A DNA stretch of 64,000 nucleotides, from contig OZ246979.1 in NCBI GenBank assembly GCA_965232545.1, forward strand, positions 4,623,521-4,687,520. The letters run 5' to 3'. The DNA comes from Candidatus Poribacteria bacterium (lineage in GTDB: Bacteria > Poribacteria > WGA-4E > WGA-3G). Shown piece by piece: positions 1-64,000 of the stretch (position 1 is its first letter; each line of letters starts with the position of its first letter). The notes under the pieces are model-generated. The model saw only the letters and a program-made list of their open reading frames with translations. It ran no database searches and had not been told where the DNA came from. The translations under genes were made by a program, and so were the position numbers.

Positions 1-484
1 CATAACCACAGAAGTATCGGATGATCTCGTTATGACTCTTATAGATACCGGCGCGGATCTGCGCATCGCTATAGATGAACCAAAACACAGGAATCGCACG
101 ATGCCGAAACGGGATCGCAACGACAAGCGCTTTCCACCCAGCAATCAAATCCGTCTCATCAATGAGCAAATACAGATGATCACCCGCATCCTTGAAAAAC
201 CAGCGCAGAACCGACACAAACCAAGCTGCCTTGAGCGCATCAATCGGCAGCGGGGTTTCAAGCAAACGCAGAAACCTTTTCTGTTTCGACTTCTCCCGGG
301 CAACAACGACAGGCAACCGAGACGCAATCTCATTGATCCGAAACGTTTGGGCAACACCGATCGCAATCATGACGAACAGCAGATTCCGGAACATCGGCTT
401 TTTCATACCAACAGATTTCAATATTTCTTCAAAACGTGTTATCATCGGTTCTGGATTTACCCGTTTCGGGTACGTCTTTTTCAT
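1..484 (-). CDS. DDE-type transposase (IS4/IS701-like), N-terminal ~160 aa; the ORF runs off the window start
   Basis: Reverse-strand ORF starting at ATG (rc of 482-484) with SD AAGGAGG 8 nt upstream; it is open to position 1. Translation MKKTYPKRVNPEPMITRFEEILKS...HLYLLIDETDLIAGWKALVVAIPFRHRAIPVFWF resembles transposase N-terminal regions. Family assignment is from memory. Confidence 0.5.
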   Translation of the reverse strand, partial: MKKTYPKRVNPEPMITRFEEILKSVGMKKPMFRNLLFVMIAIGVAQTFRINEIASRLPVVVAREKSKQKRFLRLLETPLPIDALKAAWFVSVLRWFFKDAGDHLYLLIDETDLIAGWKALVVAIPFRHRAIPVFWFIYSDAQIRAGIYKSHNEIIRYFCGY

Positions 485-547
485 AAAATACCTCCTTACA
501 TGTTTTGTGAACTCCGTTTACAAACAGTAGCTGTAAGGAGGTATTTT
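485..547 (-). promoter_or_regulatory. Perfect 16-bp inverted repeat that sequesters the transposase ribosome-binding site
   Basis: AAAATACCTCCTTACA (485-500) is the exact reverse complement of TGTAAGGAGGTATTTT (532-547). On the minus-strand mRNA the AGGAGG sits in the 3' arm immediately 5' of the ATG, a classic fold-back translational control for IS transposases. Confidence 0.5.
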
Positions 548-722
548 ATCATAAACCCACTGAGTTTCTCACACGTTTTACAACAAAAACCTTTCACCAC
601 AAGCCTTCAGAAAAAAATGGGGGTAAGTGACCCTATTTTTCTCTTGACGCGAAAGGTGGATACGGTGTAATATATACGATGTGGCTTGTATACCAATATC
701 ACAAAATTTTGGGGTGATACAC

Positions 723-1121
723 GTGTTAAGATATAGTCAGCTCGCGTCTATCGCTATTCTCCTCTGCTGGATGCTATCCGGATGTGCTATAATATCGCGA
801 GATGTTACGCGGACTGAGGCTTACAATCGATTCGCAATCAAAGCGGCACAGGCGCAGCTCTGGAATGAAGCCGTCTTCCGGTGGAAGCAGGTTGTCAGTA
901 TCGATCCAGAGGACGCTAAAGCACATAATAACCTCGGTGTTGCTTACGAGGCACTCGGGAACATGGAGGAGGCTATTGCCTCTTACCAGCGCGCAGCAGA
1001 ATTAGAACCAAATAATAAATACTACAGACTCAACTATCGGCGGTGCCGTATACATCTTCGACGAAGTGGAGGGGACGATGAAGACGCACCGCAGTTAGAA
1101 GAACCACTACCTACGGAGTAG
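723..1121 (+). CDS. TPR-repeat lipoprotein
   Basis: GTG start preferred over ATG 681 because it yields signal peptide VLRYSQLASIAILLCWMLSGC with a lipobox. TPR-like repeats follow (NNLGVAYEALGNMEEAIASYQRAAELEP). A sigma70-like TTGACG-N17-TAATAT lies at ~646-680. Confidence 0.55.
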   Translation: MLRYSQLASIAILLCWMLSGCAIISRDVTRTEAYNRFAIKAAQAQLWNEAVFRWKQVVSIDPEDAKAHNNLGVAYEALGNMEEAIASYQRAAELEPNNKYYRLNYRRCRIHLRRSGGDDEDAPQLEEPLPTE

Positions 1122-1203
1122 CGGTCAGCAGTCGGTTCCTGTCAGGAAAGAGGTTTCTTGCTGGTAGCCGAAAGGGTTGCGTAGCAACCCGTGCTGATGG
1201 CTG

Positions 1204-1929
1204 ATGACTAATATGCAGATAGCGAAAAGAATAGGAATTCTATTAGGAGTCTTAACGCTTTGTGGATGTGGCAATGCTGTGACGCGTGTCTCTATTCCGG
1301 TGAAGGTCCAATCTGAAATCGACATTACTCGCTACTCCAACTTCGCCGTTTTACCGTTTATCAGCGAGAAACAGATAGAACGGAACGAAAAACTACCTCC
1401 AGAGATCGGCGAGGAGATCGCTTCAATACTTCGGAGGGGTTTAGCACGCCAGAAACATTTTGAGGTCGTCAGCACACAAGAAACAGCGAGGCTGCTCACT
1501 GGCGAGACCGTGGAAGAAGATTGGCTTTCTAATACAAAGCACTTGAGTGAGTTCGGTGAGTACTTTGAAGTAAAAGCGGTTATCATCGGAAGTTTCCGAT
1601 TCTATTCTGATAGTCGTCCAAGACGTTATTATGGGGAACGCTACTCCGTACAACGGCAACGCTACGTCGTGGATTATCAAGATTACATGCAGAAAACCTA
1701 TCTACTCTCGCTCCGTGTAATGATTGTTGATGTTGAAACCGAAGAGGTGGTTTGGGATGAGTCTTACCGCAGAAGCACTGCTGAGGCGCATACCATCGGG
1801 TCGTTCATTTTCTCACAGGTTGGACCCCAAGCGAATACGATTAGGGAACTCGGTAGACGTGCCGTATCGGAATTTACACGCCAAATCTCTCCACATTATG
1901 AGAACGAAGATAGATATTTAGTCAAGTAG
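1204..1929 (+). CDS. Hypothetical lipoprotein
   Basis: N-terminus MTNMQIAKRIGILLGVLTLCGCGN carries a lipoprotein signal. No recognisable catalytic motif. Confidence 0.5.
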   Translation: MTNMQIAKRIGILLGVLTLCGCGNAVTRVSIPVKVQSEIDITRYSNFAVLPFISEKQIERNEKLPPEIGEEIASILRRGLARQKHFEVVSTQETARLLTGETVEEDWLSNTKHLSEFGEYFEVKAVIIGSFRFYSDSRPRRYYGERYSVQRQRYVVDYQDYMQKTYLLSLRVMIVDVETEEVVWDESYRRSTAEAHTIGSFIFSQVGPQANTIRELGRRAVSEFTRQISPHYENEDRYLVK

Positions 1930-2029
1930 CAATCGGCGATCGGCGGTCAGCGGTCAGAAAAGAGAATCTTGTGGTAGGTGAAAACGGTAGCAATTGTCCG
2001 ATCTACCGAAAGCCAACGGCTGACAGCCA

Positions 2030-5000
2030 ATGGCTAAAGAAAAGGTAAGTGATGTGAAGGACGGTAAAAACAGAACTTCATTGATGGAATTGGAAGGCAG
2101 TAAGAAGGGACTGGAAGGTTGGAAAGTTGGAAGGTTGGGGGGCATCCATTCTTCCATTCTTCCATTCTTCCAACCAAGTTCTTCCACGTGGGTAGGCAGG
2201 GATGTCCTGTTGCTACTTGTTGTCCTAAGCTTGTTATCACCTTGTGTTGCGTGGTCTCAAAGTTTTGGAAAAAACAAGATTACCGATCAACGCTTCGATT
2301 GGCACATTCACCGGACAGAGCATTTTGATATTCACTACTACCCAAGTGAAGTGAAACTCGTGCCTATTATGGCAGCGATCGCCGAAGAGGCTTACGAGCA
2401 ACACAGCGAAGATTTTGAACATGAATTGCAAGACAGAACACCGCTCATCCTTTACAAATCCCACAAAGACTTTCAGGAAACCAACATAATTCTTCAAGAG
2501 CTTCACGAAGGCATTGGAGGTTTCGCGGAACTCTTTAAACACCGTATCGTTATACCCTTCACCGGATCCTTGGAAGCGTTCCGAGAGGTAATTTTTCACG
2601 AACTCATCCATATTTTCCAATACGATATTATTTATCAAAAACCGCATGCCCGTATCTATAGTGGTGAGTTTCTCTATTCCCCGCCAATCTGGTTTATAGA
2701 GGGGATGGCGGACTATTTTGCAGAAGACAATGACGCGATTGGGGAGATGGTCGTCCGTGATGCCAGCATGAATAACAATGTTGTGCCGCTGCCGCAGCTT
2801 CACAATTTCAACCGTCTCAGTTCACCCTTCGTTGGATATAAGTTGGGACAACTGGCAGTGGCGTATCTCACAGAGACTTATGGACGAGAGAAAATCGCTG
2901 AGATTTTGCAGGGGTTACGACAGAGTCGCACAAAGGACATCGACCATGTTTTCAGAGAGGTTCTCGGGGTAGAACTCGAAGAATTTGATAAGGCGTGGCG
3001 GCAGACAGTCCGAAAACGCTACTGGCCCCTCGTTGAGCATAGGGAATTGCCGGATCTGGTATCGAAGAACCTTACAGAGGAATCTCGATATTCCCATAAC
3101 ATTAAACCGGTCTGGTCACCGAGCGGCGATCTTATCGCTTACGTCACCGGAAATGACGGATTTCTGGAAATTGTCCTCATGTCCGCAAAAACAGGTGAAC
3201 GCATTGAGCGTGTCACGAAGCAGTTTTTCCGTGAGAAATATGAGGAGATCCGAACCGATTTCGGAGGATTTGGAAGAAGCCTCGCATGGGCACCAGATGG
3301 GGACAGGATCGCATTCATCGCTAAACATCACGATGCAAATTATCTCCTTGAAGTCAACATTTTGACTGAGGAACTGACGCAGTACTTCGAGTTGCATTTT
3401 GATAACGTCACTTCACCCGACTACGATGGCAGCGGTGAACGGATCGTCTTTTCTGCACTAAAAGAGGGACAGACGGATCTCTATGTAATCGAATTGCTGA
3501 CGGGTGAAGTGGACAGGCTTACTTTCGATCCATTTAACGATACGCATCCGTCGTGGCACCCAAGAACTGGGGAAATTGTCTATGCGTCCGAACGAGGTGC
3601 CAAAAATCGATTGGTACTGATAAATCTCAGCCAAGGTACGGAACGCATACTCACCGATGGCACCTATAACGCTATCAGTCCAAGCTGGACACCAGACGGA
3701 ACATCGATTCTTTTCTGTTCGGATCGTCAGAGTATTTACGATATACACAAACTTGAAATCGTGGAGAAGGACAGCAATCAGCAGTCAGCAATCAGCAGTC
3801 AGGAAAATAGCAATCAGCAATCAGCAGTCAGCGATCAGCAAGAAAACCTCGTTGCTAATGGTCAAGAACCGAGAGCCGAGGACCGTTCCTCTGATAGCCG
3901 GACAGTTCTCACTGCAGAGCAAGCCGAGAACCATGACAACGAAGAAGTCGTCTCGACTGAAAATGGTAGCACGGAACCTATGGGTTCTCGACCTTTAGAA
4001 GTTGAGTTGACCCGTCTTACGAATATGATGACAGGTTGTTTCAATCCGAGCTTGGCTCCGGATGGTAAACATCTGCTGTTTAGTGCCTATCAGAATGGAA
4101 AATACGATGTTTGTATCATGGAGAGTGCCAAAACGGTTGAGGAAAAAATTGGGGTTTCAAGCGTGTCGGAACCCTCTGTCATTTTGACGGAGGAAGAAGA
4201 AGAAAATTATAGGGTTGCCAAGCGAAAATACAGTACGAGATCTTCTTTTGCTTTAGATGCTATCTTCCCGAATTTCAGTTTCGGTGCGGATGGTATCCTA
4301 AGAAGTACAGTGCAAATCGTCGGCAGTGACATGTTAGGTAACCATCGTATCGGGGTGAGCGTGATGAACCAATCGAGTTACCTCGCACCCGATTTTATCG
4401 CACAATACGGTTTTTTGACACACCGAACTGATGTTGGTGCACTGATTTACAACTATCATGAATACCATATCTTGGGTGGTATACAGAGTAGGCGGGGCAT
4501 TCTACAACGGATTACCGGGCTTGGCGCGTATGTCAATTACCCATTTGACAGGTACCATCGACTCGACTTTGAGTTCTCGATGTACTCGAAGCCGTTTTCC
4601 TTTAACTTCCAAACGCGTGAGGCGTTGGATCCATACGACGATAGAGGCTTGCTCACGATGGGTTCCGTTGCGTTTGTTGGAGATACAACGATGTGGCGGG
4701 AGTGGGCACCTTATACAGGTTCGCGGTACCGTGTTGAACTTGAACAATCCTTCCCCGCACTCGGTAGTGAATTGTCACTAACAAATGTTATTTTTGATGC
4801 GCGACGCTATTTCGGTGTCGGCAGACGATCTACCATTGCGGCGCGATTGTTGCTCGGCGGTAGTTTCGGTGGTGATCGATCTTATTTTTATCTCGGTGGG
4901 ATTGATACGCTACGCGGCTATAATTATGAAGAGTTGGTCGGGACACGCATCGGACTCCTCAATCTTGAAGTCCGTATCCCGTTCATAGATGTGCTTCACT

Positions 5001-5284
5001 TCGGGTGGCCCGCCCCGTGGACGCTCGGTGGGATACGCGGCATAGCCTTCGCAGATTTAGGAGGGGCATGGTCGGATTGGCAATATGGACCGGAGACCCC
5101 TTTCAAAATATTTGTTCGCGATGAAAACGGTGTTCGCCTTGGCGATGTCAAAGCCTCAATCGGTGCTGGACTTCGCTTGCAACTCGGTGTGTTTTCGGTG
5201 GACTTCGCCGCCGCATGGCATACGGATCTGACCAGCATCGAACCCGGTATGAAATACCACCTCGGACTCGGACAAGCTTTTTAA
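2030..5284 (+). CDS. Large outer-membrane protein combining an HExxH motif region, a TolB-like PD40 beta-propeller and a C-terminal Omp85/BamA-type beta-barrel
   Basis: Long ORF. The first ~60 codons translate a GGAAGG/CCTTCC repeat region, so the true start is probably the TTG at ~2210 just before signal peptide LLLLVVLSLLSPCVAWSQ. HELIH sits at ~2590. There are six PD40-like repeats (WSPSGDLIAY, APDGDRIAF, SWTPDGTSILF, LAPDGKHLLFS…). The C-terminus (LGGIDTLRGY…GAGLRLQLGVFSVDFAAAWH…) resembles surface-antigen D15 barrels. Confidence 0.6.
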   Translation: MAKEKVSDVKDGKNRTSLMELEGSKKGLEGWKVGRLGGIHSSILPFFQPSSSTWVGRDVLLLLVVLSLLSPCVAWSQSFGKNKITDQRFDWHIHRTEHFDIHYYPSEVKLVPIMAAIAEEAYEQHSEDFEHELQDRTPLILYKSHKDFQETNIILQELHEGIGGFAELFKHRIVIPFTGSLEAFREVIFHELIHIFQYDIIYQKPHARIYSGEFLYSPPIWFIEGMADYFAEDNDAIGEMVVRDASMNNNVVPLPQLHNFNRLSSPFVGYKLGQLAVAYLTETYGREKIAEILQGLRQSRTKDIDHVFREVLGVELEEFDKAWRQTVRKRYWPLVEHRELPDLVSKNLTEESRYSHNIKPVWSPSGDLIAYVTGNDGFLEIVLMSAKTGERIERVTKQFFREKYEEIRTDFGGFGRSLAWAPDGDRIAFIAKHHDANYLLEVNILTEELTQYFELHFDNVTSPDYDGSGERIVFSALKEGQTDLYVIELLTGEVDRLTFDPFNDTHPSWHPRTGEIVYASERGAKNRLVLINLSQGTERILTDGTYNAISPSWTPDGTSILFCSDRQSIYDIHKLEIVEKDSNQQSAISSQENSNQQSAVSDQQENLVANGQEPRAEDRSSDSRTVLTAEQAENHDNEEVVSTENGSTEPMGSRPLEVELTRLTNMMTGCFNPSLAPDGKHLLFSAYQNGKYDVCIMESAKTVEEKIGVSSVSEPSVILTEEEEENYRVAKRKYSTRSSFALDAIFPNFSFGADGILRSTVQIVGSDMLGNHRIGVSVMNQSSYLAPDFIAQYGFLTHRTDVGALIYNYHEYHILGGIQSRRGILQRITGLGAYVNYPFDRYHRLDFEFSMYSKPFSFNFQTREALDPYDDRGLLTMGSVAFVGDTTMWREWAPYTGSRYRVELEQSFPALGSELSLTNVIFDARRYFGVGRRSTIAARLLLGGSFGGDRSYFYLGGIDTLRGYNYEELVGTRIGLLNLEVRIPFIDVLHFGWPAPWTLGGIRGIAFADLGGAWSDWQYGPETPFKIFVRDENGVRLGDVKASIGAGLRLQLGVFSVDFAAAWHTDLTSIEPGMKYHLGLGQAF

Positions 5285-5395
5285 GAGTTGTCAATTATCA
5301 GTTGTCAGTTAACATTACACCAAAATCGTAGCCTGCAACAACGGCGCAGGCGGATATGAGGAAGGCACGTTAACGTTCAAACGCATGTCATTCCT

Positions 5396-5415
5396 CCGCA
5401 AGGAATAATTAAAAT
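5396..5415 (+). promoter_or_regulatory. Upstream module copy (CCGCAAGGAATAATTAAAAT) abutting ATG of UPF0182 gene
   Basis: TATAAT-like -10 element 6-8 nt before ATG. An extended conserved block lies upstream (GGCGGATATGAGGAAGGCACGTTAACG…). Confidence 0.5.
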
Positions 5416-8400
5416 ATGGATTCACGAACCAAACGCTTTATTATTACTATCACCGTACTCGCGGTTATTGGCGGATTAGGTGCCATTTGGGTTAGTCTTT
5501 ATCCCGACTTCCTATGGTTTAAGGTGGTAGACTACTTCAGCGTTTACACTAAAATTCTCACAACAAAAATCTTCGTTGGTGTGATTGTTGGGGTGTGCTA
5601 TTTGGCAATCCTCCTGACGAACATCGCCCTGATTTATCGATTCACGCCAGCGCATCTGAGTCCTGCTTTTATGGGTGGTGCAGATTTCATGGGCGGTGCC
5701 ACAGACAACCCCGGTGATACGCGAAAACTGATTTATGGTGGACTTACACTACTCGCGGTCCTTTTTAGCGTCATGATGGGCTATGCCGCCAGTGATCGGT
5801 GGGAGGTCTATCTACGCTACACCAATGCCGAGAATCTCGCTTTCCGTGCCGCTACCCCTATTATTGTGGAAGAAAGCCTCAATTCTGCCGAGATTCCTGT
5901 CTCTCAACTCGAACTCCAAGCGAAAAATATAAGAGTCGGGGATCAGATAAACGTCCAGGTGGATGGAACAAATCAAGACGCGCGGGTTGAAGCAATTTTG
6001 GACCGCGGTGATATGGGGGCCATCCGTTTGAATACGCCTATTCAGATAGAACCCGGACAGAAGGCTTTTTTCACGTCTCCTGCGCGCGATCCTATCTTTG
6101 ATAAGGATGTCGCCTACTACGTCTTCAGGATGCCGGCAGAACGTTATGTTTGTGGGACGCTTTTCGGTATCTTTATGTTAGTGACGATATTTGCAGTCGT
6201 CGTCTACTTTTTTCACGGGTTAATCACGGGTGATACCAGCCAGTTTCGATTCCGTCCACCTTTCAACGTGAAAGCGCATTTGTTCACGCTTGTCGGTTTG
6301 ACACTCCTATTCCGAGCATGGAACTACCGCTTTGCTATGTTTGACCTGCTTTACACGACAAACGATGTTGTCCGTGGTGGTGGTGGATATGCCGCAATGA
6401 AAGCACGACTCCCTATATTGTACTTCTTGATTGGACTTACAATTCTGTGTGCTCTCATTTTCATCATTTCTATCTTCCTCCAACGCAACACCCTCGCTTT
6501 TGGTGGATTTGCTGTGTTTCTGATCGCGGGCTTTCTTGGACAAGTCTATCCGGTCGCTATACAAAGATGGCAGGTTGAACCCAGAAAACAGGTATTAGAG
6601 GCGGACTATATCAATTACAACATCACAGCGACACTCCAAGCGTATGGGTTGGCTGAGAACACTGTGACGGAAGAAGAATATCCGCTGACAGAACAACTCA
6701 GTTATGATGACATAAGAAGTCCCGAAAACGCTTCTGTTTTCAATAGTATTCGTCTCTGGGATTGGCGACCCTTGCGCAGAACTTTCCGCCAACTCCAAGA
6801 ATTGCGGACACAGTATGATTTCAACGATGTCGATATTGATCGCTATGTCGTTGATGGTGAAATTCGTCAGGTCATGCTCTCTGGACGAGAACTCAATATC
6901 AATGAGCTGCCTGCCGAGATCAGAAACGACTGGTATAAGCAGACCTATACCTACACGCACGGATACGGTGCCGTTGTGAGTCCCGTTAACGAAATTGAGA
7001 ACGGCAAACCTAACATGTATATTCAGGGATTGCCACCTATTGACTATAGTGAGCAGTGGCAGCACCGGTTTAGTGAAACACCGGGACCCCGTATCTATTA
7101 CGGTGAACGCACAGATCGCTACGTTATCGTGCATCCCGAACGGAGCCAAGGACTTGAGTTTGACTATCCGCAGGAGGGGCAACAATACGCCGAATATGCA
7201 TATCAAGGAAAGGGCGGCGTACAACTGAACTCTTTCTGGCGGAAAATGGTGTATATGCTTAAATTCGATAACGAAATTAACTTCGTGCTACCCGGTGAAA
7301 TTTCATCGGCAAGCCGAATCCTCTACGAACGGAATATCAAAAATCGGATCCAAAAAATCGCACCCTTCTTACGGTACGACGGGGATCCTTACATCATTCT
7401 CCATAATGGCAGATTGGTTTGGATGATTGATGCCTATACCATCACACATCGGTATCCTTATTCTGTTTCAATGCGAGAGTTCGTCAGCGAGAGAAGACGG
7501 CAGATCGCAAATGCACAGCGAGACAATGAACCGTGGGGGAACTACATCCGAAATTCTGTTAAAGTCGTTGTGGATGCTTACGATGGCACTGTCGATTTTT
7601 ACGTTATGGAACGAGAACAGGATCCGATCGCCGAATGTTACCGAAAGATTTTCCCCAGCCTGTTCAAGCCGTTTGAGGAGATGCCGGAAGAACTCAAGGC
7701 GCATATCCGGTACCCGACATCCATGTTCCTTATCCAAGCCCGTGTCTATCGGGATTATCACATGAAAGATCCGGTGACCTTTTACGCAGGGGAAGATAAA
7801 TGGGAGATCGGCAGAGAACTGTATGACAATACGGATGCCCAAACGCGACAGGCTTCGGCGCCTCCGCAACCCAGAAGTCCTTTTGCCCCGCAGCAAGTCC
7901 CCCAAAATTCCGGTGCAAATGGACAACCGGTTGAACCCTATTATGTGGTCATCAGACTACCCGGACAGGAACAATCGGAATTCATGTTGATGTTGCCTTT
8001 CACGCCGCTCAACAAACCTAATCTTACGGCTTGGCTCGCTGCCCGATGTGATTTGCCCCAATATGGGCAACTCCTCGTTTACCGATTCCCGAAAGGCAAG
8101 CAGATCGCGGGACCGATGCAGGTGGAGAACTTTATTAGCCAAGAACCGGAGATTTCACAGCAGATTAGTCTCTGGAATACGCAGGGGTCCCGCGTCTTAC
8201 GCGGAAACCTGTTGATTCTGCCGGTGAACAACTCGCTACTCTATGTTGAGCCTATCTATATACAATCCGAGGATGAAAAAACCGCTATTCCCGAATTAAG
8301 GCGGGTCGTCATCGGATATGGGAACGAAGTCGTATGGGGTGAAACGCTTGAGGAGGCACTCGTCAAGATGTTCGGACAGGGAACAAGGGGCCAGACCACC

Positions 8401-8607
8401 GCTGCGACAATGGCAACTGATGACATGGGTGCTGCTGATACTGAGTTTGTGGAAGGGGTTTCTAACCCCGATTCCGTACAAGGACTCATTGAACAAGCAA
8501 ACCGCTATTTCAATGAAGGACAGGATGCGCTACGCGCAGGGAATTGGACGGAATATGGGCGGTATCAGCGACTTTTAAAGGAAACTTTACGGCAACTTAC
8601 TCAATAA
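5416..8607 (+). CDS. UPF0182 family membrane protein
   Basis: 1063 aa. N-terminal TM helices with the LYPDFLWFKVVDYFSVY motif typical of UPF0182 (LYTDWLWF…). ATG directly abuts the CCGCAAGGAATAATTAAAAT module. Confidence 0.6.
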   Translation: MDSRTKRFIITITVLAVIGGLGAIWVSLYPDFLWFKVVDYFSVYTKILTTKIFVGVIVGVCYLAILLTNIALIYRFTPAHLSPAFMGGADFMGGATDNPGDTRKLIYGGLTLLAVLFSVMMGYAASDRWEVYLRYTNAENLAFRAATPIIVEESLNSAEIPVSQLELQAKNIRVGDQINVQVDGTNQDARVEAILDRGDMGAIRLNTPIQIEPGQKAFFTSPARDPIFDKDVAYYVFRMPAERYVCGTLFGIFMLVTIFAVVVYFFHGLITGDTSQFRFRPPFNVKAHLFTLVGLTLLFRAWNYRFAMFDLLYTTNDVVRGGGGYAAMKARLPILYFLIGLTILCALIFIISIFLQRNTLAFGGFAVFLIAGFLGQVYPVAIQRWQVEPRKQVLEADYINYNITATLQAYGLAENTVTEEEYPLTEQLSYDDIRSPENASVFNSIRLWDWRPLRRTFRQLQELRTQYDFNDVDIDRYVVDGEIRQVMLSGRELNINELPAEIRNDWYKQTYTYTHGYGAVVSPVNEIENGKPNMYIQGLPPIDYSEQWQHRFSETPGPRIYYGERTDRYVIVHPERSQGLEFDYPQEGQQYAEYAYQGKGGVQLNSFWRKMVYMLKFDNEINFVLPGEISSASRILYERNIKNRIQKIAPFLRYDGDPYIILHNGRLVWMIDAYTITHRYPYSVSMREFVSERRRQIANAQRDNEPWGNYIRNSVKVVVDAYDGTVDFYVMEREQDPIAECYRKIFPSLFKPFEEMPEELKAHIRYPTSMFLIQARVYRDYHMKDPVTFYAGEDKWEIGRELYDNTDAQTRQASAPPQPRSPFAPQQVPQNSGANGQPVEPYYVVIRLPGQEQSEFMLMLPFTPLNKPNLTAWLAARCDLPQYGQLLVYRFPKGKQIAGPMQVENFISQEPEISQQISLWNTQGSRVLRGNLLILPVNNSLLYVEPIYIQSEDEKTAIPELRRVVIGYGNEVVWGETLEEALVKMFGQGTRGQTTAATMATDDMGAADTEFVEGVSNPDSVQGLIEQANRYFNEGQDALRAGNWTEYGRYQRLLKETLRQLTQ

Positions 8608-8722
8608 CCATCAGCCATCAGCGGTCAGCCATCGGCAAGAAACCTATTTACTGGCGGTTTCCGATAGGTGCCAACCATTCCCGCTGTAAGCTGACTGCCG
8701 ATAGCCGACGGCTAATAACTAT
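8608..8722. repeat. Composite palindromic 7-bp-repeat element immediately upstream of the DUF5069-like gene
   Basis: Left arm CCATCAG-CCATCAG-CGGTCAG-CCATCGG (8608-8640). ~45-nt spacer. Right arm in opposite orientation CTGACTG-CCGATAG-CCGACGG (8690-8712). Confidence 0.55.
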
Positions 8723-8739
8723 TAAAGGAGGTGATACAG

Positions 8740-8985
8740 ATGGCTCTCGATTGGAAACCACGGCACCGGGATATGATTATTGGGGATATCCCATGGTTAG
8801 CCAGAATCAGTGATAAAGCCAATGCAAAACTGCAGGGCATCCTCGGCGAATATATCTACCCGTGACCGCAAGATAAGTTGTTCCTGGAGGAACACGAGAT
8901 AAGTGCTGAGAAATTCACTGATATGGTGAAAAATAATCCCTCAGACGAAGAAATGATTGCCGCTATGAAGAAATTGGATAGTTAG
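8740..8985 (+). CDS. DUF5069-like small protein with an in-frame TGA (candidate selenocysteine) at 8863-8865
   Basis: Strong SD AAAGGAGG at 8725-8732. ATG at 8740. Codon 42 is TGA within GEYIYP-TGA-PQDKLFLEEH, where I expect Cys (family memory GEYIYPCP). The frame stays open to TAG at 8983-8985 (81 aa total). A 6-bp stem-loop TGTTCC-TGGA-GGAACA at 8879-8894 starts 14 nt after the TGA. Confidence 0.45.
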
Positions 8986-8990
8986 TTTAA

Positions 8991-9040
8991 TAGCAGTCAG
9001 TGGTCAGCAAACCCGCTTTGCTGCTGGCAGCTGACTGCCA
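8991..9040. repeat. Palindromic 7-bp-repeat element downstream of the DUF5069-like gene
   Basis: GCAGTCAGTGGTCAGCAAA-cccgc-TTTGCTGCTGGCAGCTGACTGC, an imperfect hairpin built from GTCAG / CTGAC heptads. Confidence 0.55.
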
Positions 9041-9240
9041 TTAACACTGGAATCTATTTTGGCGGGTTAAAATGTAGGAGCGACCTGTAGTTCGCGTCGA
9101 ACACGGAAACCTTTATTGCACAGATCGTGATACTTATCCGTGATAGCACCCACAACCTAAAGGTTGGGGAAACCTCGGCTTCGTCGCGACTGCGGTTTTC
9201 TCAAAGAGATTACCGTAGACAGGGGCTTTAGCGGCGGAGT

Positions 9241-9280
9241 GGTAAGGTAAAATTAAAAATCCGCAAGGAAAGTCTAAAAA
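9241..9280 (+). promoter_or_regulatory. Tandem double copy of the upstream module before pheA
   Basis: GGTAAGGTAAAATTAAAAAT-CCGCAAGGAAAGTCTAAAAA-TTG. Confidence 0.5.
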
Positions 9281-10348
9281 TTGGATTTAACAAAGTACCG
9301 AGACCAAATCAACGAGATTGACGACCAAATTTTGGCACTGCTGCAGAAACGGGCTGAAGTTTCCAAGCAGGTCGGTGCGATGAAAGCAAAAACAGGCATT
9401 GCAGAGGTCTATGTTCCGCATCGGCAGAAGCAGATTATTGAACGTTTGAAGGAACAAAATCACGGCAGATTCCCTGAGTCCGCGCTTGAGGCGATCTGGA
9501 CCGAGATTTTATCTGCGTCCCGCTCCTTGCAGGATCCGGAGCGGGTAGCCTTCCTCGGACCGGTTGGCAGTTTCGGACACCTGGCGGCGCTGTCACATTT
9601 CGGGACGTCAACAGAGTTTATTCCTGTCCGCCCACAGGTTGACATTTTTACTGAGGTGGAATCTGGTAGAGCGGACTACGGTGTGGTGGCTATTGAAAAT
9701 TCGGCACAAGGGACTGTGCGTGATGTTTTGGAACGCTTCCAGCGCACACCGTTGTGGATTTGCGCGGAGACATTCCAACCGATAAAACAGCACCTTTTAT
9801 CAAGGTCACCGCTCGAGGAAATTCGGTGCGTCTACTCGCATCCGCAACCTTTCGCGCAATGTAAGACTTGGTTAAAGCGACATCTCGGTGGTGCTGAGCA
9901 GATCGAGGTCATTAGTACGTCTGAGGCGGCGGAACGCGCTGCACAAGAACCGTCAGCAGCTGCGATTGCGAGTGAACTTGCAAGCGAAATTTATCAGGTT
10001 CCAATCATCGCAAACTCCATTATGGATGACCCTGATAACACAACCCGCTTCTTTGTGATCGGAAAGCACATTCCAGACCCAAGCGGGCACGATCGGACTT
10101 CGTTGTTTTTCGCTATTCCGGACACGGTTGGGGCACTACACCAAGCCTTGGGTATTGTAGAGAAGGCGCAGTTAAATCTGAGTTATTTAGAATCTTTGCC
10201 GTCGCGAGACAAACCGTGGGAATATATTTTCTTTACTGAGATGGAGGGTCATATTGCCGACGAGCGCGTCATCGTGGCATTTGAGCAGCTTGAAGAATTG
10301 TGTCGGCACGTCAATGTCCTCGGATCCTATCCACGCGGAACGTTTTAA
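9281..10348 (+). CDS. pheA: Bifunctional chorismate mutase / prephenate dehydratase
   Basis: TTG start directly after a tandem double copy of the upstream module. CM domain (LDLTKYRDQINEIDDQILALLQKRAE), PDT domain (ESLPSRDKPWEY motif) and a C-terminal ACT domain. Confidence 0.85.
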   Translation: MDLTKYRDQINEIDDQILALLQKRAEVSKQVGAMKAKTGIAEVYVPHRQKQIIERLKEQNHGRFPESALEAIWTEILSASRSLQDPERVAFLGPVGSFGHLAALSHFGTSTEFIPVRPQVDIFTEVESGRADYGVVAIENSAQGTVRDVLERFQRTPLWICAETFQPIKQHLLSRSPLEEIRCVYSHPQPFAQCKTWLKRHLGGAEQIEVISTSEAAERAAQEPSAAAIASELASEIYQVPIIANSIMDDPDNTTRFFVIGKHIPDPSGHDRTSLFFAIPDTVGALHQALGIVEKAQLNLSYLESLPSRDKPWEYIFFTEMEGHIADERVIVAFEQLEELCRHVNVLGSYPRGTF

Positions 10349-10550
10349 TTTTTTAATGATACATGGCAGATAAGTAATGACATTTGTAACTTGATGGTTT
10401 TCGTGTTCGAGCTGAAAAAATGCCCAAGCAAAAACCCTGCGCCGTTGTTGCAGGCTGCTGCTTTGGGTGAAAAATTAAAGATAAAACGTGAGCGTAGCGG
10501 AGGACGGATATACGGGGAGGCACTTGAAAATTCAAACCTACCTCACCAAT

Positions 10551-10590
10551 CCGTAAGGAAAAATTAAAAATCCGCAAGGTGCAATTAAAA
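10551..10590 (+). promoter_or_regulatory. Tandem double copy of the upstream module, with the queG GTG start embedded
   Basis: CCGTAAGGAAAAATTAAAAAT-CCGCAAG-GTG-CAATTAAAAA. Confidence 0.45.
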
Positions 10591-11735
10591 AGCGAATTCA
10601 TAAGCGGGCAAACGAACTTGGATTTGAACTCGTCGGAATCACACCCGCCACGCAGAGTGAAACGATTGAACGGTATCGGCGGTGGATAGAAAGCGGGTAC
10701 GCTGGGGAGATGAACTATCTTGAAAAGCATCTTTCCCTTAAGACAGATGTCCGTCGACTTCTATCAGAGGCGAAATCTGTTATCAGTCTCGCGATGAATT
10801 ATTATACGCTTGATCCACCGAAGGCACTCACACAGGATCCGGGACGTGGACAAATCTCCCGCTACGCGTGGGGTGATGATTATCACGAACTTATTCGTGA
10901 ACGCCTTTTGGAACTCGTCACTTTTATCAAGCAGACCGCTGAAAGCGAATTGAAAACCCGTGTATGTGTAGATACCGCGCCTATTATTGAAAGGGAGTAC
11001 GCACAGAGAGCAGGTATCGGATGGATCGGTAAAAATACGAACTTGATTCATTGGCGTTCCGGTTCTTGGTATTTTCTCGCGGAGGTACTCGTCAGTGTCG
11101 CGTTGGAATCCGACACACCGGACCTTCGTGGGAGTTGTGGCACTTGCACACGTTGTATTGAAGCGTGTCCGACAGACGCAATTATTGAACCGAATCTGCT
11201 TGACTCCCGGCTTTGTATTTCTTATCTGACAATCGAGTTAAAGGAGAGCATACCGAAGGCACTTCGTCCCAAGATCGGTAACTTAATTTTTGGCTGCGAC
11301 ATCTGTCAAGAGGTCTGTCCGTGGAATAGTAAAGCCGTCCCAACGATCGAACCCGCGTTTCAGCCGCGCGATGGGAACCTCGCACCTGAGTTGCTTTCGC
11401 TTGTTGGTATGACGCAGCAAGAGTTTAGTCAGCAATTCAAGGGAAGTCCAGTCAAACGCGCGAAACGTCGAGGATTTTTGCGGAATGTGCTCGTTGCGAT
11501 CGGTAATTGGCGGGCGCGGCGTGCTGTTCCGGCACTCGAAGGTACATTAGCCGACCACGAACCTTTAGTTCGCGGACATGCCGCTTGGGCATTGGGAAGG
11601 ATCGGAGGTGAAACCGCCAAGCGAATATTGCAAACGCGACTCACCGTTGAAACGGATCAGGATGTTATCATTGAAATCCAAGACGCGCTCTTAGAAACAG
11701 AGCAATTATCAAGGAAAGAGGCAAAAAATGCGTGA
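10578..11735 (+). CDS. queG: Epoxyqueuosine reductase
   Basis: In-frame extension upstream of ATG 10710 restores the QueG N-terminus (LGFELVGITPA). The GTG start is embedded in module copy CCGCAAG-GTG-CAATTAAAAA. 4Fe-4S Cys clusters (CGTCTRCIEACP, CDICQEVCPWN). C-terminal HEAT-like repeats. Confidence 0.8.
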   Translation, partial: GAIKKRIHKRANELGFELVGITPATQSETIERYRRWIESGYAGEMNYLEKHLSLKTDVRRLLSEAKSVISLAMNYYTLDPPKALTQDPGRGQISRYAWGDDYHELIRERLLELVTFIKQTAESELKTRVCVDTAPIIEREYAQRAGIGWIGKNTNLIHWRSGSWYFLAEVLVSVALESDTPDLRGSCGTCTRCIEACPTDAIIEPNLLDSRLCISYLTIELKESIPKALRPKIGNLIFGCDICQEVCPWNSKAVPTIEPAFQPRDGNLAPELLSLVGMTQQEFSQQFKGSPVKRAKRRGFLRNVLVAIGNWRARRAVPALEGTLADHEPLVRGHAAWALGRIGGETAKRILQTRLTVETDQDVIIEIQDALLETEQLSRKEAKNA

Positions 11736-12345
11736 AACAAATGGACATCAAATCCCGGCACCTGGTGCTGGCACAAATGGACTCGCATGGCACGAAACAT
11801 CACTCTGGAGTGTTGAAGGGGTTGGGCCTATCCACAAAATCAACCCTGAAACCAGCGAGGTTGAACTGACGCTTACGCCTTCTTATCCCGGTGCCGCCGG
11901 TATAGAATGGGCTGGTGAGTATCTCTGGTATAATAGTATATGGCAACAAACCTTTTACAAACTCACGATTCCTGAATTGGAAGTCGTTACAACTTTCCGA
12001 TCACCCGGAGAAGGACCGCACGGGTTGGCTTATGATGGGGAACACCTCTGGAGCGTTGACATGAACACGAGTCGGTTCATCAAACAGTGTCCAGAAACTG
12101 GCGAAATCCTTGCTGAACTTCAGACCCCTGGTGGTCGCGCACATGGGCTGGCATGGGATGGAGAGGCACTTTGGAACGCCGATACAAACGACCATATCGT
12201 TTACCGAATTCATCCCGAATCAGGTGAGGTGCTCAATAGCATTGCATGTCCAAGTGAACCGCATGGGCTTACGTGGGATGGCACGGCGTTGTGGTACGGC
12301 GAAGATAAAGCAAAAAAGATTTATCGGCTCAGCATATCAGACTAA
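11728..12345 (+). CDS. Beta-propeller protein, glutaminyl-cyclase-like (Glu_cyclase_2-like)
   Basis: Overlaps the queG stop by 8 nt. Repeated GLAWDG/GLAYDG/GLTWDG…LW blade motifs. The family call is tentative. Confidence 0.45.
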   Translation: MRETNGHQIPAPGAGTNGLAWHETSLWSVEGVGPIHKINPETSEVELTLTPSYPGAAGIEWAGEYLWYNSIWQQTFYKLTIPELEVVTTFRSPGEGPHGLAYDGEHLWSVDMNTSRFIKQCPETGEILAELQTPGGRAHGLAWDGEALWNADTNDHIVYRIHPESGEVLNSIACPSEPHGLTWDGTALWYGEDKAKKIYRLSISD

Positions 12346-12622
12346 CGTTGACCGACGATTCTGTTCACTATGGTAAACCAGAAAAATAAGCAGACATTCT
12401 CCCCTCTCCGGGTAGGCGAGGTTTCTAACCTCGCCGGTTTAGATTTTAGATTAAAATTCAGATTTTTGCGGTTTTTCTGAAATTATGCACCTTTTTCGTC
12501 TGCAAATTGTGTCACTCATTAAACAAGGAAAAACGTTACCAGTCAAGAAAAATTACTTCAACTCATGCCTGTTTTTGTCGGTTCAGCGCATCAGGTAATG
12601 TTCAACAGCGAGGGAAAGAGAA

Positions 12623-15400
12623 TTGAGAAAATTACAGATAACCATACTGATCTTGTTTTTAGGAGTTGCGTGGGTCATGCAAAGCAGTGCCGATCGGGTG
12701 CAACTCAACACGAGTGCCGCTGTCCTCCAAGACAATCTCGGTTCGAGTGTCGGTATGAGTGGTGATTATGCGGTAATAGGTGTTCCGAACGATGATACCG
12801 ACTTTGGCAGAGACACAGGTTCACTTCAAGTCTTTCTACGCACAGAAACCGGATGGGTTCAACATCAAAAACTGTTCGCCAGCGATGCCGAGCCCGGCGA
12901 CCGATTCGGTACGACGCTCGCGGTGAGTGGCGATTACATCGTTGCTGGTGCCCCAAGGAAAGATGGAGGCGGGAGAAACTCAGGTGCCGCTTATGTTTTT
13001 AGGCGAACGGGGACTGAATGGTTAGAGCAAGCCAGGCTTGTCGCACCTAATCAAACGCGTGGTGACTATTTCGGTATCTCGGTAGCGATTGATGGAGATA
13101 CCGTCCTCGTTGGTGCGCATCGTACGAACGAACCTTTGGCAGATTGTGGCTCCGTCTACGTTTTTGAGAGGAACGGGGAAATTTGGAATCAGACAACCAG
13201 ACTCATTGCCCCAGACCCAGATAGTTTCGCATACTTCGGCTTCTCCGTTGGAATTGATGCGGATACCGCTATCGTTGGTGCGATTCGGGAGGATGAAGCC
13301 GGAAATGATGCCGGTGCTGCTTATATTTTCGTCCGAAACCAATTCGGATGGACGCCTCAAGCGAAACTTATCGGAAACAACACGGAAGCGGAAGATAACT
13401 TTGGGTATGCAGTTGATGTTGATGGAGATTTTGCCATTGCGACCTCACCTAAGAACAGAGGTGGTGGCTCTGCTTACATCTATAAGCGCGAAGGGATCGA
13501 ATGGGAGCAAAAAAGGAACCGTGTCCGTTTTCGTATGATTCCGATTGATCCAGATGGCGCGTCCGCTTTCGGTGTTTCTGTTGATATTAAGGGGGAGACC
13601 GCTGTCATTGGTGCGACAGGGGGCAACGTCGGACAAGATATTGTCGGTGCCGCTTATGTCTTTACACAAAATGAGCCTCCATTTTGGAACCAACACACAA
13701 AGTTGGTCGCAAGCGATAGAGGTGCCGGTGACCAGCTCGGATTTGCTGTTGCGATCGGTGAGAACGAAGTGATCGCTGGTGCACCAAGGCATAACGCCGG
13801 TGGATTATCATCGGGGGCTGCATATATTTTTGAACAAAGAGAAGAAGCTTCGTGGGTAGAGAGTGGCAAGTTGAGTGATGGTGAAACCGCTTCAGAAGAT
13901 CAGTTCGGCGTATCTGTTGCGATAAGCGGGAACTTCGCTGTCTCTGGTGCCCAACAAGACGATGACATCGCACCGAACGCGGGCGCCGCGTACATCTTCG
14001 AGCGTACCGGTACTCTCTGGCTGCAGCGCACAAAACTTACCGCTGACAACGCAAATGCTGGGGATCTATTCGGGAATGCTGTTGCGATGGATGGCGCAAC
14101 GGTCCTTGTTGGCGCGCCCGGGGTGGATCAGGCAGGACCGGAATCTGGCGCAGCATACATTTTCGTACAGGTCGGCGAAGAGTGGATTCAACAGGCGAGG
14201 TTAGTCGGTGACGACATCGGAATCTTTGATCGGTTCGGGTCAGCCGTGGCAGTCCATGAAAATACCGCTATCGTCGGGGCACACGGGAAAGACGAGGGGG
14301 GTGTGGATACCGGTGCCGCTTATGTCTTTGTCCGGAATGGTGCCTCTTGGACGCAACAGGCGAAACTCACCCACCGAGGTGCTGTACCGGGAGATCTATT
14401 CGGTTTTGCTGTTTCTGTCTATGGCGATAATGCCATCATCGGTGCCCATCAGAGCGACGCAGCGGGACCAGATTCAGGCGCAGTCTATCTCTTTACACGT
14501 ACGGGAGGCACATGGACGCAAGACCTCCTGCTGATGCCGAATGATATTGGCATCGGTGATGAATTCGGCTACGCTGTCAATTTAACTAAAGGTATCGCTA
14601 TTATCGGTGCACCTAAGGAGGACCGAAGACTTGCCGATCTCGGAGCCGCTTATGTTTTTGTGGAGGCACGAGATGGTTGGGTACAACAGGCAAAGCTAAC
14701 CGCATCCGATGCCGAGACTGGAGATGAGTTCGGTTCAGCAGTCGCTATTCATGAAGATACCGCTATCGTCGGGGCATGGAAAGATAATCACCCGTTGTCG
14801 GATCCGGATGGAGATCCATCAGTACAGATTGACAGAGGTTCAGCTTACTCATTTTTGCTCGACGGATTATCTTGGGTAGAGAAACGCCGAATTGAGGCTG
14901 CCGGCACAAACCGATCCGACCTATTTGGGGCATCTGTTGGAATCAGAGGTGCTTTTGCTATCGTTGGTGCCGCAGGTAGCGATAATGCCGGGGATAACTC
15001 AGGATCCGCGTTTATCTATAACCCAATTGATCTCGGATTCCGATCTGCGGATGTTCCTTTCTCTGTGGATCCGACATCACATGCGCTCTCGATGCTCGGA
15101 TATATTAAACAGACGACGATTCTCCAGAATTATCCGAACCCGTTTAATCCAGAGACATGGTTTCCCTACGATTTGGCAGAGGAAGCAGAAGTTATTCTGA
15201 AAATCTACGATGTCCGTGGGGGGCTTGTACGCCAGTTGAATATTGGGCTACAGGAACCCGGCAGGTATCGGAGCCAAGAGAAAGCCGCTTATTGGGATGG
15301 GAAAGACCAGTATGGAACGAAAGTCGCAAGTGGTATCTATTTCTACACGTTTTCCGCTGGCGATTTCCAACGCACCCGCCGACTGGTGATTCTCAAGTAG
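12623..15400 (+). CDS. FG-GAP repeat secreted protein with T9SS C-terminal sorting domain
   Basis: Signal peptide. More than 12 FG-GAP-like repeats (DxFGxSVAIxGDxAxVGA…GAAYVF). C-terminal NYPNPFNPETWFPY…GIYFYTFSAGDFQRTRRLVILK matches the T9SS CTD (type A sorting). Confidence 0.7.
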   Translation: MRKLQITILILFLGVAWVMQSSADRVQLNTSAAVLQDNLGSSVGMSGDYAVIGVPNDDTDFGRDTGSLQVFLRTETGWVQHQKLFASDAEPGDRFGTTLAVSGDYIVAGAPRKDGGGRNSGAAYVFRRTGTEWLEQARLVAPNQTRGDYFGISVAIDGDTVLVGAHRTNEPLADCGSVYVFERNGEIWNQTTRLIAPDPDSFAYFGFSVGIDADTAIVGAIREDEAGNDAGAAYIFVRNQFGWTPQAKLIGNNTEAEDNFGYAVDVDGDFAIATSPKNRGGGSAYIYKREGIEWEQKRNRVRFRMIPIDPDGASAFGVSVDIKGETAVIGATGGNVGQDIVGAAYVFTQNEPPFWNQHTKLVASDRGAGDQLGFAVAIGENEVIAGAPRHNAGGLSSGAAYIFEQREEASWVESGKLSDGETASEDQFGVSVAISGNFAVSGAQQDDDIAPNAGAAYIFERTGTLWLQRTKLTADNANAGDLFGNAVAMDGATVLVGAPGVDQAGPESGAAYIFVQVGEEWIQQARLVGDDIGIFDRFGSAVAVHENTAIVGAHGKDEGGVDTGAAYVFVRNGASWTQQAKLTHRGAVPGDLFGFAVSVYGDNAIIGAHQSDAAGPDSGAVYLFTRTGGTWTQDLLLMPNDIGIGDEFGYAVNLTKGIAIIGAPKEDRRLADLGAAYVFVEARDGWVQQAKLTASDAETGDEFGSAVAIHEDTAIVGAWKDNHPLSDPDGDPSVQIDRGSAYSFLLDGLSWVEKRRIEAAGTNRSDLFGASVGIRGAFAIVGAAGSDNAGDNSGSAFIYNPIDLGFRSADVPFSVDPTSHALSMLGYIKQTTILQNYPNPFNPETWFPYDLAEEAEVILKIYDVRGGLVRQLNIGLQEPGRYRSQEKAAYWDGKDQYGTKVASGIYFYTFSAGDFQRTRRLVILK

Positions 15401-15543
15401 CGGTCGGCAATCAGTCGTCAGCAGTCAGTTAAAGAGGCTATCCTCATGCGAGAAACTCCTTGTGACTGACAACTATTCCCCTAATTAATAAGGGCTGCTT
15501 CAGAAACACCTATCAATTAGGGAAAGGTGGAGTTAAACACTAA

Positions 15544-15936
15544 ATGAGTCAACAGACTGGCTATGATGATTTACAAACCCATATCCGTCAACTGGAAACA
15601 CCGCCAATTGAGACATGGGAAAATCAGTATAGCCACCGAGATTACACAATTGAGATTACCAACTTGGAGTTCACTGCTGTGTGTCCTAAAACGGGACTCC
15701 CGGATTTCGCGACACTTTGTATCAATTATGTGCCAGACCAGCACTGTGTTGAGTTAAAGTCGTTAAAGGAGTACTTCTTTTCCTATCGAGATGTCGGTAT
15801 CTTCCATGAACACGTTGTAAATAAAGTGTTGGAGGATTTTGTTGAAGCCTGCCAACCGCGGAGAGCAGAAGTTGTCGGTGATTTTAACATCCGCGGTGGC
15901 ATCAAAACGGTCGTGCGTGCAAGTTACCAGAGTTAA
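15544..15936 (+). CDS. queF: NADPH-dependent 7-cyano-7-deazaguanine reductase
   Basis: 130 aa. Catalytic Cys in EFTAVCPKTGLPDFA. KSLKEY and RGGIKT motifs of type I QueF. Confidence 0.85.
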   Translation: MSQQTGYDDLQTHIRQLETPPIETWENQYSHRDYTIEITNLEFTAVCPKTGLPDFATLCINYVPDQHCVELKSLKEYFFSYRDVGIFHEHVVNKVLEDFVEACQPRRAEVVGDFNIRGGIKTVVRASYQS

Positions 15937-15967
15937 GGTTGTCAGCGCGCGCGTTTTGTAGCGTAAA

Positions 15968-15999
15968 CTTGTAGGAGGGGTTTCTAACCCCGAATGCCT
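15968..15999. repeat. REP-like hairpin repeat, GTAGGAG family
   Basis: TGTAGGAGGGGTTTCTAACCCCGAATGCCT contains perfect hairpin GGGGTT-TCTA-AACCCC. A near-identical copy lies at 56768-56799. Confidence 0.55.
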
Positions 16000-16025
16000 G
16001 ATGAGGTGCTTCCGCCTCAGGTAAA

Positions 16026-17054
16026 TTAAAGAATTGGGACGGAACGACCTATCCGTGCGGATTCATAGAGCGCATCGAAGATTTTCGCAATGTTCAACAC
16101 CTCTTCAGCAGGAACAGGGGACGACAACCCTTCTCGGATAGCCGTGTGAAACGATTCAAATTCACTCGGTAATCCTGTGAGCAATTTTGGCGCGTAATTC
16201 ACCATCTCATCTTTTTTATCCAGATAAATCTGAAGCGGTTCATAAGTAGCACCGGCTAAGTCTCCCATGAAAAACGTCCCGCCGATGTTTTCGATATGCG
16301 ATGCCCACGCCGTTTCCAAGGTCACCGTCAATCCGCCCTCAAAGCGGATAGTCCCCATCGCGAAATCTTCCACTTCAAAATCTTCAGGATTCCATTTACC
16401 CCACGGGTTGATGACATTCTCTTTGTGCCCAAACTTCGTTGCCGTCATCCCGAACGCCTCGATAGGTTTCGGAGAACCGATCATCCAGAGCAACACATCG
16501 AGGATATGTACGCCAATATCAATCAACGGTCCGCCGCCTGCGATGGCTTTACTCAGAAAAGACGGTGAAGCAGGCACCCCACGCCGTCGCATTGACATTG
16601 CACGGGCATAATAGATGTCTCCGAAAAAGCCTTCGTCATAGAGTTTACGTAGCGTGCGCGCCTCAGCACGGAACCGAGATTGTAAGCCGATCTGTAGCAC
16701 TTTACCGCTTGCCTTTTGCGCGTCCACCATCGCTTGTCCGTCAATCGCATTAGCAGCAATCGGTTTTTCACAGATAACGTGTTTTCCGGCGTTCAACGCT
16801 GCGATAGTGGGTCCGGCGTGGAAGTTATTCGGTGTGCAAACGCTCACCGCATCCAGTTCATCCATCGCCGCTAATTCCTCATAATCGCTGAAGACGTGTG
16901 GAATGTCGTGCTTTTTAGCGAACGCTTTCGCGCGAGTTTCGTCGATGTCGCACGCCGCGATAATCGAAACGCCCTTGACACCTTTATGACCTGGAAGATG
17001 TTTGCCACCAGCAATACCACCACACCCAACTATACCTACCTTAATTTCTTTCAT
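16026..17054 (-). CDS. Gfo/Idh/MocA family NAD(P)-dependent oxidoreductase
   Basis: Start MKEIKVGIVGCGGIAGGKHLPGH (Rossmann). C-terminal dimerisation domain typical of the family. Confidence 0.75.
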   Translation of the reverse strand: MKEIKVGIVGCGGIAGGKHLPGHKGVKGVSIIAACDIDETRAKAFAKKHDIPHVFSDYEELAAMDELDAVSVCTPNNFHAGPTIAALNAGKHVICEKPIAANAIDGQAMVDAQKASGKVLQIGLQSRFRAEARTLRKLYDEGFFGDIYYARAMSMRRRGVPASPSFLSKAIAGGGPLIDIGVHILDVLLWMIGSPKPIEAFGMTATKFGHKENVINPWGKWNPEDFEVEDFAMGTIRFEGGLTVTLETAWASHIENIGGTFFMGDLAGATYEPLQIYLDKKDEMVNYAPKLLTGLPSEFESFHTAIREGLSSPVPAEEVLNIAKIFDALYESARIGRSVPIL

Positions 17055-17076
17055 GATTATTCCTCTTTTGCTTATT

Positions 17077-17925
17077 TTAGATTGGCACAACTTGCGGGGC
17101 TTGTTCCAAGTTTAGGTTATGTGCTGCTGCCCATTCCGAACCAGCCCAGTGTACCCCGTTCGGATCGCGTCTGCCTTGTGTGTCTGTGGATGCCCCGAGA
17201 AACTGCCTACCGAGATCGTCCAGATTTTCCACCAGTGTTTCATCTGGTTGCAGACTATCATTGTAATAGCGTAGATAATAATCCGGCTTAATCCAGCGAT
17301 AATGGTACCCGTAGATGACGACCTTAGAGATATTCTCTCTGAAGTTCAGTCCGGCGGCATGATAGATGCGACTTTCAAACAGAAACGCGTCTCCTGCATG
17401 GAGGAGCGGTTCGTCATACACAGGCGGGTCAACTTCACCTTCAGCGATACTCAACGGTTTACTCAGTTTGTGGCTCTTTCGGATAAACCACGTCGCACCT
17501 GAGTTTGGCACGCTGAAATCCGTTAAACAGTAACCAACCTTCAAGCCGACGCGCGGGCATCCTGCGTGCCCAACGTCCAGATGCACACCGACGTCTCGAT
17601 GCCAATTGCGGTTGTCAGGTTTTTCAGGTGCCTGTGGATGCTTGTGGATGAGTGCTGTGTTCGTGATATGGATATTTGTACCTAGCAGTTGCAGGATTAA
17701 TGGCACTGCCTTAGACTGTGTTGCAAGGTCAGCAAATGCGAGTTCTTGTACCAACCCGTCCCGCCGATGTGCGTAATAGTTGTGGTACTCAAACGATTCC
17801 ATGAGTCGGTCACCTGTCTCGGTCAGACGTTGAATCATCTCACTGTCAATTGCTGAGCGCACGATGAGGTAACCGTTCTCTTCAAATTCTTGGCGTTGTG
17901 TCTTTGTCAACTGAACAAATTCCAT
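17077..17925 (-). CDS. Phytanoyl-CoA dioxygenase (PhyH) family Fe(II)/2OG oxygenase, paralog A
   Basis: HxD (WHRDVG) and distal His (RIYHAAG) motifs. ATG directly abuts rc module GCTGACCGAACCACAAGGAATAATTAAAAG. ~75% identical to 30888-31703. Confidence 0.75.
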   Translation of the reverse strand: MEFVQLTKTQRQEFEENGYLIVRSAIDSEMIQRLTETGDRLMESFEYHNYYAHRRDGLVQELAFADLATQSKAVPLILQLLGTNIHITNTALIHKHPQAPEKPDNRNWHRDVGVHLDVGHAGCPRVGLKVGYCLTDFSVPNSGATWFIRKSHKLSKPLSIAEGEVDPPVYDEPLLHAGDAFLFESRIYHAAGLNFRENISKVVIYGYHYRWIKPDYYLRYYNDSLQPDETLVENLDDLGRQFLGASTDTQGRRDPNGVHWAGSEWAAAHNLNLEQAPQVVPI

Positions 17926-17960
17926 CTTTTAATTATTCCTTGTGGTTCGGTCAGCTGGGT
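17926..17960 (-). promoter_or_regulatory. Upstream module copy before PhyH paralog A
   Basis: rc reads GCTGACCGAACCACAAGGAATAATTAAAAG-ATG. Confidence 0.5.
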
Positions 17961-18168
17961 TTCGGACTTAACGTTCCTTTCCGTATATCCGCTCTCCATT
18001 TCATTACGAGCTATGCGTTTTCTTTAGTAGGCGGGGGAAACGCCTTATCAAAAACACTCCGATTCCCGACTTTTCGGATAAGTCGGACAAAGCCGTAAAA
18101 CTGAATAGTTGGCTCCATCCTGATAGAAAGTTGATAGACATTTAAAAATATGCTATCATGAGTGAAAA

Positions 18169-19347
18169 ATGATGTCTACAAATAAACAGATTTTATTTTT
18201 AAATATTGGGTTTTCGCGCTGCCTTTCTATCTTAATTTTTGCCCTATCGGTGGTGTGTCTTGCACCAGCAGAAGATGGCGAACCGGACGAGGCTGCACAG
18301 GCATATCAGGCAGGCTTACAAGCACTCACGCAAGCAAAGCATCATGATGCATTTGCGGCGTTTCAGCGGGCAGTAAAATTGGACCCAACCCACGCTGAAG
18401 CGCACTATCAACTCGGTGTGATTTACGGCAAACAATCGCAATGGAAACCAGCCATTGATGCACTTCAGACTGCGATTAGTCTCTCACCCGATTTTGCTGA
18501 TGCACACGTTCGCCTTGGCGAGGCATACCTGATCGGCATGGCGAGTGCTAAAGATGCGGCTAAACCCTTGGAACGTGCACTACAGTTGCAGCCCGACCAC
18601 TTACGCGCACGAAGGCTTTTAGGCGATGCATACCTCCGACAGAACCGATACGACGATGCGATTCAGCACCTTAAACAGTTGATACAGGACAGTGAAGCCC
18701 GTTACCTCCTCGGTCTTGCTTACTTCCAAAAAGAGGATTTCACGCAGGCGATACCACACTTTGAGGCAGTTATTAAACGCGCAAGTCGACATGCCAAAGC
18801 GCATTTCAATCTTGGGAATTGTTATCTCCGTACAGGGAAAGTCGCCGAAGGGCGCGCTGCGTTCCGCATGTTTGAGAAACTCACGCGCGAAGAGGAGCAA
18901 TTGGCATCACTGCAGCGTTTGATTCATAACGATCCGCAACGCCTGCAACCGCGTTATGAGCTTGCAGAACTATTTATAAAAAGAACCGAATGGGAACTGG
19001 CTACGGCGGAACTCAAAGTGTGTCTCGGCATCGCACCGCACGATGAGAAGGCATCTGAACTGCTCGGTTACATCTACCTGCAAACAGAGGCTTATCCAGA
19101 GGCACTTGAAGTCTATGGCGGTCTCGTTGAAGCACACCCAGAGAGCGCCATATACCGGAATAGTCTCGGCATTATCTATATGATGCAAAAGAAACCTCGG
19201 CAGGCGATCCCTCAGTTTGAAACGGCGACACGTCTTAACACAACCAACCCACAACTTTACCGAAACTTAGCGAATGCCTATCGGCAGGTCGGCGAACAGG
19301 CGAAAGCGGAGCAGGCGTATCGGCGTTACCGCTCCTTAACAAAATAG
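18169..19347 (+). CDS. TPR-repeat protein with signal peptide
   Basis: Sigma70-like TTGATA-N17-TATCAT ends 9 nt upstream. Signal peptide plus at least 8 TPR motifs (AHYQLGVIY, AHVRLGEAY…). Confidence 0.65.
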   Translation: MMSTNKQILFLNIGFSRCLSILIFALSVVCLAPAEDGEPDEAAQAYQAGLQALTQAKHHDAFAAFQRAVKLDPTHAEAHYQLGVIYGKQSQWKPAIDALQTAISLSPDFADAHVRLGEAYLIGMASAKDAAKPLERALQLQPDHLRARRLLGDAYLRQNRYDDAIQHLKQLIQDSEARYLLGLAYFQKEDFTQAIPHFEAVIKRASRHAKAHFNLGNCYLRTGKVAEGRAAFRMFEKLTREEEQLASLQRLIHNDPQRLQPRYELAELFIKRTEWELATAELKVCLGIAPHDEKASELLGYIYLQTEAYPEALEVYGGLVEAHPESAIYRNSLGIIYMMQKKPRQAIPQFETATRLNTTNPQLYRNLANAYRQVGEQAKAEQAYRRYRSLTK

Positions 19348-19408
19348 GAGTCAGCCGACAGCTATTCTTCTGACTGCCGACAACCGATGGCTGACAGCTA
19401 TTCCGCTA
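19348..19408. repeat. 7-bp-repeat element between the TPR and GMC genes
   Basis: GAGTCAG-CCGACAG-CTATTC … CTGACTG-CCGACAA-CCGATGG-CTGACAG-CTATTCC. Confidence 0.5.
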
Positions 19409-20961
19409 TGAATAAATCACAATCTTGGCTTTCAAATGCTACCAATATTCGACCCGCATGGTTGAAGAAAAAAGGTTTACAACGGCAGGAGCGTGCTGAC
19501 GTATGCGTTATCGGTTCCGGCGCGGGTGGCGCGGTCGTCGCGAAAGAACTTGCTGAAGCCGGACTATCGGTAATTATTTTAGAGGCAGGCGAAAATCACG
19601 ATCCGAGTAGTTTCGGCAGTTACGAACCGGAAATGCTGCGTCGCCTTTTCTGGGATAGCGGTTTACGGTGTACACAGGACGGGTCAATCGTCATTTCACA
19701 GGGTAAAGGGGTTGGTGGTTCAACAGTGCACAATCTCTGCTATGCAGTCCGTCCACCACAAGTGCCACTATACAACTGGGGCGTTCCTGAGATCTGGCCC
19801 CACTTTGCACAAGTAGAGCAGACGCTCGGTGTTACGCAGATACAAGAAACAGACGTAAATCAATTAAATACCGTTATCCGCCGTGGATGCGAAGCGATCG
19901 GATGGAAAGGGGGCGTCCAAAGACACAATCGCGGCGAATGCCCTACATGTGGAACTCAGTGTCTTTTTGGGTGTCCAGTTTCCAAAGCCTCGCAAAGCGA
20001 TTCAACAAGAACAGGGAAACAGAGCATGGCGGTTACATATATCCCTTTGGCACTTGCCGCAGATGCGACACTCTACAGCGACTGTGTGGCTGAGAAAATC
20101 CATGTGGAAAAAGGTAGAGTCACTGGTGTTTCTGCCGAGTTACCATCAGGCGAATTGTATGTTCAAAGCGATATAGTAGTACTCGCCGCAGGTGCGATCA
20201 ACTCACCACAACTCTGGTTAAAAAGTCGACTTCCCAATGCAAACCGTCGAGTCGGGAAAAATCTCCATCTGCATCCGGCTGCTTTCGTCGGTGGCATCTT
20301 TAACGAAACGATTAACGGACATCTCGGCATCCCGCAAAGTTACTATATCGACCAATTCCTCGACTTGCGACGCGCCCCAGACAGCGGCTATCTGCTCATG
20401 CCGGCTTTCGGTTCACAGATGATAGTTGCGGCGAGTCTACCGGGATTCGGTGAGGATCATCGCGGATTGATGGAACGCTATCACCACATCGCCGCGCTTC
20501 TTGTTCTTTTGCATGACAGAACAGCCGGACGAGTATCGGTAGATTTTAAAGGTTCTCCGGACATTTCATACCGACTGCGCCGTTCGGATAAAAAACTATT
20601 CGTTGAAGGGATCATCAACGCTGCCCGTCTGCTTTTTGCTGCAGGCGCGACAGAAATCCTGATGCCTTACACACAACATTTTCCTATTAAAACGGAGGCT
20701 GATCTTGAGATTATCCGCCGACGTGGCATCGTGCCGAATGACATCATGCTGGCTTCCAGTCATCCGCAGGGGACACTTCGGATGGGCGAAAATCCGAGCA
20801 GGAGCGTCGTTAATCTTTCAGGAGAGTCCCACGCCGTGAAAGGCTTATTTGTTGCCGATGCAAGCCTTTTCCCAACCTCTATCGGTGTGCCACCGACATT
20901 GACGATCGCCGCGCTCGCTACGCATGTTGCCCATCGGATTATGGAGAGCGGTATCGTGTAG
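19387..20961 (+). CDS. GMC family FAD-dependent oxidoreductase
   Basis: N-terminal VCVIGSGAGGAVVAKELAEAG Rossmann fold. C-terminal GMC_oxred_C signature HPQGTLRMGENP…LFVADASLFPTSIGVPPTLTIAALA. Confidence 0.75.
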   Translation: MADSYSAMNKSQSWLSNATNIRPAWLKKKGLQRQERADVCVIGSGAGGAVVAKELAEAGLSVIILEAGENHDPSSFGSYEPEMLRRLFWDSGLRCTQDGSIVISQGKGVGGSTVHNLCYAVRPPQVPLYNWGVPEIWPHFAQVEQTLGVTQIQETDVNQLNTVIRRGCEAIGWKGGVQRHNRGECPTCGTQCLFGCPVSKASQSDSTRTGKQSMAVTYIPLALAADATLYSDCVAEKIHVEKGRVTGVSAELPSGELYVQSDIVVLAAGAINSPQLWLKSRLPNANRRVGKNLHLHPAAFVGGIFNETINGHLGIPQSYYIDQFLDLRRAPDSGYLLMPAFGSQMIVAASLPGFGEDHRGLMERYHHIAALLVLLHDRTAGRVSVDFKGSPDISYRLRRSDKKLFVEGIINAARLLFAAGATEILMPYTQHFPIKTEADLEIIRRRGIVPNDIMLASSHPQGTLRMGENPSRSVVNLSGESHAVKGLFVADASLFPTSIGVPPTLTIAALATHVAHRIMESGIV

Positions 20962-21017
20962 TTCCACTGTAGGGGCAGGTCTCGTGCCTGCCCACTAACG
21001 AAAGACAAGCCAACAAA

Positions 21018-21989
21018 ATGATTGAATCAATCCCATACCTTCCGCTTGGAAACTTCCCAACACCGGTGGAGCATCTTTCAAACCTTGAACGTGCTCTCGG
21101 TTTCAAGTCGCTCTGGATAAAAAGAGATGATCTCAGCGGTCCGTTAGGTGGTGGTAATAAAGTACGTAAATTGGAGTACATGTTCGCAGCAGCGCAGGCA
21201 TCTCCAAATGGAGACGAGAAAAAGATGCTTTTTACGATTGGTCCAACAGGTTCCAACCACGTCCGAGCGACAGCCATTTATGGGAAGGCTTCGGGGTTTC
21301 GCGTGGAATGCTTGCTCTTTAAACAACCACCTACCGAATATTCCGAAGCAAACTATCACACGATTTGTGAGAATGCCTACCGAGTCTACGAAGTGAAACG
21401 TATGCATACAATGTTCGCCCGTTACGCCTATGAGCAGACGAAAACGGTTCTTGGAATAGGAGAGGAACGCTACTTTATCCAAGCGGGTGGTTCGTCGCCC
21501 CTCGGTTCCGTCGGTTATGTGAAGGCGGTTTTAGAACTGAAATCTCAGATTGAGGCGGACCTTTTGCCAGAGCCACGATTTATCTTTGTTCCGGTGGGTA
21601 CCTGTGGGACCATAGCGGGTTTGATCGTCGGTGTGCGACTCGCCGGATTGCGAACCCAAATTGTTGGTGTACGTGTCGCTGACGCAGTGGTAGCAAATTC
21701 GTGGGCAATCTCCCGTATGGTGCGGCGTATCCTGCGTCTTATTGGTGCAGTGGACGCTCACGACATCAATCCACGCCGTATTGAACTCTGGCACGGTGAT
21801 TTTGGGAGAGGGTATGCCGTTCCAACGGAAGTCGGGACGCGTGCAGTCGCGATGATGGCTGAGCATGAAGGTATTACACTTGAGAATACCTACACAGGCA
21901 AAACGTTAGCAGGACTCAGTCACTACATAAAGGAGCACGGATGTGAAGGCGAGCACGTCTTGTTCTGGAACACGTATGGCACAATGTAA
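21018..21989 (+). CDS. PLP-dependent ACC deaminase / D-cysteine desulfhydrase family enzyme
   Basis: FPTPVEHL…LWIKRDDLSG…GGNKVRKLEY motifs of the ACCD/DcyD family. Confidence 0.75.
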   Translation: MIESIPYLPLGNFPTPVEHLSNLERALGFKSLWIKRDDLSGPLGGGNKVRKLEYMFAAAQASPNGDEKKMLFTIGPTGSNHVRATAIYGKASGFRVECLLFKQPPTEYSEANYHTICENAYRVYEVKRMHTMFARYAYEQTKTVLGIGEERYFIQAGGSSPLGSVGYVKAVLELKSQIEADLLPEPRFIFVPVGTCGTIAGLIVGVRLAGLRTQIVGVRVADAVVANSWAISRMVRRILRLIGAVDAHDINPRRIELWHGDFGRGYAVPTEVGTRAVAMMAEHEGITLENTYTGKTLAGLSHYIKEHGCEGEHVLFWNTYGTM

Positions 21990-22006
21990 TACAAAGGAAA
22001 AAATAT

Positions 22007-23092
22007 ATGGAAAACGAGAACGGTAAACCCAATTTTATTCAGTCTGGCACGTCCATCATCGACTGCGACCTCCACAATCGGCTCCCCTCGCATCAGATGC
22101 TCTACCCGTACCTACCCGATTATTGGTGCGACTATTGCGAGGAGTCCGGCTTCCCCGGACCCGATGCAGACGACTATCCTGAGGGGGTCCCGACTTCATC
22201 ACGCCCGGATATTATATATCCCTCAGAAGACCGTCCCGCATCGGATTTAGTACTTTTGCGTCAACACGCCCTCGATTTCTGGGAAGTCGAATACGGTATA
22301 CTCACTTGTGGGTATCGGGTCCAGAGCGTACACAACGAAGACTTCGCAGCGGCACTCGCTTCAGCCGTCAACGACTGGCAGATCGAACACTATCTGGATC
22401 CAGAACCCCGATTACGCGGTTCGCTGATTGTGCCGAGCCAAAATCCAGAACTCGCCGCGAAGGAAATTGAGCGTCTCGGAGGACATCCAGGGTTCGTACA
22501 GGTCATGCTACCCGCCCGTTCCCAAACACCTTACGGCAACAGACGTTATCATCCGATCTACGCCGCCGCTGTGCGGCATCAGCTTGCAATCGGCATCCAT
22601 TACGGCGGTGCCCCCGGACTACCACCGACTTCTGTGGGATGGACCTCAACCTATCTGGAGGAATACGTCGGCATGTCGCAGGTATTTCAAGCGCAGGTGT
22701 TGAGTCTCGTATCAGAGGGAGTCTTTGAGGTGTTTCCCGACTTACGCGTTGCGCTCATAGAGACCGGTGTCACCTGGATGCCATCACTCATGTGGCGATT
22801 CGATAAGGAGTGGCGCGGCTTACGACATCTGACACCGTGGGTCAAACAGCTACCGTCAGCATATATCCGTCAACATATCCGTATGACGCTCCAACCGATT
22901 GATGCGCCACCAACCGCTGCAGAACTCCTTCAGATTGTTGGTCAACTCGACTCCGAGGACATGTTGATGTTTTCGAGCGACTATCCGCATTGGCACTTCG
23001 ACTCACCCGACGAGGCTTTTCCCGCACAGTTACCCCAGTCATTAGCACGCAAAATCCTATCCGAAAATGCAAGGGAATTCTATCACTTTTGA
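22007..23092 (+). CDS. Amidohydrolase-2 (metal-dependent TIM-barrel hydrolase) family, paralog A
   Basis: N-terminal IDCDLHN metal-binding motif. C-terminal DYPHWHFD. Paralogous to 29667-30743. Confidence 0.7.
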   Translation: MENENGKPNFIQSGTSIIDCDLHNRLPSHQMLYPYLPDYWCDYCEESGFPGPDADDYPEGVPTSSRPDIIYPSEDRPASDLVLLRQHALDFWEVEYGILTCGYRVQSVHNEDFAAALASAVNDWQIEHYLDPEPRLRGSLIVPSQNPELAAKEIERLGGHPGFVQVMLPARSQTPYGNRRYHPIYAAAVRHQLAIGIHYGGAPGLPPTSVGWTSTYLEEYVGMSQVFQAQVLSLVSEGVFEVFPDLRVALIETGVTWMPSLMWRFDKEWRGLRHLTPWVKQLPSAYIRQHIRMTLQPIDAPPTAAELLQIVGQLDSEDMLMFSSDYPHWHFDSPDEAFPAQLPQSLARKILSENAREFYHF

Positions 23093-23198
23093 GCCTGTGC
23101 TTTGTGTCGTGTAGAAGGCATTTCTGAGAGGGTTCCTGTGTGTTCCTCACAACTGGCGATTTAGCGAGTTTCCCTACCCAATTCCCCCGATCACCTTA

Positions 23199-23310
23199 AC
23201 TGATTATCGGTTGTCGGTTGTCGGTTTCCAGTGAAGAGATTTTTGTTTAACGACGGAAACACCCAAGCAAAAACACTCTCTTGTAACTGATAACTGACAA
23301 GAGTTGACAT
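23199..23310. repeat. Composite palindromic 7-bp-repeat element (minus-type arm, AAGAGA…CTCTT core hairpin, plus-type arm)
   Basis: CTGATTATCGGTTGTCGGTTGTCGGTTT … AAGAGA…CTCTT … GTAACTGATAACTGACAAG. Confidence 0.5.
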
Positions 23311-24750
23311 TTTGTCCGAAATGCGATATGATTCAGGTATCATGTTGGCAGACATGCTAAGCATTGTCGCTTGACAATGTGTCTGCCACCTACTTAGCAG
23401 GGGTTAAAAGCATGATACATGAAAGTCCATGAAAACAGAAACATACGAGTTCTACCATCAATCTAACTTGATACAGATCGGCAATTTGATTGACGATTTG
23501 CATGGTGTGCATGTTCACCTTTTGATGTTGCAGAGACGCTATTATCGTATCTATGGGAAATATGCGTCCTTTGCCCGCATCTGCAATCATATCACGAAGT
23601 TAAAACAGCGGACGAAACCGCATTGGAATCAACTGCCGAGTCAGGTCCTCCAACAAGTCGCAAAGCGTATTCACTTGGGATACGAAAAGTTCTTTGACAA
23701 CCTTAAGGATCGCAAAGCCGGTAAAACAAAACGTAAAATCGGTAGACCGAAAATCAAGCCGAATCATAAATATAACTCACTGACGTTCACACAAGCAGGT
23801 TTCAAATTAGAAGGCAATCGGTTGAAAATCAACTGTCTCGGTAAATCCTTCACATTTTGGAAACACCGCGAGTGGACGGGGCGTATCAAAACCGTCACAA
23901 TCAAGCGTGACCCCGTAGGCGACTACTATCTCTACATCACGTGTGAGGACTGTGAACCTTCCGAGAAACTCTCTTTGACCGGTAATGTGGCAGGGGCGGA
24001 CTTCGGAATGAAAACATTTCTCACACTTTCAGACGGGACGAAAATAGATTCGCCAGAATTCTATAAACAAGGTCTCAACGCAATCCGTTCAGCAAACAAG
24101 GCACTCTCCCGCAAGCAAAAGGGTTCAACTGCATGGTATCGTGCAAAGTGGCATTTCGCCCGTGTTCATAAGGAAATCGCCAATAAGAGACGCGATTGGT
24201 TCTTCAAATTGGCCCTTCGGCTTGTGCGAAAGTATGATACGATTGCGATAGAGACCTTGAACCTTGAGGGGATGAAACGCCTCTGGGGACGCAAGGTCTC
24301 TGATATTGCCTTCGGTGAGTTTGCTCTCATCCTGCAATGGACGTGTGCGAAATATGGTAAAACTTTCTTGAAAGCGGGACGTTGGGAAGCCACGACAAAA
24401 CCGTGTCGGACTTGTGGACATCACAATGAAAATCTAACACTCCAAGATAGGCAGTGGATATGCCCTGACTGTGGTTCACACCATGATAGGGACGTAAATG
24501 CTGCTATCAACATTTTGCAGGCTGGGGTACCCGCGTAACAATGCGCGATAAAGCCGTTGGATCACAACTTCGTGAGTGTGGCGGAGACGGAATAATAGCC
24601 TGCGGGTGGAGCGACAGTCAGACGGTGGACTCTCTGAGAAAACCGCAGTTGCTATGAAACCGAAGCCTACGCCTTTAGGCGTTGGGTAGTATCACAAAGC
24701 GAGTATATGGGGCATTCACCGCACGACTGATGGAGGTGAATCATGGCATA
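23310..24750 (+). mobile_element. IS200/IS605-family element carrying tnpB only (IS1341-like); boundaries approximate
   Basis: Left-end region has promoter-like TTGACA…TATGAT and hairpin GGCAGACA…TGTCTGCC (23362-23401). Structured sequence for ~200 nt after the tnpB stop, consistent with a right end / omega-RNA scaffold. No tnpA seen. Confidence 0.55.
23429..24538 (+). CDS. tnpB: TnpB (IS605 OrfB) RNA-guided endonuclease-type transposon protein
   Basis: RuvC-I (GADFGMKTF), RuvC-II (IAIETLNLEGM), RuvC-III (HHDRDVNAAINI) and a CxxC…CxxC zinc finger (CRTCGHHN…CPDCGSHH) are all intact. Confidence 0.8.
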   Translation: MKTETYEFYHQSNLIQIGNLIDDLHGVHVHLLMLQRRYYRIYGKYASFARICNHITKLKQRTKPHWNQLPSQVLQQVAKRIHLGYEKFFDNLKDRKAGKTKRKIGRPKIKPNHKYNSLTFTQAGFKLEGNRLKINCLGKSFTFWKHREWTGRIKTVTIKRDPVGDYYLYITCEDCEPSEKLSLTGNVAGADFGMKTFLTLSDGTKIDSPEFYKQGLNAIRSANKALSRKQKGSTAWYRAKWHFARVHKEIANKRRDWFFKLALRLVRKYDTIAIETLNLEGMKRLWGRKVSDIAFGEFALILQWTCAKYGKTFLKAGRWEATTKPCRTCGHHNENLTLQDRQWICPDCGSHHDRDVNAAINILQAGVPA

Positions 24751-24755
24751 TATTT

Positions 24756-25790
24756 ATGAATGGTGTGACCGGAACTATTGTAATTGATCTCGTCGTGTTT
24801 AACAACAGGTTATACGCCCATACCGGCTATGAAGTTTATCAATCAACGGATGGGGGTGGGTCTTGGAAAAAACTTTGGAATCATGGGCAGGAAGTTGTAC
24901 TCAACATCCCCACTACAAGGTTGAGTTTTGAGTCAAAACTGATACCTGTTGGCGACGTTCTTTATTCTCTTTCAGGTGTAGGGGACAATTTGATTATTTT
25001 TCGTTTATCTACCGATGGGAATATGCTCATTCCTGTTCAAGGTGTCCCCGTTTTCGATCGTAAAAAATTTGCCTATGAAAAATATCATAAGTCAAAGGAT
25101 CAAGAAGATCTTCGTTGGGGTCGTCTCAAAACTGAGACTGCTGCTGCGAGTCGTGATGTGTTTTATATAGAGTGCTTGGGAGAGCTTTTCAAATGGAAAC
25201 TTGGTGATTCGGAATGGACAAGCACTGGATTAGTAGATGATAGTCATCTACCTTTTAACAATTTCAGAAAGGGATTCAAATTAGCGGTTCTGGGAGAAAC
25301 TGTCTACGTAGGTAAACGGGACGGTAGATTGTTTCAGTCGTTTGATGAAGGAGAGAGTTGGAGAGATGTCACACCAAGCCTGCCGCTCCGCTTCACTCGC
25401 TTCAACGATATGGTCTTTGTAGGGACAACCCTTTATATCGCAACAGATAATGGCGTTATGGTTTCCAAAACCGCGGGACAGTGGCTTGTGCCAACCGATA
25501 ATGCAAGAGAGCGTCCTATCATAAATAACTTTGCTGTAGATGTGAGCAAAGTTTATGGTGTCAGCGATGGGGGTGTCTACCGTTTGGATACCCATAATCA
25601 ATGGACGCAGGTTCCTACAGACGTACCAGGTGGACTTGTTTCTCTCGCTATTACTGATGATAGACTCTATGGTGCTACCGACCAGATCGATAGTGCTAAA
25701 GAGAACGGGCTATTTTACATCTTGCTTGAAGGAAAACAAGTAACATCTAACGACACCTCATCAACAAATCAAGTTGTAAATGAGGAATAA
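24756..25790 (+). CDS. BNR-repeat beta-propeller protein, possibly N-terminally truncated
   Basis: BNR motifs YQSTDGGGSW and FQSFDEGESW. No signal peptide. The ORF begins immediately after the IS right end. Confidence 0.45.
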   Translation: MNGVTGTIVIDLVVFNNRLYAHTGYEVYQSTDGGGSWKKLWNHGQEVVLNIPTTRLSFESKLIPVGDVLYSLSGVGDNLIIFRLSTDGNMLIPVQGVPVFDRKKFAYEKYHKSKDQEDLRWGRLKTETAAASRDVFYIECLGELFKWKLGDSEWTSTGLVDDSHLPFNNFRKGFKLAVLGETVYVGKRDGRLFQSFDEGESWRDVTPSLPLRFTRFNDMVFVGTTLYIATDNGVMVSKTAGQWLVPTDNARERPIINNFAVDVSKVYGVSDGGVYRLDTHNQWTQVPTDVPGGLVSLAITDDRLYGATDQIDSAKENGLFYILLEGKQVTSNDTSSTNQVVNEE

Positions 25791-25816
25791 AATTAAAATC
25801 GAGGAGAATTACGGAA

Positions 25817-26698
25817 ATGAGATATCTACAAAATCTACCGCTTTTTGCATGCCTCTTTCTGATCGCACTAATCCCGTTGAGTGCTAAAGCATTCCCACCC
25901 CCTTCCCCCGCCGGTGGAAACTATTTAGTCCTTGACGGAGTGGACGACTCTGCGGTGTTAGACTTTAAAACCTTCGGTGTTCTCTTGCCGAAAGGCACAG
26001 ACGAATTCACTGTTGAAGCGTGGGTGTATCTGACCACACCGCCTGACGAGAACGTATATGCAATGATTCTCAGCCAACAGGTGGGAATGCGCCTCGCGAA
26101 CGATGACGAGGGATGGAGGGAGATAAAGAAACGTATCAATTGGCAGAAGGGGGATTTATTCCTAATAATTCAAGGGCATATTACGGCTGGGGGAAAGCCC
26201 GCTGGGACACCGTTCCACCCAGTAGCACTATCGCCGAACCAATGGCATCACATCGCATATCAGGCAAAAGGGAGAGAAACAATAACCATCCTTAACGACT
26301 TGGCACATATCTTACCGCAAGGAACAACGCTCGCACACGATCTCTCACACTTCCAGTACCCAAAGGATTTTACACTTGGCGGGTTTGGAGAGAAAATTAA
26401 GATTCGCGAAGACTACTTTTGGGGTTCCTTTGCGGGATGTATTGATGAGGTCCGTATCTCGACGGTTGCTCGCTACGATGTGGATAGAAACGGTTTCACG
26501 CCGCGCAGAAGGTTCACGGATGACGCAAAGACGATTGCGTTGTGGCATTTTGATGAACCGAGCGGAACACGGCAATTCTCAGACGCATCGGGCAACGCAC
26601 ATCATCTGGTAGGTAAAAATGGCGCAAAGACTGGAAATACACTCGCAGTTGACGCGCAAAGAAAACTCGCAACGGTATGGGGACGGCTTAAGGAATAA
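25817..26698 (+). CDS. Secreted LamG-like (concanavalin A-like lectin/glucanase fold) domain protein
   Basis: Signal peptide MRYLQNLPLFACLFLIALIPLSAKA. LamG_3-like features (LVLDGVDD…FTVEAWV…GCIDEVRIS). Confidence 0.6.
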   Translation: MRYLQNLPLFACLFLIALIPLSAKAFPPPSPAGGNYLVLDGVDDSAVLDFKTFGVLLPKGTDEFTVEAWVYLTTPPDENVYAMILSQQVGMRLANDDEGWREIKKRINWQKGDLFLIIQGHITAGGKPAGTPFHPVALSPNQWHHIAYQAKGRETITILNDLAHILPQGTTLAHDLSHFQYPKDFTLGGFGEKIKIREDYFWGSFAGCIDEVRISTVARYDVDRNGFTPRRRFTDDAKTIALWHFDEPSGTRQFSDASGNAHHLVGKNGAKTGNTLAVDAQRKLATVWGRLKE

Positions 26699-26719
26699 AA
26701 GAATGGAATTTCTCTGGAA

Positions 26720-27247
26720 TTGTTAAGGAAAGGAGAACATGATGCTCGCGAAATAATGGACTTTACGACCGCTGTCGTTGATGGAAAGATATACGTTATG
26801 GGTGGGAGGGTTGAGGAGATGCCTTTCAAGCCTATGCCGACAGATCTCGTCGAGGTCTATGATCCGTTGATTAATAAATGGGAGAAGCGAGCAGACATGC
26901 CAATGTTCAAATTTGGGTTCGCCTCTGTCGTTGTTAATAATGAGATTTATACAATAGGTGGTGTTAATCGGGAAAATAGGCTTTCATACATCAGCGATGT
27001 TGATGTTTATAATCCAACGGTTGACAAATGGCGTAAAGTGGAGTCACTAACAACCCCAAAAGAGGCGATGGCCGCTGTTGTTGTGAAGGGTACCATCTAT
27101 GTCTTAGGTGGTATTGAAGGTGTGGATGGTAAATTTACTACTTTTAAATTTACGCCAATCGTTGAAGCTTATGACACCGGCTTTCTATCAGTTGACCCAA
27201 AAGACAAACTGCTGACACACTGGGGGAAACTGAAAAAATCCCAATAA
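26720..27247 (+). CDS. Kelch-repeat protein fragment (3 blades only)
   Basis: TTG start. Three Kelch motifs only (KIYVMGG, EIYTIGG, TIYVLGG); a full propeller needs about 6. Lies beside a decayed region, so it is likely a remnant. Confidence 0.4.
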   Translation: MLRKGEHDAREIMDFTTAVVDGKIYVMGGRVEEMPFKPMPTDLVEVYDPLINKWEKRADMPMFKFGFASVVVNNEIYTIGGVNRENRLSYISDVDVYNPTVDKWRKVESLTTPKEAMAAVVVKGTIYVLGGIEGVDGKFTTFKFTPIVEAYDTGFLSVDPKDKLLTHWGKLKKSQ

Positions 27248-27438
27248 ACTATACAAATGTGAGTTTGCCTTAAGCGTTTATAGTGTAAATCTGTTGTAGC
27301 ACAAACTGTTAGTTTGTGCCATCCTGTGCCTCGAACTAATAGGTTGGGCTACATAGGTGTTTTATGCAACCTGAGACCCTATCTTATTTAGATTCAACCT
27401 ATATGCGATTCTTGAAAAAATAGAAACCTCACTGACCT

Positions 27439-27534
27439 TTCGACTTTCCCGACGAAGCCTTCCCTGCCCAGTTCCCGCGATCATTGGCGCGCAAAATCCT
27501 ATCTGAAAATGCCCATAAATTCTATAATCTTTAG
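27439..27534 (+). pseudogene. C-terminal remnant of a third amidohydrolase-2 paralog
   Basis: Translates DFPDEAFPAQFPRSLARKILSENAHKFYNL*, matching the C-termini of 22007-23092 (…DSPDEAFPAQLPQSLARKILSENAREFYHF*) and 29667-30743. No upstream ORF. Confidence 0.55.
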
Positions 27535-28217
27535 TCTGACATATCCCAAAGCGGTAGGTGTGGTTCCTAACCATATCGCTTAATTGTAGGTTGGGTAGAA
27601 CGAAGTAAAACCCATGGGTGTCGATTTAGGGTTTTCGGGGTCCCGTAGGTTGGGTAGAGCGGAATAGAAAACAGGGATGTGAGGGTTCCAAATGCCCGTG
27701 AAATCCGACCTATCGGTATATCCACTCATGAACGCAGCGAAACCCAACTTCATACTGTCAGAGTTCCCGAAACTGCGTAGATGTTGGGTTTCACTCAGTG
27801 TTGTTGGATGTAGGTGATATGGAGCAGACTTGATTTTTGGGTTACTTTTCAGAGTTTTGGTGGATTCCGTTCAACCCAACCTACGCTGCTGCATTGACCT
27901 TTTCCTTGACATCTGAACAAAATTTTATATAATGGAGATATTAAACTTATTAGTCTGTGGAAAAATTTTCGGTGAACTCACACTGGAACTGAATTTTTCG
28001 TTGGAGTTGAAGAGGTTCCTTATTAAGTAATGACACTCAAAGAACACATTGACGACATACGCAATAATTTGGAACAGGGACTGTTTACAAATACTATGGT
28101 GAATTATGAAAATAAGTTTACATTTTAATAGAAGCGAAAATCTACCGCCCCGCTGGCGAGGTTTCCTAACCTCGCCTTTATAGTGTATAGGTAATTCTAT
28201 AATCCACCATAAGAGGA

Positions 28218-29582
28218 ATGGCTATGGCAACTCAGACACTTGAAGCAAAAGTCGATCAGCTGTTTGCAGAATGGAACAAATCAGATTCTCCCGGTGCCGC
28301 CTTGGCAGTTACCAGAGATGGTGAAGTCGTCTATAAACAGGGATACGGGACGGCGAATCTGGAATATGACATCCCACTCACGACGACGACCATTTTCGAT
28401 ATCGCTTCAGTGTCCAAGCAGTTCGCGGCGTTCGCTATCGCCACATTATCATACAAAGGGAAATTTTCGTTAGATGACGATATCCGAACCTACCTGCCCG
28501 ATATGCCGGATTTTGGAAACACAATCACAATTCGGCATCTCCTGCATCACACCAGTGGACTGCGGGATTGGGTGCAATCCCTTGTCATCGCAGGTGATAT
28601 GATGGATGACGTAATTTCGTTTAAACACATCTTGAAAATGGCGAGGCATCAGAAGACACTCAATTTTGAGCCAGGAGCAGCGTTTTTATACAGCAATACC
28701 GGTTACAATCTATTGGCAGAAATCGTTGAAAAAGTAACTGAGGATTCATTCCGAGAGTGGACTGATGCTCACATCTTCAAACCGCTCGGCATGACGAACT
28801 CCCACTTTCACGATGACTACGAAATGATTCTGAAAAACCGGGCGTATTCATATCAAGCCATCGAAAACGGTGGGTTTAAACATGCTGTCAACAATACAAC
28901 CGCTCTCGGTTCAAGTTCCCTCTATTCAACAGCGGAGGATCTGGCGAAATGGATTCTGAATTTTGATGACACGCGTATCGGCGAACAAACAGTGATTGAA
29001 CAGATGCACCAGCGTGGCGTGCTGAATAACGGAGAGCAAATTGACTACGCCTTTGGGCTGAACATCGGTAGATATAGAGGGCTAAAAACGGTCGGACACA
29101 GCGGATCATGGCGCGGCTTTCGGAGTCATTTGGTGCGTTTTCCGGATCAGAAATTTGGCGTAGTCATCCTATGCAATCTCGACACCTTTAATCCACTCAG
29201 TTTGGCAGAAAAGGTCGCCGATCTCTATCTTGCGGATGTTCTCGCTCCCGTAGCAACCTCTGAACCAGAAAAAGCAACGGAACCGAATGAGGGTATTCAA
29301 TCTGAGCCTCTGTCGCCGGAACAGTTGGCAGAATTCGCGGGAGATTATTATATCGAGGAACTCGATACAACCTACACCATCGGTGTGCGCGAAGAAGGAC
29401 TCGTGGCGCAACACAGACGGCACGATGACATAGTGCTAACCTACGCCGACGGTCATTTCCGTGGGGACGCGTGGTTTTTTCCAGAGATTCACTTTGTCCG
29501 AGACGACACCGGGAACATTACAGGATTTGGATTGACGGGAAACCGGGTTAGAAATCTACACTTTGAGAAAAAGACACACTGA
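28218..29582 (+). CDS. Beta-lactamase-related serine hydrolase (class C / PBP-like fold)
   Basis: S-x-x-K motif SVSKQF. YSN-like and HSG (GHSGSW) motifs. Confidence 0.75.
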   Translation: MAMATQTLEAKVDQLFAEWNKSDSPGAALAVTRDGEVVYKQGYGTANLEYDIPLTTTTIFDIASVSKQFAAFAIATLSYKGKFSLDDDIRTYLPDMPDFGNTITIRHLLHHTSGLRDWVQSLVIAGDMMDDVISFKHILKMARHQKTLNFEPGAAFLYSNTGYNLLAEIVEKVTEDSFREWTDAHIFKPLGMTNSHFHDDYEMILKNRAYSYQAIENGGFKHAVNNTTALGSSSLYSTAEDLAKWILNFDDTRIGEQTVIEQMHQRGVLNNGEQIDYAFGLNIGRYRGLKTVGHSGSWRGFRSHLVRFPDQKFGVVILCNLDTFNPLSLAEKVADLYLADVLAPVATSEPEKATEPNEGIQSEPLSPEQLAEFAGDYYIEELDTTYTIGVREEGLVAQHRRHDDIVLTYADGHFRGDAWFFPEIHFVRDDTGNITGFGLTGNRVRNLHFEKKTH

Positions 29583-29666
29583 TCTTCTCCTAAACCCGCC
29601 CTGAAATTGACATTTTTCGAGATAAAGTGTATAATTTTAACAGATAGCATAAAAGGAGGGAAAGAG

Positions 29667-30743
29667 ATGGCAAAAACAGAGACACCCAAACAACAAAGAC
29701 CATCAGTGATCGACTGTGATGTACATAACACGCTCGCTTCCGAGACGGTGTTATACCCCTATCTCTCCGAACGGTGGCGCAAGCATCACAGTAGGGTCGG
29801 TACAACCGACCGCGTCGGCGCATATATCCCACGCGCCCACCCCTTCGGTGCGAGATACGATGCGTGGACACCCTCCGGACATCGCCCCGGATCCGATCTT
29901 GATTTCCTACGTGAGCAACTGCTGGACGCATTCAACATCGAATACGGTGTCCTCAACTGCTTGACCCCGGTCTGTGAGATGCCCAATCTCGCGTTCGCCG
30001 CGGCGTGGGCGAGTGCCGTGAACGACTGGCAAATCGAAGAGTGGCTTGAAAAAGAACCGAGACTCCGCGCCTCAATCATCGTCGCATGCGACGACGCAGA
30101 GTTCGCCACCGCCGAGATTAATAGAGTGGCAGACCATCCAGGGTTCGTGCAAATACTGCTGCTCGCTCGCACGATGGAACCTTTAGGACGACGTAGATAC
30201 TGGAAGATGTATGAAGCGGCAGTCGAGCATGACCTCCCGATCGGCATCCACTTCACCGGTGTGGGTGTCGGACCGATTACCGCTGTCGGTAGACCCTCAC
30301 ACTACATTGAAGATCATGCAGGAATGACGCAGGCGTTTCAGACACAGGTAACCAGTCTGGTCTGTGAGGGAGTCTTTGAACAATTCCCAACGCTTAAGGT
30401 AGCTCTCATTGAGGGCGGTTTCGCTTGGCTACCCCCGTTGATGTGGCGACTTGACCGGGCATGGAAAAAACTACACGATGAGGTGCCTGAGTTGAAACGG
30501 TTGCCTTCTGAGTATATCCGGGAACACTTCTGGGTTACAACGCAGCCGATTGAAGAACCACCCAAACAGGAATACTTTGATCAACTGCTCGCGCAACTCG
30601 ACTCCGATGATAAGTTGATGTTCGCAACCGACTATCCGCACTGGGACTTCGATTCCCCGGATCAGGCACTTCCGAAAAACCTCTCGCCAATGCTCAAACG
30701 CAAAATCATGGCGGAAAACGCTCGCGCCTTCTATCAGTTTTGA
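29667..30743 (+). CDS. Amidohydrolase-2 family, paralog B
   Basis: SD AAAGGAGG 8 nt upstream of ATG 29667, preferred over ATG 29607. IDCDVHN…DYPHWDFD. Paralogous to 22007-23092. Confidence 0.7.
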   Translation: MAKTETPKQQRPSVIDCDVHNTLASETVLYPYLSERWRKHHSRVGTTDRVGAYIPRAHPFGARYDAWTPSGHRPGSDLDFLREQLLDAFNIEYGVLNCLTPVCEMPNLAFAAAWASAVNDWQIEEWLEKEPRLRASIIVACDDAEFATAEINRVADHPGFVQILLLARTMEPLGRRRYWKMYEAAVEHDLPIGIHFTGVGVGPITAVGRPSHYIEDHAGMTQAFQTQVTSLVCEGVFEQFPTLKVALIEGGFAWLPPLMWRLDRAWKKLHDEVPELKRLPSEYIREHFWVTTQPIEEPPKQEYFDQLLAQLDSDDKLMFATDYPHWDFDSPDQALPKNLSPMLKRKIMAENARAFYQF

Positions 30744-30887
30744 GAGGATGGGATGCTCGCAAATAGGCGATAGATCGCCTCGCTATGAACACAGACCTCT
30801 TGTAAATACGAGCATTTCTCCAAAGCATAGCGGTTTGTAGTAGCGCAATTCATTGCGCCTTGCGTAAGTTCTGGAAGGAAAAGTTAG

Positions 30888-31703
30888 TTAAATTGTCACG
30901 ACGTGTGGGACGTCATCAAACTGCAAATTATGGTCTGCTGCCCACTGCGACGCTGCGTTTCCACCACCACCGAGAAATTGCCTGCCAAGGTCATCGAGAT
31001 TTTCCATCACCTTCTCTTCAGGTTGCAGTGTGTCGTTGTAATACAACAGATAATCCTCCGGTTTGAGCCATGCGTAGTGGTATCCGTAGATAACGACTTT
31101 AGCGACATTCTCTGTAAAGTTGATACCCGCGGTGTGATAGATACGGTTTTCAAAGAAAAACGCATCGCCTGCCCGCAAGACAGGTTCATCATAAGGTTCA
31201 ATCGGATCAATCTCGCCTTCAGGAATACCCAGCGGTTCACCCAATACATGGCTTTTTGGAACAAACAGCGTCCCACCGGAATTTGGCACGGTGAAATCCG
31301 TCAAGCAGTATCCTACTTTCAAGCCGACGCGTGGGCAATCCTTGTGTCCGAGATCTAAAAATACACCCGCATCTCGATGCCATCCACGGCTTTCCAGTTT
31401 CTCAGGCGGTTGCGGATGTTTGTAGATGAGCGCAGTATTCGTGATATGGATATTTGTGCCAAGCAGTTGGATGATCAAGGGAATCGCTTTTGTCTGCGAT
31501 GTGAGTTCCGCGAAGACACGTTCCTGCACCAAACCGTCTCGCTTATGCGCATAATAGCCGTTATATTCAAACGAATCCATGAGCCGGTCTCCTGCCTCGG
31601 TCAAGCGCTCTATCATGTCGCTGTCAAGGACCGACCGCACGATGAAGTATCCGTTCTCCTCAAATTCCTCACGTTGTGCGTTTGTCAACTGGACGAATTC
31701 CAT
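30888..31703 (-). CDS. PhyH family Fe(II)/2OG oxygenase, paralog B
   Basis: WHRDAG and RIYHTAG motifs. ATG abuts rc module CGTGACCGAACCGCAAGGAAGAATTAAAAA. Near-identical N-terminus to 17077-17925 (MEFVQLT…). Confidence 0.75.
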   Translation of the reverse strand: MEFVQLTNAQREEFEENGYFIVRSVLDSDMIERLTEAGDRLMDSFEYNGYYAHKRDGLVQERVFAELTSQTKAIPLIIQLLGTNIHITNTALIYKHPQPPEKLESRGWHRDAGVFLDLGHKDCPRVGLKVGYCLTDFTVPNSGGTLFVPKSHVLGEPLGIPEGEIDPIEPYDEPVLRAGDAFFFENRIYHTAGINFTENVAKVVIYGYHYAWLKPEDYLLYYNDTLQPEEKVMENLDDLGRQFLGGGGNAASQWAADHNLQFDDVPHVVTI

Positions 31704-31735
31704 TTTTTAATTCTTCCTTGCGGTTCGGTCACGGT
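31704..31735 (-). promoter_or_regulatory. Upstream module copy before PhyH paralog B
   Basis: rc reads CGTGACCGAACCGCAAGGAAGAATTAAAAA-ATG. Confidence 0.5.
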
Positions 31736-32004
31736 AGATTGGATAAATAACATGCTTTTCCGTATATCCGCCTGCCCCGTTGTTGCAGGCTATCTTCTTC
31801 CTTTTGAAATCCCGTAGACGGGTATCTGTGTAGAATCGTTATGAATAGGAATGTCTGAATATGGTATCATAAATTAAAACGACTGTCTACTGATACCTTT
31901 CTTCCCTTCTTCTGTAGTCTCTGTAGGAGGGATCTCCGAATCCCGACGCTTTCTGATAACGAACCACTGATTACTAACAGCCACTTTCAAGGATACACAA
32001 AAAC

Positions 32005-32784
32005 ATGATTCGCGTTTCGCATCTCACAAAAAAATATGGACGGACTACGGCAGTTGACGACATTAGTTTCAACATTCAACAAGGTGAAATCGTCGGCTAT
32101 CTCGGTCCCAATGGAGCAGGAAAAAGTACAACCCTTAAAATGCTCGTCGGCTTGCTTCAACCGACATCCGGTGAGATCTCGGTCGCCGGATATAATGCCG
32201 AAACCGAGTTGCTTGAGCTCAAACAGCATATCGGATACGTCCCAGAAGAAGCCCAACTCTACGAACACCTCACTTTGGTAGAACATCTACAATTAATGGG
32301 TAGGCTCTATCACGTAGAGGAAGTGTTAATCGTACAGAAAATAACGGACTTGGTAAGACTGTTCGATATGGATGCGCAGGCGAACCAAAGGATAAGCGGC
32401 TTTTCACAAGGCATGCGCCAAAAGGGGTTGATTATGTCTGCCCTGTTACATAACCCCGATGTCCTCTTTTTAGATGAACCCTTTACTAATCTGGATGTAA
32501 CAACAGTGACACTCATGAAGAGGGTGCTGCAACGCTTAGCCGAGTTAGGAAAAACGATCCTCTATTGTACACACATTCTTGAAGTCGCTGAGACCCTCTG
32601 TCCACGAATTATGATTATCAACGCTGGGAAGCTTATCGCCGACGCACCGGTGTCGGAATTGCGCAAGCAGACGAATCAGACGGCACTCAACGAGATTTTC
32701 GCGGAATTGACGGAAACAACAGGATTCGATGAAAAAACCGAGGAAGCGGTTCGGATTGTGATGGAGGACACCTCGGATGCTTGA
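32005..32784 (+). CDS. ABC transporter ATP-binding protein
   Basis: Walker A GPNGAGKST. Signature-like FSQGMRQK. Walker B LFLDEP. Confidence 0.85.
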   Translation: MIRVSHLTKKYGRTTAVDDISFNIQQGEIVGYLGPNGAGKSTTLKMLVGLLQPTSGEISVAGYNAETELLELKQHIGYVPEEAQLYEHLTLVEHLQLMGRLYHVEEVLIVQKITDLVRLFDMDAQANQRISGFSQGMRQKGLIMSALLHNPDVLFLDEPFTNLDVTTVTLMKRVLQRLAELGKTILYCTHILEVAETLCPRIMIINAGKLIADAPVSELRKQTNQTALNEIFAELTETTGFDEKTEEAVRIVMEDTSDA

Positions 32785-34420
32785 GACAACCAACAGCAAG
32801 TTTTCCGCTTACAAGTTGCGCGAAAAAATAGTAGAAATGCTCGGCGGCTCCCCAATCCAGTATAGGTATCTTTTAAACACAGAGAAATTGGTGGAGAAGC
32901 GCGCTCTTAGAGGGCAGCGCGGTGCCAACTTATCGCTCGCTTTGACCTGTGTTTTCTGCTTCGTCATGAGTCTCTCGATCGCATTCACGTTGCTCCTTTC
33001 CTTGGATGTGTTCACCTATGCACTTTTAGGTATAACGATGTCTATGATGGTCGTAGCATTCTGGACCGTCCCATACTTTGATATCCTTCTCAGTCCTACT
33101 AACTACCCTGTTGTGGCGCATACCCCAGTAACGTCGCGAACCTATTTTCTTGTGAAGTTAACACAACTCCTCACTTACACTGTCTTGTTGTTAGCAAGTT
33201 TGAATCTCTTACCTGCCTTCTGCGGTATCTGGATCCATGCCAGAGAGTCTTCTCGACTCGAATTTCTTTTTCCGTTTGTATATCTGCCGATCGTCTTTAT
33301 GTCCGGTTTTTTCACGATTGGTGTGATGACTGTATTTGCGGGATATTTGACGAAACTCTACACCAAGAAGGGTACCCGAAATATTGCACAGTACGCGCAA
33401 TTTGTGTTTCCGGCTCTTTTTCCTTTGCTGTGGGTTCTCTCGACTCGTTTACCACGGGAGGCCTCAACAGAAAGGCTGACTTCAGTTCTGAAATGGTTCT
33501 ATGCGCTTCCGAACGGTTGGTTTGCCGGGGCAGTTTCGCTTGTAATGGGACAAATAGAACGGCATTTTCTGATTTTAGCAGGACTAGCTGTTGCTTCAAC
33601 GCTCTTTTTGGTGTTGGTTCCACTTCGGAGTATCGCGAAAAGTTATTCAGAATATCTCTCTTACTTGCTGGAGTCTGGTAGCGGACAAAAATCCGAGTTA
33701 CGGGTGAAAACACCGCTGTTTGCGAGACTCTTCCGAAATTCTACGATGCGTGCTGGGTTTTGTCTCAGTGCTGCGTATCTGTGCCGCGATAGGCATATAC
33801 TGCGACAGTTCTTTGCCTTGATTGGGGCTATCCTGATAATGGTGGTTATCTTTGCTCAGGATGAGGTATTATCCCTAAAGTTTTTTTATGAGTCCTATGT
33901 CATCGGGCTAAGCCCAGGTTTCTCCGTTTTTTTCTGCTTTACGGGTACAAGTTTTATCGGTGGCTTCCTTTTACCTGTCAGGTATTCAGAACATTGGAAA
34001 GCGTCGTGGGTGTTGAAACTTGCGCCGTTTTCGACATCGCGTGATTTGTGGCGAGGTGTGCAGGCAGCTGCCCTTCTCTATATTGCCGTCCCATTTACGA
34101 TTCTTATGTCTTGCATCGCTATTTTTATTTGGGGGGTTTTTGGCGTATTTTACGTTTTACCCGGATTCATGAGCTTACTCTATTATATCCTCTTATACCC
34201 AAAGCCTCGGTCCGGATTACCGCTCTCTGAAGAATTTATCCAGAAACAGATGGCTTCAAAATCTTGGATCCCTCTTTTATGTAGTGGACTTGTTGTTATC
34301 GTCTTTGTAGGTGCATTATTTTTGGCGTACCTGCTGAATATATGGGTCTATTTTGGGGTCTACTGCGTCATGGTCATAGGCGGATTTATCGGTTTTGCCT
34401 GTTTTTGGGCAAGAAAATGA
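32777..34420 (+). CDS. Polytopic membrane protein, putative ABC-2-type permease partner
   Basis: Overlaps the ATPase stop by 8 nt (operon). At least 10 predicted hydrophobic helices. No signature motif. Confidence 0.5.
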   Translation: MLETTNSKFSAYKLREKIVEMLGGSPIQYRYLLNTEKLVEKRALRGQRGANLSLALTCVFCFVMSLSIAFTLLLSLDVFTYALLGITMSMMVVAFWTVPYFDILLSPTNYPVVAHTPVTSRTYFLVKLTQLLTYTVLLLASLNLLPAFCGIWIHARESSRLEFLFPFVYLPIVFMSGFFTIGVMTVFAGYLTKLYTKKGTRNIAQYAQFVFPALFPLLWVLSTRLPREASTERLTSVLKWFYALPNGWFAGAVSLVMGQIERHFLILAGLAVASTLFLVLVPLRSIAKSYSEYLSYLLESGSGQKSELRVKTPLFARLFRNSTMRAGFCLSAAYLCRDRHILRQFFALIGAILIMVVIFAQDEVLSLKFFYESYVIGLSPGFSVFFCFTGTSFIGGFLLPVRYSEHWKASWVLKLAPFSTSRDLWRGVQAAALLYIAVPFTILMSCIAIFIWGVFGVFYVLPGFMSLLYYILLYPKPRSGLPLSEEFIQKQMASKSWIPLLCSGLVVIVFVGALFLAYLLNIWVYFGVYCVMVIGGFIGFACFWARK

Positions 34421-34440
34421 AGCGCGTATAGGAGAACAAA

Positions 34441-35181
34441 ATGGCAACTCAATCCTCAAGAATCGAATGGACAGAATCCACATGGAATCCAGTGCGCGGG
34501 TGCACCCGTGTTTCAGAGGGCTGTCGGTTCTGTTACGCCGAACGGATAGCGGCACGATTTTCAGGCAAAGGTTTGGCTTACGAAGGTTTGGCTGAGAATA
34601 CCAAAGCAGGACCGCGGTGGACACAACGGGTGCTCCCTGTCCCGGTACTGCTTGACGAACCACTGAAGTGGAAAAAACCTCGTCGGATCTTCGTTAACTC
34701 CATGAGCGACCTGTTTCATGAAAAGATTGAGCTGGCTTATATTCAGAAAGTTTTTTCTGTTATGGAAAAGGCACATTGGCACCAATTCCAAGTCTTGACG
34801 AAGCGATCCGAGCGACTGCTGGAATTCAGCCCGAAGTTACCATGGTCCCCGAATGTTTGGATGGGGGTTAGTGTTGAGGACAATCGAGTGACCCATCGGA
34901 TTAATGCGCTCAGACAAACCGGCGCGCAGATCAAATTTCTCTCGCTTGAACCCCTGCTTGGCGCGCTTCCAAATTTAATGTTAGATGGAATAGGTTGGGT
35001 TATCGTGGGTGGTGAATCCGGTCCCGGCGCACGCGAGATGAAGGAAAAATGGGTGATTGATATCCGTGACCAGTGTGCGGATGCAAAAGTGCCGTTTTTC
35101 TTTAAGCAGTGGGGAGGCAAACGCAAATCGAAAACGGGGCGGGAATTAGATAAGCGGACTTATGATGAGATGCCGGTCTGA
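34441..35181 (+). CDS. Phage Gp37/Gp68 family (DUF5131) protein
   Basis: N-terminus RIEWTESTWNPVRGCTRVSEGCRFCYAERIA, a Cx6CxxC non-canonical Cys triad typical of the Gp37Gp68 family. Confidence 0.6.
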   Translation: MATQSSRIEWTESTWNPVRGCTRVSEGCRFCYAERIAARFSGKGLAYEGLAENTKAGPRWTQRVLPVPVLLDEPLKWKKPRRIFVNSMSDLFHEKIELAYIQKVFSVMEKAHWHQFQVLTKRSERLLEFSPKLPWSPNVWMGVSVEDNRVTHRINALRQTGAQIKFLSLEPLLGALPNLMLDGIGWVIVGGESGPGAREMKEKWVIDIRDQCADAKVPFFFKQWGGKRKSKTGRELDKRTYDEMPV

Positions 35182-35217
35182 ATCTCTCGCCAAATCCGGC
35201 ATCTTGAAACTTTAACC

Positions 35218-35703
35218 TCAAACCCTTGGCAAATCGTCTGCGAGCAAAGCCGCGGATATGGATTTTTTCGCTGATTCTTGTTCAGGGCGTTCGATATGGT
35301 AATAACGGAACCACTCTTTAAAATCTTCATCAAGAAAATTTCCATCATACTCTTCCTTGAACCCGTCATGGCATTCTTCCATATAGACGCGTAGATAACT
35401 ACTGGCGCGTTCAAGTGCTTTCCAATCAAAGATATTTGAAGGCATCTCAACAATACCACCCTCGAGCATATTACTTCGCATCTTCAAGTAGTAAGAATAC
35501 CGAGTGCTCATTATAAGATTAATAAGTTTGTCTAACATTTTTGAAGGAATCTGTACGATTTTACCGTTCAATAAACTGTGCCGAATGCCGATCTCCTTAT
35601 CCAGATCTCGATTAAGCATGAATCCAACGATAACATCAAAGATTTTGTCTAACATTTTATATGTGTCCTTTACGATATAACAGATTGTAAACGTAATACC
35701 CAC
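35218..35703 (-). CDS. Hypothetical protein (convergent with DUF5131 gene)
   Basis: ORF only. Internal duplicated MLDK(I/L)…I segments. A likely start is at the internal Met (MLDKIFDV). Confidence 0.3.
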   Translation of the reverse strand: MGITFTICYIVKDTYKMLDKIFDVIVGFMLNRDLDKEIGIRHSLLNGKIVQIPSKMLDKLINLIMSTRYSYYLKMRSNMLEGGIVEMPSNIFDWKALERASSYLRVYMEECHDGFKEEYDGNFLDEDFKEWFRYYHIERPEQESAKKSISAALLADDLPRV

Positions 35704-36036
35704 TCGGGTTTTGTTCGCGTTTATTTGTTTGTTGCAAAATTAATGCTAACATTAATGTGCAAAAGCGTCAAGGAAAAAAAATTAAATCCATTCAGCAATC
35801 TGAAAGTGGGTTTTTAATTTTTTGTGCTTGTGTCGTTGTGTCCGTTATCCTTGCGGATTTTCCGTTAAGACAGTCGGGCGGGGCCCCGTCGCTACGGGGT
35901 TGGAAGTTTTGGTGGAAAAAGATAAATCCAAGCGCGTAGCCCGCAAGCGGAACGGAGGGGTTTTTGATAGGGGTTTTTGATACGGTGTTTCCCTTTCTTC
36001 AGATATACGGAGAGGCACTTTCAGATCCCAACTCAC

Positions 36037-36066
36037 CTGACCGAACCGCAAGGTAAAATTAAAAAA
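36037..36066 (+). promoter_or_regulatory. Upstream module copy ~35 nt before the ZIP transporter gene
   Basis: CTGACCGAACCGCAAGGTAAAATTAAAAAA, followed by TATACT and ATG 36102. Confidence 0.45.
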
Positions 36067-36101
36067 TTGCATTACGATCCAAATTCTGCTATAGTTATAC
36101 T

Positions 36102-36851
36102 ATGCTTACATTCTATCTGGCAATTGCGGTGACGACGGTTCCACTCGGAGCGGGAATCGCTTTTGTTTCGCGGGGACGGCAAAAACATTTCGGACACATT
36201 TTTGGATTGACGGCGGGCGCAGTACTCGGCATCGTCTTAATTATGATGATGCACCTTTACACCGAGGTAGGTTACATCACAATCCTTGTGATGTGGGGTG
36301 GGTTTTTCCTAATTTCAGCAGTAGAACATCTCACGACACATCGACGCGGCGACACGGAGAGGGACACAAACAGGGCAGACAAGAGATGGGGCATCAACTT
36401 AACCGTTCTCGGACTATCGTTGCATTCACTGGCAGACGGACTTAATTTGGTTATCGCCGCGAGAGAGGAGATACTTGGTGGAGCACTTGCATTTGGCATA
36501 CTGGTCCATCGTCTACCAGTCGGGACACTTATCGCCGTCGCGCTCCTCCGAAATCATACCTTTGGTAAGGCACTGCTTCGACTGACACCGCTGATACTTG
36601 GACCGGTTATCGGAGCAGCACTCGGGGAACAGCTCCTCCGTGGGGCGTTCGGTGAATTGGCAGACTATCTGACAGCATTCGCTGTTGGTACGCTTTTACA
36701 TGTTGTGATGGACGGGTTTCGAGGCAACTATACTGTCGAGAAGATAGGAAACCTGAGCCGTTTTGAAAAAGTGCTTTTTGTCATCGGATTCGTCTTGACC
36801 TTTTGCGTTATCTATTTCTTTCAGGGATTTGAGGGTGAACATCTTCACTAA
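36102..36851 (+). CDS. ZIP (ZupT-like) family metal transporter
   Basis: 8 predicted TM helices. HSLADGLN motif in the family's conserved metal-binding helix. His-rich loop (HRRGDTERDTNRADKR). Confidence 0.6.
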   Translation: MLTFYLAIAVTTVPLGAGIAFVSRGRQKHFGHIFGLTAGAVLGIVLIMMMHLYTEVGYITILVMWGGFFLISAVEHLTTHRRGDTERDTNRADKRWGINLTVLGLSLHSLADGLNLVIAAREEILGGALAFGILVHRLPVGTLIAVALLRNHTFGKALLRLTPLILGPVIGAALGEQLLRGAFGELADYLTAFAVGTLLHVVMDGFRGNYTVEKIGNLSRFEKVLFVIGFVLTFCVIYFFQGFEGEHLH

Positions 36852-36987
36852 GAATAGCCGTTGGCAATCAGGTCGTTTTTTTTCTTCCGAAAAAAAACTT
36901 TCAGTGGTCAGTAAATCATTACGTCAGTTGCAAACGATTTTCACCGCTACACGATCCTCTTTGCTGACTGCTGACTGCCGACCGCTG

Positions 36988-39465
36988 ATGGCTTCTTTGC
37001 TAACGGTTATCTTCTGCATTGTCGTGTTCGTCCTACCAGTGAGGAGCGATCAAATTCCGATTGCGGTATCTGGTGAACCGAGAGCGACACTTCAGGTCGG
37101 CGCGAACGCCTCGGAACAGGAACAGTTCGCCGCCGCCGAAATCCAATCTTTTATCCAACAATTCACAGGTGCCAAACTCGACATCCGTACCAATCGTCAA
37201 CCAACGGAGACACAAACGGTGATTGTGCTTGGCACCCCAAGCTCGAATCCGACGATAGCAGGGTTACAGGCGAACGTGGAACTGGCGTTGGCAAAAGAAC
37301 TCGGAGACGAAGGCTATCGTATCAAAACGGTAGAGGTCGGCACAGAGATCGTCATTGTTGTGACAGCGCATACCGAGAGAGGCGTGGTCTATGGCGCGTA
37401 TGCCTTCATTGAAAACTGTATTACGGCGTTGACGGGTTTAAAGCCTGTCCATCCAGAGTTACCCGTCGCCAAAGCACAAGCACTGCTCGTGCCGTTCATG
37501 AACGAGACTTCATCACCATTTTATCCGGTGCGTGCTGTCTTGGAGATAGAGGATCCGGATTGGCTTGCACGCCACCGTATCAACATGAGTGGTGGCGAAG
37601 GCGTTTGGACAGGCACAGGTATTGAAGATGGGTTCGGGACGGCGTTTAAATATGTGGATGCCCCCGCGTTTGAAGCTTTGCAGGATGAACCGATAGGACA
37701 GCGGCGAGAACGCATCGCAGTGCTACAAAATCGGTTTGATGCACTCGAACGGCGTGGCATTGATGCCTATCTTTTCATGTATGTAACTGGCGAACCGACA
37801 GAGGCACTGATTCAACAGCGTCCCGATGTTCTTGGACCGAGGGTGCTTTACGGGGCTTCTCGGAATGAGGTATCTTATCGTCCGTTCTGCTGGTCAAAAC
37901 CCGCGTTTCATACGCTTGCGAGGGAACTGACACAGTCGATCGTGCGCGCCTATCCTGCGCTTGCCGGTTTTCATCTACGTTCTTGGGGGCATGAGACACG
38001 CGCATGTGATTGTCCTGACTGTGGTGATAGGACGGAACAGGGACAAGCAAAACTTTGGCAAGTCTACTTTACGATTATCAACGCTGCTCGCGAAGTGCGT
38101 CCGGACTTCAAATTTTATATCTCCGGGTATGACAGCAGTTGGCTCAAGGATGCCGCTGGCGTTTATGCACAGCAGCTGCCGAAAGGAACTATTTTCTCGC
38201 GGAAATGGGGCGCAGATGGCGAACCCGTCGCGAGCGCAGGCTTACCTATCCCACAAGTCAGGGCACTCGGAGAAATCGGGCATCGCTTTATAGTCCTTTC
38301 GCATGAAGTAGAGGAGGTGATGCCGCTCTGGATGCTCGAGAGTGATCTGTTCGTGCAAGGTGTTCGGCAACTTGCCAATAACCCCGAGGTCATCGGTCTC
38401 GGTGGGTTTACTGTCCAAGGCGCGACACAAGGGTTAGGGTACCTCGATCGCCTTGTCAGTGCAAGCCTTAATTGGGATATCAACCTTGATCATTATCAAC
38501 TCCTCCGAAACGAGTTGATTGCCCGGTACGGCACCGAAGCCGCGCCACATATTCTGAATGCCTTGCGGGTGAACGGATGGAACATGGCAAGTTATTTCAC
38601 GGATTATGCGGGATCCTTGACTGTAGGTGGCACTTATGGCAGCGGATCCGCCGGACTCGCAACGCGGTTCTGGACATTGATTGGACCACGGGCTGTTGAA
38701 GATACGTTGGCTATCCCGGAACTGGAGATTGCGAAACTCGCTGTGGACCGGTTCACGGCACTTTTGGCACCACAACAGCAGGCGGCAAACGAGATACGAG
38801 TAGCAAGTGAGATCGCAGAGCCTTTTGATCTGGAAGCAACCGAGGATTTACGCGATGCCCTCCACTTAATGGAACTGTGGGTCCTGTTCTTTGAAAGTCG
38901 AGCCAAGTTGGTAGAAGCGATAGCACTCGGCTATGAGCCTGGAACAGAGCAGGCAATCCGTGCCAAAATCACGAGTGCAATAGAATTTTCAAAGTCCATA
39001 CAACCACATATCAAAGGAATTGAGGAATTTATCCCACTCTTCGGGTATTCGCATCGGACGATTGAAGCGGAGTTACTGAGTACCTTAAACACAGAAGTCG
39101 CTTGGTTAACGAGTTTCGATTATAAGACGCTCCAGAAACATGATGAGGGCTTCTCACCAGAGGAAACCCCTTACCGAATTTGGGATGTTCATAACTTCCC
39201 GAATCCTCTGAAAGAAGAAACAACATTTACCTATCAGTTATCACTGGATTCAGATGAAGTCTCTATCACGATTTATGCTACATCCGGACGGGTTGTAAAT
39301 GTCTTGAAAGGGGCTTCTGGAAACGAAGGCTACAACGAGTTTATGTGGGATGCACGAGACGCTGACGGTCTATTACTTGCCAATGGTGTCTATTTTTTCA
39401 GGATACGTGCTGTCGCGGGAGACCAGACAGCACAGACCCTCGGACGCTTAGCAGTGTTGAGATAG
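36988..39465 (+). CDS. Large secreted protein with T9SS C-terminal sorting domain
   Basis: Start chosen at signal peptide MASLLTVIFCIVVFVLPVRS (36988). ATG 36829 upstream would read through an intergenic 7-bp-repeat element. C-terminal FPNPLKEETTFTYQLSL…GVYFFRIRAVAGDQ…LAVLR is a T9SS CTD. Confidence 0.6.
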   Translation: MASLLTVIFCIVVFVLPVRSDQIPIAVSGEPRATLQVGANASEQEQFAAAEIQSFIQQFTGAKLDIRTNRQPTETQTVIVLGTPSSNPTIAGLQANVELALAKELGDEGYRIKTVEVGTEIVIVVTAHTERGVVYGAYAFIENCITALTGLKPVHPELPVAKAQALLVPFMNETSSPFYPVRAVLEIEDPDWLARHRINMSGGEGVWTGTGIEDGFGTAFKYVDAPAFEALQDEPIGQRRERIAVLQNRFDALERRGIDAYLFMYVTGEPTEALIQQRPDVLGPRVLYGASRNEVSYRPFCWSKPAFHTLARELTQSIVRAYPALAGFHLRSWGHETRACDCPDCGDRTEQGQAKLWQVYFTIINAAREVRPDFKFYISGYDSSWLKDAAGVYAQQLPKGTIFSRKWGADGEPVASAGLPIPQVRALGEIGHRFIVLSHEVEEVMPLWMLESDLFVQGVRQLANNPEVIGLGGFTVQGATQGLGYLDRLVSASLNWDINLDHYQLLRNELIARYGTEAAPHILNALRVNGWNMASYFTDYAGSLTVGGTYGSGSAGLATRFWTLIGPRAVEDTLAIPELEIAKLAVDRFTALLAPQQQAANEIRVASEIAEPFDLEATEDLRDALHLMELWVLFFESRAKLVEAIALGYEPGTEQAIRAKITSAIEFSKSIQPHIKGIEEFIPLFGYSHRTIEAELLSTLNTEVAWLTSFDYKTLQKHDEGFSPEETPYRIWDVHNFPNPLKEETTFTYQLSLDSDEVSITIYATSGRVVNVLKGASGNEGYNEFMWDARDADGLLLANGVYFFRIRAVAGDQTAQTLGRLAVLR

Positions 39466-39522
39466 TTAGCCTACGGTTAGACTCATGCATAATTTACGTG
39501 TCGGAAATAAGGAGGTTGAATA

Positions 39523-39762
39523 ATGGGACACCAAATCACACTCAATATTCCAGACGCTGTGTACCAGCGTGCCCATCAAATTGCAAAAAGGCAAGGGGTC
39601 CAGTTGGAAAATGTCCTTGTTGATGTATTGAACGCGCATTGGTTTTCTACGGATGCTCTTCTTACTGATGGAGAAAAACTTGCAGCCGTTACTTCAAGTG
39701 TAGAATCAACGGGTTGGTGGGATGTCGATGGTGATAAGGAGTGGGATGAATGGACACCTTGA
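39523..39762 (+). CDS. Type II antitoxin (MazE-like partner)
   Basis: 79 aa. SD AAGGAGG. Overlaps the toxin gene by 13 nt. Confidence 0.5.
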   Translation: MGHQITLNIPDAVYQRAHQIAKRQGVQLENVLVDVLNAHWFSTDALLTDGEKLAAVTSSVESTGWWDVDGDKEWDEWTP

Positions 39763-40085
39763 AGCCCGGAGATGTAATTATCGCCGACTTTCCAGGAGTC
39801 ACAGGTGTTAAAAGGCGACCAGCAGTGGTTATTTCAACAGGGGATTATCATGCTACTCTTGGAGATGTGATTCTTGGAGCCGTAACAACTAACTTAGCAG
39901 TTGCCATTACACCAACGGATCACTTGATTACTAACTGGACGGAAGCTGGCTTACGTCGACCAAGCGCATTTAGAACGTTTCTCGTGACACTTCCACAGAG
40001 CGAAGTACTGGCAGTCATTGGACACCTATCATCTTCGGACTGGGTCGCAGTAAAAAAATGTATCCGCATTGCAATTGCTGTATGA
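39750..40085 (+). CDS. PemK/MazF family type II toxin (mRNA interferase)
   Basis: GDVIIADFPGVTGVKRRPAVVIS matches the MazF/PemK core. Confidence 0.7.
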   Translation: MDTLKPGDVIIADFPGVTGVKRRPAVVISTGDYHATLGDVILGAVTTNLAVAITPTDHLITNWTEAGLRRPSAFRTFLVTLPQSEVLAVIGHLSSSDWVAVKKCIRIAIAV

Positions 40086-40231
40086 ATGTTCACGAATTCG
40101 ATACTTTTAACTCTATGGATTTATGGTAGTTATCGACTTCATTGCCAAGAACTGTTGGATAGGATTGCGTTAACAACATACTCCTAATGCCTCTGGATTT
40201 AGGAGTAGATCAAGTGCAAAGGAGGTTAACA

Positions 40232-41332
40232 ATGCTGCGTATATGTACATGTCTGACGCTCTTACTTTCGATAATCGGTTGTAAATCGCAAACTTTGCAG
40301 GAACATCTTTTAGAACCGCCACCACCGCTCATCAATTTTGCGCTGAGCCGAAATGGGGCAATCGCGGATGCTTCACAATCCGTTCCAAACCATCGCGCAG
40401 CAGAGATAATTGATGGTGATACTAACTCTGAGACGTGGGATGAAGGCAGTGGATGGGGGAGTAGTTTAGAGCATCTGCGGACCTCAGATCTTAACAAGCG
40501 TTCTTATGTATCCGTGACGCTCGCTAAACCGGTCGATATTCGTAAAATTGTTATGTGGACGATCGACTCCGAGAAATATCCTGCACCGCAATTTGGGTTG
40601 AAGGACTATCGGATTGAGTATTGGCACGGCACCGGTTGGGGACTTATTCCATCGGGTGATACGAAAGACAAGCAGTATACAGCGCGAGATAATACCAAAG
40701 GTAAGCGGGTTCATGAAGTCCGCCAGCGCCTAATAGCCAGCAAGGTCCGGCTCGTTCCTGTTTCTTCGAATGATACGGTCCGCAATTACCAACACATGGC
40801 AGGCAAGCGACCTGTATATGAGGTGGAAGGCACTGCAAGAGTTATGGAATTGGAAATTTGGGGGTATGCCGCACCGGAAGTGCATACACTCAAACAGATT
40901 GCACAAGGGATCCCGCCAGAATCAATGGCGCATCCTGTAGCAACAGAGACACAGAAAGGTGAAAATCAAACCGAACCGACGATCAAAGAGATTATTCAGC
41001 GCGTCTTAAACCGATATGAACTCGGATACGACATGGCGGACCTAACGGAGGTTATGTCCTGTTTTTCAGAGGTGTATCACTCCAATGGTCGCACATATCA
41101 AGACGTTAAAACAAAGGTGTCCGAGTTTTTTGAAGTTTATCATCAGATTGATATGACACTGACCAACATTGACATCCATCCGAACATAGTTGATGATACG
41201 GCGATTGTAACGGGTGGCTACACGTTGCAATATGCCCCGAAAGTGAACGGTCAGGTTGAACAGACATCTGGCAAATTGACGTTGGTTTTCGCGAATGAAG
41301 CGGAAACATGGCGCATTATCCGGGCAGAATAA
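40232..41332 (+). CDS. Lipoprotein with discoidin (F5/8 type C)-like and NTF2-like (SnoaL/DUF4440) domains
   Basis: SD AAAGGAGG. Start MLRICTCLTLLLSIIGC (lipobox). A galactose-binding-like segment. C-terminal NTF2-like ~120 aa. Confidence 0.5.
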   Translation: MLRICTCLTLLLSIIGCKSQTLQEHLLEPPPPLINFALSRNGAIADASQSVPNHRAAEIIDGDTNSETWDEGSGWGSSLEHLRTSDLNKRSYVSVTLAKPVDIRKIVMWTIDSEKYPAPQFGLKDYRIEYWHGTGWGLIPSGDTKDKQYTARDNTKGKRVHEVRQRLIASKVRLVPVSSNDTVRNYQHMAGKRPVYEVEGTARVMELEIWGYAAPEVHTLKQIAQGIPPESMAHPVATETQKGENQTEPTIKEIIQRVLNRYELGYDMADLTEVMSCFSEVYHSNGRTYQDVKTKVSEFFEVYHQIDMTLTNIDIHPNIVDDTAIVTGGYTLQYAPKVNGQVEQTSGKLTLVFANEAETWRIIRAE

Positions 41333-41369
41333 CCCACGATTTCAAACTGCGGCGACAAAGGATCTGAAA

Positions 41370-42194
41370 ATGGTACAAGAGCAGTCCAATCTTTGGGCAA
41401 AATCATACATCAATGATGGCTATTTACTGCTTCCAGATATCATTACACTGGAAGAATGTAATGACCTGAAAGCAGAGATGCTAAAAATATTCCGTGGAGA
41501 TTACCCCTGTGAGGCGATCCCACCGATGCCGGAGACGGCAAGCGAAATGGAAGTTTTGGATAGAATCATGTGTGTTGGCGAACCACATGTCTTTAGTCCC
41601 TTAATTCGGCGTTATATTGAACATCCAAAAATCTGTGAAGTCCTTCGGACGATTGTTGGGGCACACATCCCATTTTGGGAGGGTGGTGTGAAATGTATGC
41701 AGTCGATGATGTTGAGCAAAGTACCGGGACATACGGGGAACCCATGGCATCAGGACGAACACCCGATTCCGACGCGTGATCGATCGCTGCTCGGTGTGTG
41801 GATTACATTAGATGATGCCACAGTTGAAAACGGTTGTCTCTGGGTTTTACCCGATAGCCACCGCTCTGGTGTAATTTATGACCGTTTCCCACACGACAAA
41901 CGCCATGAATTCGACAGTTGTCACGAAGCAGCCGGGTTTGATGACACCGGCGAAATCCCGATTGAGATGGCAGCCGGTAGCGTTCTCTTTTTCAACGGCT
42001 ACCTTTTACACCGTTCCAAGAAGAATCGGAGCGATACATTTCGGCGTATCCTTGTGAGCCACTATTGCTCAACAGCGTCGTGGTTAGGCTGGAAGGGACA
42101 GCGGAATTATCGCGGCGTTGTTACCGTCGCAGGCGAAGATCCTTACATTGGCGAAGGCTATGTCACACCAAATACCTGGGCACGATGGGAGTAG
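41370..42194 (+). CDS. PhyH family Fe(II)/2OG oxygenase, paralog C
   Basis: PWHQDEHP (HxD) and FFNGYLLHRS (distal His). Start shortened to MVQEQ… after GGATCTGAAA-ATG. Confidence 0.65.
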   Translation: MVQEQSNLWAKSYINDGYLLLPDIITLEECNDLKAEMLKIFRGDYPCEAIPPMPETASEMEVLDRIMCVGEPHVFSPLIRRYIEHPKICEVLRTIVGAHIPFWEGGVKCMQSMMLSKVPGHTGNPWHQDEHPIPTRDRSLLGVWITLDDATVENGCLWVLPDSHRSGVIYDRFPHDKRHEFDSCHEAAGFDDTGEIPIEMAAGSVLFFNGYLLHRSKKNRSDTFRRILVSHYCSTASWLGWKGQRNYRGVVTVAGEDPYIGEGYVTPNTWARWE

Positions 42195-42210
42195 TCTAAA
42201 CAACGCACCT

Positions 42211-42237
42211 GACCCAACCGCAAGGAAAGTTAAAAAT
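42211..42237 (+). promoter_or_regulatory. Upstream module copy before PhyH paralog D
   Basis: GACCCAACCGCAAGGAAAGTTAAAAAT-ATG. Confidence 0.5.
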
Positions 42238-43053
42238 ATGAAACTGACAGAACATCAAGTGAATTTTTTCAATACTTTCGGCTATCTCGCAATACCGGGC
42301 ATGTTTTCCCCAAGCGAGATGGAATGGATAATCGAAGAATTTGAGGTATCGATTCAGGAATTTGGAAGCGGCAAAAATCATGATGGCACAAGCCGCACAA
42401 TGTTCGGTGGTCCGATAGAGCATCGGCCTCGACTCTGTACCCTCCTTGATGATGAACGAGTTAAAGGACTCATCGGTGGTGTGATCGGTGCAGACTTCAA
42501 CTACGCTGGGGGCGATGGGAACTATTACACCGGCGATACCGGCTGGCATCCTGATGGAAGCTGGGGACGCCTCTTTGCTTGTAAGGTGGCATTTTATCTC
42601 GATCCTTTGACGAGAGACACAGGCTGCTTACGGATCATTCCCGGTAGCCAGAATCCGGCGCACTTCGTCAGAGCCGGAAAAATCGATCCAAATCAATCAG
42701 AGGCGTTATACGGTATACCGCCGCGCGATTTTCCAACCAGTGTTGCATTGGAGAGCACACCCGGCGATGTCGTGATCTTCAACCACGACACCTATCACGC
42801 AGCATTTGGGGGTGGGACCCGGAGACGGATGTTCACCATGAATTGCACACAACATTGTACGACCGAGCCAGATTTAGAGACGCTTCATCAGTACTTGAGC
42901 GTCCATTCAGCAGGCGGATATAAAATTGAGACAGGCGCGGGCATGTTTTTCCCAACGATGGTTGACACTGCGGACGCAAAACGACAAATCCATCTCCAGC
43001 AATGTAGTAATATCCATGACGAATTGTTCCCGCAATACGCTCGACGGTCTTAG
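42238..43053 (+). CDS. PhyH family Fe(II)/2OG oxygenase, paralog D
   Basis: Start MKLTEHQ… directly after module copy CCGCAAGGAAAGTTAAAAAT. GWHPDGS (HxD) and TYHAAFGG motifs. Confidence 0.65.
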   Translation: MKLTEHQVNFFNTFGYLAIPGMFSPSEMEWIIEEFEVSIQEFGSGKNHDGTSRTMFGGPIEHRPRLCTLLDDERVKGLIGGVIGADFNYAGGDGNYYTGDTGWHPDGSWGRLFACKVAFYLDPLTRDTGCLRIIPGSQNPAHFVRAGKIDPNQSEALYGIPPRDFPTSVALESTPGDVVIFNHDTYHAAFGGGTRRRMFTMNCTQHCTTEPDLETLHQYLSVHSAGGYKIETGAGMFFPTMVDTADAKRQIHLQQCSNIHDELFPQYARRS

Positions 43054-43092
43054 GTCTTAGCATTTCCATTGCAATCCCTACGCTTTTTGTGG

Positions 43093-43232
43093 TATTTTAT
43101 AGTTATCAGTTTTAGGAGTTGTCAATTATCAATTATCAGTTTTAGGAGTTGTCAATTATCAGTTAAAGAGGACCCTGGTTAAACGAAAACCTCTTAACCG
43201 GCAACTGACGACCGACAACCGATAACCATAAA
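43093..43232. repeat. Largest composite palindromic 7-bp-repeat element
   Basis: (AGTTATC AGTTTTAGG AGTTGTC AATTATC) x2, then AAGAGG…CCTCTT hairpin, then CAACTGA-CGACCGA-CAACCGA-TAACC in the opposite orientation. Confidence 0.55.
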
Positions 43233-43235
43233 AAA

Positions 43236-45746
43236 ATGGTTCCATCTTTATTTAGCAAGCATTTAGGGCACATTGGTAGAAATGTTATCTCCGCGGCACT
43301 CATCTGTGGGATAAGCACATTTTGTGTTGCTGCGCCGCCAAAGGCACGTACCCACTTACCTTCAAGTTCCATCGCTATGAGTGATGACGCCCTTGCTACC
43401 TTCTTTAATCCATCTGGACTTGCCGCAGGACACGGTCTGAACCTATACTACCTCCGAACATATCAAAGCGATTGGGCAGGCGATGACGCTTTCTTTCTTG
43501 CTGTCCCTGGCGCAGGTTTCGGTATAGAATTCGGCACTGCCGATGCTGATACTGACTTCACGCGCTATACGTTTTCGGGTGGCTATCATCTCGGAAGTGC
43601 TCTCTATTGGGGGACGAGTTACAGTTGGATGAATTCAGACAATGAGGGATACGACAGATTTCGTTCGCTCTCCATGGGCTTAATGTATCGACGACGTTAT
43701 CTCTCAATTGGCGCAGCCGCACGCGATCTCAATCGTCCTAAGTTGCTTGGAGAAAAACTCGGACGCACCTATGGTTTGGGATTAGCACTCCGTCCGGGGA
43801 CCTGGCGCACAACACTCTCAATTGACATGCAGAAAACGCAAGGAATTGAGGGGGTAGAACTCCGTTATGCTTTGGAGGTCCGCCCGATTCGCGAATTCAT
43901 GCTCCGCGGTACCCTAAATAATGATCTGAGTTTTGATGTCCGTTTCGGTGTGAATATCGGAAATTGGGGATTCGGAACCGGCAACGCTTTTGACAACAAT
44001 CGAGAAGCACAGTCGAGCGTCGGCTATTTTCATTTTTCCAACGCACCCAAAACTAAACCACTACCTCGCCGTAGAACGTTCCTTGACCTACCGATGTCCT
44101 CCCTCAAACAGGTCCTACCTATCGCAAAATGGGATGACGATGTCGCTGGGGTTCTTGTCCGTATTGACGGGAGTGGTTACGGGATCGCTCAGCTTCAAGA
44201 GATGTCAGATGCCATCTTGGATTTTAGGGAATCAGGACGTGTTGTGCTCTGCTACCTCTCTAATTGTTCCACTGGCGACTATATTGTCGCCTCTGCATGC
44301 GAAGGTATCCTGATCCATCCGTCTGCTGAGGTCAGGTTAATTGGGATACGCACAGAGCATTCCTTCTACAAGGGCGCGTTAGACATGCTCGGTATTCGGG
44401 CGAATCTTGAGCATCTCGGTGAGTACAAATCCGCATCGGAGGCGTTCACTCGACGCGATATGTCTGAAGCACACCGCGAGATCCAGAACATTATTTTGGA
44501 TGACCTGTATGAACAACTCATAGAGGCAATCGCAGCCGGGCGTGGATGGACGCACGAAGGGGTCAAAGAACGTATTGATGCTGGACCTTACACGGCACGT
44601 CAAGCCTTTGCCGCTGAACTGGTGGATAGACTCGTCTATGAGGATGAATTGCATGATGTCGTGACCGAACTCACGGATGCCAGGACCGATTTGGTGCCAC
44701 TGAGTGAATACGTAAGAAGTGGGCTGTACGCGCAAGAGTGGCAAGTACCAGGACCGCAGGTTGCAATCATTAAGGCTGAAGGATTGATGTTGACGGGTGA
44801 TAGTTTCGTCGACCCATTTATGGGTACTCAGGTGATGGGAGCAGATACAATCGCAGGTATTATCAAGGCGGTAAAAGACGACGATTCCATAAAGGCAGTT
44901 GTGTTGCGAATTGACAGCGGTGGTGGACTCGTTGTTGCCGCTGACATTATATGGCGTGAGTTGGTACGACTCAAAGAGGTTAAACCGTTCGTGGTATCAA
45001 TGGGGGATGTGGCGGCATCAGGTGGCTATTACATCGCTGCTCCCGCGGATACAATCGTTGCCGAACCCGGAACGATTACGGGTTCTATTGGCGTTGTTGG
45101 TGGTAAGTATAGTTTCAAGGGGCTTTATGAGAAACTCGGCATCCATAAGGAGATTCTCAAACGGGGACAGCATGCTGATTTTTACACCGATTACGGGGAC
45201 TATCCACTTACTGAAAAAGCGATCGTACAGAAACAAATTAAAGAGATTTACGACGATTTCATTGAAAAAGTGGCTCTCGGGCGAACCGGGTTAACAGTCG
45301 AGGATGTAGATAGACTTGGACAGGGACGTATCTGGTCAGGCAGACAGGCAAAGGAAAATGGGCTTGTCGATGAGTTAGGCGGTTTAAGCCTCGCAATCGC
45401 AATCGCGCGAGAACACGCAGGATTAGGAAAGAAGTCAATTGGGATCGTCGAATTTCCAAAAAAAACATGGATGTCACAACTACTCGGCAACTTTGGATTT
45501 CCATTCGTCTCATTGTGGACGGGAAAACACCCAAGCAAAAATACCCCGAATTCCTTTGAAAACATTGTCCCGCAGGTTCCCTCTATAGGAAACTTGCGCA
45601 AGGAAGACAACGGTGTGGGAACTGAGTCTTGGCTGCAGTTTATTACACAGTACGGTGGCTTGAGCACTACCGCCAGGCTCCTAAATACAATCAGAAAGCA
45701 TCGGTTATTTCTTCTTATGCCTTATCATATAAGCGTAGGGAACTAA
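43236..45746 (+). CDS. sppA: Signal peptide peptidase SppA (67K type, two S49 domains) with ~270-aa N-terminal extension
   Basis: Two ClpP/crotonase-like S49 domains (LVRIDGSGYGIAQ… and VVLRIDSGGGLVVAAD…MGDVAASGGYYIA with catalytic Ser in the GGY context). Extra N-terminal domain with signal peptide. Confidence 0.75.
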   Translation: MVPSLFSKHLGHIGRNVISAALICGISTFCVAAPPKARTHLPSSSIAMSDDALATFFNPSGLAAGHGLNLYYLRTYQSDWAGDDAFFLAVPGAGFGIEFGTADADTDFTRYTFSGGYHLGSALYWGTSYSWMNSDNEGYDRFRSLSMGLMYRRRYLSIGAAARDLNRPKLLGEKLGRTYGLGLALRPGTWRTTLSIDMQKTQGIEGVELRYALEVRPIREFMLRGTLNNDLSFDVRFGVNIGNWGFGTGNAFDNNREAQSSVGYFHFSNAPKTKPLPRRRTFLDLPMSSLKQVLPIAKWDDDVAGVLVRIDGSGYGIAQLQEMSDAILDFRESGRVVLCYLSNCSTGDYIVASACEGILIHPSAEVRLIGIRTEHSFYKGALDMLGIRANLEHLGEYKSASEAFTRRDMSEAHREIQNIILDDLYEQLIEAIAAGRGWTHEGVKERIDAGPYTARQAFAAELVDRLVYEDELHDVVTELTDARTDLVPLSEYVRSGLYAQEWQVPGPQVAIIKAEGLMLTGDSFVDPFMGTQVMGADTIAGIIKAVKDDDSIKAVVLRIDSGGGLVVAADIIWRELVRLKEVKPFVVSMGDVAASGGYYIAAPADTIVAEPGTITGSIGVVGGKYSFKGLYEKLGIHKEILKRGQHADFYTDYGDYPLTEKAIVQKQIKEIYDDFIEKVALGRTGLTVEDVDRLGQGRIWSGRQAKENGLVDELGGLSLAIAIAREHAGLGKKSIGIVEFPKKTWMSQLLGNFGFPFVSLWTGKHPSKNTPNSFENIVPQVPSIGNLRKEDNGVGTESWLQFITQYGGLSTTARLLNTIRKHRLFLLMPYHISVGN

Positions 45747-45785
45747 TATCACTTTTGTATCCTGTTCGTGGAATAAAATTGTAGG

Positions 45786-45917
45786 ACTTACGCACTTCCC
45801 TGGTAGGTGCGGAATGTAATACGAGGAATGGATTTGGTCTATTCCCAGACCAAATCCCCCAACCGCACCGAATGCGTCCAAATAGATGAAATTTACTGAT
45901 TTTGCGTAAGTCCTGAA
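45786..45917. ncRNA. Nested-hairpin structured element (candidate small RNA or MITE) between sppA and pcm
   Basis: Outer stem GGACTTACGCA (45786) / TGCGTAAGTCC (45907). Middle stem GGTGCGG / CCGCACC. Inner perfect 11-bp stem GGATTTGGTCT-attccc-AGACCAAATCC. Confidence 0.35.
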
Positions 45918-45991
45918 TAGTTTAACGCTCGCTGACGAGGGAGGTCCAAGTAAAACACCTCGCCCTCTGAAAACTGACTACTACTGAAAAA

Positions 45992-46654
45992 ATGCTGTTC
46001 GCCAAGAATTACGCGACACTACGTCGCAAAATGGTTCGGAACCAGATTGAAGCGCGTGGTATCCACAATCCTCAAGTGCTTGCTGTTATGCGAAAGGTGG
46101 AGCGACACCTGTTTGTAAAACCGCAATACCTCAATGTGGCGTATCAGGATGGAGCGTTACCAATCGATTCTGACCAAACGATCTCGCAACCGTATATCGT
46201 CGCGCTGATGACGGACTTGCTGAAGCTCACTTCAACTTCAAAAGTCCTTGAAATCGGAACCGGATGTGGCTATCAAACAGCAGTACTGGCAGAATTGGCG
46301 AGAGATGTGTACTCTGTTGAGATTATACCCGGACTTGTCGAAAGTGCGACAGCGCGATTAAAGGCACTCAACTATCGAAACATTCATCTCAAAAATGGAG
46401 ATGGATATTACGGTTGGCGAGAACACGCCCCTTATGATGCTGTGCTCGTCGCCGCAGCACCTACGGACGTGCCAGAGCGGCTCATTCAGCAACTCAAGCC
46501 GGGCGGTAGGATGGTGATACCTGTCGGGGGTTCTGAACAAAATCTCCTTTTAATTCAAAAAGGACTTCAAACTGGTGAGAATTCGGTACAATCTCTCGAA
46601 ACCACCGAGATTATCTCTGTCCGTTTTGTGCCGATGACAGATGGACTGAATTAA
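45992..46654 (+). CDS. pcm: Protein-L-isoaspartate O-methyltransferase
   Basis: SQPYIVALM, VLEIGTGCGYQTA (SAM motif I) and DAVLVAAAP motifs. Confidence 0.85.
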   Translation: MLFAKNYATLRRKMVRNQIEARGIHNPQVLAVMRKVERHLFVKPQYLNVAYQDGALPIDSDQTISQPYIVALMTDLLKLTSTSKVLEIGTGCGYQTAVLAELARDVYSVEIIPGLVESATARLKALNYRNIHLKNGDGYYGWREHAPYDAVLVAAAPTDVPERLIQQLKPGGRMVIPVGGSEQNLLLIQKGLQTGENSVQSLETTEIISVRFVPMTDGLN

Positions 46655-46777
46655 AGTGGGAGGGCTTGTAACCCCGAATTCCACTGAGTTGATACGGGGG
46701 CACTTTCAAGGTACATCTTCAGAAAAATAAGATAAATAATCCTAAAAAACATATATCACTATGAAGGAAATAATAGA

Positions 46778-47725
46778 TTGAAGCATATATTCTGTCTAAT
46801 TCTACTCATCGCGTTGCTTTTTCCAGCTGTCGCCGCTGCTACATTCAATAATATTGGTGTTGGCGCGAGACCGTTAGGTTTAGGTGGAGCGTTCGTCGCA
46901 CTCGCTGATGATAGTAACGCTGCAGATTACAACGCCGCAGGATTAGGTTATATTGATGGGATCCATCTCGGTGCTACGCATGCCCAACGCTTTAACGGGC
47001 TCATTACCTATAATGCCCTCAGTAGTGTTATTCCGCTCGGAAGAATTGGGGCAATTGGGGCAGGTTTCGGAGGTTTGGCAGAGGATTCCGAAATTTATAG
47101 TGAACAGACGTTGCGACTCTCTTACGGAAGTGCGCTTTTCAAACAATTCGCAATCGGTGCAAATCTGAAACTCTTCCGTGCCGCTTTTGACGAGACAAAT
47201 GAATTCGTCGTAGAGAATCCGTATTTCGTCAACACCTCGAGTTCAGCTGTCTCTTTTGATCTCGGTGTGATCGCAAAACCTTTCCAGAGTCTGAGTCTTG
47301 GTGCAGCGGTAGAGAACCTACTCCCCGCAGATATGAGCATATCTGACACGCAGACGGATTCGGTGCCGTTAAACATTCGTGCCGGTTTGGCATACAGACT
47401 TGCGTCTATGGCGGAGATGAGCGCGCAAGGTGCGGCGGTCAGTAACTTGTTGAGAGGTAGTCTTGGGAGCTTTGAGGTTGCGTCTCGCAATGGCGAAATT
47501 TATATACGCACCGGAATAGAAGTCTGGTTGAATAAATCTATCGCTGTTCGCGGCGGTTATGGCGTGAAAAATGGAGGGAGTTCGGCAACAACCCTGAGTT
47601 TCGGTGGGAGTGCTAAGCTGCCGATCAGTGGTACTGCCCTCCAACTTGACTATGGATTTCAACTGCTGAGTGGGAATCTTCAAGACAATATAACACAGCG
47701 GTTCTCCCTTAATCTGTTGCTTTAA
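46778..47725 (+). CDS. PorQ/PorV-like outer-membrane beta-barrel protein (T9SS-associated family)
   Basis: Signal peptide plus GARPLGLGGAFVALADDSNAADYNAAGL, a motif I associate with PorQ/PorV-type barrels. 315 aa fits PorQ size. Confidence 0.45.
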   Translation: MKHIFCLILLIALLFPAVAAATFNNIGVGARPLGLGGAFVALADDSNAADYNAAGLGYIDGIHLGATHAQRFNGLITYNALSSVIPLGRIGAIGAGFGGLAEDSEIYSEQTLRLSYGSALFKQFAIGANLKLFRAAFDETNEFVVENPYFVNTSSSAVSFDLGVIAKPFQSLSLGAAVENLLPADMSISDTQTDSVPLNIRAGLAYRLASMAEMSAQGAAVSNLLRGSLGSFEVASRNGEIYIRTGIEVWLNKSIAVRGGYGVKNGGSSATTLSFGGSAKLPISGTALQLDYGFQLLSGNLQDNITQRFSLNLLL

Positions 47726-47843
47726 TAGGTGTCGGTCGTCGGTTGCCAGCAGTCAGTAGCGAGATTTGCGTTAGATCCAAACCCATAGCCTGCAACAACG
47801 GCGCAGGCGGATCTACGGAAATAAACGTCAAGGTGCTAAGCCC

Positions 47844-47873
47844 CCTGACCGAACCGCAAGGTATAATTAAAAA
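47844..47873 (+). promoter_or_regulatory. Upstream module copy before the FN3/T9SS gene
   Basis: CCTGACCGAACCGCAAGGTATAATTAAAAA-ATG. Confidence 0.5.
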
Positions 47874-49262
47874 ATGAAAAACGTATCTATTGCTTTGATA
47901 CTTATCGGTAGTCTGTTCCTTAACGCTAACAGTTATGGAGCGGTTACCTCTGTTGGAGAGATTAACGTCGTTGGGCAAAAGGAAGGCGTTGTTCCTGCAA
48001 GTTCAACCGTGCCATTGCTCGTGGCGCTCGTAATTGACCGATCGTTGGCGGAACCGGGCGAAGAAATTAAAATTATTGAGATCACGATGCCACGCGGATT
48101 TCTAACCCAATCGTCCTATTTCAGAGGTATCTCGCGTGATGGTAACCAAATTGTAGCAAGGGCTGTTGTCTCTGGTGGAAGTGTTCTACGTGTCGAACTC
48201 GCAGACGCTATCGTTGATTTTCAGAACTCGCTCTATGAAATTACCTTTGAGTGTCAGACACCGAATACGCTTATTCCAGAGGCAGTTTTCAGAGCGCGCC
48301 TTCGCAACCTTCAAGACGGTCCCATCGGTGAATTCATCCGACCAGGGCAGGCAGATGGAAAACTCAATAACGACGATTTTACCTTACAGGTTATTCCGAA
48401 TGTGCCGCCTGATCCGGTTATAGGCTTCACCGCTGAAGCCGATGAAACCGGAGAAAACGATGTGACCCTCCGTTGGCAGAAATCGGAAGATCAGGATGTC
48501 AACGGTTACCTCATCTACAGAGACAAGGACGATACTACTATTAATGTCGAAAATCGTTCGTCAACGACGTTTCGCGATGTAAACGTTCCTCTGGGAAACC
48601 ATACCTATCAGATCACCGCTTACAAAACCTTATTCTTGCAGTCGGAACGTTCACCGATACAAATGGTAGACGTATCAGTGGACACAGCTGCGCCAGAACC
48701 ACCGACAATGCTCAGCATTATCACCTCAAGTGATGGCGTCGAAGTCTTGTGGAAACCGAGCATCAGTCGTGATGTCGTTGCGTATCGAGTCTTGTTCGGT
48801 TCGCCGGGTTCCGGTGAACCTGAACCTCTTCCCAACGGTGAAATCCGAGAAGTAAAAACGGAATATAGATTTATTGATGATCGTCCATTGTCTATAGGCA
48901 GTTTTACTTATGCTGTCATCGCCATTGACGAGGCGGATAACAAGTCCGCACCTGTACAAAAGAAACTTCGTATTTTTGACAAACCCTATCCGAACCCTTT
49001 TACACCGCTTTCTCCAGACGAGGATTTCAATCGGGTTGTCTTCCCGGCGCGCACACTTGAAGAGGCTTCAGGTGAATTCACAGTACTCATATTTGACATT
49101 GACGGAATGCTCGTGAAGACCCTGACCGCTCTGCCGGGTGAAACGGAGTTGATTTGGGATGGACACGACGAATCCGGTGAAATTGTGGAAAGCGGCGTTT
49201 ACCTCTATCAACTTCAAGTGGGAGAGAGTTTTGAGACAGGAACTTTAATTGTTGCGAAGTAG
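47874..49262 (+). CDS. Fibronectin type III-like secreted protein with T9SS C-terminal sorting domain
   Basis: ATG abuts CCGCAAGGTATAATTAAAAA. FN3-like repeats (TLRWQKSEDQDVNGYLIYR…). CTD PYPNPFTPLSP…GVYLYQLQVGESFETGTLIVAK. Confidence 0.6.
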   Translation: MKNVSIALILIGSLFLNANSYGAVTSVGEINVVGQKEGVVPASSTVPLLVALVIDRSLAEPGEEIKIIEITMPRGFLTQSSYFRGISRDGNQIVARAVVSGGSVLRVELADAIVDFQNSLYEITFECQTPNTLIPEAVFRARLRNLQDGPIGEFIRPGQADGKLNNDDFTLQVIPNVPPDPVIGFTAEADETGENDVTLRWQKSEDQDVNGYLIYRDKDDTTINVENRSSTTFRDVNVPLGNHTYQITAYKTLFLQSERSPIQMVDVSVDTAAPEPPTMLSIITSSDGVEVLWKPSISRDVVAYRVLFGSPGSGEPEPLPNGEIREVKTEYRFIDDRPLSIGSFTYAVIAIDEADNKSAPVQKKLRIFDKPYPNPFTPLSPDEDFNRVVFPARTLEEASGEFTVLIFDIDGMLVKTLTALPGETELIWDGHDESGEIVESGVYLYQLQVGESFETGTLIVAK

Positions 49263-49479
49263 CTATGTAGGTGGCGTTGAAACTCAGCCCCGCAATAGTA
49301 TGAGACTTTAGTTTTTCTGGATAGGGTTCCTGTTGCTTTCAAAGTCCCAACCCCTTGGGTGCTTGCGAAAAATCTATTGACTTGATTTCCGATTCAAGGT
49401 TATATTATAATTTCATGCTAGTGGCGAAAAAATAGCATACCCCGCACCGGGGAAATTAACAACAAAAAGGAGAATAACA

Positions 49480-50499
49480 ATGAACAAACTTGAGACACGC
49501 CTACTGACCGGAATAATGCTACTCGCAATCGTTGGCATTTTGGGTACCGTCCTACCGGCATTAGGAAATTGGAGTGTTTTACAAGAACGTGATCCAGAAG
49601 TTCGGGATTACATGTCAATAGCTTTTACAAGCATGAGTACGGGGTGGGTCGTCGGTGCTGCATCGTTTGAAGACTTTGAAAATCCCGGCTTTATCGGATA
49701 TACCATAGATGGTGGTAAATCATGGCAAAAATCGGAAATCAAAATTCCTGCCGATTTAGCAGAAGTGTACTTCCTTGATGATAAACACGGTTGGGCTGTC
49801 GGTGCGAATGGAGCAATTGTCAGTACCAATAACGGTAGAGACTGGGAAATGCAAACCAGCAAGGTTGGCAACGGACTTAAAGGCATCTATTTTATTACTA
49901 AAGAGACCGGGTACGCAGTAGGAGAAAGCGACACTATCCTTTCTACAAAAAATGGCGGGCGCTCATGGAAGATTCTTCAAGGTGGGCAACTCGGTGCGAT
50001 TGGTGATGATGACGCGAATATGTACAATGCCATTCAATTTTTTGGGGAAGAGATCGGATGGATCGCCGGAGTCCGCGTGAGTCCGAGTACACAGGGACAA
50101 CACGCCTTGATTCAGAAAACGATGGATGGTGGACAGACTTGGGTCACACAACCGACTAACAGAGAGGACATCCTTGAAGACATCTTTTTCCTTGATGCGT
50201 CAATGGGTTGGGCTGTTGGTGAAAATGGTGTAATCCTTCATACCAGCGACGGCGGCGAATCATGGAAAGATCAAGTGAGTGGCACAGAAGAAACACTACG
50301 GAGTGTTGGGTTCGCAGATGAGGAGAACGGTTGGGCCGTTGGTGGCGACTTTGGGGTCGGTGCCATTCTGCGTACCAGTGATGGTGGTGAAAATTGGGAA
50401 CTTGAAGATTCCAGGGAAAAATTAGTCAAAGTTTTTGTGCTTGACGGACAAAATGTGTGGGTAGCGAGTTCCACGGGTGCTATAATGCAAGCAGAATAA
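49480..50499 (+). CDS. Ycf48-like / BNR-repeat beta-propeller protein
   Basis: N-terminal TM/signal region. Six or more DGG(K/R/Q/E)SW repeats (DGGKSW, NNGRDW, KNGGRSW, MDGGQTW, SDGGESW, SDGGENW). Confidence 0.55.
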   Translation: MNKLETRLLTGIMLLAIVGILGTVLPALGNWSVLQERDPEVRDYMSIAFTSMSTGWVVGAASFEDFENPGFIGYTIDGGKSWQKSEIKIPADLAEVYFLDDKHGWAVGANGAIVSTNNGRDWEMQTSKVGNGLKGIYFITKETGYAVGESDTILSTKNGGRSWKILQGGQLGAIGDDDANMYNAIQFFGEEIGWIAGVRVSPSTQGQHALIQKTMDGGQTWVTQPTNREDILEDIFFLDASMGWAVGENGVILHTSDGGESWKDQVSGTEETLRSVGFADEENGWAVGGDFGVGAILRTSDGGENWELEDSREKLVKVFVLDGQNVWVASSTGAIMQAE

Positions 50500-50500
50500 A

Positions 50501-50608
50501 TAGCCGTCAGCGGTCGGCTTGCAGCCATCAGTGACCCTTGTGATAGGTGAAAACGTTCGCAGTACCTACGACGGTTACTGACAACTGACAGCCGATAGCC
50601 GATAGCCA
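50501..50608. repeat. Composite palindromic 7-bp-repeat element
   Basis: CCGTCAG-CGGTCGG…CCATCAG … spacer … ACTGACA-ACTGACA-GCCGATA-GCCGATA. Confidence 0.5.
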
Positions 50609-51799
50609 ATGCGCGGAGGTATAATTTTGGAAATATCCACATTCGCAACGCGGATGAGTCGATTAGGCACGGAATCCGCATTTGAAGTCTTAGCGAAAGC
50701 CAAACAGTTAGAGGCACAGGGCAAAGATATCATCCATCTGGAAATAGGACAGCCGGATTTTCCGACACCGATTAATATTATTGAGGCAGCGTACAAAGCA
50801 ATGAAGGACGGGCATACCGGCTACTGCCCATCTGCTGGTGTGCCGGAGTTTCGAGAGGTCGTCGCACAACATATAACTGAGACACGTGGTGTTACCATAC
50901 ACCCTGACGAAGTTACAGTGACACCCGGAGCGAAACCTATTATTTTCTTCACTATTTTGGCACTCATTGATGATGGTGATGAGGTCATCTATCCCGAACC
51001 CGGTTTCCCCGTCTACGAATCTGTTATCGACTTCATCGGCGGAAATGCCGTACCGCTACCCCTTCGCGAGGAGGTAGGCTTCCGATTCCGGCTTGAAGAT
51101 CTTGAAGCGGCAATCTCTGATCGGACGAAATTACTTATCCTCAACTCACCTCAGAATCCTACAGGTGGTACGCTCACCCTTCAAGACCTTGAAGCAATCG
51201 CCGAACTCGCACAGAAACACAATTTTTATGTGTTGACAGATGAAGTCTATTCACGCATCCTCTACGAAGGTGAACACCATAGCGTTCTCAGTCTGCCCGG
51301 TATGAAGGAACGAACAATCCTGATCGAAGGGCATTCTAAAACCTATGCAATGACAGGATGGCGGTTAGGCTATGGTATTGCTCCCCAAGAAATCGCTGAT
51401 AAAATCACGCAGTTAACTATTAACTCTAATTCCTGTACTGCCACCTTCACACAAATCGCTGGGATAGAGGCGCTGACAGGACCACAAGTCTCTGTTACCC
51501 AAATGGTTTCAGAATTTCAGAAACGACGCAACGCAATAGTAGATGGACTGAATGCAATTGAAGGCGTCAGCTGCATCAAACCGCTCGGTGCCTTCTATGT
51601 GTTTCCTAACGTTACGCAACTACCACTTTCATGTGAACCACTCGCCGACTATCTCATGGATGAAGCGGATGTTGCCCTGTTGCCTGGTACCTCTTTTGGC
51701 AAATATGGTGATGGATATCTCCGTCTCTCGTATGCTAATTCGTTAGATAATATCCAAGAGGCATTAGGCAGAATGGAAACTGCAATCTCGAAGTTGTAG
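50609..51799 (+). CDS. Class I/II PLP-dependent aminotransferase (aspartate aminotransferase-like)
   Basis: GQPDFPTP…GHSKTYAMTGWRLGY (PLP Lys). Start could instead be TTG 50627 just after TATAAT 50619-24. Confidence 0.8.
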   Translation: MRGGIILEISTFATRMSRLGTESAFEVLAKAKQLEAQGKDIIHLEIGQPDFPTPINIIEAAYKAMKDGHTGYCPSAGVPEFREVVAQHITETRGVTIHPDEVTVTPGAKPIIFFTILALIDDGDEVIYPEPGFPVYESVIDFIGGNAVPLPLREEVGFRFRLEDLEAAISDRTKLLILNSPQNPTGGTLTLQDLEAIAELAQKHNFYVLTDEVYSRILYEGEHHSVLSLPGMKERTILIEGHSKTYAMTGWRLGYGIAPQEIADKITQLTINSNSCTATFTQIAGIEALTGPQVSVTQMVSEFQKRRNAIVDGLNAIEGVSCIKPLGAFYVFPNVTQLPLSCEPLADYLMDEADVALLPGTSFGKYGDGYLRLSYANSLDNIQEALGRMETAISKL

Positions 51800-51852
51800 C
51801 CAATAGTTATCAGTTATTGGAGGAACACACGTCAAACTCGAAACGTCCGGTG

Positions 51853-51876
51853 TTCCTCCGCAAGGTATAATTAAAA
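51853..51876 (+). promoter_or_regulatory. Upstream module copy before thrB
   Basis: TTCCTCCGCAAGGTATAATTAAAA-ATG, preceded by inverted repeat GGAGGAACAC…GTGTTCCTCC. Confidence 0.5.
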
Positions 51877-52794
51877 ATGTCTCCTACTTTTGACCGAAAA
51901 GCTACCGCGCGGATCCCAGCAAGCACAACGAATCTGGGACCCGGATTCGATGTCTTAGGGCTCGCTCTCCAGCTCTATAGCACAGTTACGTTGGAACCGT
52001 CTGAAACCGACACCAAAGTTATTGTGAGCGGCGTAGATGCCGATAAAATCCCAAGTACGCCGGCGCATGTCGCGTTTCAAGCGGTGGAGCTTGTTTTTCA
52101 TCGAAGCGGAGCGGAACGTCCGAAGGGCTTTAAATTACAGATCGAAAATGGGATACCTGCGATTCGAGGTCTCGGCGGCAGTGGAACAGCGATTCTTGGT
52201 GGCTTGCTCACTGCAAACGCACTCTGTGGTACTCCATTTTCTAACCCAGAACTCCTCAACTTTGCGACTGAACTTGAAGGGCATCCGGATAACGTTGCCG
52301 CCTCATTGTATGGTGGACTCGTCGTTTCCGCACAGGAGGATGCTCAGGTTCATACTGTTCGATTAGAATGTCCGTCCCTCCTTTCGATTGTACTGGCAAT
52401 TCCCGATTTCCCACTGTCAACAGAACAGGCACGAGGGGTGCTACCAACGTCAGTGGGTTTCGCAGATGCAATCTACAATACAAGCCGGAGCACACTGCTA
52501 ATCGCCAGCATTGCCACGAGGCAATTTGAAATGTTGCGTGTTGCAATGAAAGATAGGTTGCATCAGCCTTATCGGACTTCGCTGATTCCAGGATTTGATG
52601 ATGTGGCGGAAGCCGCGACCACCGCTGGAGCACTTAGCGTGGCATTGAGTGGAGCAGGACCCACTGTCGCAGCCTATTGTCTTGAGCACACGGAACAGGT
52701 TGCTGAGAAGATGCAAGTTGCCTTCAAAAAGCACCAGATTGTGGCGGATATTAAAATTTTGAAGCCAGATGCTCGCGGAGCAACCGTTTTTTAA
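51877..52794 (+). CDS. thrB: Homoserine kinase
   Basis: GHMP kinase motifs IPASTTNLGPGFDVLGLAL and GLGGSGTA. ATG abuts CCGCAAGGTATAATTAAAA. Confidence 0.8.
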   Translation: MSPTFDRKATARIPASTTNLGPGFDVLGLALQLYSTVTLEPSETDTKVIVSGVDADKIPSTPAHVAFQAVELVFHRSGAERPKGFKLQIENGIPAIRGLGGSGTAILGGLLTANALCGTPFSNPELLNFATELEGHPDNVAASLYGGLVVSAQEDAQVHTVRLECPSLLSIVLAIPDFPLSTEQARGVLPTSVGFADAIYNTSRSTLLIASIATRQFEMLRVAMKDRLHQPYRTSLIPGFDDVAEAATTAGALSVALSGAGPTVAAYCLEHTEQVAEKMQVAFKKHQIVADIKILKPDARGATVF

Positions 52795-52816
52795 ACTATT
52801 AAATCTGGGCACCACT

Positions 52817-52917
52817 TTTAATAGTTGTCAGTTTTCAGTCGTCGGTTAAGAGGTTTCGTTTAACAATACCCTCTTGTAACCGATAGCCGATAACCGACAA
52901 CCGATAACCAGTAAAAA
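52817..52917. repeat. Composite palindromic 7-bp-repeat element with the same architecture as 43093-43232
   Basis: TAGTTGTCAGTTTTCAGTCGTCGGTT - AAGAGG…CCTCTT - GTAACCGATAGCCGATAACCGACAACCGATAACC, abutting the ATPase-homolog ATG. Confidence 0.55.
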
Positions 52918-52918
52918 C

Positions 52919-55798
52919 ATGTCAAATTTTCATGCGGAAAACATTGCATCAATACTAAATAAATTCGACTCCAACATGGAGCAGGGACTGAGTGCCGAAG
53001 CCTTTCAGAGAGCGAAAGCACAGCATGGTAAGAACGAAGTGTCCCCAGAGGAAGACGCTTTTCCTTTTAAAGCGTTTCTGAAATCGTTGCTCACGTGGCG
53101 TGTGATTGTTTTGGGAATCGGGACGGTCATCCTTGGAGTTTCCTTAGTCAACGGTACGAGTAACGTTACGGTCCATACAGTAGGCGTTGTCGGGGCAGTT
53201 TTGGTTATTCATGCCGTATCCGCATACATGATGGAACATCGCATTCGCAGTCGTGATACTAACCATAATAAACTCATGGTGCATAGTGTCAAGGTTATTC
53301 GACAAGGGAAATTAGATGAATGCGCGCCAGAGGACATTGTACCTGGGGACCTACTCCCTTTTAGTGCAGGAGACTATGTGCCCGCTGATGCCAGGATCAT
53401 TGAATCAGAAGGTCTTATGATTGACGAGTCCGTCCTCTTTGGCACCGAGGAACCTGTGCATAAGGTTGGGACGGATATTCAAGATAGTACTTTACCGCCT
53501 CAAGAACAGAAAAACATGGCGTTTGGCGGGACGTATGTTGTAGCAGGACATGGATTTGCAATTGTTGTTCAGACAGGAAGACAGTTGGAAATATGGAAAC
53601 AACGTCCGGATGCGCACCCAACGTTCGCTGCGAAGACCCGCGCTGAAATTGAGACGAGAGGTTTATATACCGCTCTAAAAGTTGTAGGTATGGTTGTGGG
53701 AGGTGTGGCTGTCGCAATCGCGTGGTGGTTTGAATATCAGAATCATGCTACCGATTGGCAATCTCTAATCCATTTAGGAATGATATTTGTTATCGCATCT
53801 GCCCCCCAAGATGTGATTCAGCTGCTCCGTTTATTCTTTTCTAAACACGCCCAAAGATTGTTGGAAAAAGGGGTTGTACTAAGAAATTCACGTAGCCTTG
53901 AAAAACTAAGTCGTATTACCACTTTTTTTGCGAATGAAAACGGGCTTTCCACCACACGTTCCCTAACAATTTCAAATATTTTTGTTGATGAACAACTGAT
54001 TGATGGTAAAACATGGAACGCATGGTTAAATTCTCTTAAAGAGCTTACCCCTGCAAAGCGGCAAGAAGTGATTGAGACAATGTCACCTGGTGGAAAAATA
54101 CCACAGGGTGCCCCCCACTTAATGTTTACGGCAGGACTTGGTACTTCTGATGGGCAGAATACCGACGGTGCCGACCCCCTTAACACACGGTCAGCTTCAG
54201 AAGCTATGTCTTCCGAAATGGGACCGTCCCCTCAGATTGCCATCCAACAGGATGTGAAAAAACTCGGCTACCAACTCGAAGGTGTGAAGGCTCGACTTCC
54301 GTTAGTGAACACGTATCCCTTTACGCGAAACTACCCCTATCAAATGCAAGTATTCGAGTCAGCCCCAGAGGATTATCTTAATATCATCTTTGGAGATGCT
54401 CGAACAGTACTTGACACCTGCGGTTATGTACTCATTAATGGCGAAGCTGCACCCTTATCAGATGACAGATACGAAATGTATCATGAAATCATAGATTATC
54501 TGATGAATACCAAGGCGCAGGTTTATGGCGTAGCCTTTCATTCCTCTGATGTTATTCTGAAACCGCAGGAAATGGAATACAATCCCATTTTTTTAGGGTT
54601 TATCAGTTTTTCTGTCAACAATGATGAACGGACGAAGGCAGTCCTGAAGTCCAGCCTTGATACTGGACTTAAAATTATTCTCATCACTGAAAACGAGGAA
54701 CAAGAAACAGTCGATCTCGCGAAGGATCTTGGGCTTATCCACAACCGAAAAGCAGTGGTGTCGGCGGCGGAACTTGACGCTGTCTCGCGTGAACAACTCG
54801 ATGGTGAAACAGCAAAGTGGACTGCTTATTCGCAACCAACGTGGCATCAACGTCGGAATATCGTCCTCAGTTTAAAACGTCAGGGACATGCAGTAGGATT
54901 TCTGGGTCAAAGTAGAAAAGATCTCCGAGCAATGACCGTTGCGGATATTACGCTTGCGAATAGAATTGATGCATCACATGTTGTGCAAGCCGCAGCCGAT
55001 GGACTCATTAACAGCGGAGGCTTCCAAGCTATCAGAGATGCACTGCTTCATGCTCGTGAGGCGTATCATAACGCCGCCGGTTTTCTACGGTGGAATTTCT
55101 CTTGTACACTCTCCCTACTCCTCACACTGACTTTCGGGACGGTGCTACACTATCTCTATAAGATGCCTATGCCGTTGACGTTAACACAGATGATTTGGAC
55201 CCAATTTCTCCTGACCCTATTACCGTCATTGGTTATAGGCACGGAACGGATATTTGCTGATGCCAATGATACCAATCGGCATCACCGTCCAACCCTATTT
55301 TCAGGATCGCGCTTCCTTTCAAAAACGACAGGTGTAGACCTCGTTTGCCGCGCTGTGACTGTTAGCCTGATGACAATCATTCCGTTCTTCTTTATTTTAT
55401 GGCGTTCGCCTGGGTTGTCAGACACATTCGGTGTTTCGACATTGATGACAGATGTCCTTTCAATTGGAGATGTGGGGGATCCGAATGCTCTGGATATCGC
55501 AATCGCGCGAACGGCAGCCTGTACTACGCTTATTTTCACTCAACTATCTACATGTTGGCAAGCTTTACGCTATCCATGGGAACCCCTCGTTCAGAGGGTA
55601 CTCGCGAATTCTCGTCTCATCATTATTTCGCTTGTGATTATAGCACTCCATTTGACAACGCTCTATGTCGAACCTGTGGCACAATTTTTTGGAATGGTGC
55701 GCCTCAAATGGGAATGGCAATGGACACTCCTGTTTAGTCTAACATTACTGCTATTACCACTGAATTTGGCAATAGGTTCGCGTCCGGATGAGAATTAA
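52919..55798 (+). CDS. P-type ATPase homolog with all catalytic motifs degenerate (putative pseudoenzyme)
   Basis: Cation_ATPase_N-like start (LSAEAFQRAKAQHGKNEV) and 8-10 TM helices. Signature positions read FGTEEP for TGES, PQDV for PEGL, ANENGLSTT for DKTGTLT, ITEN for TGD, and LGQSRKD for GDGVND. Confidence 0.6.
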   Translation: MSNFHAENIASILNKFDSNMEQGLSAEAFQRAKAQHGKNEVSPEEDAFPFKAFLKSLLTWRVIVLGIGTVILGVSLVNGTSNVTVHTVGVVGAVLVIHAVSAYMMEHRIRSRDTNHNKLMVHSVKVIRQGKLDECAPEDIVPGDLLPFSAGDYVPADARIIESEGLMIDESVLFGTEEPVHKVGTDIQDSTLPPQEQKNMAFGGTYVVAGHGFAIVVQTGRQLEIWKQRPDAHPTFAAKTRAEIETRGLYTALKVVGMVVGGVAVAIAWWFEYQNHATDWQSLIHLGMIFVIASAPQDVIQLLRLFFSKHAQRLLEKGVVLRNSRSLEKLSRITTFFANENGLSTTRSLTISNIFVDEQLIDGKTWNAWLNSLKELTPAKRQEVIETMSPGGKIPQGAPHLMFTAGLGTSDGQNTDGADPLNTRSASEAMSSEMGPSPQIAIQQDVKKLGYQLEGVKARLPLVNTYPFTRNYPYQMQVFESAPEDYLNIIFGDARTVLDTCGYVLINGEAAPLSDDRYEMYHEIIDYLMNTKAQVYGVAFHSSDVILKPQEMEYNPIFLGFISFSVNNDERTKAVLKSSLDTGLKIILITENEEQETVDLAKDLGLIHNRKAVVSAAELDAVSREQLDGETAKWTAYSQPTWHQRRNIVLSLKRQGHAVGFLGQSRKDLRAMTVADITLANRIDASHVVQAAADGLINSGGFQAIRDALLHAREAYHNAAGFLRWNFSCTLSLLLTLTFGTVLHYLYKMPMPLTLTQMIWTQFLLTLLPSLVIGTERIFADANDTNRHHRPTLFSGSRFLSKTTGVDLVCRAVTVSLMTIIPFFFILWRSPGLSDTFGVSTLMTDVLSIGDVGDPNALDIAIARTAACTTLIFTQLSTCWQALRYPWEPLVQRVLANSRLIIISLVIIALHLTTLYVEPVAQFFGMVRLKWEWQWTLLFSLTLLLLPLNLAIGSRPDEN

Positions 55799-55878
55799 AA
55801 AACGCGTAACTTGAAACGGGGTGGAGTGTCGATTTGCTAACTTCCGTAACCGAACCCCAAAGAACATTAAAAATCCTG

Positions 55879-57933
55879 CTACACCCAAAACCCGTAGGTC
55901 GGGATACCCGCGATAATCCCTAAGATTGTCCAGAGACTCCCCACTGTAAATTCTCCCAAGATTAACCCTAAGAAAAAGGGGGCTATCTTGCGGTGCCGAA
56001 TGACGCCGCCGTACTGAAGAATAAGCCATTTGATTAACCAACTCATGAAGAGGCAACTCCACGTAACGTTCATACCCCAGCTTGTAGAGATAGCGAACCC
56101 TGCGGGGTGAAATGGCCACCAAACGAATCGCATCCGAAAGAACATCAGCACTGTTGTCAGCAGAAACCCAATGCCCATGAATCCACTTTCAGGGATAAGT
56201 GTCTCTTCTGGGGCTTGCAACCATCCCGCAAGGCGACGATACGGCTCTATCCCAAAAGCACTCAAGGAGGGCCAGTACGCACGCACCTCCATGCCTAATC
56301 GATAACCTCGGTCTATTAATGCCCAAAATCCTGCTAATGATCCCAAAATAGTTGCCAGTGTTAAGGCGAAAATGATACGATTCATCTTCATGTTGGTCCG
56401 TTCCATGATCTTGAAACCTTCTAACTGATGCGGCATCGGGTGACTCCGATGTGCCCGATTAATGAACCAAAACATAGAGAACATAATGAGGTTGCTTCTC
56501 CCCAATCGACGTGTTCCAACAGTCCGAGTCAGAATTTCATCAGGACCGGAATAGTGCAGATCATGCACAGGTGTCCCCAGTTCGGCGCGCATCCGGGTTA
56601 TGGCGATCGAAATCATATAATAGATAACGAAAAATGCGAACATCACCCAAAGTTCAGCACCGCCATAGTAGCAGAAAAGCACAAGGAATACCATTACCGC
56701 AATAAGACCGAGCGTCGCCCCGCGATAGGACATCGGTTCCTGCCGGGTGTCCCCCGAAACCCTATCCTGTAGGAGGGGTTTGTAACCCCGATTCCTCAAT
56801 CCAAAAACGGTTTTCGCTACATCCAATAGATGTTTGCGACTTGCCCAGATAGCTAAAACGCACAGCGCAAGGTAACCACCTGATGCTTGCTCGTTCATGT
56901 AAGGAAAACGGGGTAGACTCCGTAGTCCAAGGGCGGCACCGAGAACCCGCATAAACCGCCAATACCAAAAGAAAAACCAGCATGAGAACGAAAGGTCAAG
57001 CGGGATGAAGAAACCGAGCCCGATTGCAAACGGGTAGAGTGAAAATGGGATCCGCCCCATAGCGTTCCAAGGGCTCTCTGTAAAGATTTGGAAACTTCGC
57101 ACGCGTGTCCGTAGTTCAGGTAAAATCGGATACAGAAAGTTAACACCATTCCACAGTGCGAGCGCACCAGCAATCCCAAAACCGAGCCACATCAATTTAT
57201 TCTGGAATAGGCGATTCTGTGGTGTCTCTGTCAATTGAAGGGGGAGTTGAATTATCGGGTAGCTTAATTTCTCATGTTCGATCCATTGTTTACGAACAAT
57301 TATATTGATGCAAAGCATACCGAAAATCAACATAGTAATGAAGGCGGTCCACCAGAGTACGGGCGTTGCCCAGCCGAGCAGTGTTTCAACTGTGTAGAGA
57401 GGTAACTCACCCTCATAATAACCGTATAAGAGGGTTGTGTTGCTGACGGTGAGCCACTTTGGCAGGAAAGGAACAAATAACTGTTGCCATTCATTTTCCG
57501 GAGTCACAAAGCGGAAGGCATGCCCTAACATCGGCACCAGAATCTCGAGCATATCGTGCCCAGTAATTCCCGAAGCGATGGAAAGCATTAGGTAAACAAC
57601 GACTAACTCGCTTTGTGCTAATGCCAAACTGGGGACAAAACGGCGTAATAGGGAGTTTACGCCGATAATCATGAACAGGCTGAAGATCACATTGAAAAAG
57701 AGGGAAATGGTCACAGGATGACCTGAATACCGAATAACCTCCATCTCAATAACCCAGTAGCAGTTAATCGGTATGAGAATAACAGCAATCAGAATAGATT
57801 TGAGTGTGACACCGTGGGCAGGGATTCGTGATGATGTTAGCGAAGCGGAAGTTTCAAATTTTTTAATTATTCCTTGCGGTTCGTTGAGGCAGGTTTGATG
57901 AATGAAGCGCCTTTTCGTAGAACCGCCCTCCAC
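55879..57933 (-). CDS. Large polytopic membrane protein of unknown function
   Basis: 684-aa ORF with at least 14 hydrophobic helices. The upstream-module sequence lies inside the annotated N-terminus (NEPQGIIKKFETS), so the true start is probably further downstream and remains uncertain. Confidence 0.45.
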   Translation of the reverse strand: MEGGSTKRRFIHQTCLNEPQGIIKKFETSASLTSSRIPAHGVTLKSILIAVILIPINCYWVIEMEVIRYSGHPVTISLFFNVIFSLFMIIGVNSLLRRFVPSLALAQSELVVVYLMLSIASGITGHDMLEILVPMLGHAFRFVTPENEWQQLFVPFLPKWLTVSNTTLLYGYYEGELPLYTVETLLGWATPVLWWTAFITMLIFGMLCINIIVRKQWIEHEKLSYPIIQLPLQLTETPQNRLFQNKLMWLGFGIAGALALWNGVNFLYPILPELRTRVRSFQIFTESPWNAMGRIPFSLYPFAIGLGFFIPLDLSFSCWFFFWYWRFMRVLGAALGLRSLPRFPYMNEQASGGYLALCVLAIWASRKHLLDVAKTVFGLRNRGYKPLLQDRVSGDTRQEPMSYRGATLGLIAVMVFLVLFCYYGGAELWVMFAFFVIYYMISIAITRMRAELGTPVHDLHYSGPDEILTRTVGTRRLGRSNLIMFSMFWFINRAHRSHPMPHQLEGFKIMERTNMKMNRIIFALTLATILGSLAGFWALIDRGYRLGMEVRAYWPSLSAFGIEPYRRLAGWLQAPEETLIPESGFMGIGFLLTTVLMFFRMRFVWWPFHPAGFAISTSWGMNVTWSCLFMSWLIKWLILQYGGVIRHRKIAPFFLGLILGEFTVGSLWTILGIIAGIPTYGFWV
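56768..56799. repeat. REP-like hairpin repeat, GTAGGAG family
   Basis: TGTAGGAGGGGTTTGTAACCCCGATTCCTC. Confidence 0.55.
57860..57884 (-). promoter_or_regulatory. Upstream module copy inside/at the 5' end of the 684-aa membrane protein ORF
   Basis: rc reads CAACGAACCGCAAGGAATAATTAAAAAATTTG. No ATG follows directly. Confidence 0.4.
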
Positions 57934-58365
57934 TTCGTTACGGGCTGCGCGTCAGTGATTAAGAATTTGCACATAGATAGACTGCAAGTTTGATAGTAGA
58001 TGGATACGTATTATTTTGGCGATCGCTACAAACGCCCGACCGCTATCTGTGAATATTCCTCAATCAATTTATCACACTTTTTTCAACAAGTCAACTTTAA
58101 AATCTCTTATACTTCTTAAGCCATCAATCGTATCGGCATCGTACTGAATAGGGCCAGTGTCGATTTTTTTTCAAGAATCCTTTCGGTTATCAGGTACAAA
58201 GAGTGTTAGGCGTATCATATCCGTCTTTTAACTGACTGCTGATTGCTAACGACTGACGGCTAATTACTGACTTTTTTAAATAACGTTTCCATGTTATAAT
58301 GGATGTCGCAATATGGCATTGCAGGTTGTGCCTAAATTGCATCTGTAACAACTTAGGATACAAAT

Positions 58366-59169
58366 ATGAAGCCATTCCACTATATTAAAAATCGAGTTGA
58401 GCGATTTTTTTACAATGCTTATCAGCGGCGTTTGGAATCCGAAGCCAATGCCTGGAAAATCCCACGCCATATTGGTGTAATTTTAGATGGGAACCGTCGG
58501 TATGCGAAAGCCAGTGGATTTGGAGATATCATCGAAGGACACCACGAGGGGGCAAACAAACTTGAAGAGGTGCTCCATTGGTGCGACGAACTCGGCGTTG
58601 AAATTTTCTCAATCTGGATTTTCTCCCTTGATAATTTCAAACGCGCGGCACATGAAGTGGAAGGAATTCTCGGACTTATTGAAAGGAAAATGCGGGAGCT
58701 CGTTACTATTGAGGGACTCCATGCTAACCAGATTAAGGTGCGCGCGATGGGGCAGATAGGGCTGTTACCACCCAGTCTGCAAGAAGCGATTCGGGAAGCG
58801 GAAGAAGCAACAAAACATTACGACAAGTTTATCTTAAATGTCGCTGTCGCTTATGGGGGGCGAGAGGAAATCGTTGACGCCTTTCGCGGACACCTAAAAG
58901 TCGAGAGTGAGAGTGGTAAACCTGTCCACCAGATTGCAGACGAACTCACGGTGGATAAGATTACACCTTATCTTTACACCTCAAACCTTCCGGATCCTGA
59001 GTTAATCATTCGTACCAGTGGTGAGGTACGGTTATCCGGGTTTTTGCTTTGGCAGAGTGTTTACTCGGAATTCTATTTCTGCGATACTTATTGGCCCTCA
59101 TTTCGGAAGATTGACTTTCTTCGTGCTTTGCGTGCTTATAGCCAGCGAAAACGGCGATTTGGAACATGA
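58366..59169 (+). CDS. uppS: Isoprenyl transferase (UppS family cis-prenyltransferase)
   Basis: PRHIGVILDGNRRYA, FSLDNFKR and IRTSGEVRLSGFLLWQS motifs of UPP synthase. Confidence 0.75.
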   Translation: MKPFHYIKNRVERFFYNAYQRRLESEANAWKIPRHIGVILDGNRRYAKASGFGDIIEGHHEGANKLEEVLHWCDELGVEIFSIWIFSLDNFKRAAHEVEGILGLIERKMRELVTIEGLHANQIKVRAMGQIGLLPPSLQEAIREAEEATKHYDKFILNVAVAYGGREEIVDAFRGHLKVESESGKPVHQIADELTVDKITPYLYTSNLPDPELIIRTSGEVRLSGFLLWQSVYSEFYFCDTYWPSFRKIDFLRALRAYSQRKRRFGT

Positions 59170-59183
59170 AAAGGAGTAAATGT

Positions 59184-59951
59184 ATGAGATTTGGGGTTTG
59201 TACAGGCTTAGAGAATGTCAATCGGCTCGCAGAAGTTGGATATGACTACATTGAATTAGGCGTGCGTCCGGGATTGATGCCCGAGGCGGATGAGGCGGAA
59301 TTCCAGAAAATTCGTGAACAGGTAGCGAACGCGCCCTTAAAGCCGGAGTCTTACGCTGGCTTTATTCCGGGGGACTTGCGGGTCGTAGGCGACACCGTGG
59401 ACTTTCCACGTTTATCTCGTTATGTAGAGACTGCATGTCGTAGAGGCAGTGAAATTGGGGGTGAAGTTATCGTCTACGGCAGCAGCGGTTCGCGGAGTAT
59501 AGAAGAAGGCTATTCGCGCGAGCGGGCATTGGCGCAAATTGCTGAGTTCCTCGATATGGCGGCGGATCATGCCGAAGCGCACAACATGACGATTGTCATC
59601 GAACCCATTTGTTGGCGAGAGGGAAACATCCTTCGGACCGTCGCAGATGGACTCGCTATGGCAAAACGCGTGAATCGTCCGGGTATCAAGGCGTTGGCAG
59701 ACCTCTATCACATCCATCAGGAAGAAGAACCGATGCAAAACACCATCGACGCTGCTGAGTGGCTCGCGCATGTTCACATTGCGGAACCTGTCAAGCGTTC
59801 CTATCCGGGAAACGACGATTTCGATTTCACAGATTTCTTCGCGGCACTCCAAAAAGCGGGCTATGACGGTCGCGTCTCCTGCGAGTGCAAGTTTGACAAT
59901 TTTGACGAGGATGTTGAGGTAGCTTTGGAAACCATGAAAACGTATGTCTAA
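59184..59951 (+). CDS. Sugar phosphate isomerase/epimerase (xylose isomerase-like TIM barrel)
   Basis: SD AAAAGGAG 7 nt upstream of ATG 59184. IEL…HVHIAEP metal-site-like residues typical of the AP_endonuc_2 fold. Confidence 0.65.
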   Translation: MRFGVCTGLENVNRLAEVGYDYIELGVRPGLMPEADEAEFQKIREQVANAPLKPESYAGFIPGDLRVVGDTVDFPRLSRYVETACRRGSEIGGEVIVYGSSGSRSIEEGYSRERALAQIAEFLDMAADHAEAHNMTIVIEPICWREGNILRTVADGLAMAKRVNRPGIKALADLYHIHQEEEPMQNTIDAAEWLAHVHIAEPVKRSYPGNDDFDFTDFFAALQKAGYDGRVSCECKFDNFDEDVEVALETMKTYV

Positions 59952-59977
59952 CATATTTTTAACGTAGGGGCAGCCCC

Positions 59978-60970
59978 TTGTGGCTGCCCTCCAGTTTCTT
60001 CCACGCTTTTAGGAGGTGGAGCCTTATCCTTACACGCGAACAAGGTAGAGTCATCCGAGCGCGGACAGGATTTTATGATGTCCAACATGATGATATTATC
60101 CTGCGATGCACGCTCCGTGGCACACTCAAACGGAGAAACCGATCTGAAACCGGACGCAGACTGTATGCCGACCCAGTTGCTGTCGGCGATTGGGTCATCT
60201 TCACGCAACTTGATATGGAAGAGGGTGTGATAGAGGATATTCTGCCTCGCCGGACAAAGTTCTCGCGGCAATACGCCGGAAGGCACGAGGACATTGAGCA
60301 GGTTATCGTCGCGAATGCCCATCAAATCGTAGCCGTTGTCTCTACGCTGATGCCACCCCTTAACTTTCGGACACTCGATAGGTTTCTTATCTTGGCAGAG
60401 GCTGGCGATATGGAAGCGGTGGTATGTCTCAACAAGATGGACTTAGTGGATGAAGCCCAACGAACAGAACTCACAGCGACGTTTGCTGTTTATGAGAAAT
60501 TAGGTTACCAGGTCATCTATACCAGTATCAATGTTCCTGAGAGTCTGGACGCACTCCGAAATGCATTAAAGGATAAATTTAGTGTTATTGTTGGCGCGTC
60601 GGGTGTCGGCAAATCCAGCCTGCTGAACGCACTCCAGCCAAGTTTAGACTTGCGCATTGGTGAAGTTGGTATCAGAACTCAGAAGGGACGACATACAACA
60701 ACACTTGTCGAACGATTTCCCTTAGATATCGGCGGCGAGGTTGCCGACACACCCGGTATACGGGAAGTTGGGTTGTGGGGTGTGGATACGGAAAACCTTG
60801 AGTACTATTTCCCAGAAATGGAACCGTATCTCGGCACCTGTAAATACAACGACTGTGCCCATGTTACGGAGCCCGATTGCACTATTCAGGATGCCGTTGA
60901 AGCGGGGGATATACATGCAGAACGGTATCGGAGTTATGTCGTGCTGCGGACAGAAGGGACAGAGGAGTAG
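59978..60970 (+). CDS. rsgA: Ribosome small-subunit-dependent GTPase A
   Basis: Circularly permuted GTPase (G4 NKMDLV, G1 GASGVGKSSLLNAL, GRHTTT). C-terminal zinc finger CKYNDCAHVTEPDC. The start is uncertain because TTG 59978 lies inside a hairpin. Confidence 0.8.
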   Translation: MWLPSSFFHAFRRWSLILTREQGRVIRARTGFYDVQHDDIILRCTLRGTLKRRNRSETGRRLYADPVAVGDWVIFTQLDMEEGVIEDILPRRTKFSRQYAGRHEDIEQVIVANAHQIVAVVSTLMPPLNFRTLDRFLILAEAGDMEAVVCLNKMDLVDEAQRTELTATFAVYEKLGYQVIYTSINVPESLDALRNALKDKFSVIVGASGVGKSSLLNALQPSLDLRIGEVGIRTQKGRHTTTLVERFPLDIGGEVADTPGIREVGLWGVDTENLEYYFPEMEPYLGTCKYNDCAHVTEPDCTIQDAVEAGDIHAERYRSYVVLRTEGTEE

Positions 60971-61022
60971 CCGTCAACAAAGAAGTCATTAGTAAAGAGG
61001 TGTATTCGTTAAAGATCACGCA

Positions 61023-61258
61023 GCTTGGAACGAAGTGGAGGACGGGTCTACGGAGAGGGACGTTAAATATTTTAACCCTACTGATCGAACCGCAAGGTAA
61101 AATTAAAAAACTGCTGAGATTGGGGTGTTGAAGTTTCTTTTATCTTGGAACCCTGAGACCCAAGCGCGTAGTCCGTAACGAAGTGGAGGACGGGTCTACG
61201 GAGAGGGACGTTAAATATTTTAACCCTACTGATCGAACCGCAAGGCAAAATTAAAAAT
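61023..61258 (+). repeat. Two direct copies (~78 bp each, ~80 bp apart) of the extended upstream module
   Basis: ACGAAGTGGAGGACGGGTCTACGGAGAGGGACGTTAAATATTTTAACCCTACTGATCGAACCGCAAGG(T/C)AAAATTAAAAA occurs at 61023-61100 and 61181-61258. Neither copy is followed by a credible gene; the second overlaps the stop of 61251-61931. Confidence 0.6.
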
Positions 61259-61931
61259 GTTTGCGGGCGTAAGCCAACCGTTCTGGGACACCGATATCGA
61301 TCCAGTCCGCGTCCGTTTGTAACACATAGAGATTACGAACATAAGGAAAAACATCTCGTTCCATAGAGAAGTTTTCTTGGTCATTTGGAAACGCGTCAGC
61401 AATACTTCGATCGAAAAGATACATCCCGCCGTTGATATATCCAGCGCGGCGGATAGACTGTTTCTCGTGAAACGCCTGAATTTTTCCCTCACCGTCCGAT
61501 ACAATCTCGCCATAGGGACGAATGTCCGGCACATGCACACTTAACAGCACACCTGCCATCCCTTGATCAAACCGATCAAACATTCGCCGCAACGAAAAGT
61601 TCGCGAGCAGAATATCACCGTTTAAAACAAAAAAGGGTGATGTATCGATCAGCTGCATCGCATTCTGAATCGCGCCGCCAGTGCCGAGTCTCTTTTCCTC
61701 TTTGGCATAACGAAGACACATCCCAGCGTAAGCGTCTCCTACGCGTTCATAAAGCACATCGTGAAGATGTCCCGAGGCGAGGATGGCTGAGGTGACACCG
61801 ACATCTCTTAGCAATTGGATTTGCCATTCTAAGACTGTCTTCCCAGCGATCTCCAGTAGAATTTTCGGAAGTGTTTTCGCTGTCTCACCGAGTCGCGTGG
61901 CAAGACCACCGCACAGAATAATCGCTTGCAT
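61251..61931 (-). CDS. Sugar-phosphate nucleotidyltransferase (NTP_transferase family)
   Basis: MQAIILCGGLATRLG…LPKILLEIAGK (G-x-G-T-R-L). ATG abuts rc module CTCCGCAAGGTAAAATTAAAAG. Confidence 0.75.
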   Translation of the reverse strand: MQAIILCGGLATRLGETAKTLPKILLEIAGKTVLEWQIQLLRDVGVTSAILASGHLHDVLYERVGDAYAGMCLRYAKEEKRLGTGGAIQNAMQLIDTSPFFVLNGDILLANFSLRRMFDRFDQGMAGVLLSVHVPDIRPYGEIVSDGEGKIQAFHEKQSIRRAGYINGGMYLFDRSIADAFPNDQENFSMERDVFPYVRNLYVLQTDADWIDIGVPERLAYARKHF

Positions 61932-61952
61932 CTTTTAATTTTACCTTGCGGA
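61932..61952 (-). promoter_or_regulatory. Upstream module copy before the nucleotidyltransferase gene
   Basis: rc reads CTCCGCAAGGTAAAATTAAAAG-ATG. Confidence 0.5.
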
Positions 61953-62080
61953 GAAAGGACGTGCGTTAGAACTATCGGATGCGTTCCTTAGATCCGCCTG
62001 CGCCTGCTTCGCAGTGAGAATGCAGGCTACCGGTTTTGATGCTATCTCAAGAGAAGCCCTTTGTTAGCCGCCCCCCTCTT

Positions 62081-62125
62081 AACCGAGAACTGACAACCGA
62101 CTGCCGATGGCTGACCGCTGACTAC
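62081..62125. repeat. 7-bp-repeat element (right-arm type) with CCTCTT core
   Basis: CCTCTT-AACCGAGAACTGACAACCGACTGCCGATGGCTGACCGCTGAC. Confidence 0.45.
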
Positions 62126-63006
62126 TATTCCGCCCTATGCATTGCTTTGCCGCGCGGGTTTTCAAAAGCATCTACCCACATATCACACCACGTTTGGTGT
62201 TCGGACAGGACAGTTTCGGGATTTTTGCGACTCCGGACGATGAAGTCTGGGTGTGCTGTTCGTCCTGTGTGCTGTCCTGTCGTCTGATAACGTAAGTCCA
62301 ACGACCAGCGGCACCGATCGGACGTGTTCGGTTCCGAGCGATGTGGTGTAAAACGGCTCAATAAGATGAGGTCACCGCGGTAGCATTCCAACATGAGCGG
62401 TTCAACATCCGGCATTAACTCCGGTTTGATCATCGTCCCACCCTCTTTCTGATGAGTCAAATACCCCTCTTCCTCGGTAATACCCGGTAATGCCTGAAGG
62501 CACCCCATCTCTACCGTGCTATCGCCCAAAGGAAGCCAACATGTAACGATAGTGGACCCTTCTGCCTCTGGCATCATAACACCAGCATCTTGATGCCATG
62601 GCACACCGCCTGCCCAACTCGCGTTTCCGTCTATAACGGGCGGTTTGGCACGTAGGTGCTGAATCGGATTGCAAGTAATTTCGGGACCAACAATGCCTTC
62701 AATGACATCTAAAAGGTTGTCATTCTTCAGGAATTCGAAAATGGCTTTGCCGCGGTAATGCATAATGTCCAAACCACCTACCATTTCACCGGACCGTGCC
62801 AGTAATTTTCCAAACCGTTTGTCAAAGGGTTCGTCTTCGTAAAGGTTTTCGATTTTGCCTTCCTGCTTTAAGGCAAGGGCGCGTTCCGAAATCCAATCCG
62901 AAATTTCGTCAATCACCGGCTGTAGGTCTTCATCAGTCAAGGCATCTTTGACGATCAATACGCCTTGTGCTTGGTAGGTTTCGCACTGCTCTTTCGTAAG
63001 TCTCAT
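62125..63006 (-). CDS. PhyH family Fe(II)/2OG oxygenase, paralog E
   Basis: PWHQDAG (HxD) and FTPHRSEPN (distal His). Confidence 0.65.
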   Translation of the reverse strand: MRLTKEQCETYQAQGVLIVKDALTDEDLQPVIDEISDWISERALALKQEGKIENLYEDEPFDKRFGKLLARSGEMVGGLDIMHYRGKAIFEFLKNDNLLDVIEGIVGPEITCNPIQHLRAKPPVIDGNASWAGGVPWHQDAGVMMPEAEGSTIVTCWLPLGDSTVEMGCLQALPGITEEEGYLTHQKEGGTMIKPELMPDVEPLMLECYRGDLILLSRFTPHRSEPNTSDRCRWSLDLRYQTTGQHTGRTAHPDFIVRSRKNPETVLSEHQTWCDMWVDAFENPRGKAMHRAE

Positions 63007-63127
63007 AAAGAAATATCTCCTTTTTAAGAGATCCAGTTCTGTGCCTGAAAGTTATAAAGAAAACGTAAGCCCAAACAACGTGCCGGGCTGACTCTACGCC
63101 GAGAAACGTCAAAGCCTCTATTCCACT

Positions 63128-63160
63128 TCATCGAACCGCAAGGAATAATTAAAAATAAAA
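63128..63160 (+). promoter_or_regulatory. Upstream module copy ~55 nt before the SD-led ADH gene
   Basis: ATCGAACCGCAAGGAATAATTAAAAATAAAAAAAG. Confidence 0.4.
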
Positions 63161-63216
63161 AAAGTTTTGCGAATATGATACCATAGTGGGAAAAATTCAA
63201 CAAGGAGCATTGCAGC

Positions 63217-64000
63217 ATGAAAGGCAAACGGATTGTGATGCCAGCGAAACGTTCGGCAACGCTGGAAGATTTTGAACTTGATGAGACACTCTCGCCGAAC
63301 CAAATTCTCTTAAAAACGCACTATAGTTTGATTAGTCCCGGCACCGAGGGGGCAGGATATACAGGACTCGAAAGCGGGACGCGGTTCCCGCACGGCTCTG
63401 GCTATACGTCGATTGGCGAGGTTCTCAAAGTCGGTGAAAACGTAACGAAATGCGCTGTCGGGGATCTCGCTTTCTGCTATGGTCCACACGCTTCTATCGC
63501 CAAGACGGAGGCAGTCCTTTTAGCACTGAAACCGCCTTTAGACATAGACGAGAAACTGGTCCCGTTCGTCCGAATGGCAACCGTCGCGATGACCTCTCTA
63601 CGAGTATCTTCCGCCGAATTTGGGGATACCGTCGCGGTTATCGGTTTGGGGTTGGTCGGCAACTCCGCATCCCAACTCTTCAACTTGGCAGGCATGAAAG
63701 TCATCAGCATCGAGCGGGTGCCGCGTCGGCTTGAAATCGCCCAGCAGTGCGGTATTCAGCATCTGATTAATCCTGACGAAGAAGATGCTCTGGAACGCGT
63801 CATCGCGTTGACAAATGGCGAAAAAACCGCAGTCACTGTTGAAGCGATCGGAAACCCACGACTCGTCGAGACCGCATACCAATTGACAGGGACCAAGGGT
63901 GAGGTCATCTTACTCGGTTCACCGCGAGGTGAATACGTTACGGATGCGACAGCGATTCTGAACTATAGCCACAGTATTGGTTTAGGCGCGATTACGCTTA
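63217..64000 (+). CDS. Zinc-dependent medium-chain alcohol dehydrogenase family (5' part, runs off window end)
   Basis: SD AAGGAG 9 nt upstream. LKTHYSLISPGTE…GYTSIGEV (catalytic Zn region). GLGLVG Rossmann motif. Confidence 0.7.
   Translation, partial: MKGKRIVMPAKRSATLEDFELDETLSPNQILLKTHYSLISPGTEGAGYTGLESGTRFPHGSGYTSIGEVLKVGENVTKCAVGDLAFCYGPHASIAKTEAVLLALKPPLDIDEKLVPFVRMATVAMTSLRVSSAEFGDTVAVIGLGLVGNSASQLFNLAGMKVISIERVPRRLEIAQQCGIQHLINPDEEDALERVIALTNGEKTAVTVEAIGNPRLVETAYQLTGTKGEVILLGSPRGEYVTDATAILNYSHSIGLGAITL

Follow-up and report, generated by a model that had tools for sequence, protein, structure and literature searches.

Eukaryotic precedents for degenerate P-type ATPases

P-type ATPases are defined by an aspartyl-phosphate cycle, and Poribacteria are prominent sponge symbionts. 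In pseudoenzymes (e.g., pseudokinases) the catalytic residues are gone and the gene is kept by purifying selection, and both are true of the Poribacteria family described here. The closest precedents for this family are eukaryotic, namely TMEM94 and, in guanylate cyclases, the P4-ATPase modules. TMEM94 has 10 TM helices and A-, P- and N-like cytoplasmic domains without TGES, and one structural study saw neither Mg2+ binding nor ATPase activity and found its proposed phosphorylation site empty of nucleotide (PMC12134183), while another group claims that TMEM94/ERMA is an active Mg2+ ATPase (PMC13322241). Because of this dispute, degenerate motifs alone are not decisive. The likeness to the Poribacteria protein is that of a P-type-fold protein whose status as a pump is in doubt; however, human TMEM94/ERMA comes from a eukaryote, is far larger and shows no detectable closeness in sequence, and it keeps a candidate Asp (D417) where the Poribacteria protein has Asn.

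The P4GC modules, found in guanylate cyclases of alveolates and stramenopiles, provide the second precedent. The Asp is essential in P4GC-alpha (PMC7858053), and the DKTGT Asp and LDGET Glu are altered in Cryptosporidium, P4GC-beta, gregarines and Tetrahymena, where the module is retained and a supporting, non-pumping role has been suggested (PMC13466520). These modules are of P4 (flippase) type, cyclase-fused and eukaryotic, whereas the Poribacteria protein is a stand-alone bacterial P2-type protein. Our literature search found no report of a bacterial P-type pseudo-ATPase, although some FUPA family of Chan et al. (2010) may cover something similar; a 2023 overview of the superfamily discusses uncharacterised prokaryotic families and does not mention conserved, catalytically degenerate bacterial members (PMC10654040).

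Architecture and catalytic motifs of the Poribacteria protein

The gene lies in a window of 64,000 nucleotides (the whole stretch of Candidatus Poribacteria DNA that was analysed), as an intact ORF exactly where the first-pass annotation had placed it. Its main features are as follows.

52919..55798, + strand: gene for a degenerate P2-type ATPase homolog (putative pseudo-pump), 959 aa, ATG start
52931..53131, + strand: Cation_ATPase_N-like N-terminal segment, aa 5-71 (PF00690, 2e-8)
53279..53638, + strand: actuator (A) domain, aa 121-240; 40% identity between family lineages, dN/dS 0.14
54005..54586, + strand: region resembling an N domain, aa 363-556; ATP-binding F487, K515 and R560 are missing; among the least conserved regions
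54149..54223, + strand: N-domain insert, aa 411-435, DGQNTDGADPLNTRSASEAMSSEMG; low-confidence (pLDDT <50), probably disordered
55019..55753, + strand: TM5-TM10, aa 701-945; dN/dS 0.105, the strongest constraint anywhere in the gene

Besides the N-terminal segment, Pfam matched E1-E2_ATPase at aa 119-315 (3e-24) and Cation_ATPase_C at aa 750-947 (2e-13); the Cation_ATPase N-domain match was sub-threshold, and the PF00702 hydrolase domain had no match in the protein. The score against TIGR01494 (65.6 bits, cutoff 62.3) places the protein within the P-type ATPase superfamily by architecture, while those against TIGR01522 (PMR1; 210 bits, equivalog cutoff 798) and TIGR01116 (132 bits, equivalog cutoff 703) fall below the cutoffs. 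A sequence search of the PDB led to SPCA1 (8iww, 6.7e-45), and the closest canonical relatives by NCBIfam and PDB are PMR1/SPCA1/LMCA1. An AlphaFold2 model computed from 107 sequences, including sister clades and canonical pumps, reached a pLDDT of 83.8 and a pTM of 0.75, with A, P and N domains, 10 TM helices and a helix break in TM4 at aa 294-298; a model from 35 close homologs alone (pLDDT 46.9) was discarded. In a Foldseek search with the former, P2 pumps led the list, with TM-scores of 0.72-0.77 to Na,K-ATPase, SERCA and SPCA1 over ~1000 columns at 17-19% identity. The protein thus shares its fold, domain order and 10 TM helices with the P2A Ca2+/Mn2+-ATPases (PMR1/SPCA1, LMCA1, SERCA), together with the A-domain structural motifs (PGD, GD.VPADAR and DES, all intact) and the TM4 proline. 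It differs from them in scoring far below every equivalog cutoff, in a shifted pattern of constraint along the protein, and in the replacement of TGES, DKTGT, TGD, GDGVND, KGAPE, DPPR and the acidic Ca2+-site residues.

The motifs were placed by a HMMER alignment to SPCA1 and three independent MAFFT alignments, and the coordinates were checked by translation.

53438..53449, + strand: FGTE for TGES (LFGTE opposite LTGES; T181F, E183T, S184E); dephosphorylation Glu gone (alignments)
53804..53815, + strand: PQDV for PEGL in TM4; helix-breaking Pro stays, ion-binding Glu gone (alignments, AlphaFold2 model)
53933..53953, + strand: NENGLST for DKTGTLT (NENGL is aa 339-343); phospho-acceptor Asp to Asn, Lys to Glu (alignments)
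54686..54694, + strand: TEN for TGD (ITEN opposite ITGD) (alignments)
54905..54922, + strand: GQSRKD for GDGVND; D703 gone, D707 stays (alignments)

The first-pass annotation had read the gene as a P-type ATPase homolog with all catalytic signatures mutated. All of the alignments bear this out, with the variant letters at the sites of TGES, PEGL, DKTGTLT, TGD and GDGVND. The HAD motifs II-IV (TGD, K684, GDGxND) are likewise reduced to TEN, an Arg at the K684 site and GQSRKD, in which only D707 is left. Further losses lie beyond the motifs listed in that annotation. In the N domain the ATP-binding residues F487, K515 (of KGAPE) and R560 are replaced by G/S, by F or a gap, and by Y, respectively, and DPPR is replaced as well. 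The Ca2+-coordinating residues E309, N768, E771, N796, T799, D800 and E908 correspond to Q297, T730, L733, Q762, L765, T766 and Q875, respectively.

Conservation and selection across the family

The family is found in Candidatus Poribacteria or related genomes, of which at least 83 carry an intact copy. It comprises >120 clusters at 63-98% identity to the window protein and ~90 further clusters from sister clades; among GTDB species genomes there are 77 loci, apparently with one copy per genome. Of the 219 aligned members, none has Glu at the TGES position E183, Asp at D703, Glu at E771 or Asp at D800 (each 0/219). The D351 site holds N in 138, D in 74 and E in 4 members, with at least 12 Asp/Asn switches on the tree, so that a carboxylate is dispensable there; within the clade of the window protein, 119 of 121 members have Asn. 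K352 is replaced by Glu in 211/219, and the G626 site is acidic (E or D) in 215/219. The replacement residues are themselves conserved, and because the same substitutions recur in >200 homologs, the pattern is far beyond chance. F174, E340, E/D591, R/K645 and D668 are newly conserved, and the former catalytic pocket is remodelled around [N/D]339-E340, [E/D]591, [R/K]645 and D668 and not randomly altered. In a profile search with a further group of sequences (group B), which returned one group-B member, the group scored better against the Poribacteria family than against real pumps. Other degenerate lineages (groups C and D) also occur in the representative library.

It is very unlikely that these proteins are active pumps or phosphatases with a variant motif, and so a P-type subfamily of their own that is uncharacterised and has non-canonical signatures. 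Such a reading could appeal to the retention of D707 in 218/219 and of K/R at the 684 site in 217/219 members, and to the claimed Mg2+ ATPase activity of TMEM94/ERMA, also without TGES (PMC13322241). It could also appeal to the sister clades, which have Asp at the D351 site in 71% of sampled members and keep T625, K684, D707 and PEGI; some of their members show a weak precomputed PF00702 match, and residual or non-canonical activity is possible there. However, the near-fixation of Asn at the nucleophile position in the clade of the window protein, the Asp/Asn swaps elsewhere, the family-wide lack of the TGES Glu and D703, and Glu in place of K352 all argue against a working cycle. So do the loss of F487, K515, R560 and DPPR, the missing Pfam hydrolase domain in the window protein and its distance from the PMR1 cutoff. 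In addition, constraint is weakest in the P and N domains, the reverse of what real pumps show. Catalytic activity has probably been lost in the window protein.

The gene is under purifying selection. Its dN/dS is 0.16-0.17 overall and 0.10-0.24 across domains, each well below 1, and an intact ORF of 907-973 aa is present in 83 of 86 related loci spanning 24-98% identity, the remaining 3 ending at contig ends. The missing catalytic residues, together with the retention of the gene by purifying selection in many species, mark it as a probable pseudoenzyme. The neighbouring genes have a lower dN/dS (0.03-0.13), and since the ATPase-like gene evolves faster than every one of them, the constraint is moderate. 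This rate is what would favour a relic on the way to loss, i.e., a pump gene dead only for a short time and as yet free of stop codons. The probability of such a relic is negligible, as it is refuted by the low dN/dS in all domains, the conservation of the substituted residues and the intactness of the ORF; the confidently predicted fold also speaks against it. The statement in the first-pass annotation that the gene is not a decaying pseudogene agrees with these data.

Real pumps are best conserved in the P and N domains and in TM1-4; in this family constraint has shifted away from these parts to the A domain, TM5-6 and TM7-10. Identity between family lineages is highest in the A domain (40%), followed by TM5-6 (38%) and TM7-10 (35%), and drops to 22% in the N domain and 21% in TM1-2 (21-25% over TM1-4). 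Between real pumps the corresponding values are 64% for P1, 59% for P2 and 29% for TM7-10, so TM7-10 is better conserved in the Poribacteria family than among real pumps. The strong constraint on TM5-10 and the conservation of TM7-10 beyond real pumps could also reflect the conversion of a pump into a channel: the membrane domain would act passively, as channel or facilitator, on a solute that is uncharged or differently charged, and the headpiece would serve only as a gate. This alternative is unlikely, although the polar residues T730, Q762, T766 and Q875 at the former ion sites are conserved within the clade of the window protein, the proline kink of TM4 is kept, and the palytoxin-bound Na,K-ATPase cation channel (9vj0) is among the Foldseek fold matches. 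Between lineages, however, the residues at the former ion sites vary (Q/H, T/N/S, L/Q), and the helices that line the entry path, TM1-4, belong to the least conserved regions. Furthermore, a simple channel leaves purifying selection on ~500 cytoplasmic residues unexplained.

Gene neighbourhood and proposed role

The surroundings of the gene contain the following features.

49480..52794, + strand: block on the same strand, upstream of the gene and found with it in most lineages (Pfam, locus comparison)
49480-50499, + strand: Ycf48-like BNR protein, in the upstream block
50609-51799, + strand: aspartate-aminotransferase-like protein, in the upstream block
51877-52794, + strand: homoserine kinase ThrB, in the upstream block
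52880..52907, + strand: heptamer CCGA[TC]A[AG] in four tandem copies, 11 nt ahead of the start codon; strain-specific
55879..57933, - strand: 684-aa DUF6785 + DUF6784 membrane protein, convergent neighbour (Pfam 3.9e-164 and 2e-34)

The BNR/aminotransferase/thrB block is present at most loci (including L009, L026, L029, L032-L035, L037, L039-L069, L071-L083, L085 and the deep ortholog L090) and reflects positional orthology down to 24% identity. A link to threonine/aspartate metabolism through the thrB and aminotransferase neighbours was considered and set aside: the gaps between the genes, as estimated from locus coordinates, vary between 7 bp and about 260 bp, and this is a housekeeping block whose adjacency may be inherited gene order. 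Scans for promoters (21 promoter-like sites against 14.4 expected) and for terminators (only a weak 5-bp hairpin at the thrB end) gave no informative signal. What had initially been taken for a normal intergenic element before the gene is actually the tandem heptamer repeat, which precedes the gene in only 1 of 81 related loci; its absence from the other 80 rules it out as a conserved regulatory element.

The 684-aa protein downstream had been suggested as a partner, and a two-component membrane system of the two proteins would fit the fact that their genes are neighbours both in the window and in those clades whose identity to the window protein is 41% or more. However, the two genes converge tail to tail and, given this orientation, do not form one operon, and in close relatives the whole region is collinear, this adjacency included. 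Across the family it is not conserved: DUF6785 is not adjacent in any lineage at ≤35% identity (L007-L046), nor in the deep ortholog L090, and it is deleted at four loci (L052, L054, L055, L059) and a remnant at three others (L056-L058), where the ATPase-like gene is intact. The rates also differ strongly; at locus L047, DUF6785 is 79% identical while the ATPase-like protein is 43% identical. Synteny thus largely refutes the partnership, and such a two-component system is extremely unlikely.

We favour, as the probable explanation, that the gene encodes a vertically inherited pseudoenzyme, a pseudo-pump with a non-catalytic, membrane-anchored regulatory or scaffolding role. Judged by where conservation lies, a regulatory or scaffolding role is the most likely one, and the earlier suggestion of a non-catalytic scaffold or sensor is plausible. 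The ancestor would have been a P2A (PMR1/SPCA/LMCA1-like) calcium pump whose fold was kept whole, from the A, P and N domains to the 10 TM helices. The pseudo-pump would no longer run the ATP-driven cycle of phosphorylation and dephosphorylation, nor bind cations at the classical sites. Instead, a partner, or else a small ligand or cation, may bind to the conserved surfaces on the A domain and TM5-10, and perhaps also to the remodelled acidic pocket, and the binding signal could be relayed through the pump-like arrangement of domains; the partner would not specifically be the DUF6785 protein. A more far-reaching version, which we offer only tentatively, is that this is the first bacterial P-type pseudo-ATPase family, in which a calcium-pump scaffold was repurposed before the radiation of Poribacteria as a membrane protein for signalling or regulation that is not driven by ATP. 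The acidic pocket ([N/D]-E ... [E/D] ... [R/K] ... D) might then sense a cytosolic cation or ligand and relay the signal via the A domain and TM5-10 to a partner, a step that we regard as equally speculative. If this is true, groups C and D would make the conversion of pump to pseudo-pump a recurrent theme in bacteria.

A stand-alone, full-length dead pump found phylum-wide would be a natural experiment on which parts of the pump fold serve without catalysis, and a bacterial counterpart to the disputed eukaryotic TMEM94 and to the P4GC modules. The practical importance of the family is moderate. It also calls for a correction of annotation: its proteins carry public labels such as "Ca2+-transporting ATPase" or "cation-transporting P-type ATPase", and calcium- or cation-pump labels of this kind would inflate the predicted ion-transport capacity of Poribacteria.

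Loss of catalytic residues in a P-type ATPase fold

The ATPase-like gene occupies positions 52919-55798 of the window (+ strand, ATG start) and encodes 959 amino acids. Three Pfam domains were matched, the N-domain match was below threshold, and no Pfam match to the PF00702 hydrolase domain was obtained:

aa 5-71, Cation_ATPase_N
aa 119-315, E1-E2_ATPase
aa 750-947, Cation_ATPase_C

The top NCBIfam match was the PMR1-type Ca2+-ATPase model (210 bits vs cutoff 798), and the generic superfamily model TIGR01494 was the only one passed, narrowly (65.6 vs cutoff 62.3). Sequence search against PDB returned SPCA1 first (6.7e-45), followed by the Listeria Ca2+-ATPase and then Na,K-, H,K- and SERCA pumps. 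By descent, the protein is thus a P2A-type (PMR1/SPCA/LMCA1-like) pump homolog.

The PDB-search alignment placed the following motifs opposite those of SPCA1:

LFGTE in place of LTGET
PQDV in place of PEGL
NENGLST in place of DKTGTLT
ITEN in place of ITGD
GQSRKD in place of GDGVND

The first-pass annotation had listed these replacements, and its list is correct, because three further alignments gave the same placements and the motif coordinates were confirmed by translation. Further losses were detected (SERCA1a numbering; the residue letters of the reference sequence fit the literature numbering at 39/39 positions). In alignments to pumps, the adenine-stacking F487 and the KGAPE lysine K515 are gone, R560 and the DPPR motif are replaced, and K684 is changed to Arg. 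All acidic residues of both Ca2+ sites are replaced (E309 by Q297, E771 by L733, D800 by T766 and E908 by Q875), as are the Ca2+-site asparagines (N768 by T730 and N796 by Q762). Alignment A3 with 26 canonical pumps gave identical conclusions.

Residue states were counted among 219 family members, and changes were reconstructed by Fitch parsimony on a neighbor-joining tree rooted on four canonical pumps.

Residue states in the pseudo-pump family (n = 219)
D351 (phospho-Asp): Asn 138, Asp 74, Glu 4, other 3; at least 12 changes on the tree
K352: Glu in 211/219
E183 (TGES): Glu in 0/219
D703: Asp in 0/219
D707: Asp in 218/219
G626: Glu or Asp in 215/219
K684: Arg 132, Lys 85
E771: Glu in 0/219
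D800: Asp in 0/219
E309: Glu retained in 78/219

Since Asp and Asn have been exchanged repeatedly among close relatives, the D351 site would no longer be a phosphate acceptor, and this exchange is the strongest single argument against such a role. That some non-canonical catalysis persists is very improbable, and could be imagined chiefly in sister clades that retain the Asp. The former catalytic pocket is remodelled rather than random, with the pattern [N/D]-E, [E/D], [R/K], D. Judged by these residues, the protein has lost what it would need to be phosphorylated and dephosphorylated, to bind ATP and to coordinate Ca2+; the replaced motifs, ATP-binding residues and Ca2+-site residues thus support the non-catalytic reading of the first-pass annotation.

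The pump fold itself is kept. An AlphaFold model built from 107 sequences (query clade, sister clades and canonical pumps) reached pLDDT 83.8 and pTM 0.75, while a shallower alignment gave pLDDT 47. The model contains 10 TM helices and the A, P and N domains, TM4 breaks at the kept proline, and the insert at aa 411-435 is of low confidence. A Foldseek search against PDB matched P2-type pumps (17-19% identity, about 1000 aligned columns); TM-scores were highest (0.74-0.77) for Na,K-ATPase (8jfz), SERCA1a with phospholamban (4y3u) and SPCA1 (8iwp), all in E1-like states. The E1-like conformation is a prediction and is no evidence for the physiological state.

Distribution and selection

In a word-indexed search, the query clade comprised more than 120 clusters, with identities of 63-98%; those with an organism name belong to Candidatus Poribacteria, and their proteins are annotated as 'cation-transporting P-type ATPase', 'cation transporting ATPase C-terminal domain-containing protein' or 'Ca2+-transporting ATPase'. 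When 1.84 billion representatives were searched exhaustively, a graded series of 57, 48, 37, 34, 29 and 26% identity to the query emerged, beyond which canonical pumps level off at about 25% (best E = 7.5e-59); canonical motifs were absent from every member of the series. Search from a 34%-identical member added about 90 sister-clade clusters, with the typical signatures VFGTTT, IPEGI, V[D/N]EVGNFM, MFGDAE, ITDRD and WGKSPLDL. In a GTDB scan of one genome per species, 77 loci were found, one per genome, all organism-titled ones being Candidatus or uncultured Poribacteria; the next matches were ordinary archaeal pumps (26-27% identity).

Group B (P0127-P0130, P0158), a set of homologs, scored 684-702 bits to the Poribacteria family vs at most 615 bits to real pumps. 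For its member P0129 (GCA_024278235.1; 24% identity to the query), 7 bp separate the gene from the preceding thrB, and the block of BNR protein (40%), aminotransferase (69%) and thrB (47%) matches that in the window. By position, P0129 is thus an ortholog belonging to a deeper lineage.

Nei-Gojobori dN/dS of the ATPase-like gene was 0.17 against a 98%-identical ortholog and 0.16 against an 87%-identical one, with each domain at 0.10-0.24; values for the aminotransferase, thrB and DUF6785 genes next to it were 0.03-0.13. The reading frame is open over 907-973 codons in 83/86 related loci, the remaining three ending at contig ends. The replacement residues are themselves conserved in the query clade (query numbering): F174, E591, R645, F661-L662-G663, D668, R670, A671 and M672 in 121/121, G342 in 120/121, and E177, N339 and E340 in 119/121. 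These three lines of evidence show, in agreement with the first-pass annotation, that the gene is not a pseudogene, and a decaying relic is extremely unlikely. The gene is maintained by selection across the phylum and beyond.

Other degenerate full-length homologs occur among the top 150 representatives: group C (P0147, P0182, P0185, P0245, P0257) with FDPxGVIT, LTGISD and xGRQLYDI, group D (P0243, P0269) with [ST]NK[KT]G[IV][LM]T, Asn replacing Asp, and P0193 with SSKQGVLT. Canonical motifs are missing from 19/143 full-length sequences in the alignment of query and representatives. Degeneration may thus be a recurrent fate of bacterial pumps.

Genomic neighbourhood

Upstream on the same strand lie genes for a Ycf48-like BNR protein, an aspartate-aminotransferase-like enzyme and homoserine kinase (thrB; TIGR00191, 277 bits vs cutoff 168). 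Most lineages have this block ahead of the ATPase-like gene, as far out as the 24%-identical P0129; in one subclade the gene is instead placed after rplU-rpmA. A Ycf48-like protein in a non-photosynthetic phylum is curious in itself. At window positions 49480-60970 and in loci L001-L003, genes for an S49 peptidase, a PCMT methyltransferase and two uncharacterised proteins are followed collinearly by BNR, aminotransferase, thrB, ATPase-like, DUF6785 (opposite strand), uppS, a TIM-barrel protein and rsgA, an order kept across Poribacteria with ATPase-like proteins just 63-76% identical. In L002, the collinear order is interrupted only by an inserted DDE transposase (DDE_Tnp_1, 13033-14214), which separates the DUF6785 gene from uppS. 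Within its neighbourhood, the ATPase-like protein evolves fastest in every case (identity to query in L047: ATPase-like 43%, thrB 67%, DUF6785 79%, UppS 84%, aminotransferase 85%; in L009: ATPase-like 34%, thrB 65%, aminotransferase 83%).

The first-pass annotation had proposed the downstream DUF6785/DUF6784 membrane protein (Pfam 3.9e-164 and 2e-34) as a partner. The two genes are convergent, and their adjacency is limited to clades with 41% identity or more to the query; among the neighbourhoods compared, none of the more distant lineages has DUF6785 next to the ATPase-like gene, which is followed there by EF-G, a histidine kinase, an aminotransferase or a Zn-dependent alcohol dehydrogenase. 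In the 42% clade, with the ATPase-like ORF intact, DUF6785 is deleted in L052, L054, L055 and L059 and cut to a fragment of about 80-110 aa in three loci:

L056, 8748-9038, DUF6785 remnant
L057, 8727-9059, DUF6785 remnant
L058, 8739-8969, DUF6785 remnant

Because adjacency is patchy and DUF6785 is lost where the ATPase-like gene is intact, the partnership fails the synteny check that the first-pass annotation had set out, and it is highly unlikely. The remnants and absences suggest decay or relocation of the DUF6785/DUF6784 family in some Poribacteria lineages.

Tandem CCGA[TC]A[AG] heptamers were detected in the window (7 matches vs 0.02 expected by chance), with runs of 2-4 copies 3-11 nt upstream of ATG at the three + strand sites:

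52880-52907, + strand, four tandem heptamers before the start codon of the ATPase-like gene
50592-50605, + strand, run before the aminotransferase start codon
43212-43225, + strand, run before the start codon of the gene at ~43237
23224-23204, - strand, run

Among 81 related loci, just the 98%-identical strain L004 shares the heptamers upstream of the ATPase-like gene, and the repeat is strain-specific. The 20 nt upstream of the start codon are A-rich in the window, L001, L002, L006 and L064 (for example TAAAAAAATATG and AATTAAAAAATG), with no obvious Shine-Dalgarno sequence in these five leaders. In L003, the called thrB (7082-8038) and ATPase-like gene (start 8001) overlap by 38 nt; tblastn points to a true start around 8052, which means that 8001 was probably called too early.

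Shifted constraint and possible role

Regional constraint was compared as percent identity between real pumps and between lineages of the pseudo-pump family.

Percent identity per region (real pumps; family lineages)
P1: 64%; 35%
TM5-6: 60.5%; 38%
P2: 59%; 30%
A domain: 50%; 40%
TM1-2: 49%; 21%
TM3-4: 49%; 24.5%
N domain: 38%; 22%
TM7-10: 29%; 35%

Conservation in real pumps peaks in P1, TM5-6 and P2 and is lowest in TM7-10. In the family, the A domain and TM5-6 rank highest, TM7-10 surpasses its counterpart in real pumps, and identity has collapsed in TM1-2, the N domain and TM3-4. Constraint has thus shifted to the A domain and TM5-10, and domain dN/dS is concordant (TM5-10 0.105, TM3-4 0.12, A 0.14, N 0.18, P 0.20-0.24). 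Family-specific residues common to both major subgroups include F174, Q197, R304, S331, E340, W366, P640, Q644, G660-F661 and C868, together with R884/W887/E888 in the cytoplasmic TM8-9 loop.

In P2 pumps, accessory subunits and regulators bind TM7-10 and nearby helices (Na,K-ATPase beta/FXYD; SERCA with phospholamban). Because TM7-10 is conserved in the pseudo-pump family, a protein-binding role is favoured by analogy. The retained TM domain could alternatively form a passive conduit, which is unlikely. Most likely, the pseudo-pump would operate without the Post-Albers cycle: it would be a membrane protein with a regulatory or scaffolding task, or a ligand sensor using the remodelled acidic pocket.

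The nearest functional precedents are eukaryotic. TMEM94 likewise has a P-type fold without TGES, and no ATPase activity was detectable (PMC12134183), although its inactivity is contested in PMC13322241. In P4-ATPase modules of alveolate guanylate cyclases, DKTGT and LDGET are similarly degenerate in some lineages (PMC13466520), while the Asp is still essential in P4GC-alpha (PMC7858053). No description of a dead bacterial P-type ATPase was found in the literature searched, which did not cover Chan et al. 2010, and a 2023 superfamily review (PMC10654040) does not mention a degenerate bacterial counterpart. The ATPase-like protein would represent a bacterial, phylum-wide pseudo-pump. Every catalytic feature that defines a Ca2+-ATPase is missing, and it should therefore not be filed as one; recognition of the pseudo-pump corrects a systematic mis-annotation of these proteins as Ca2+- or cation-transporting ATPases.
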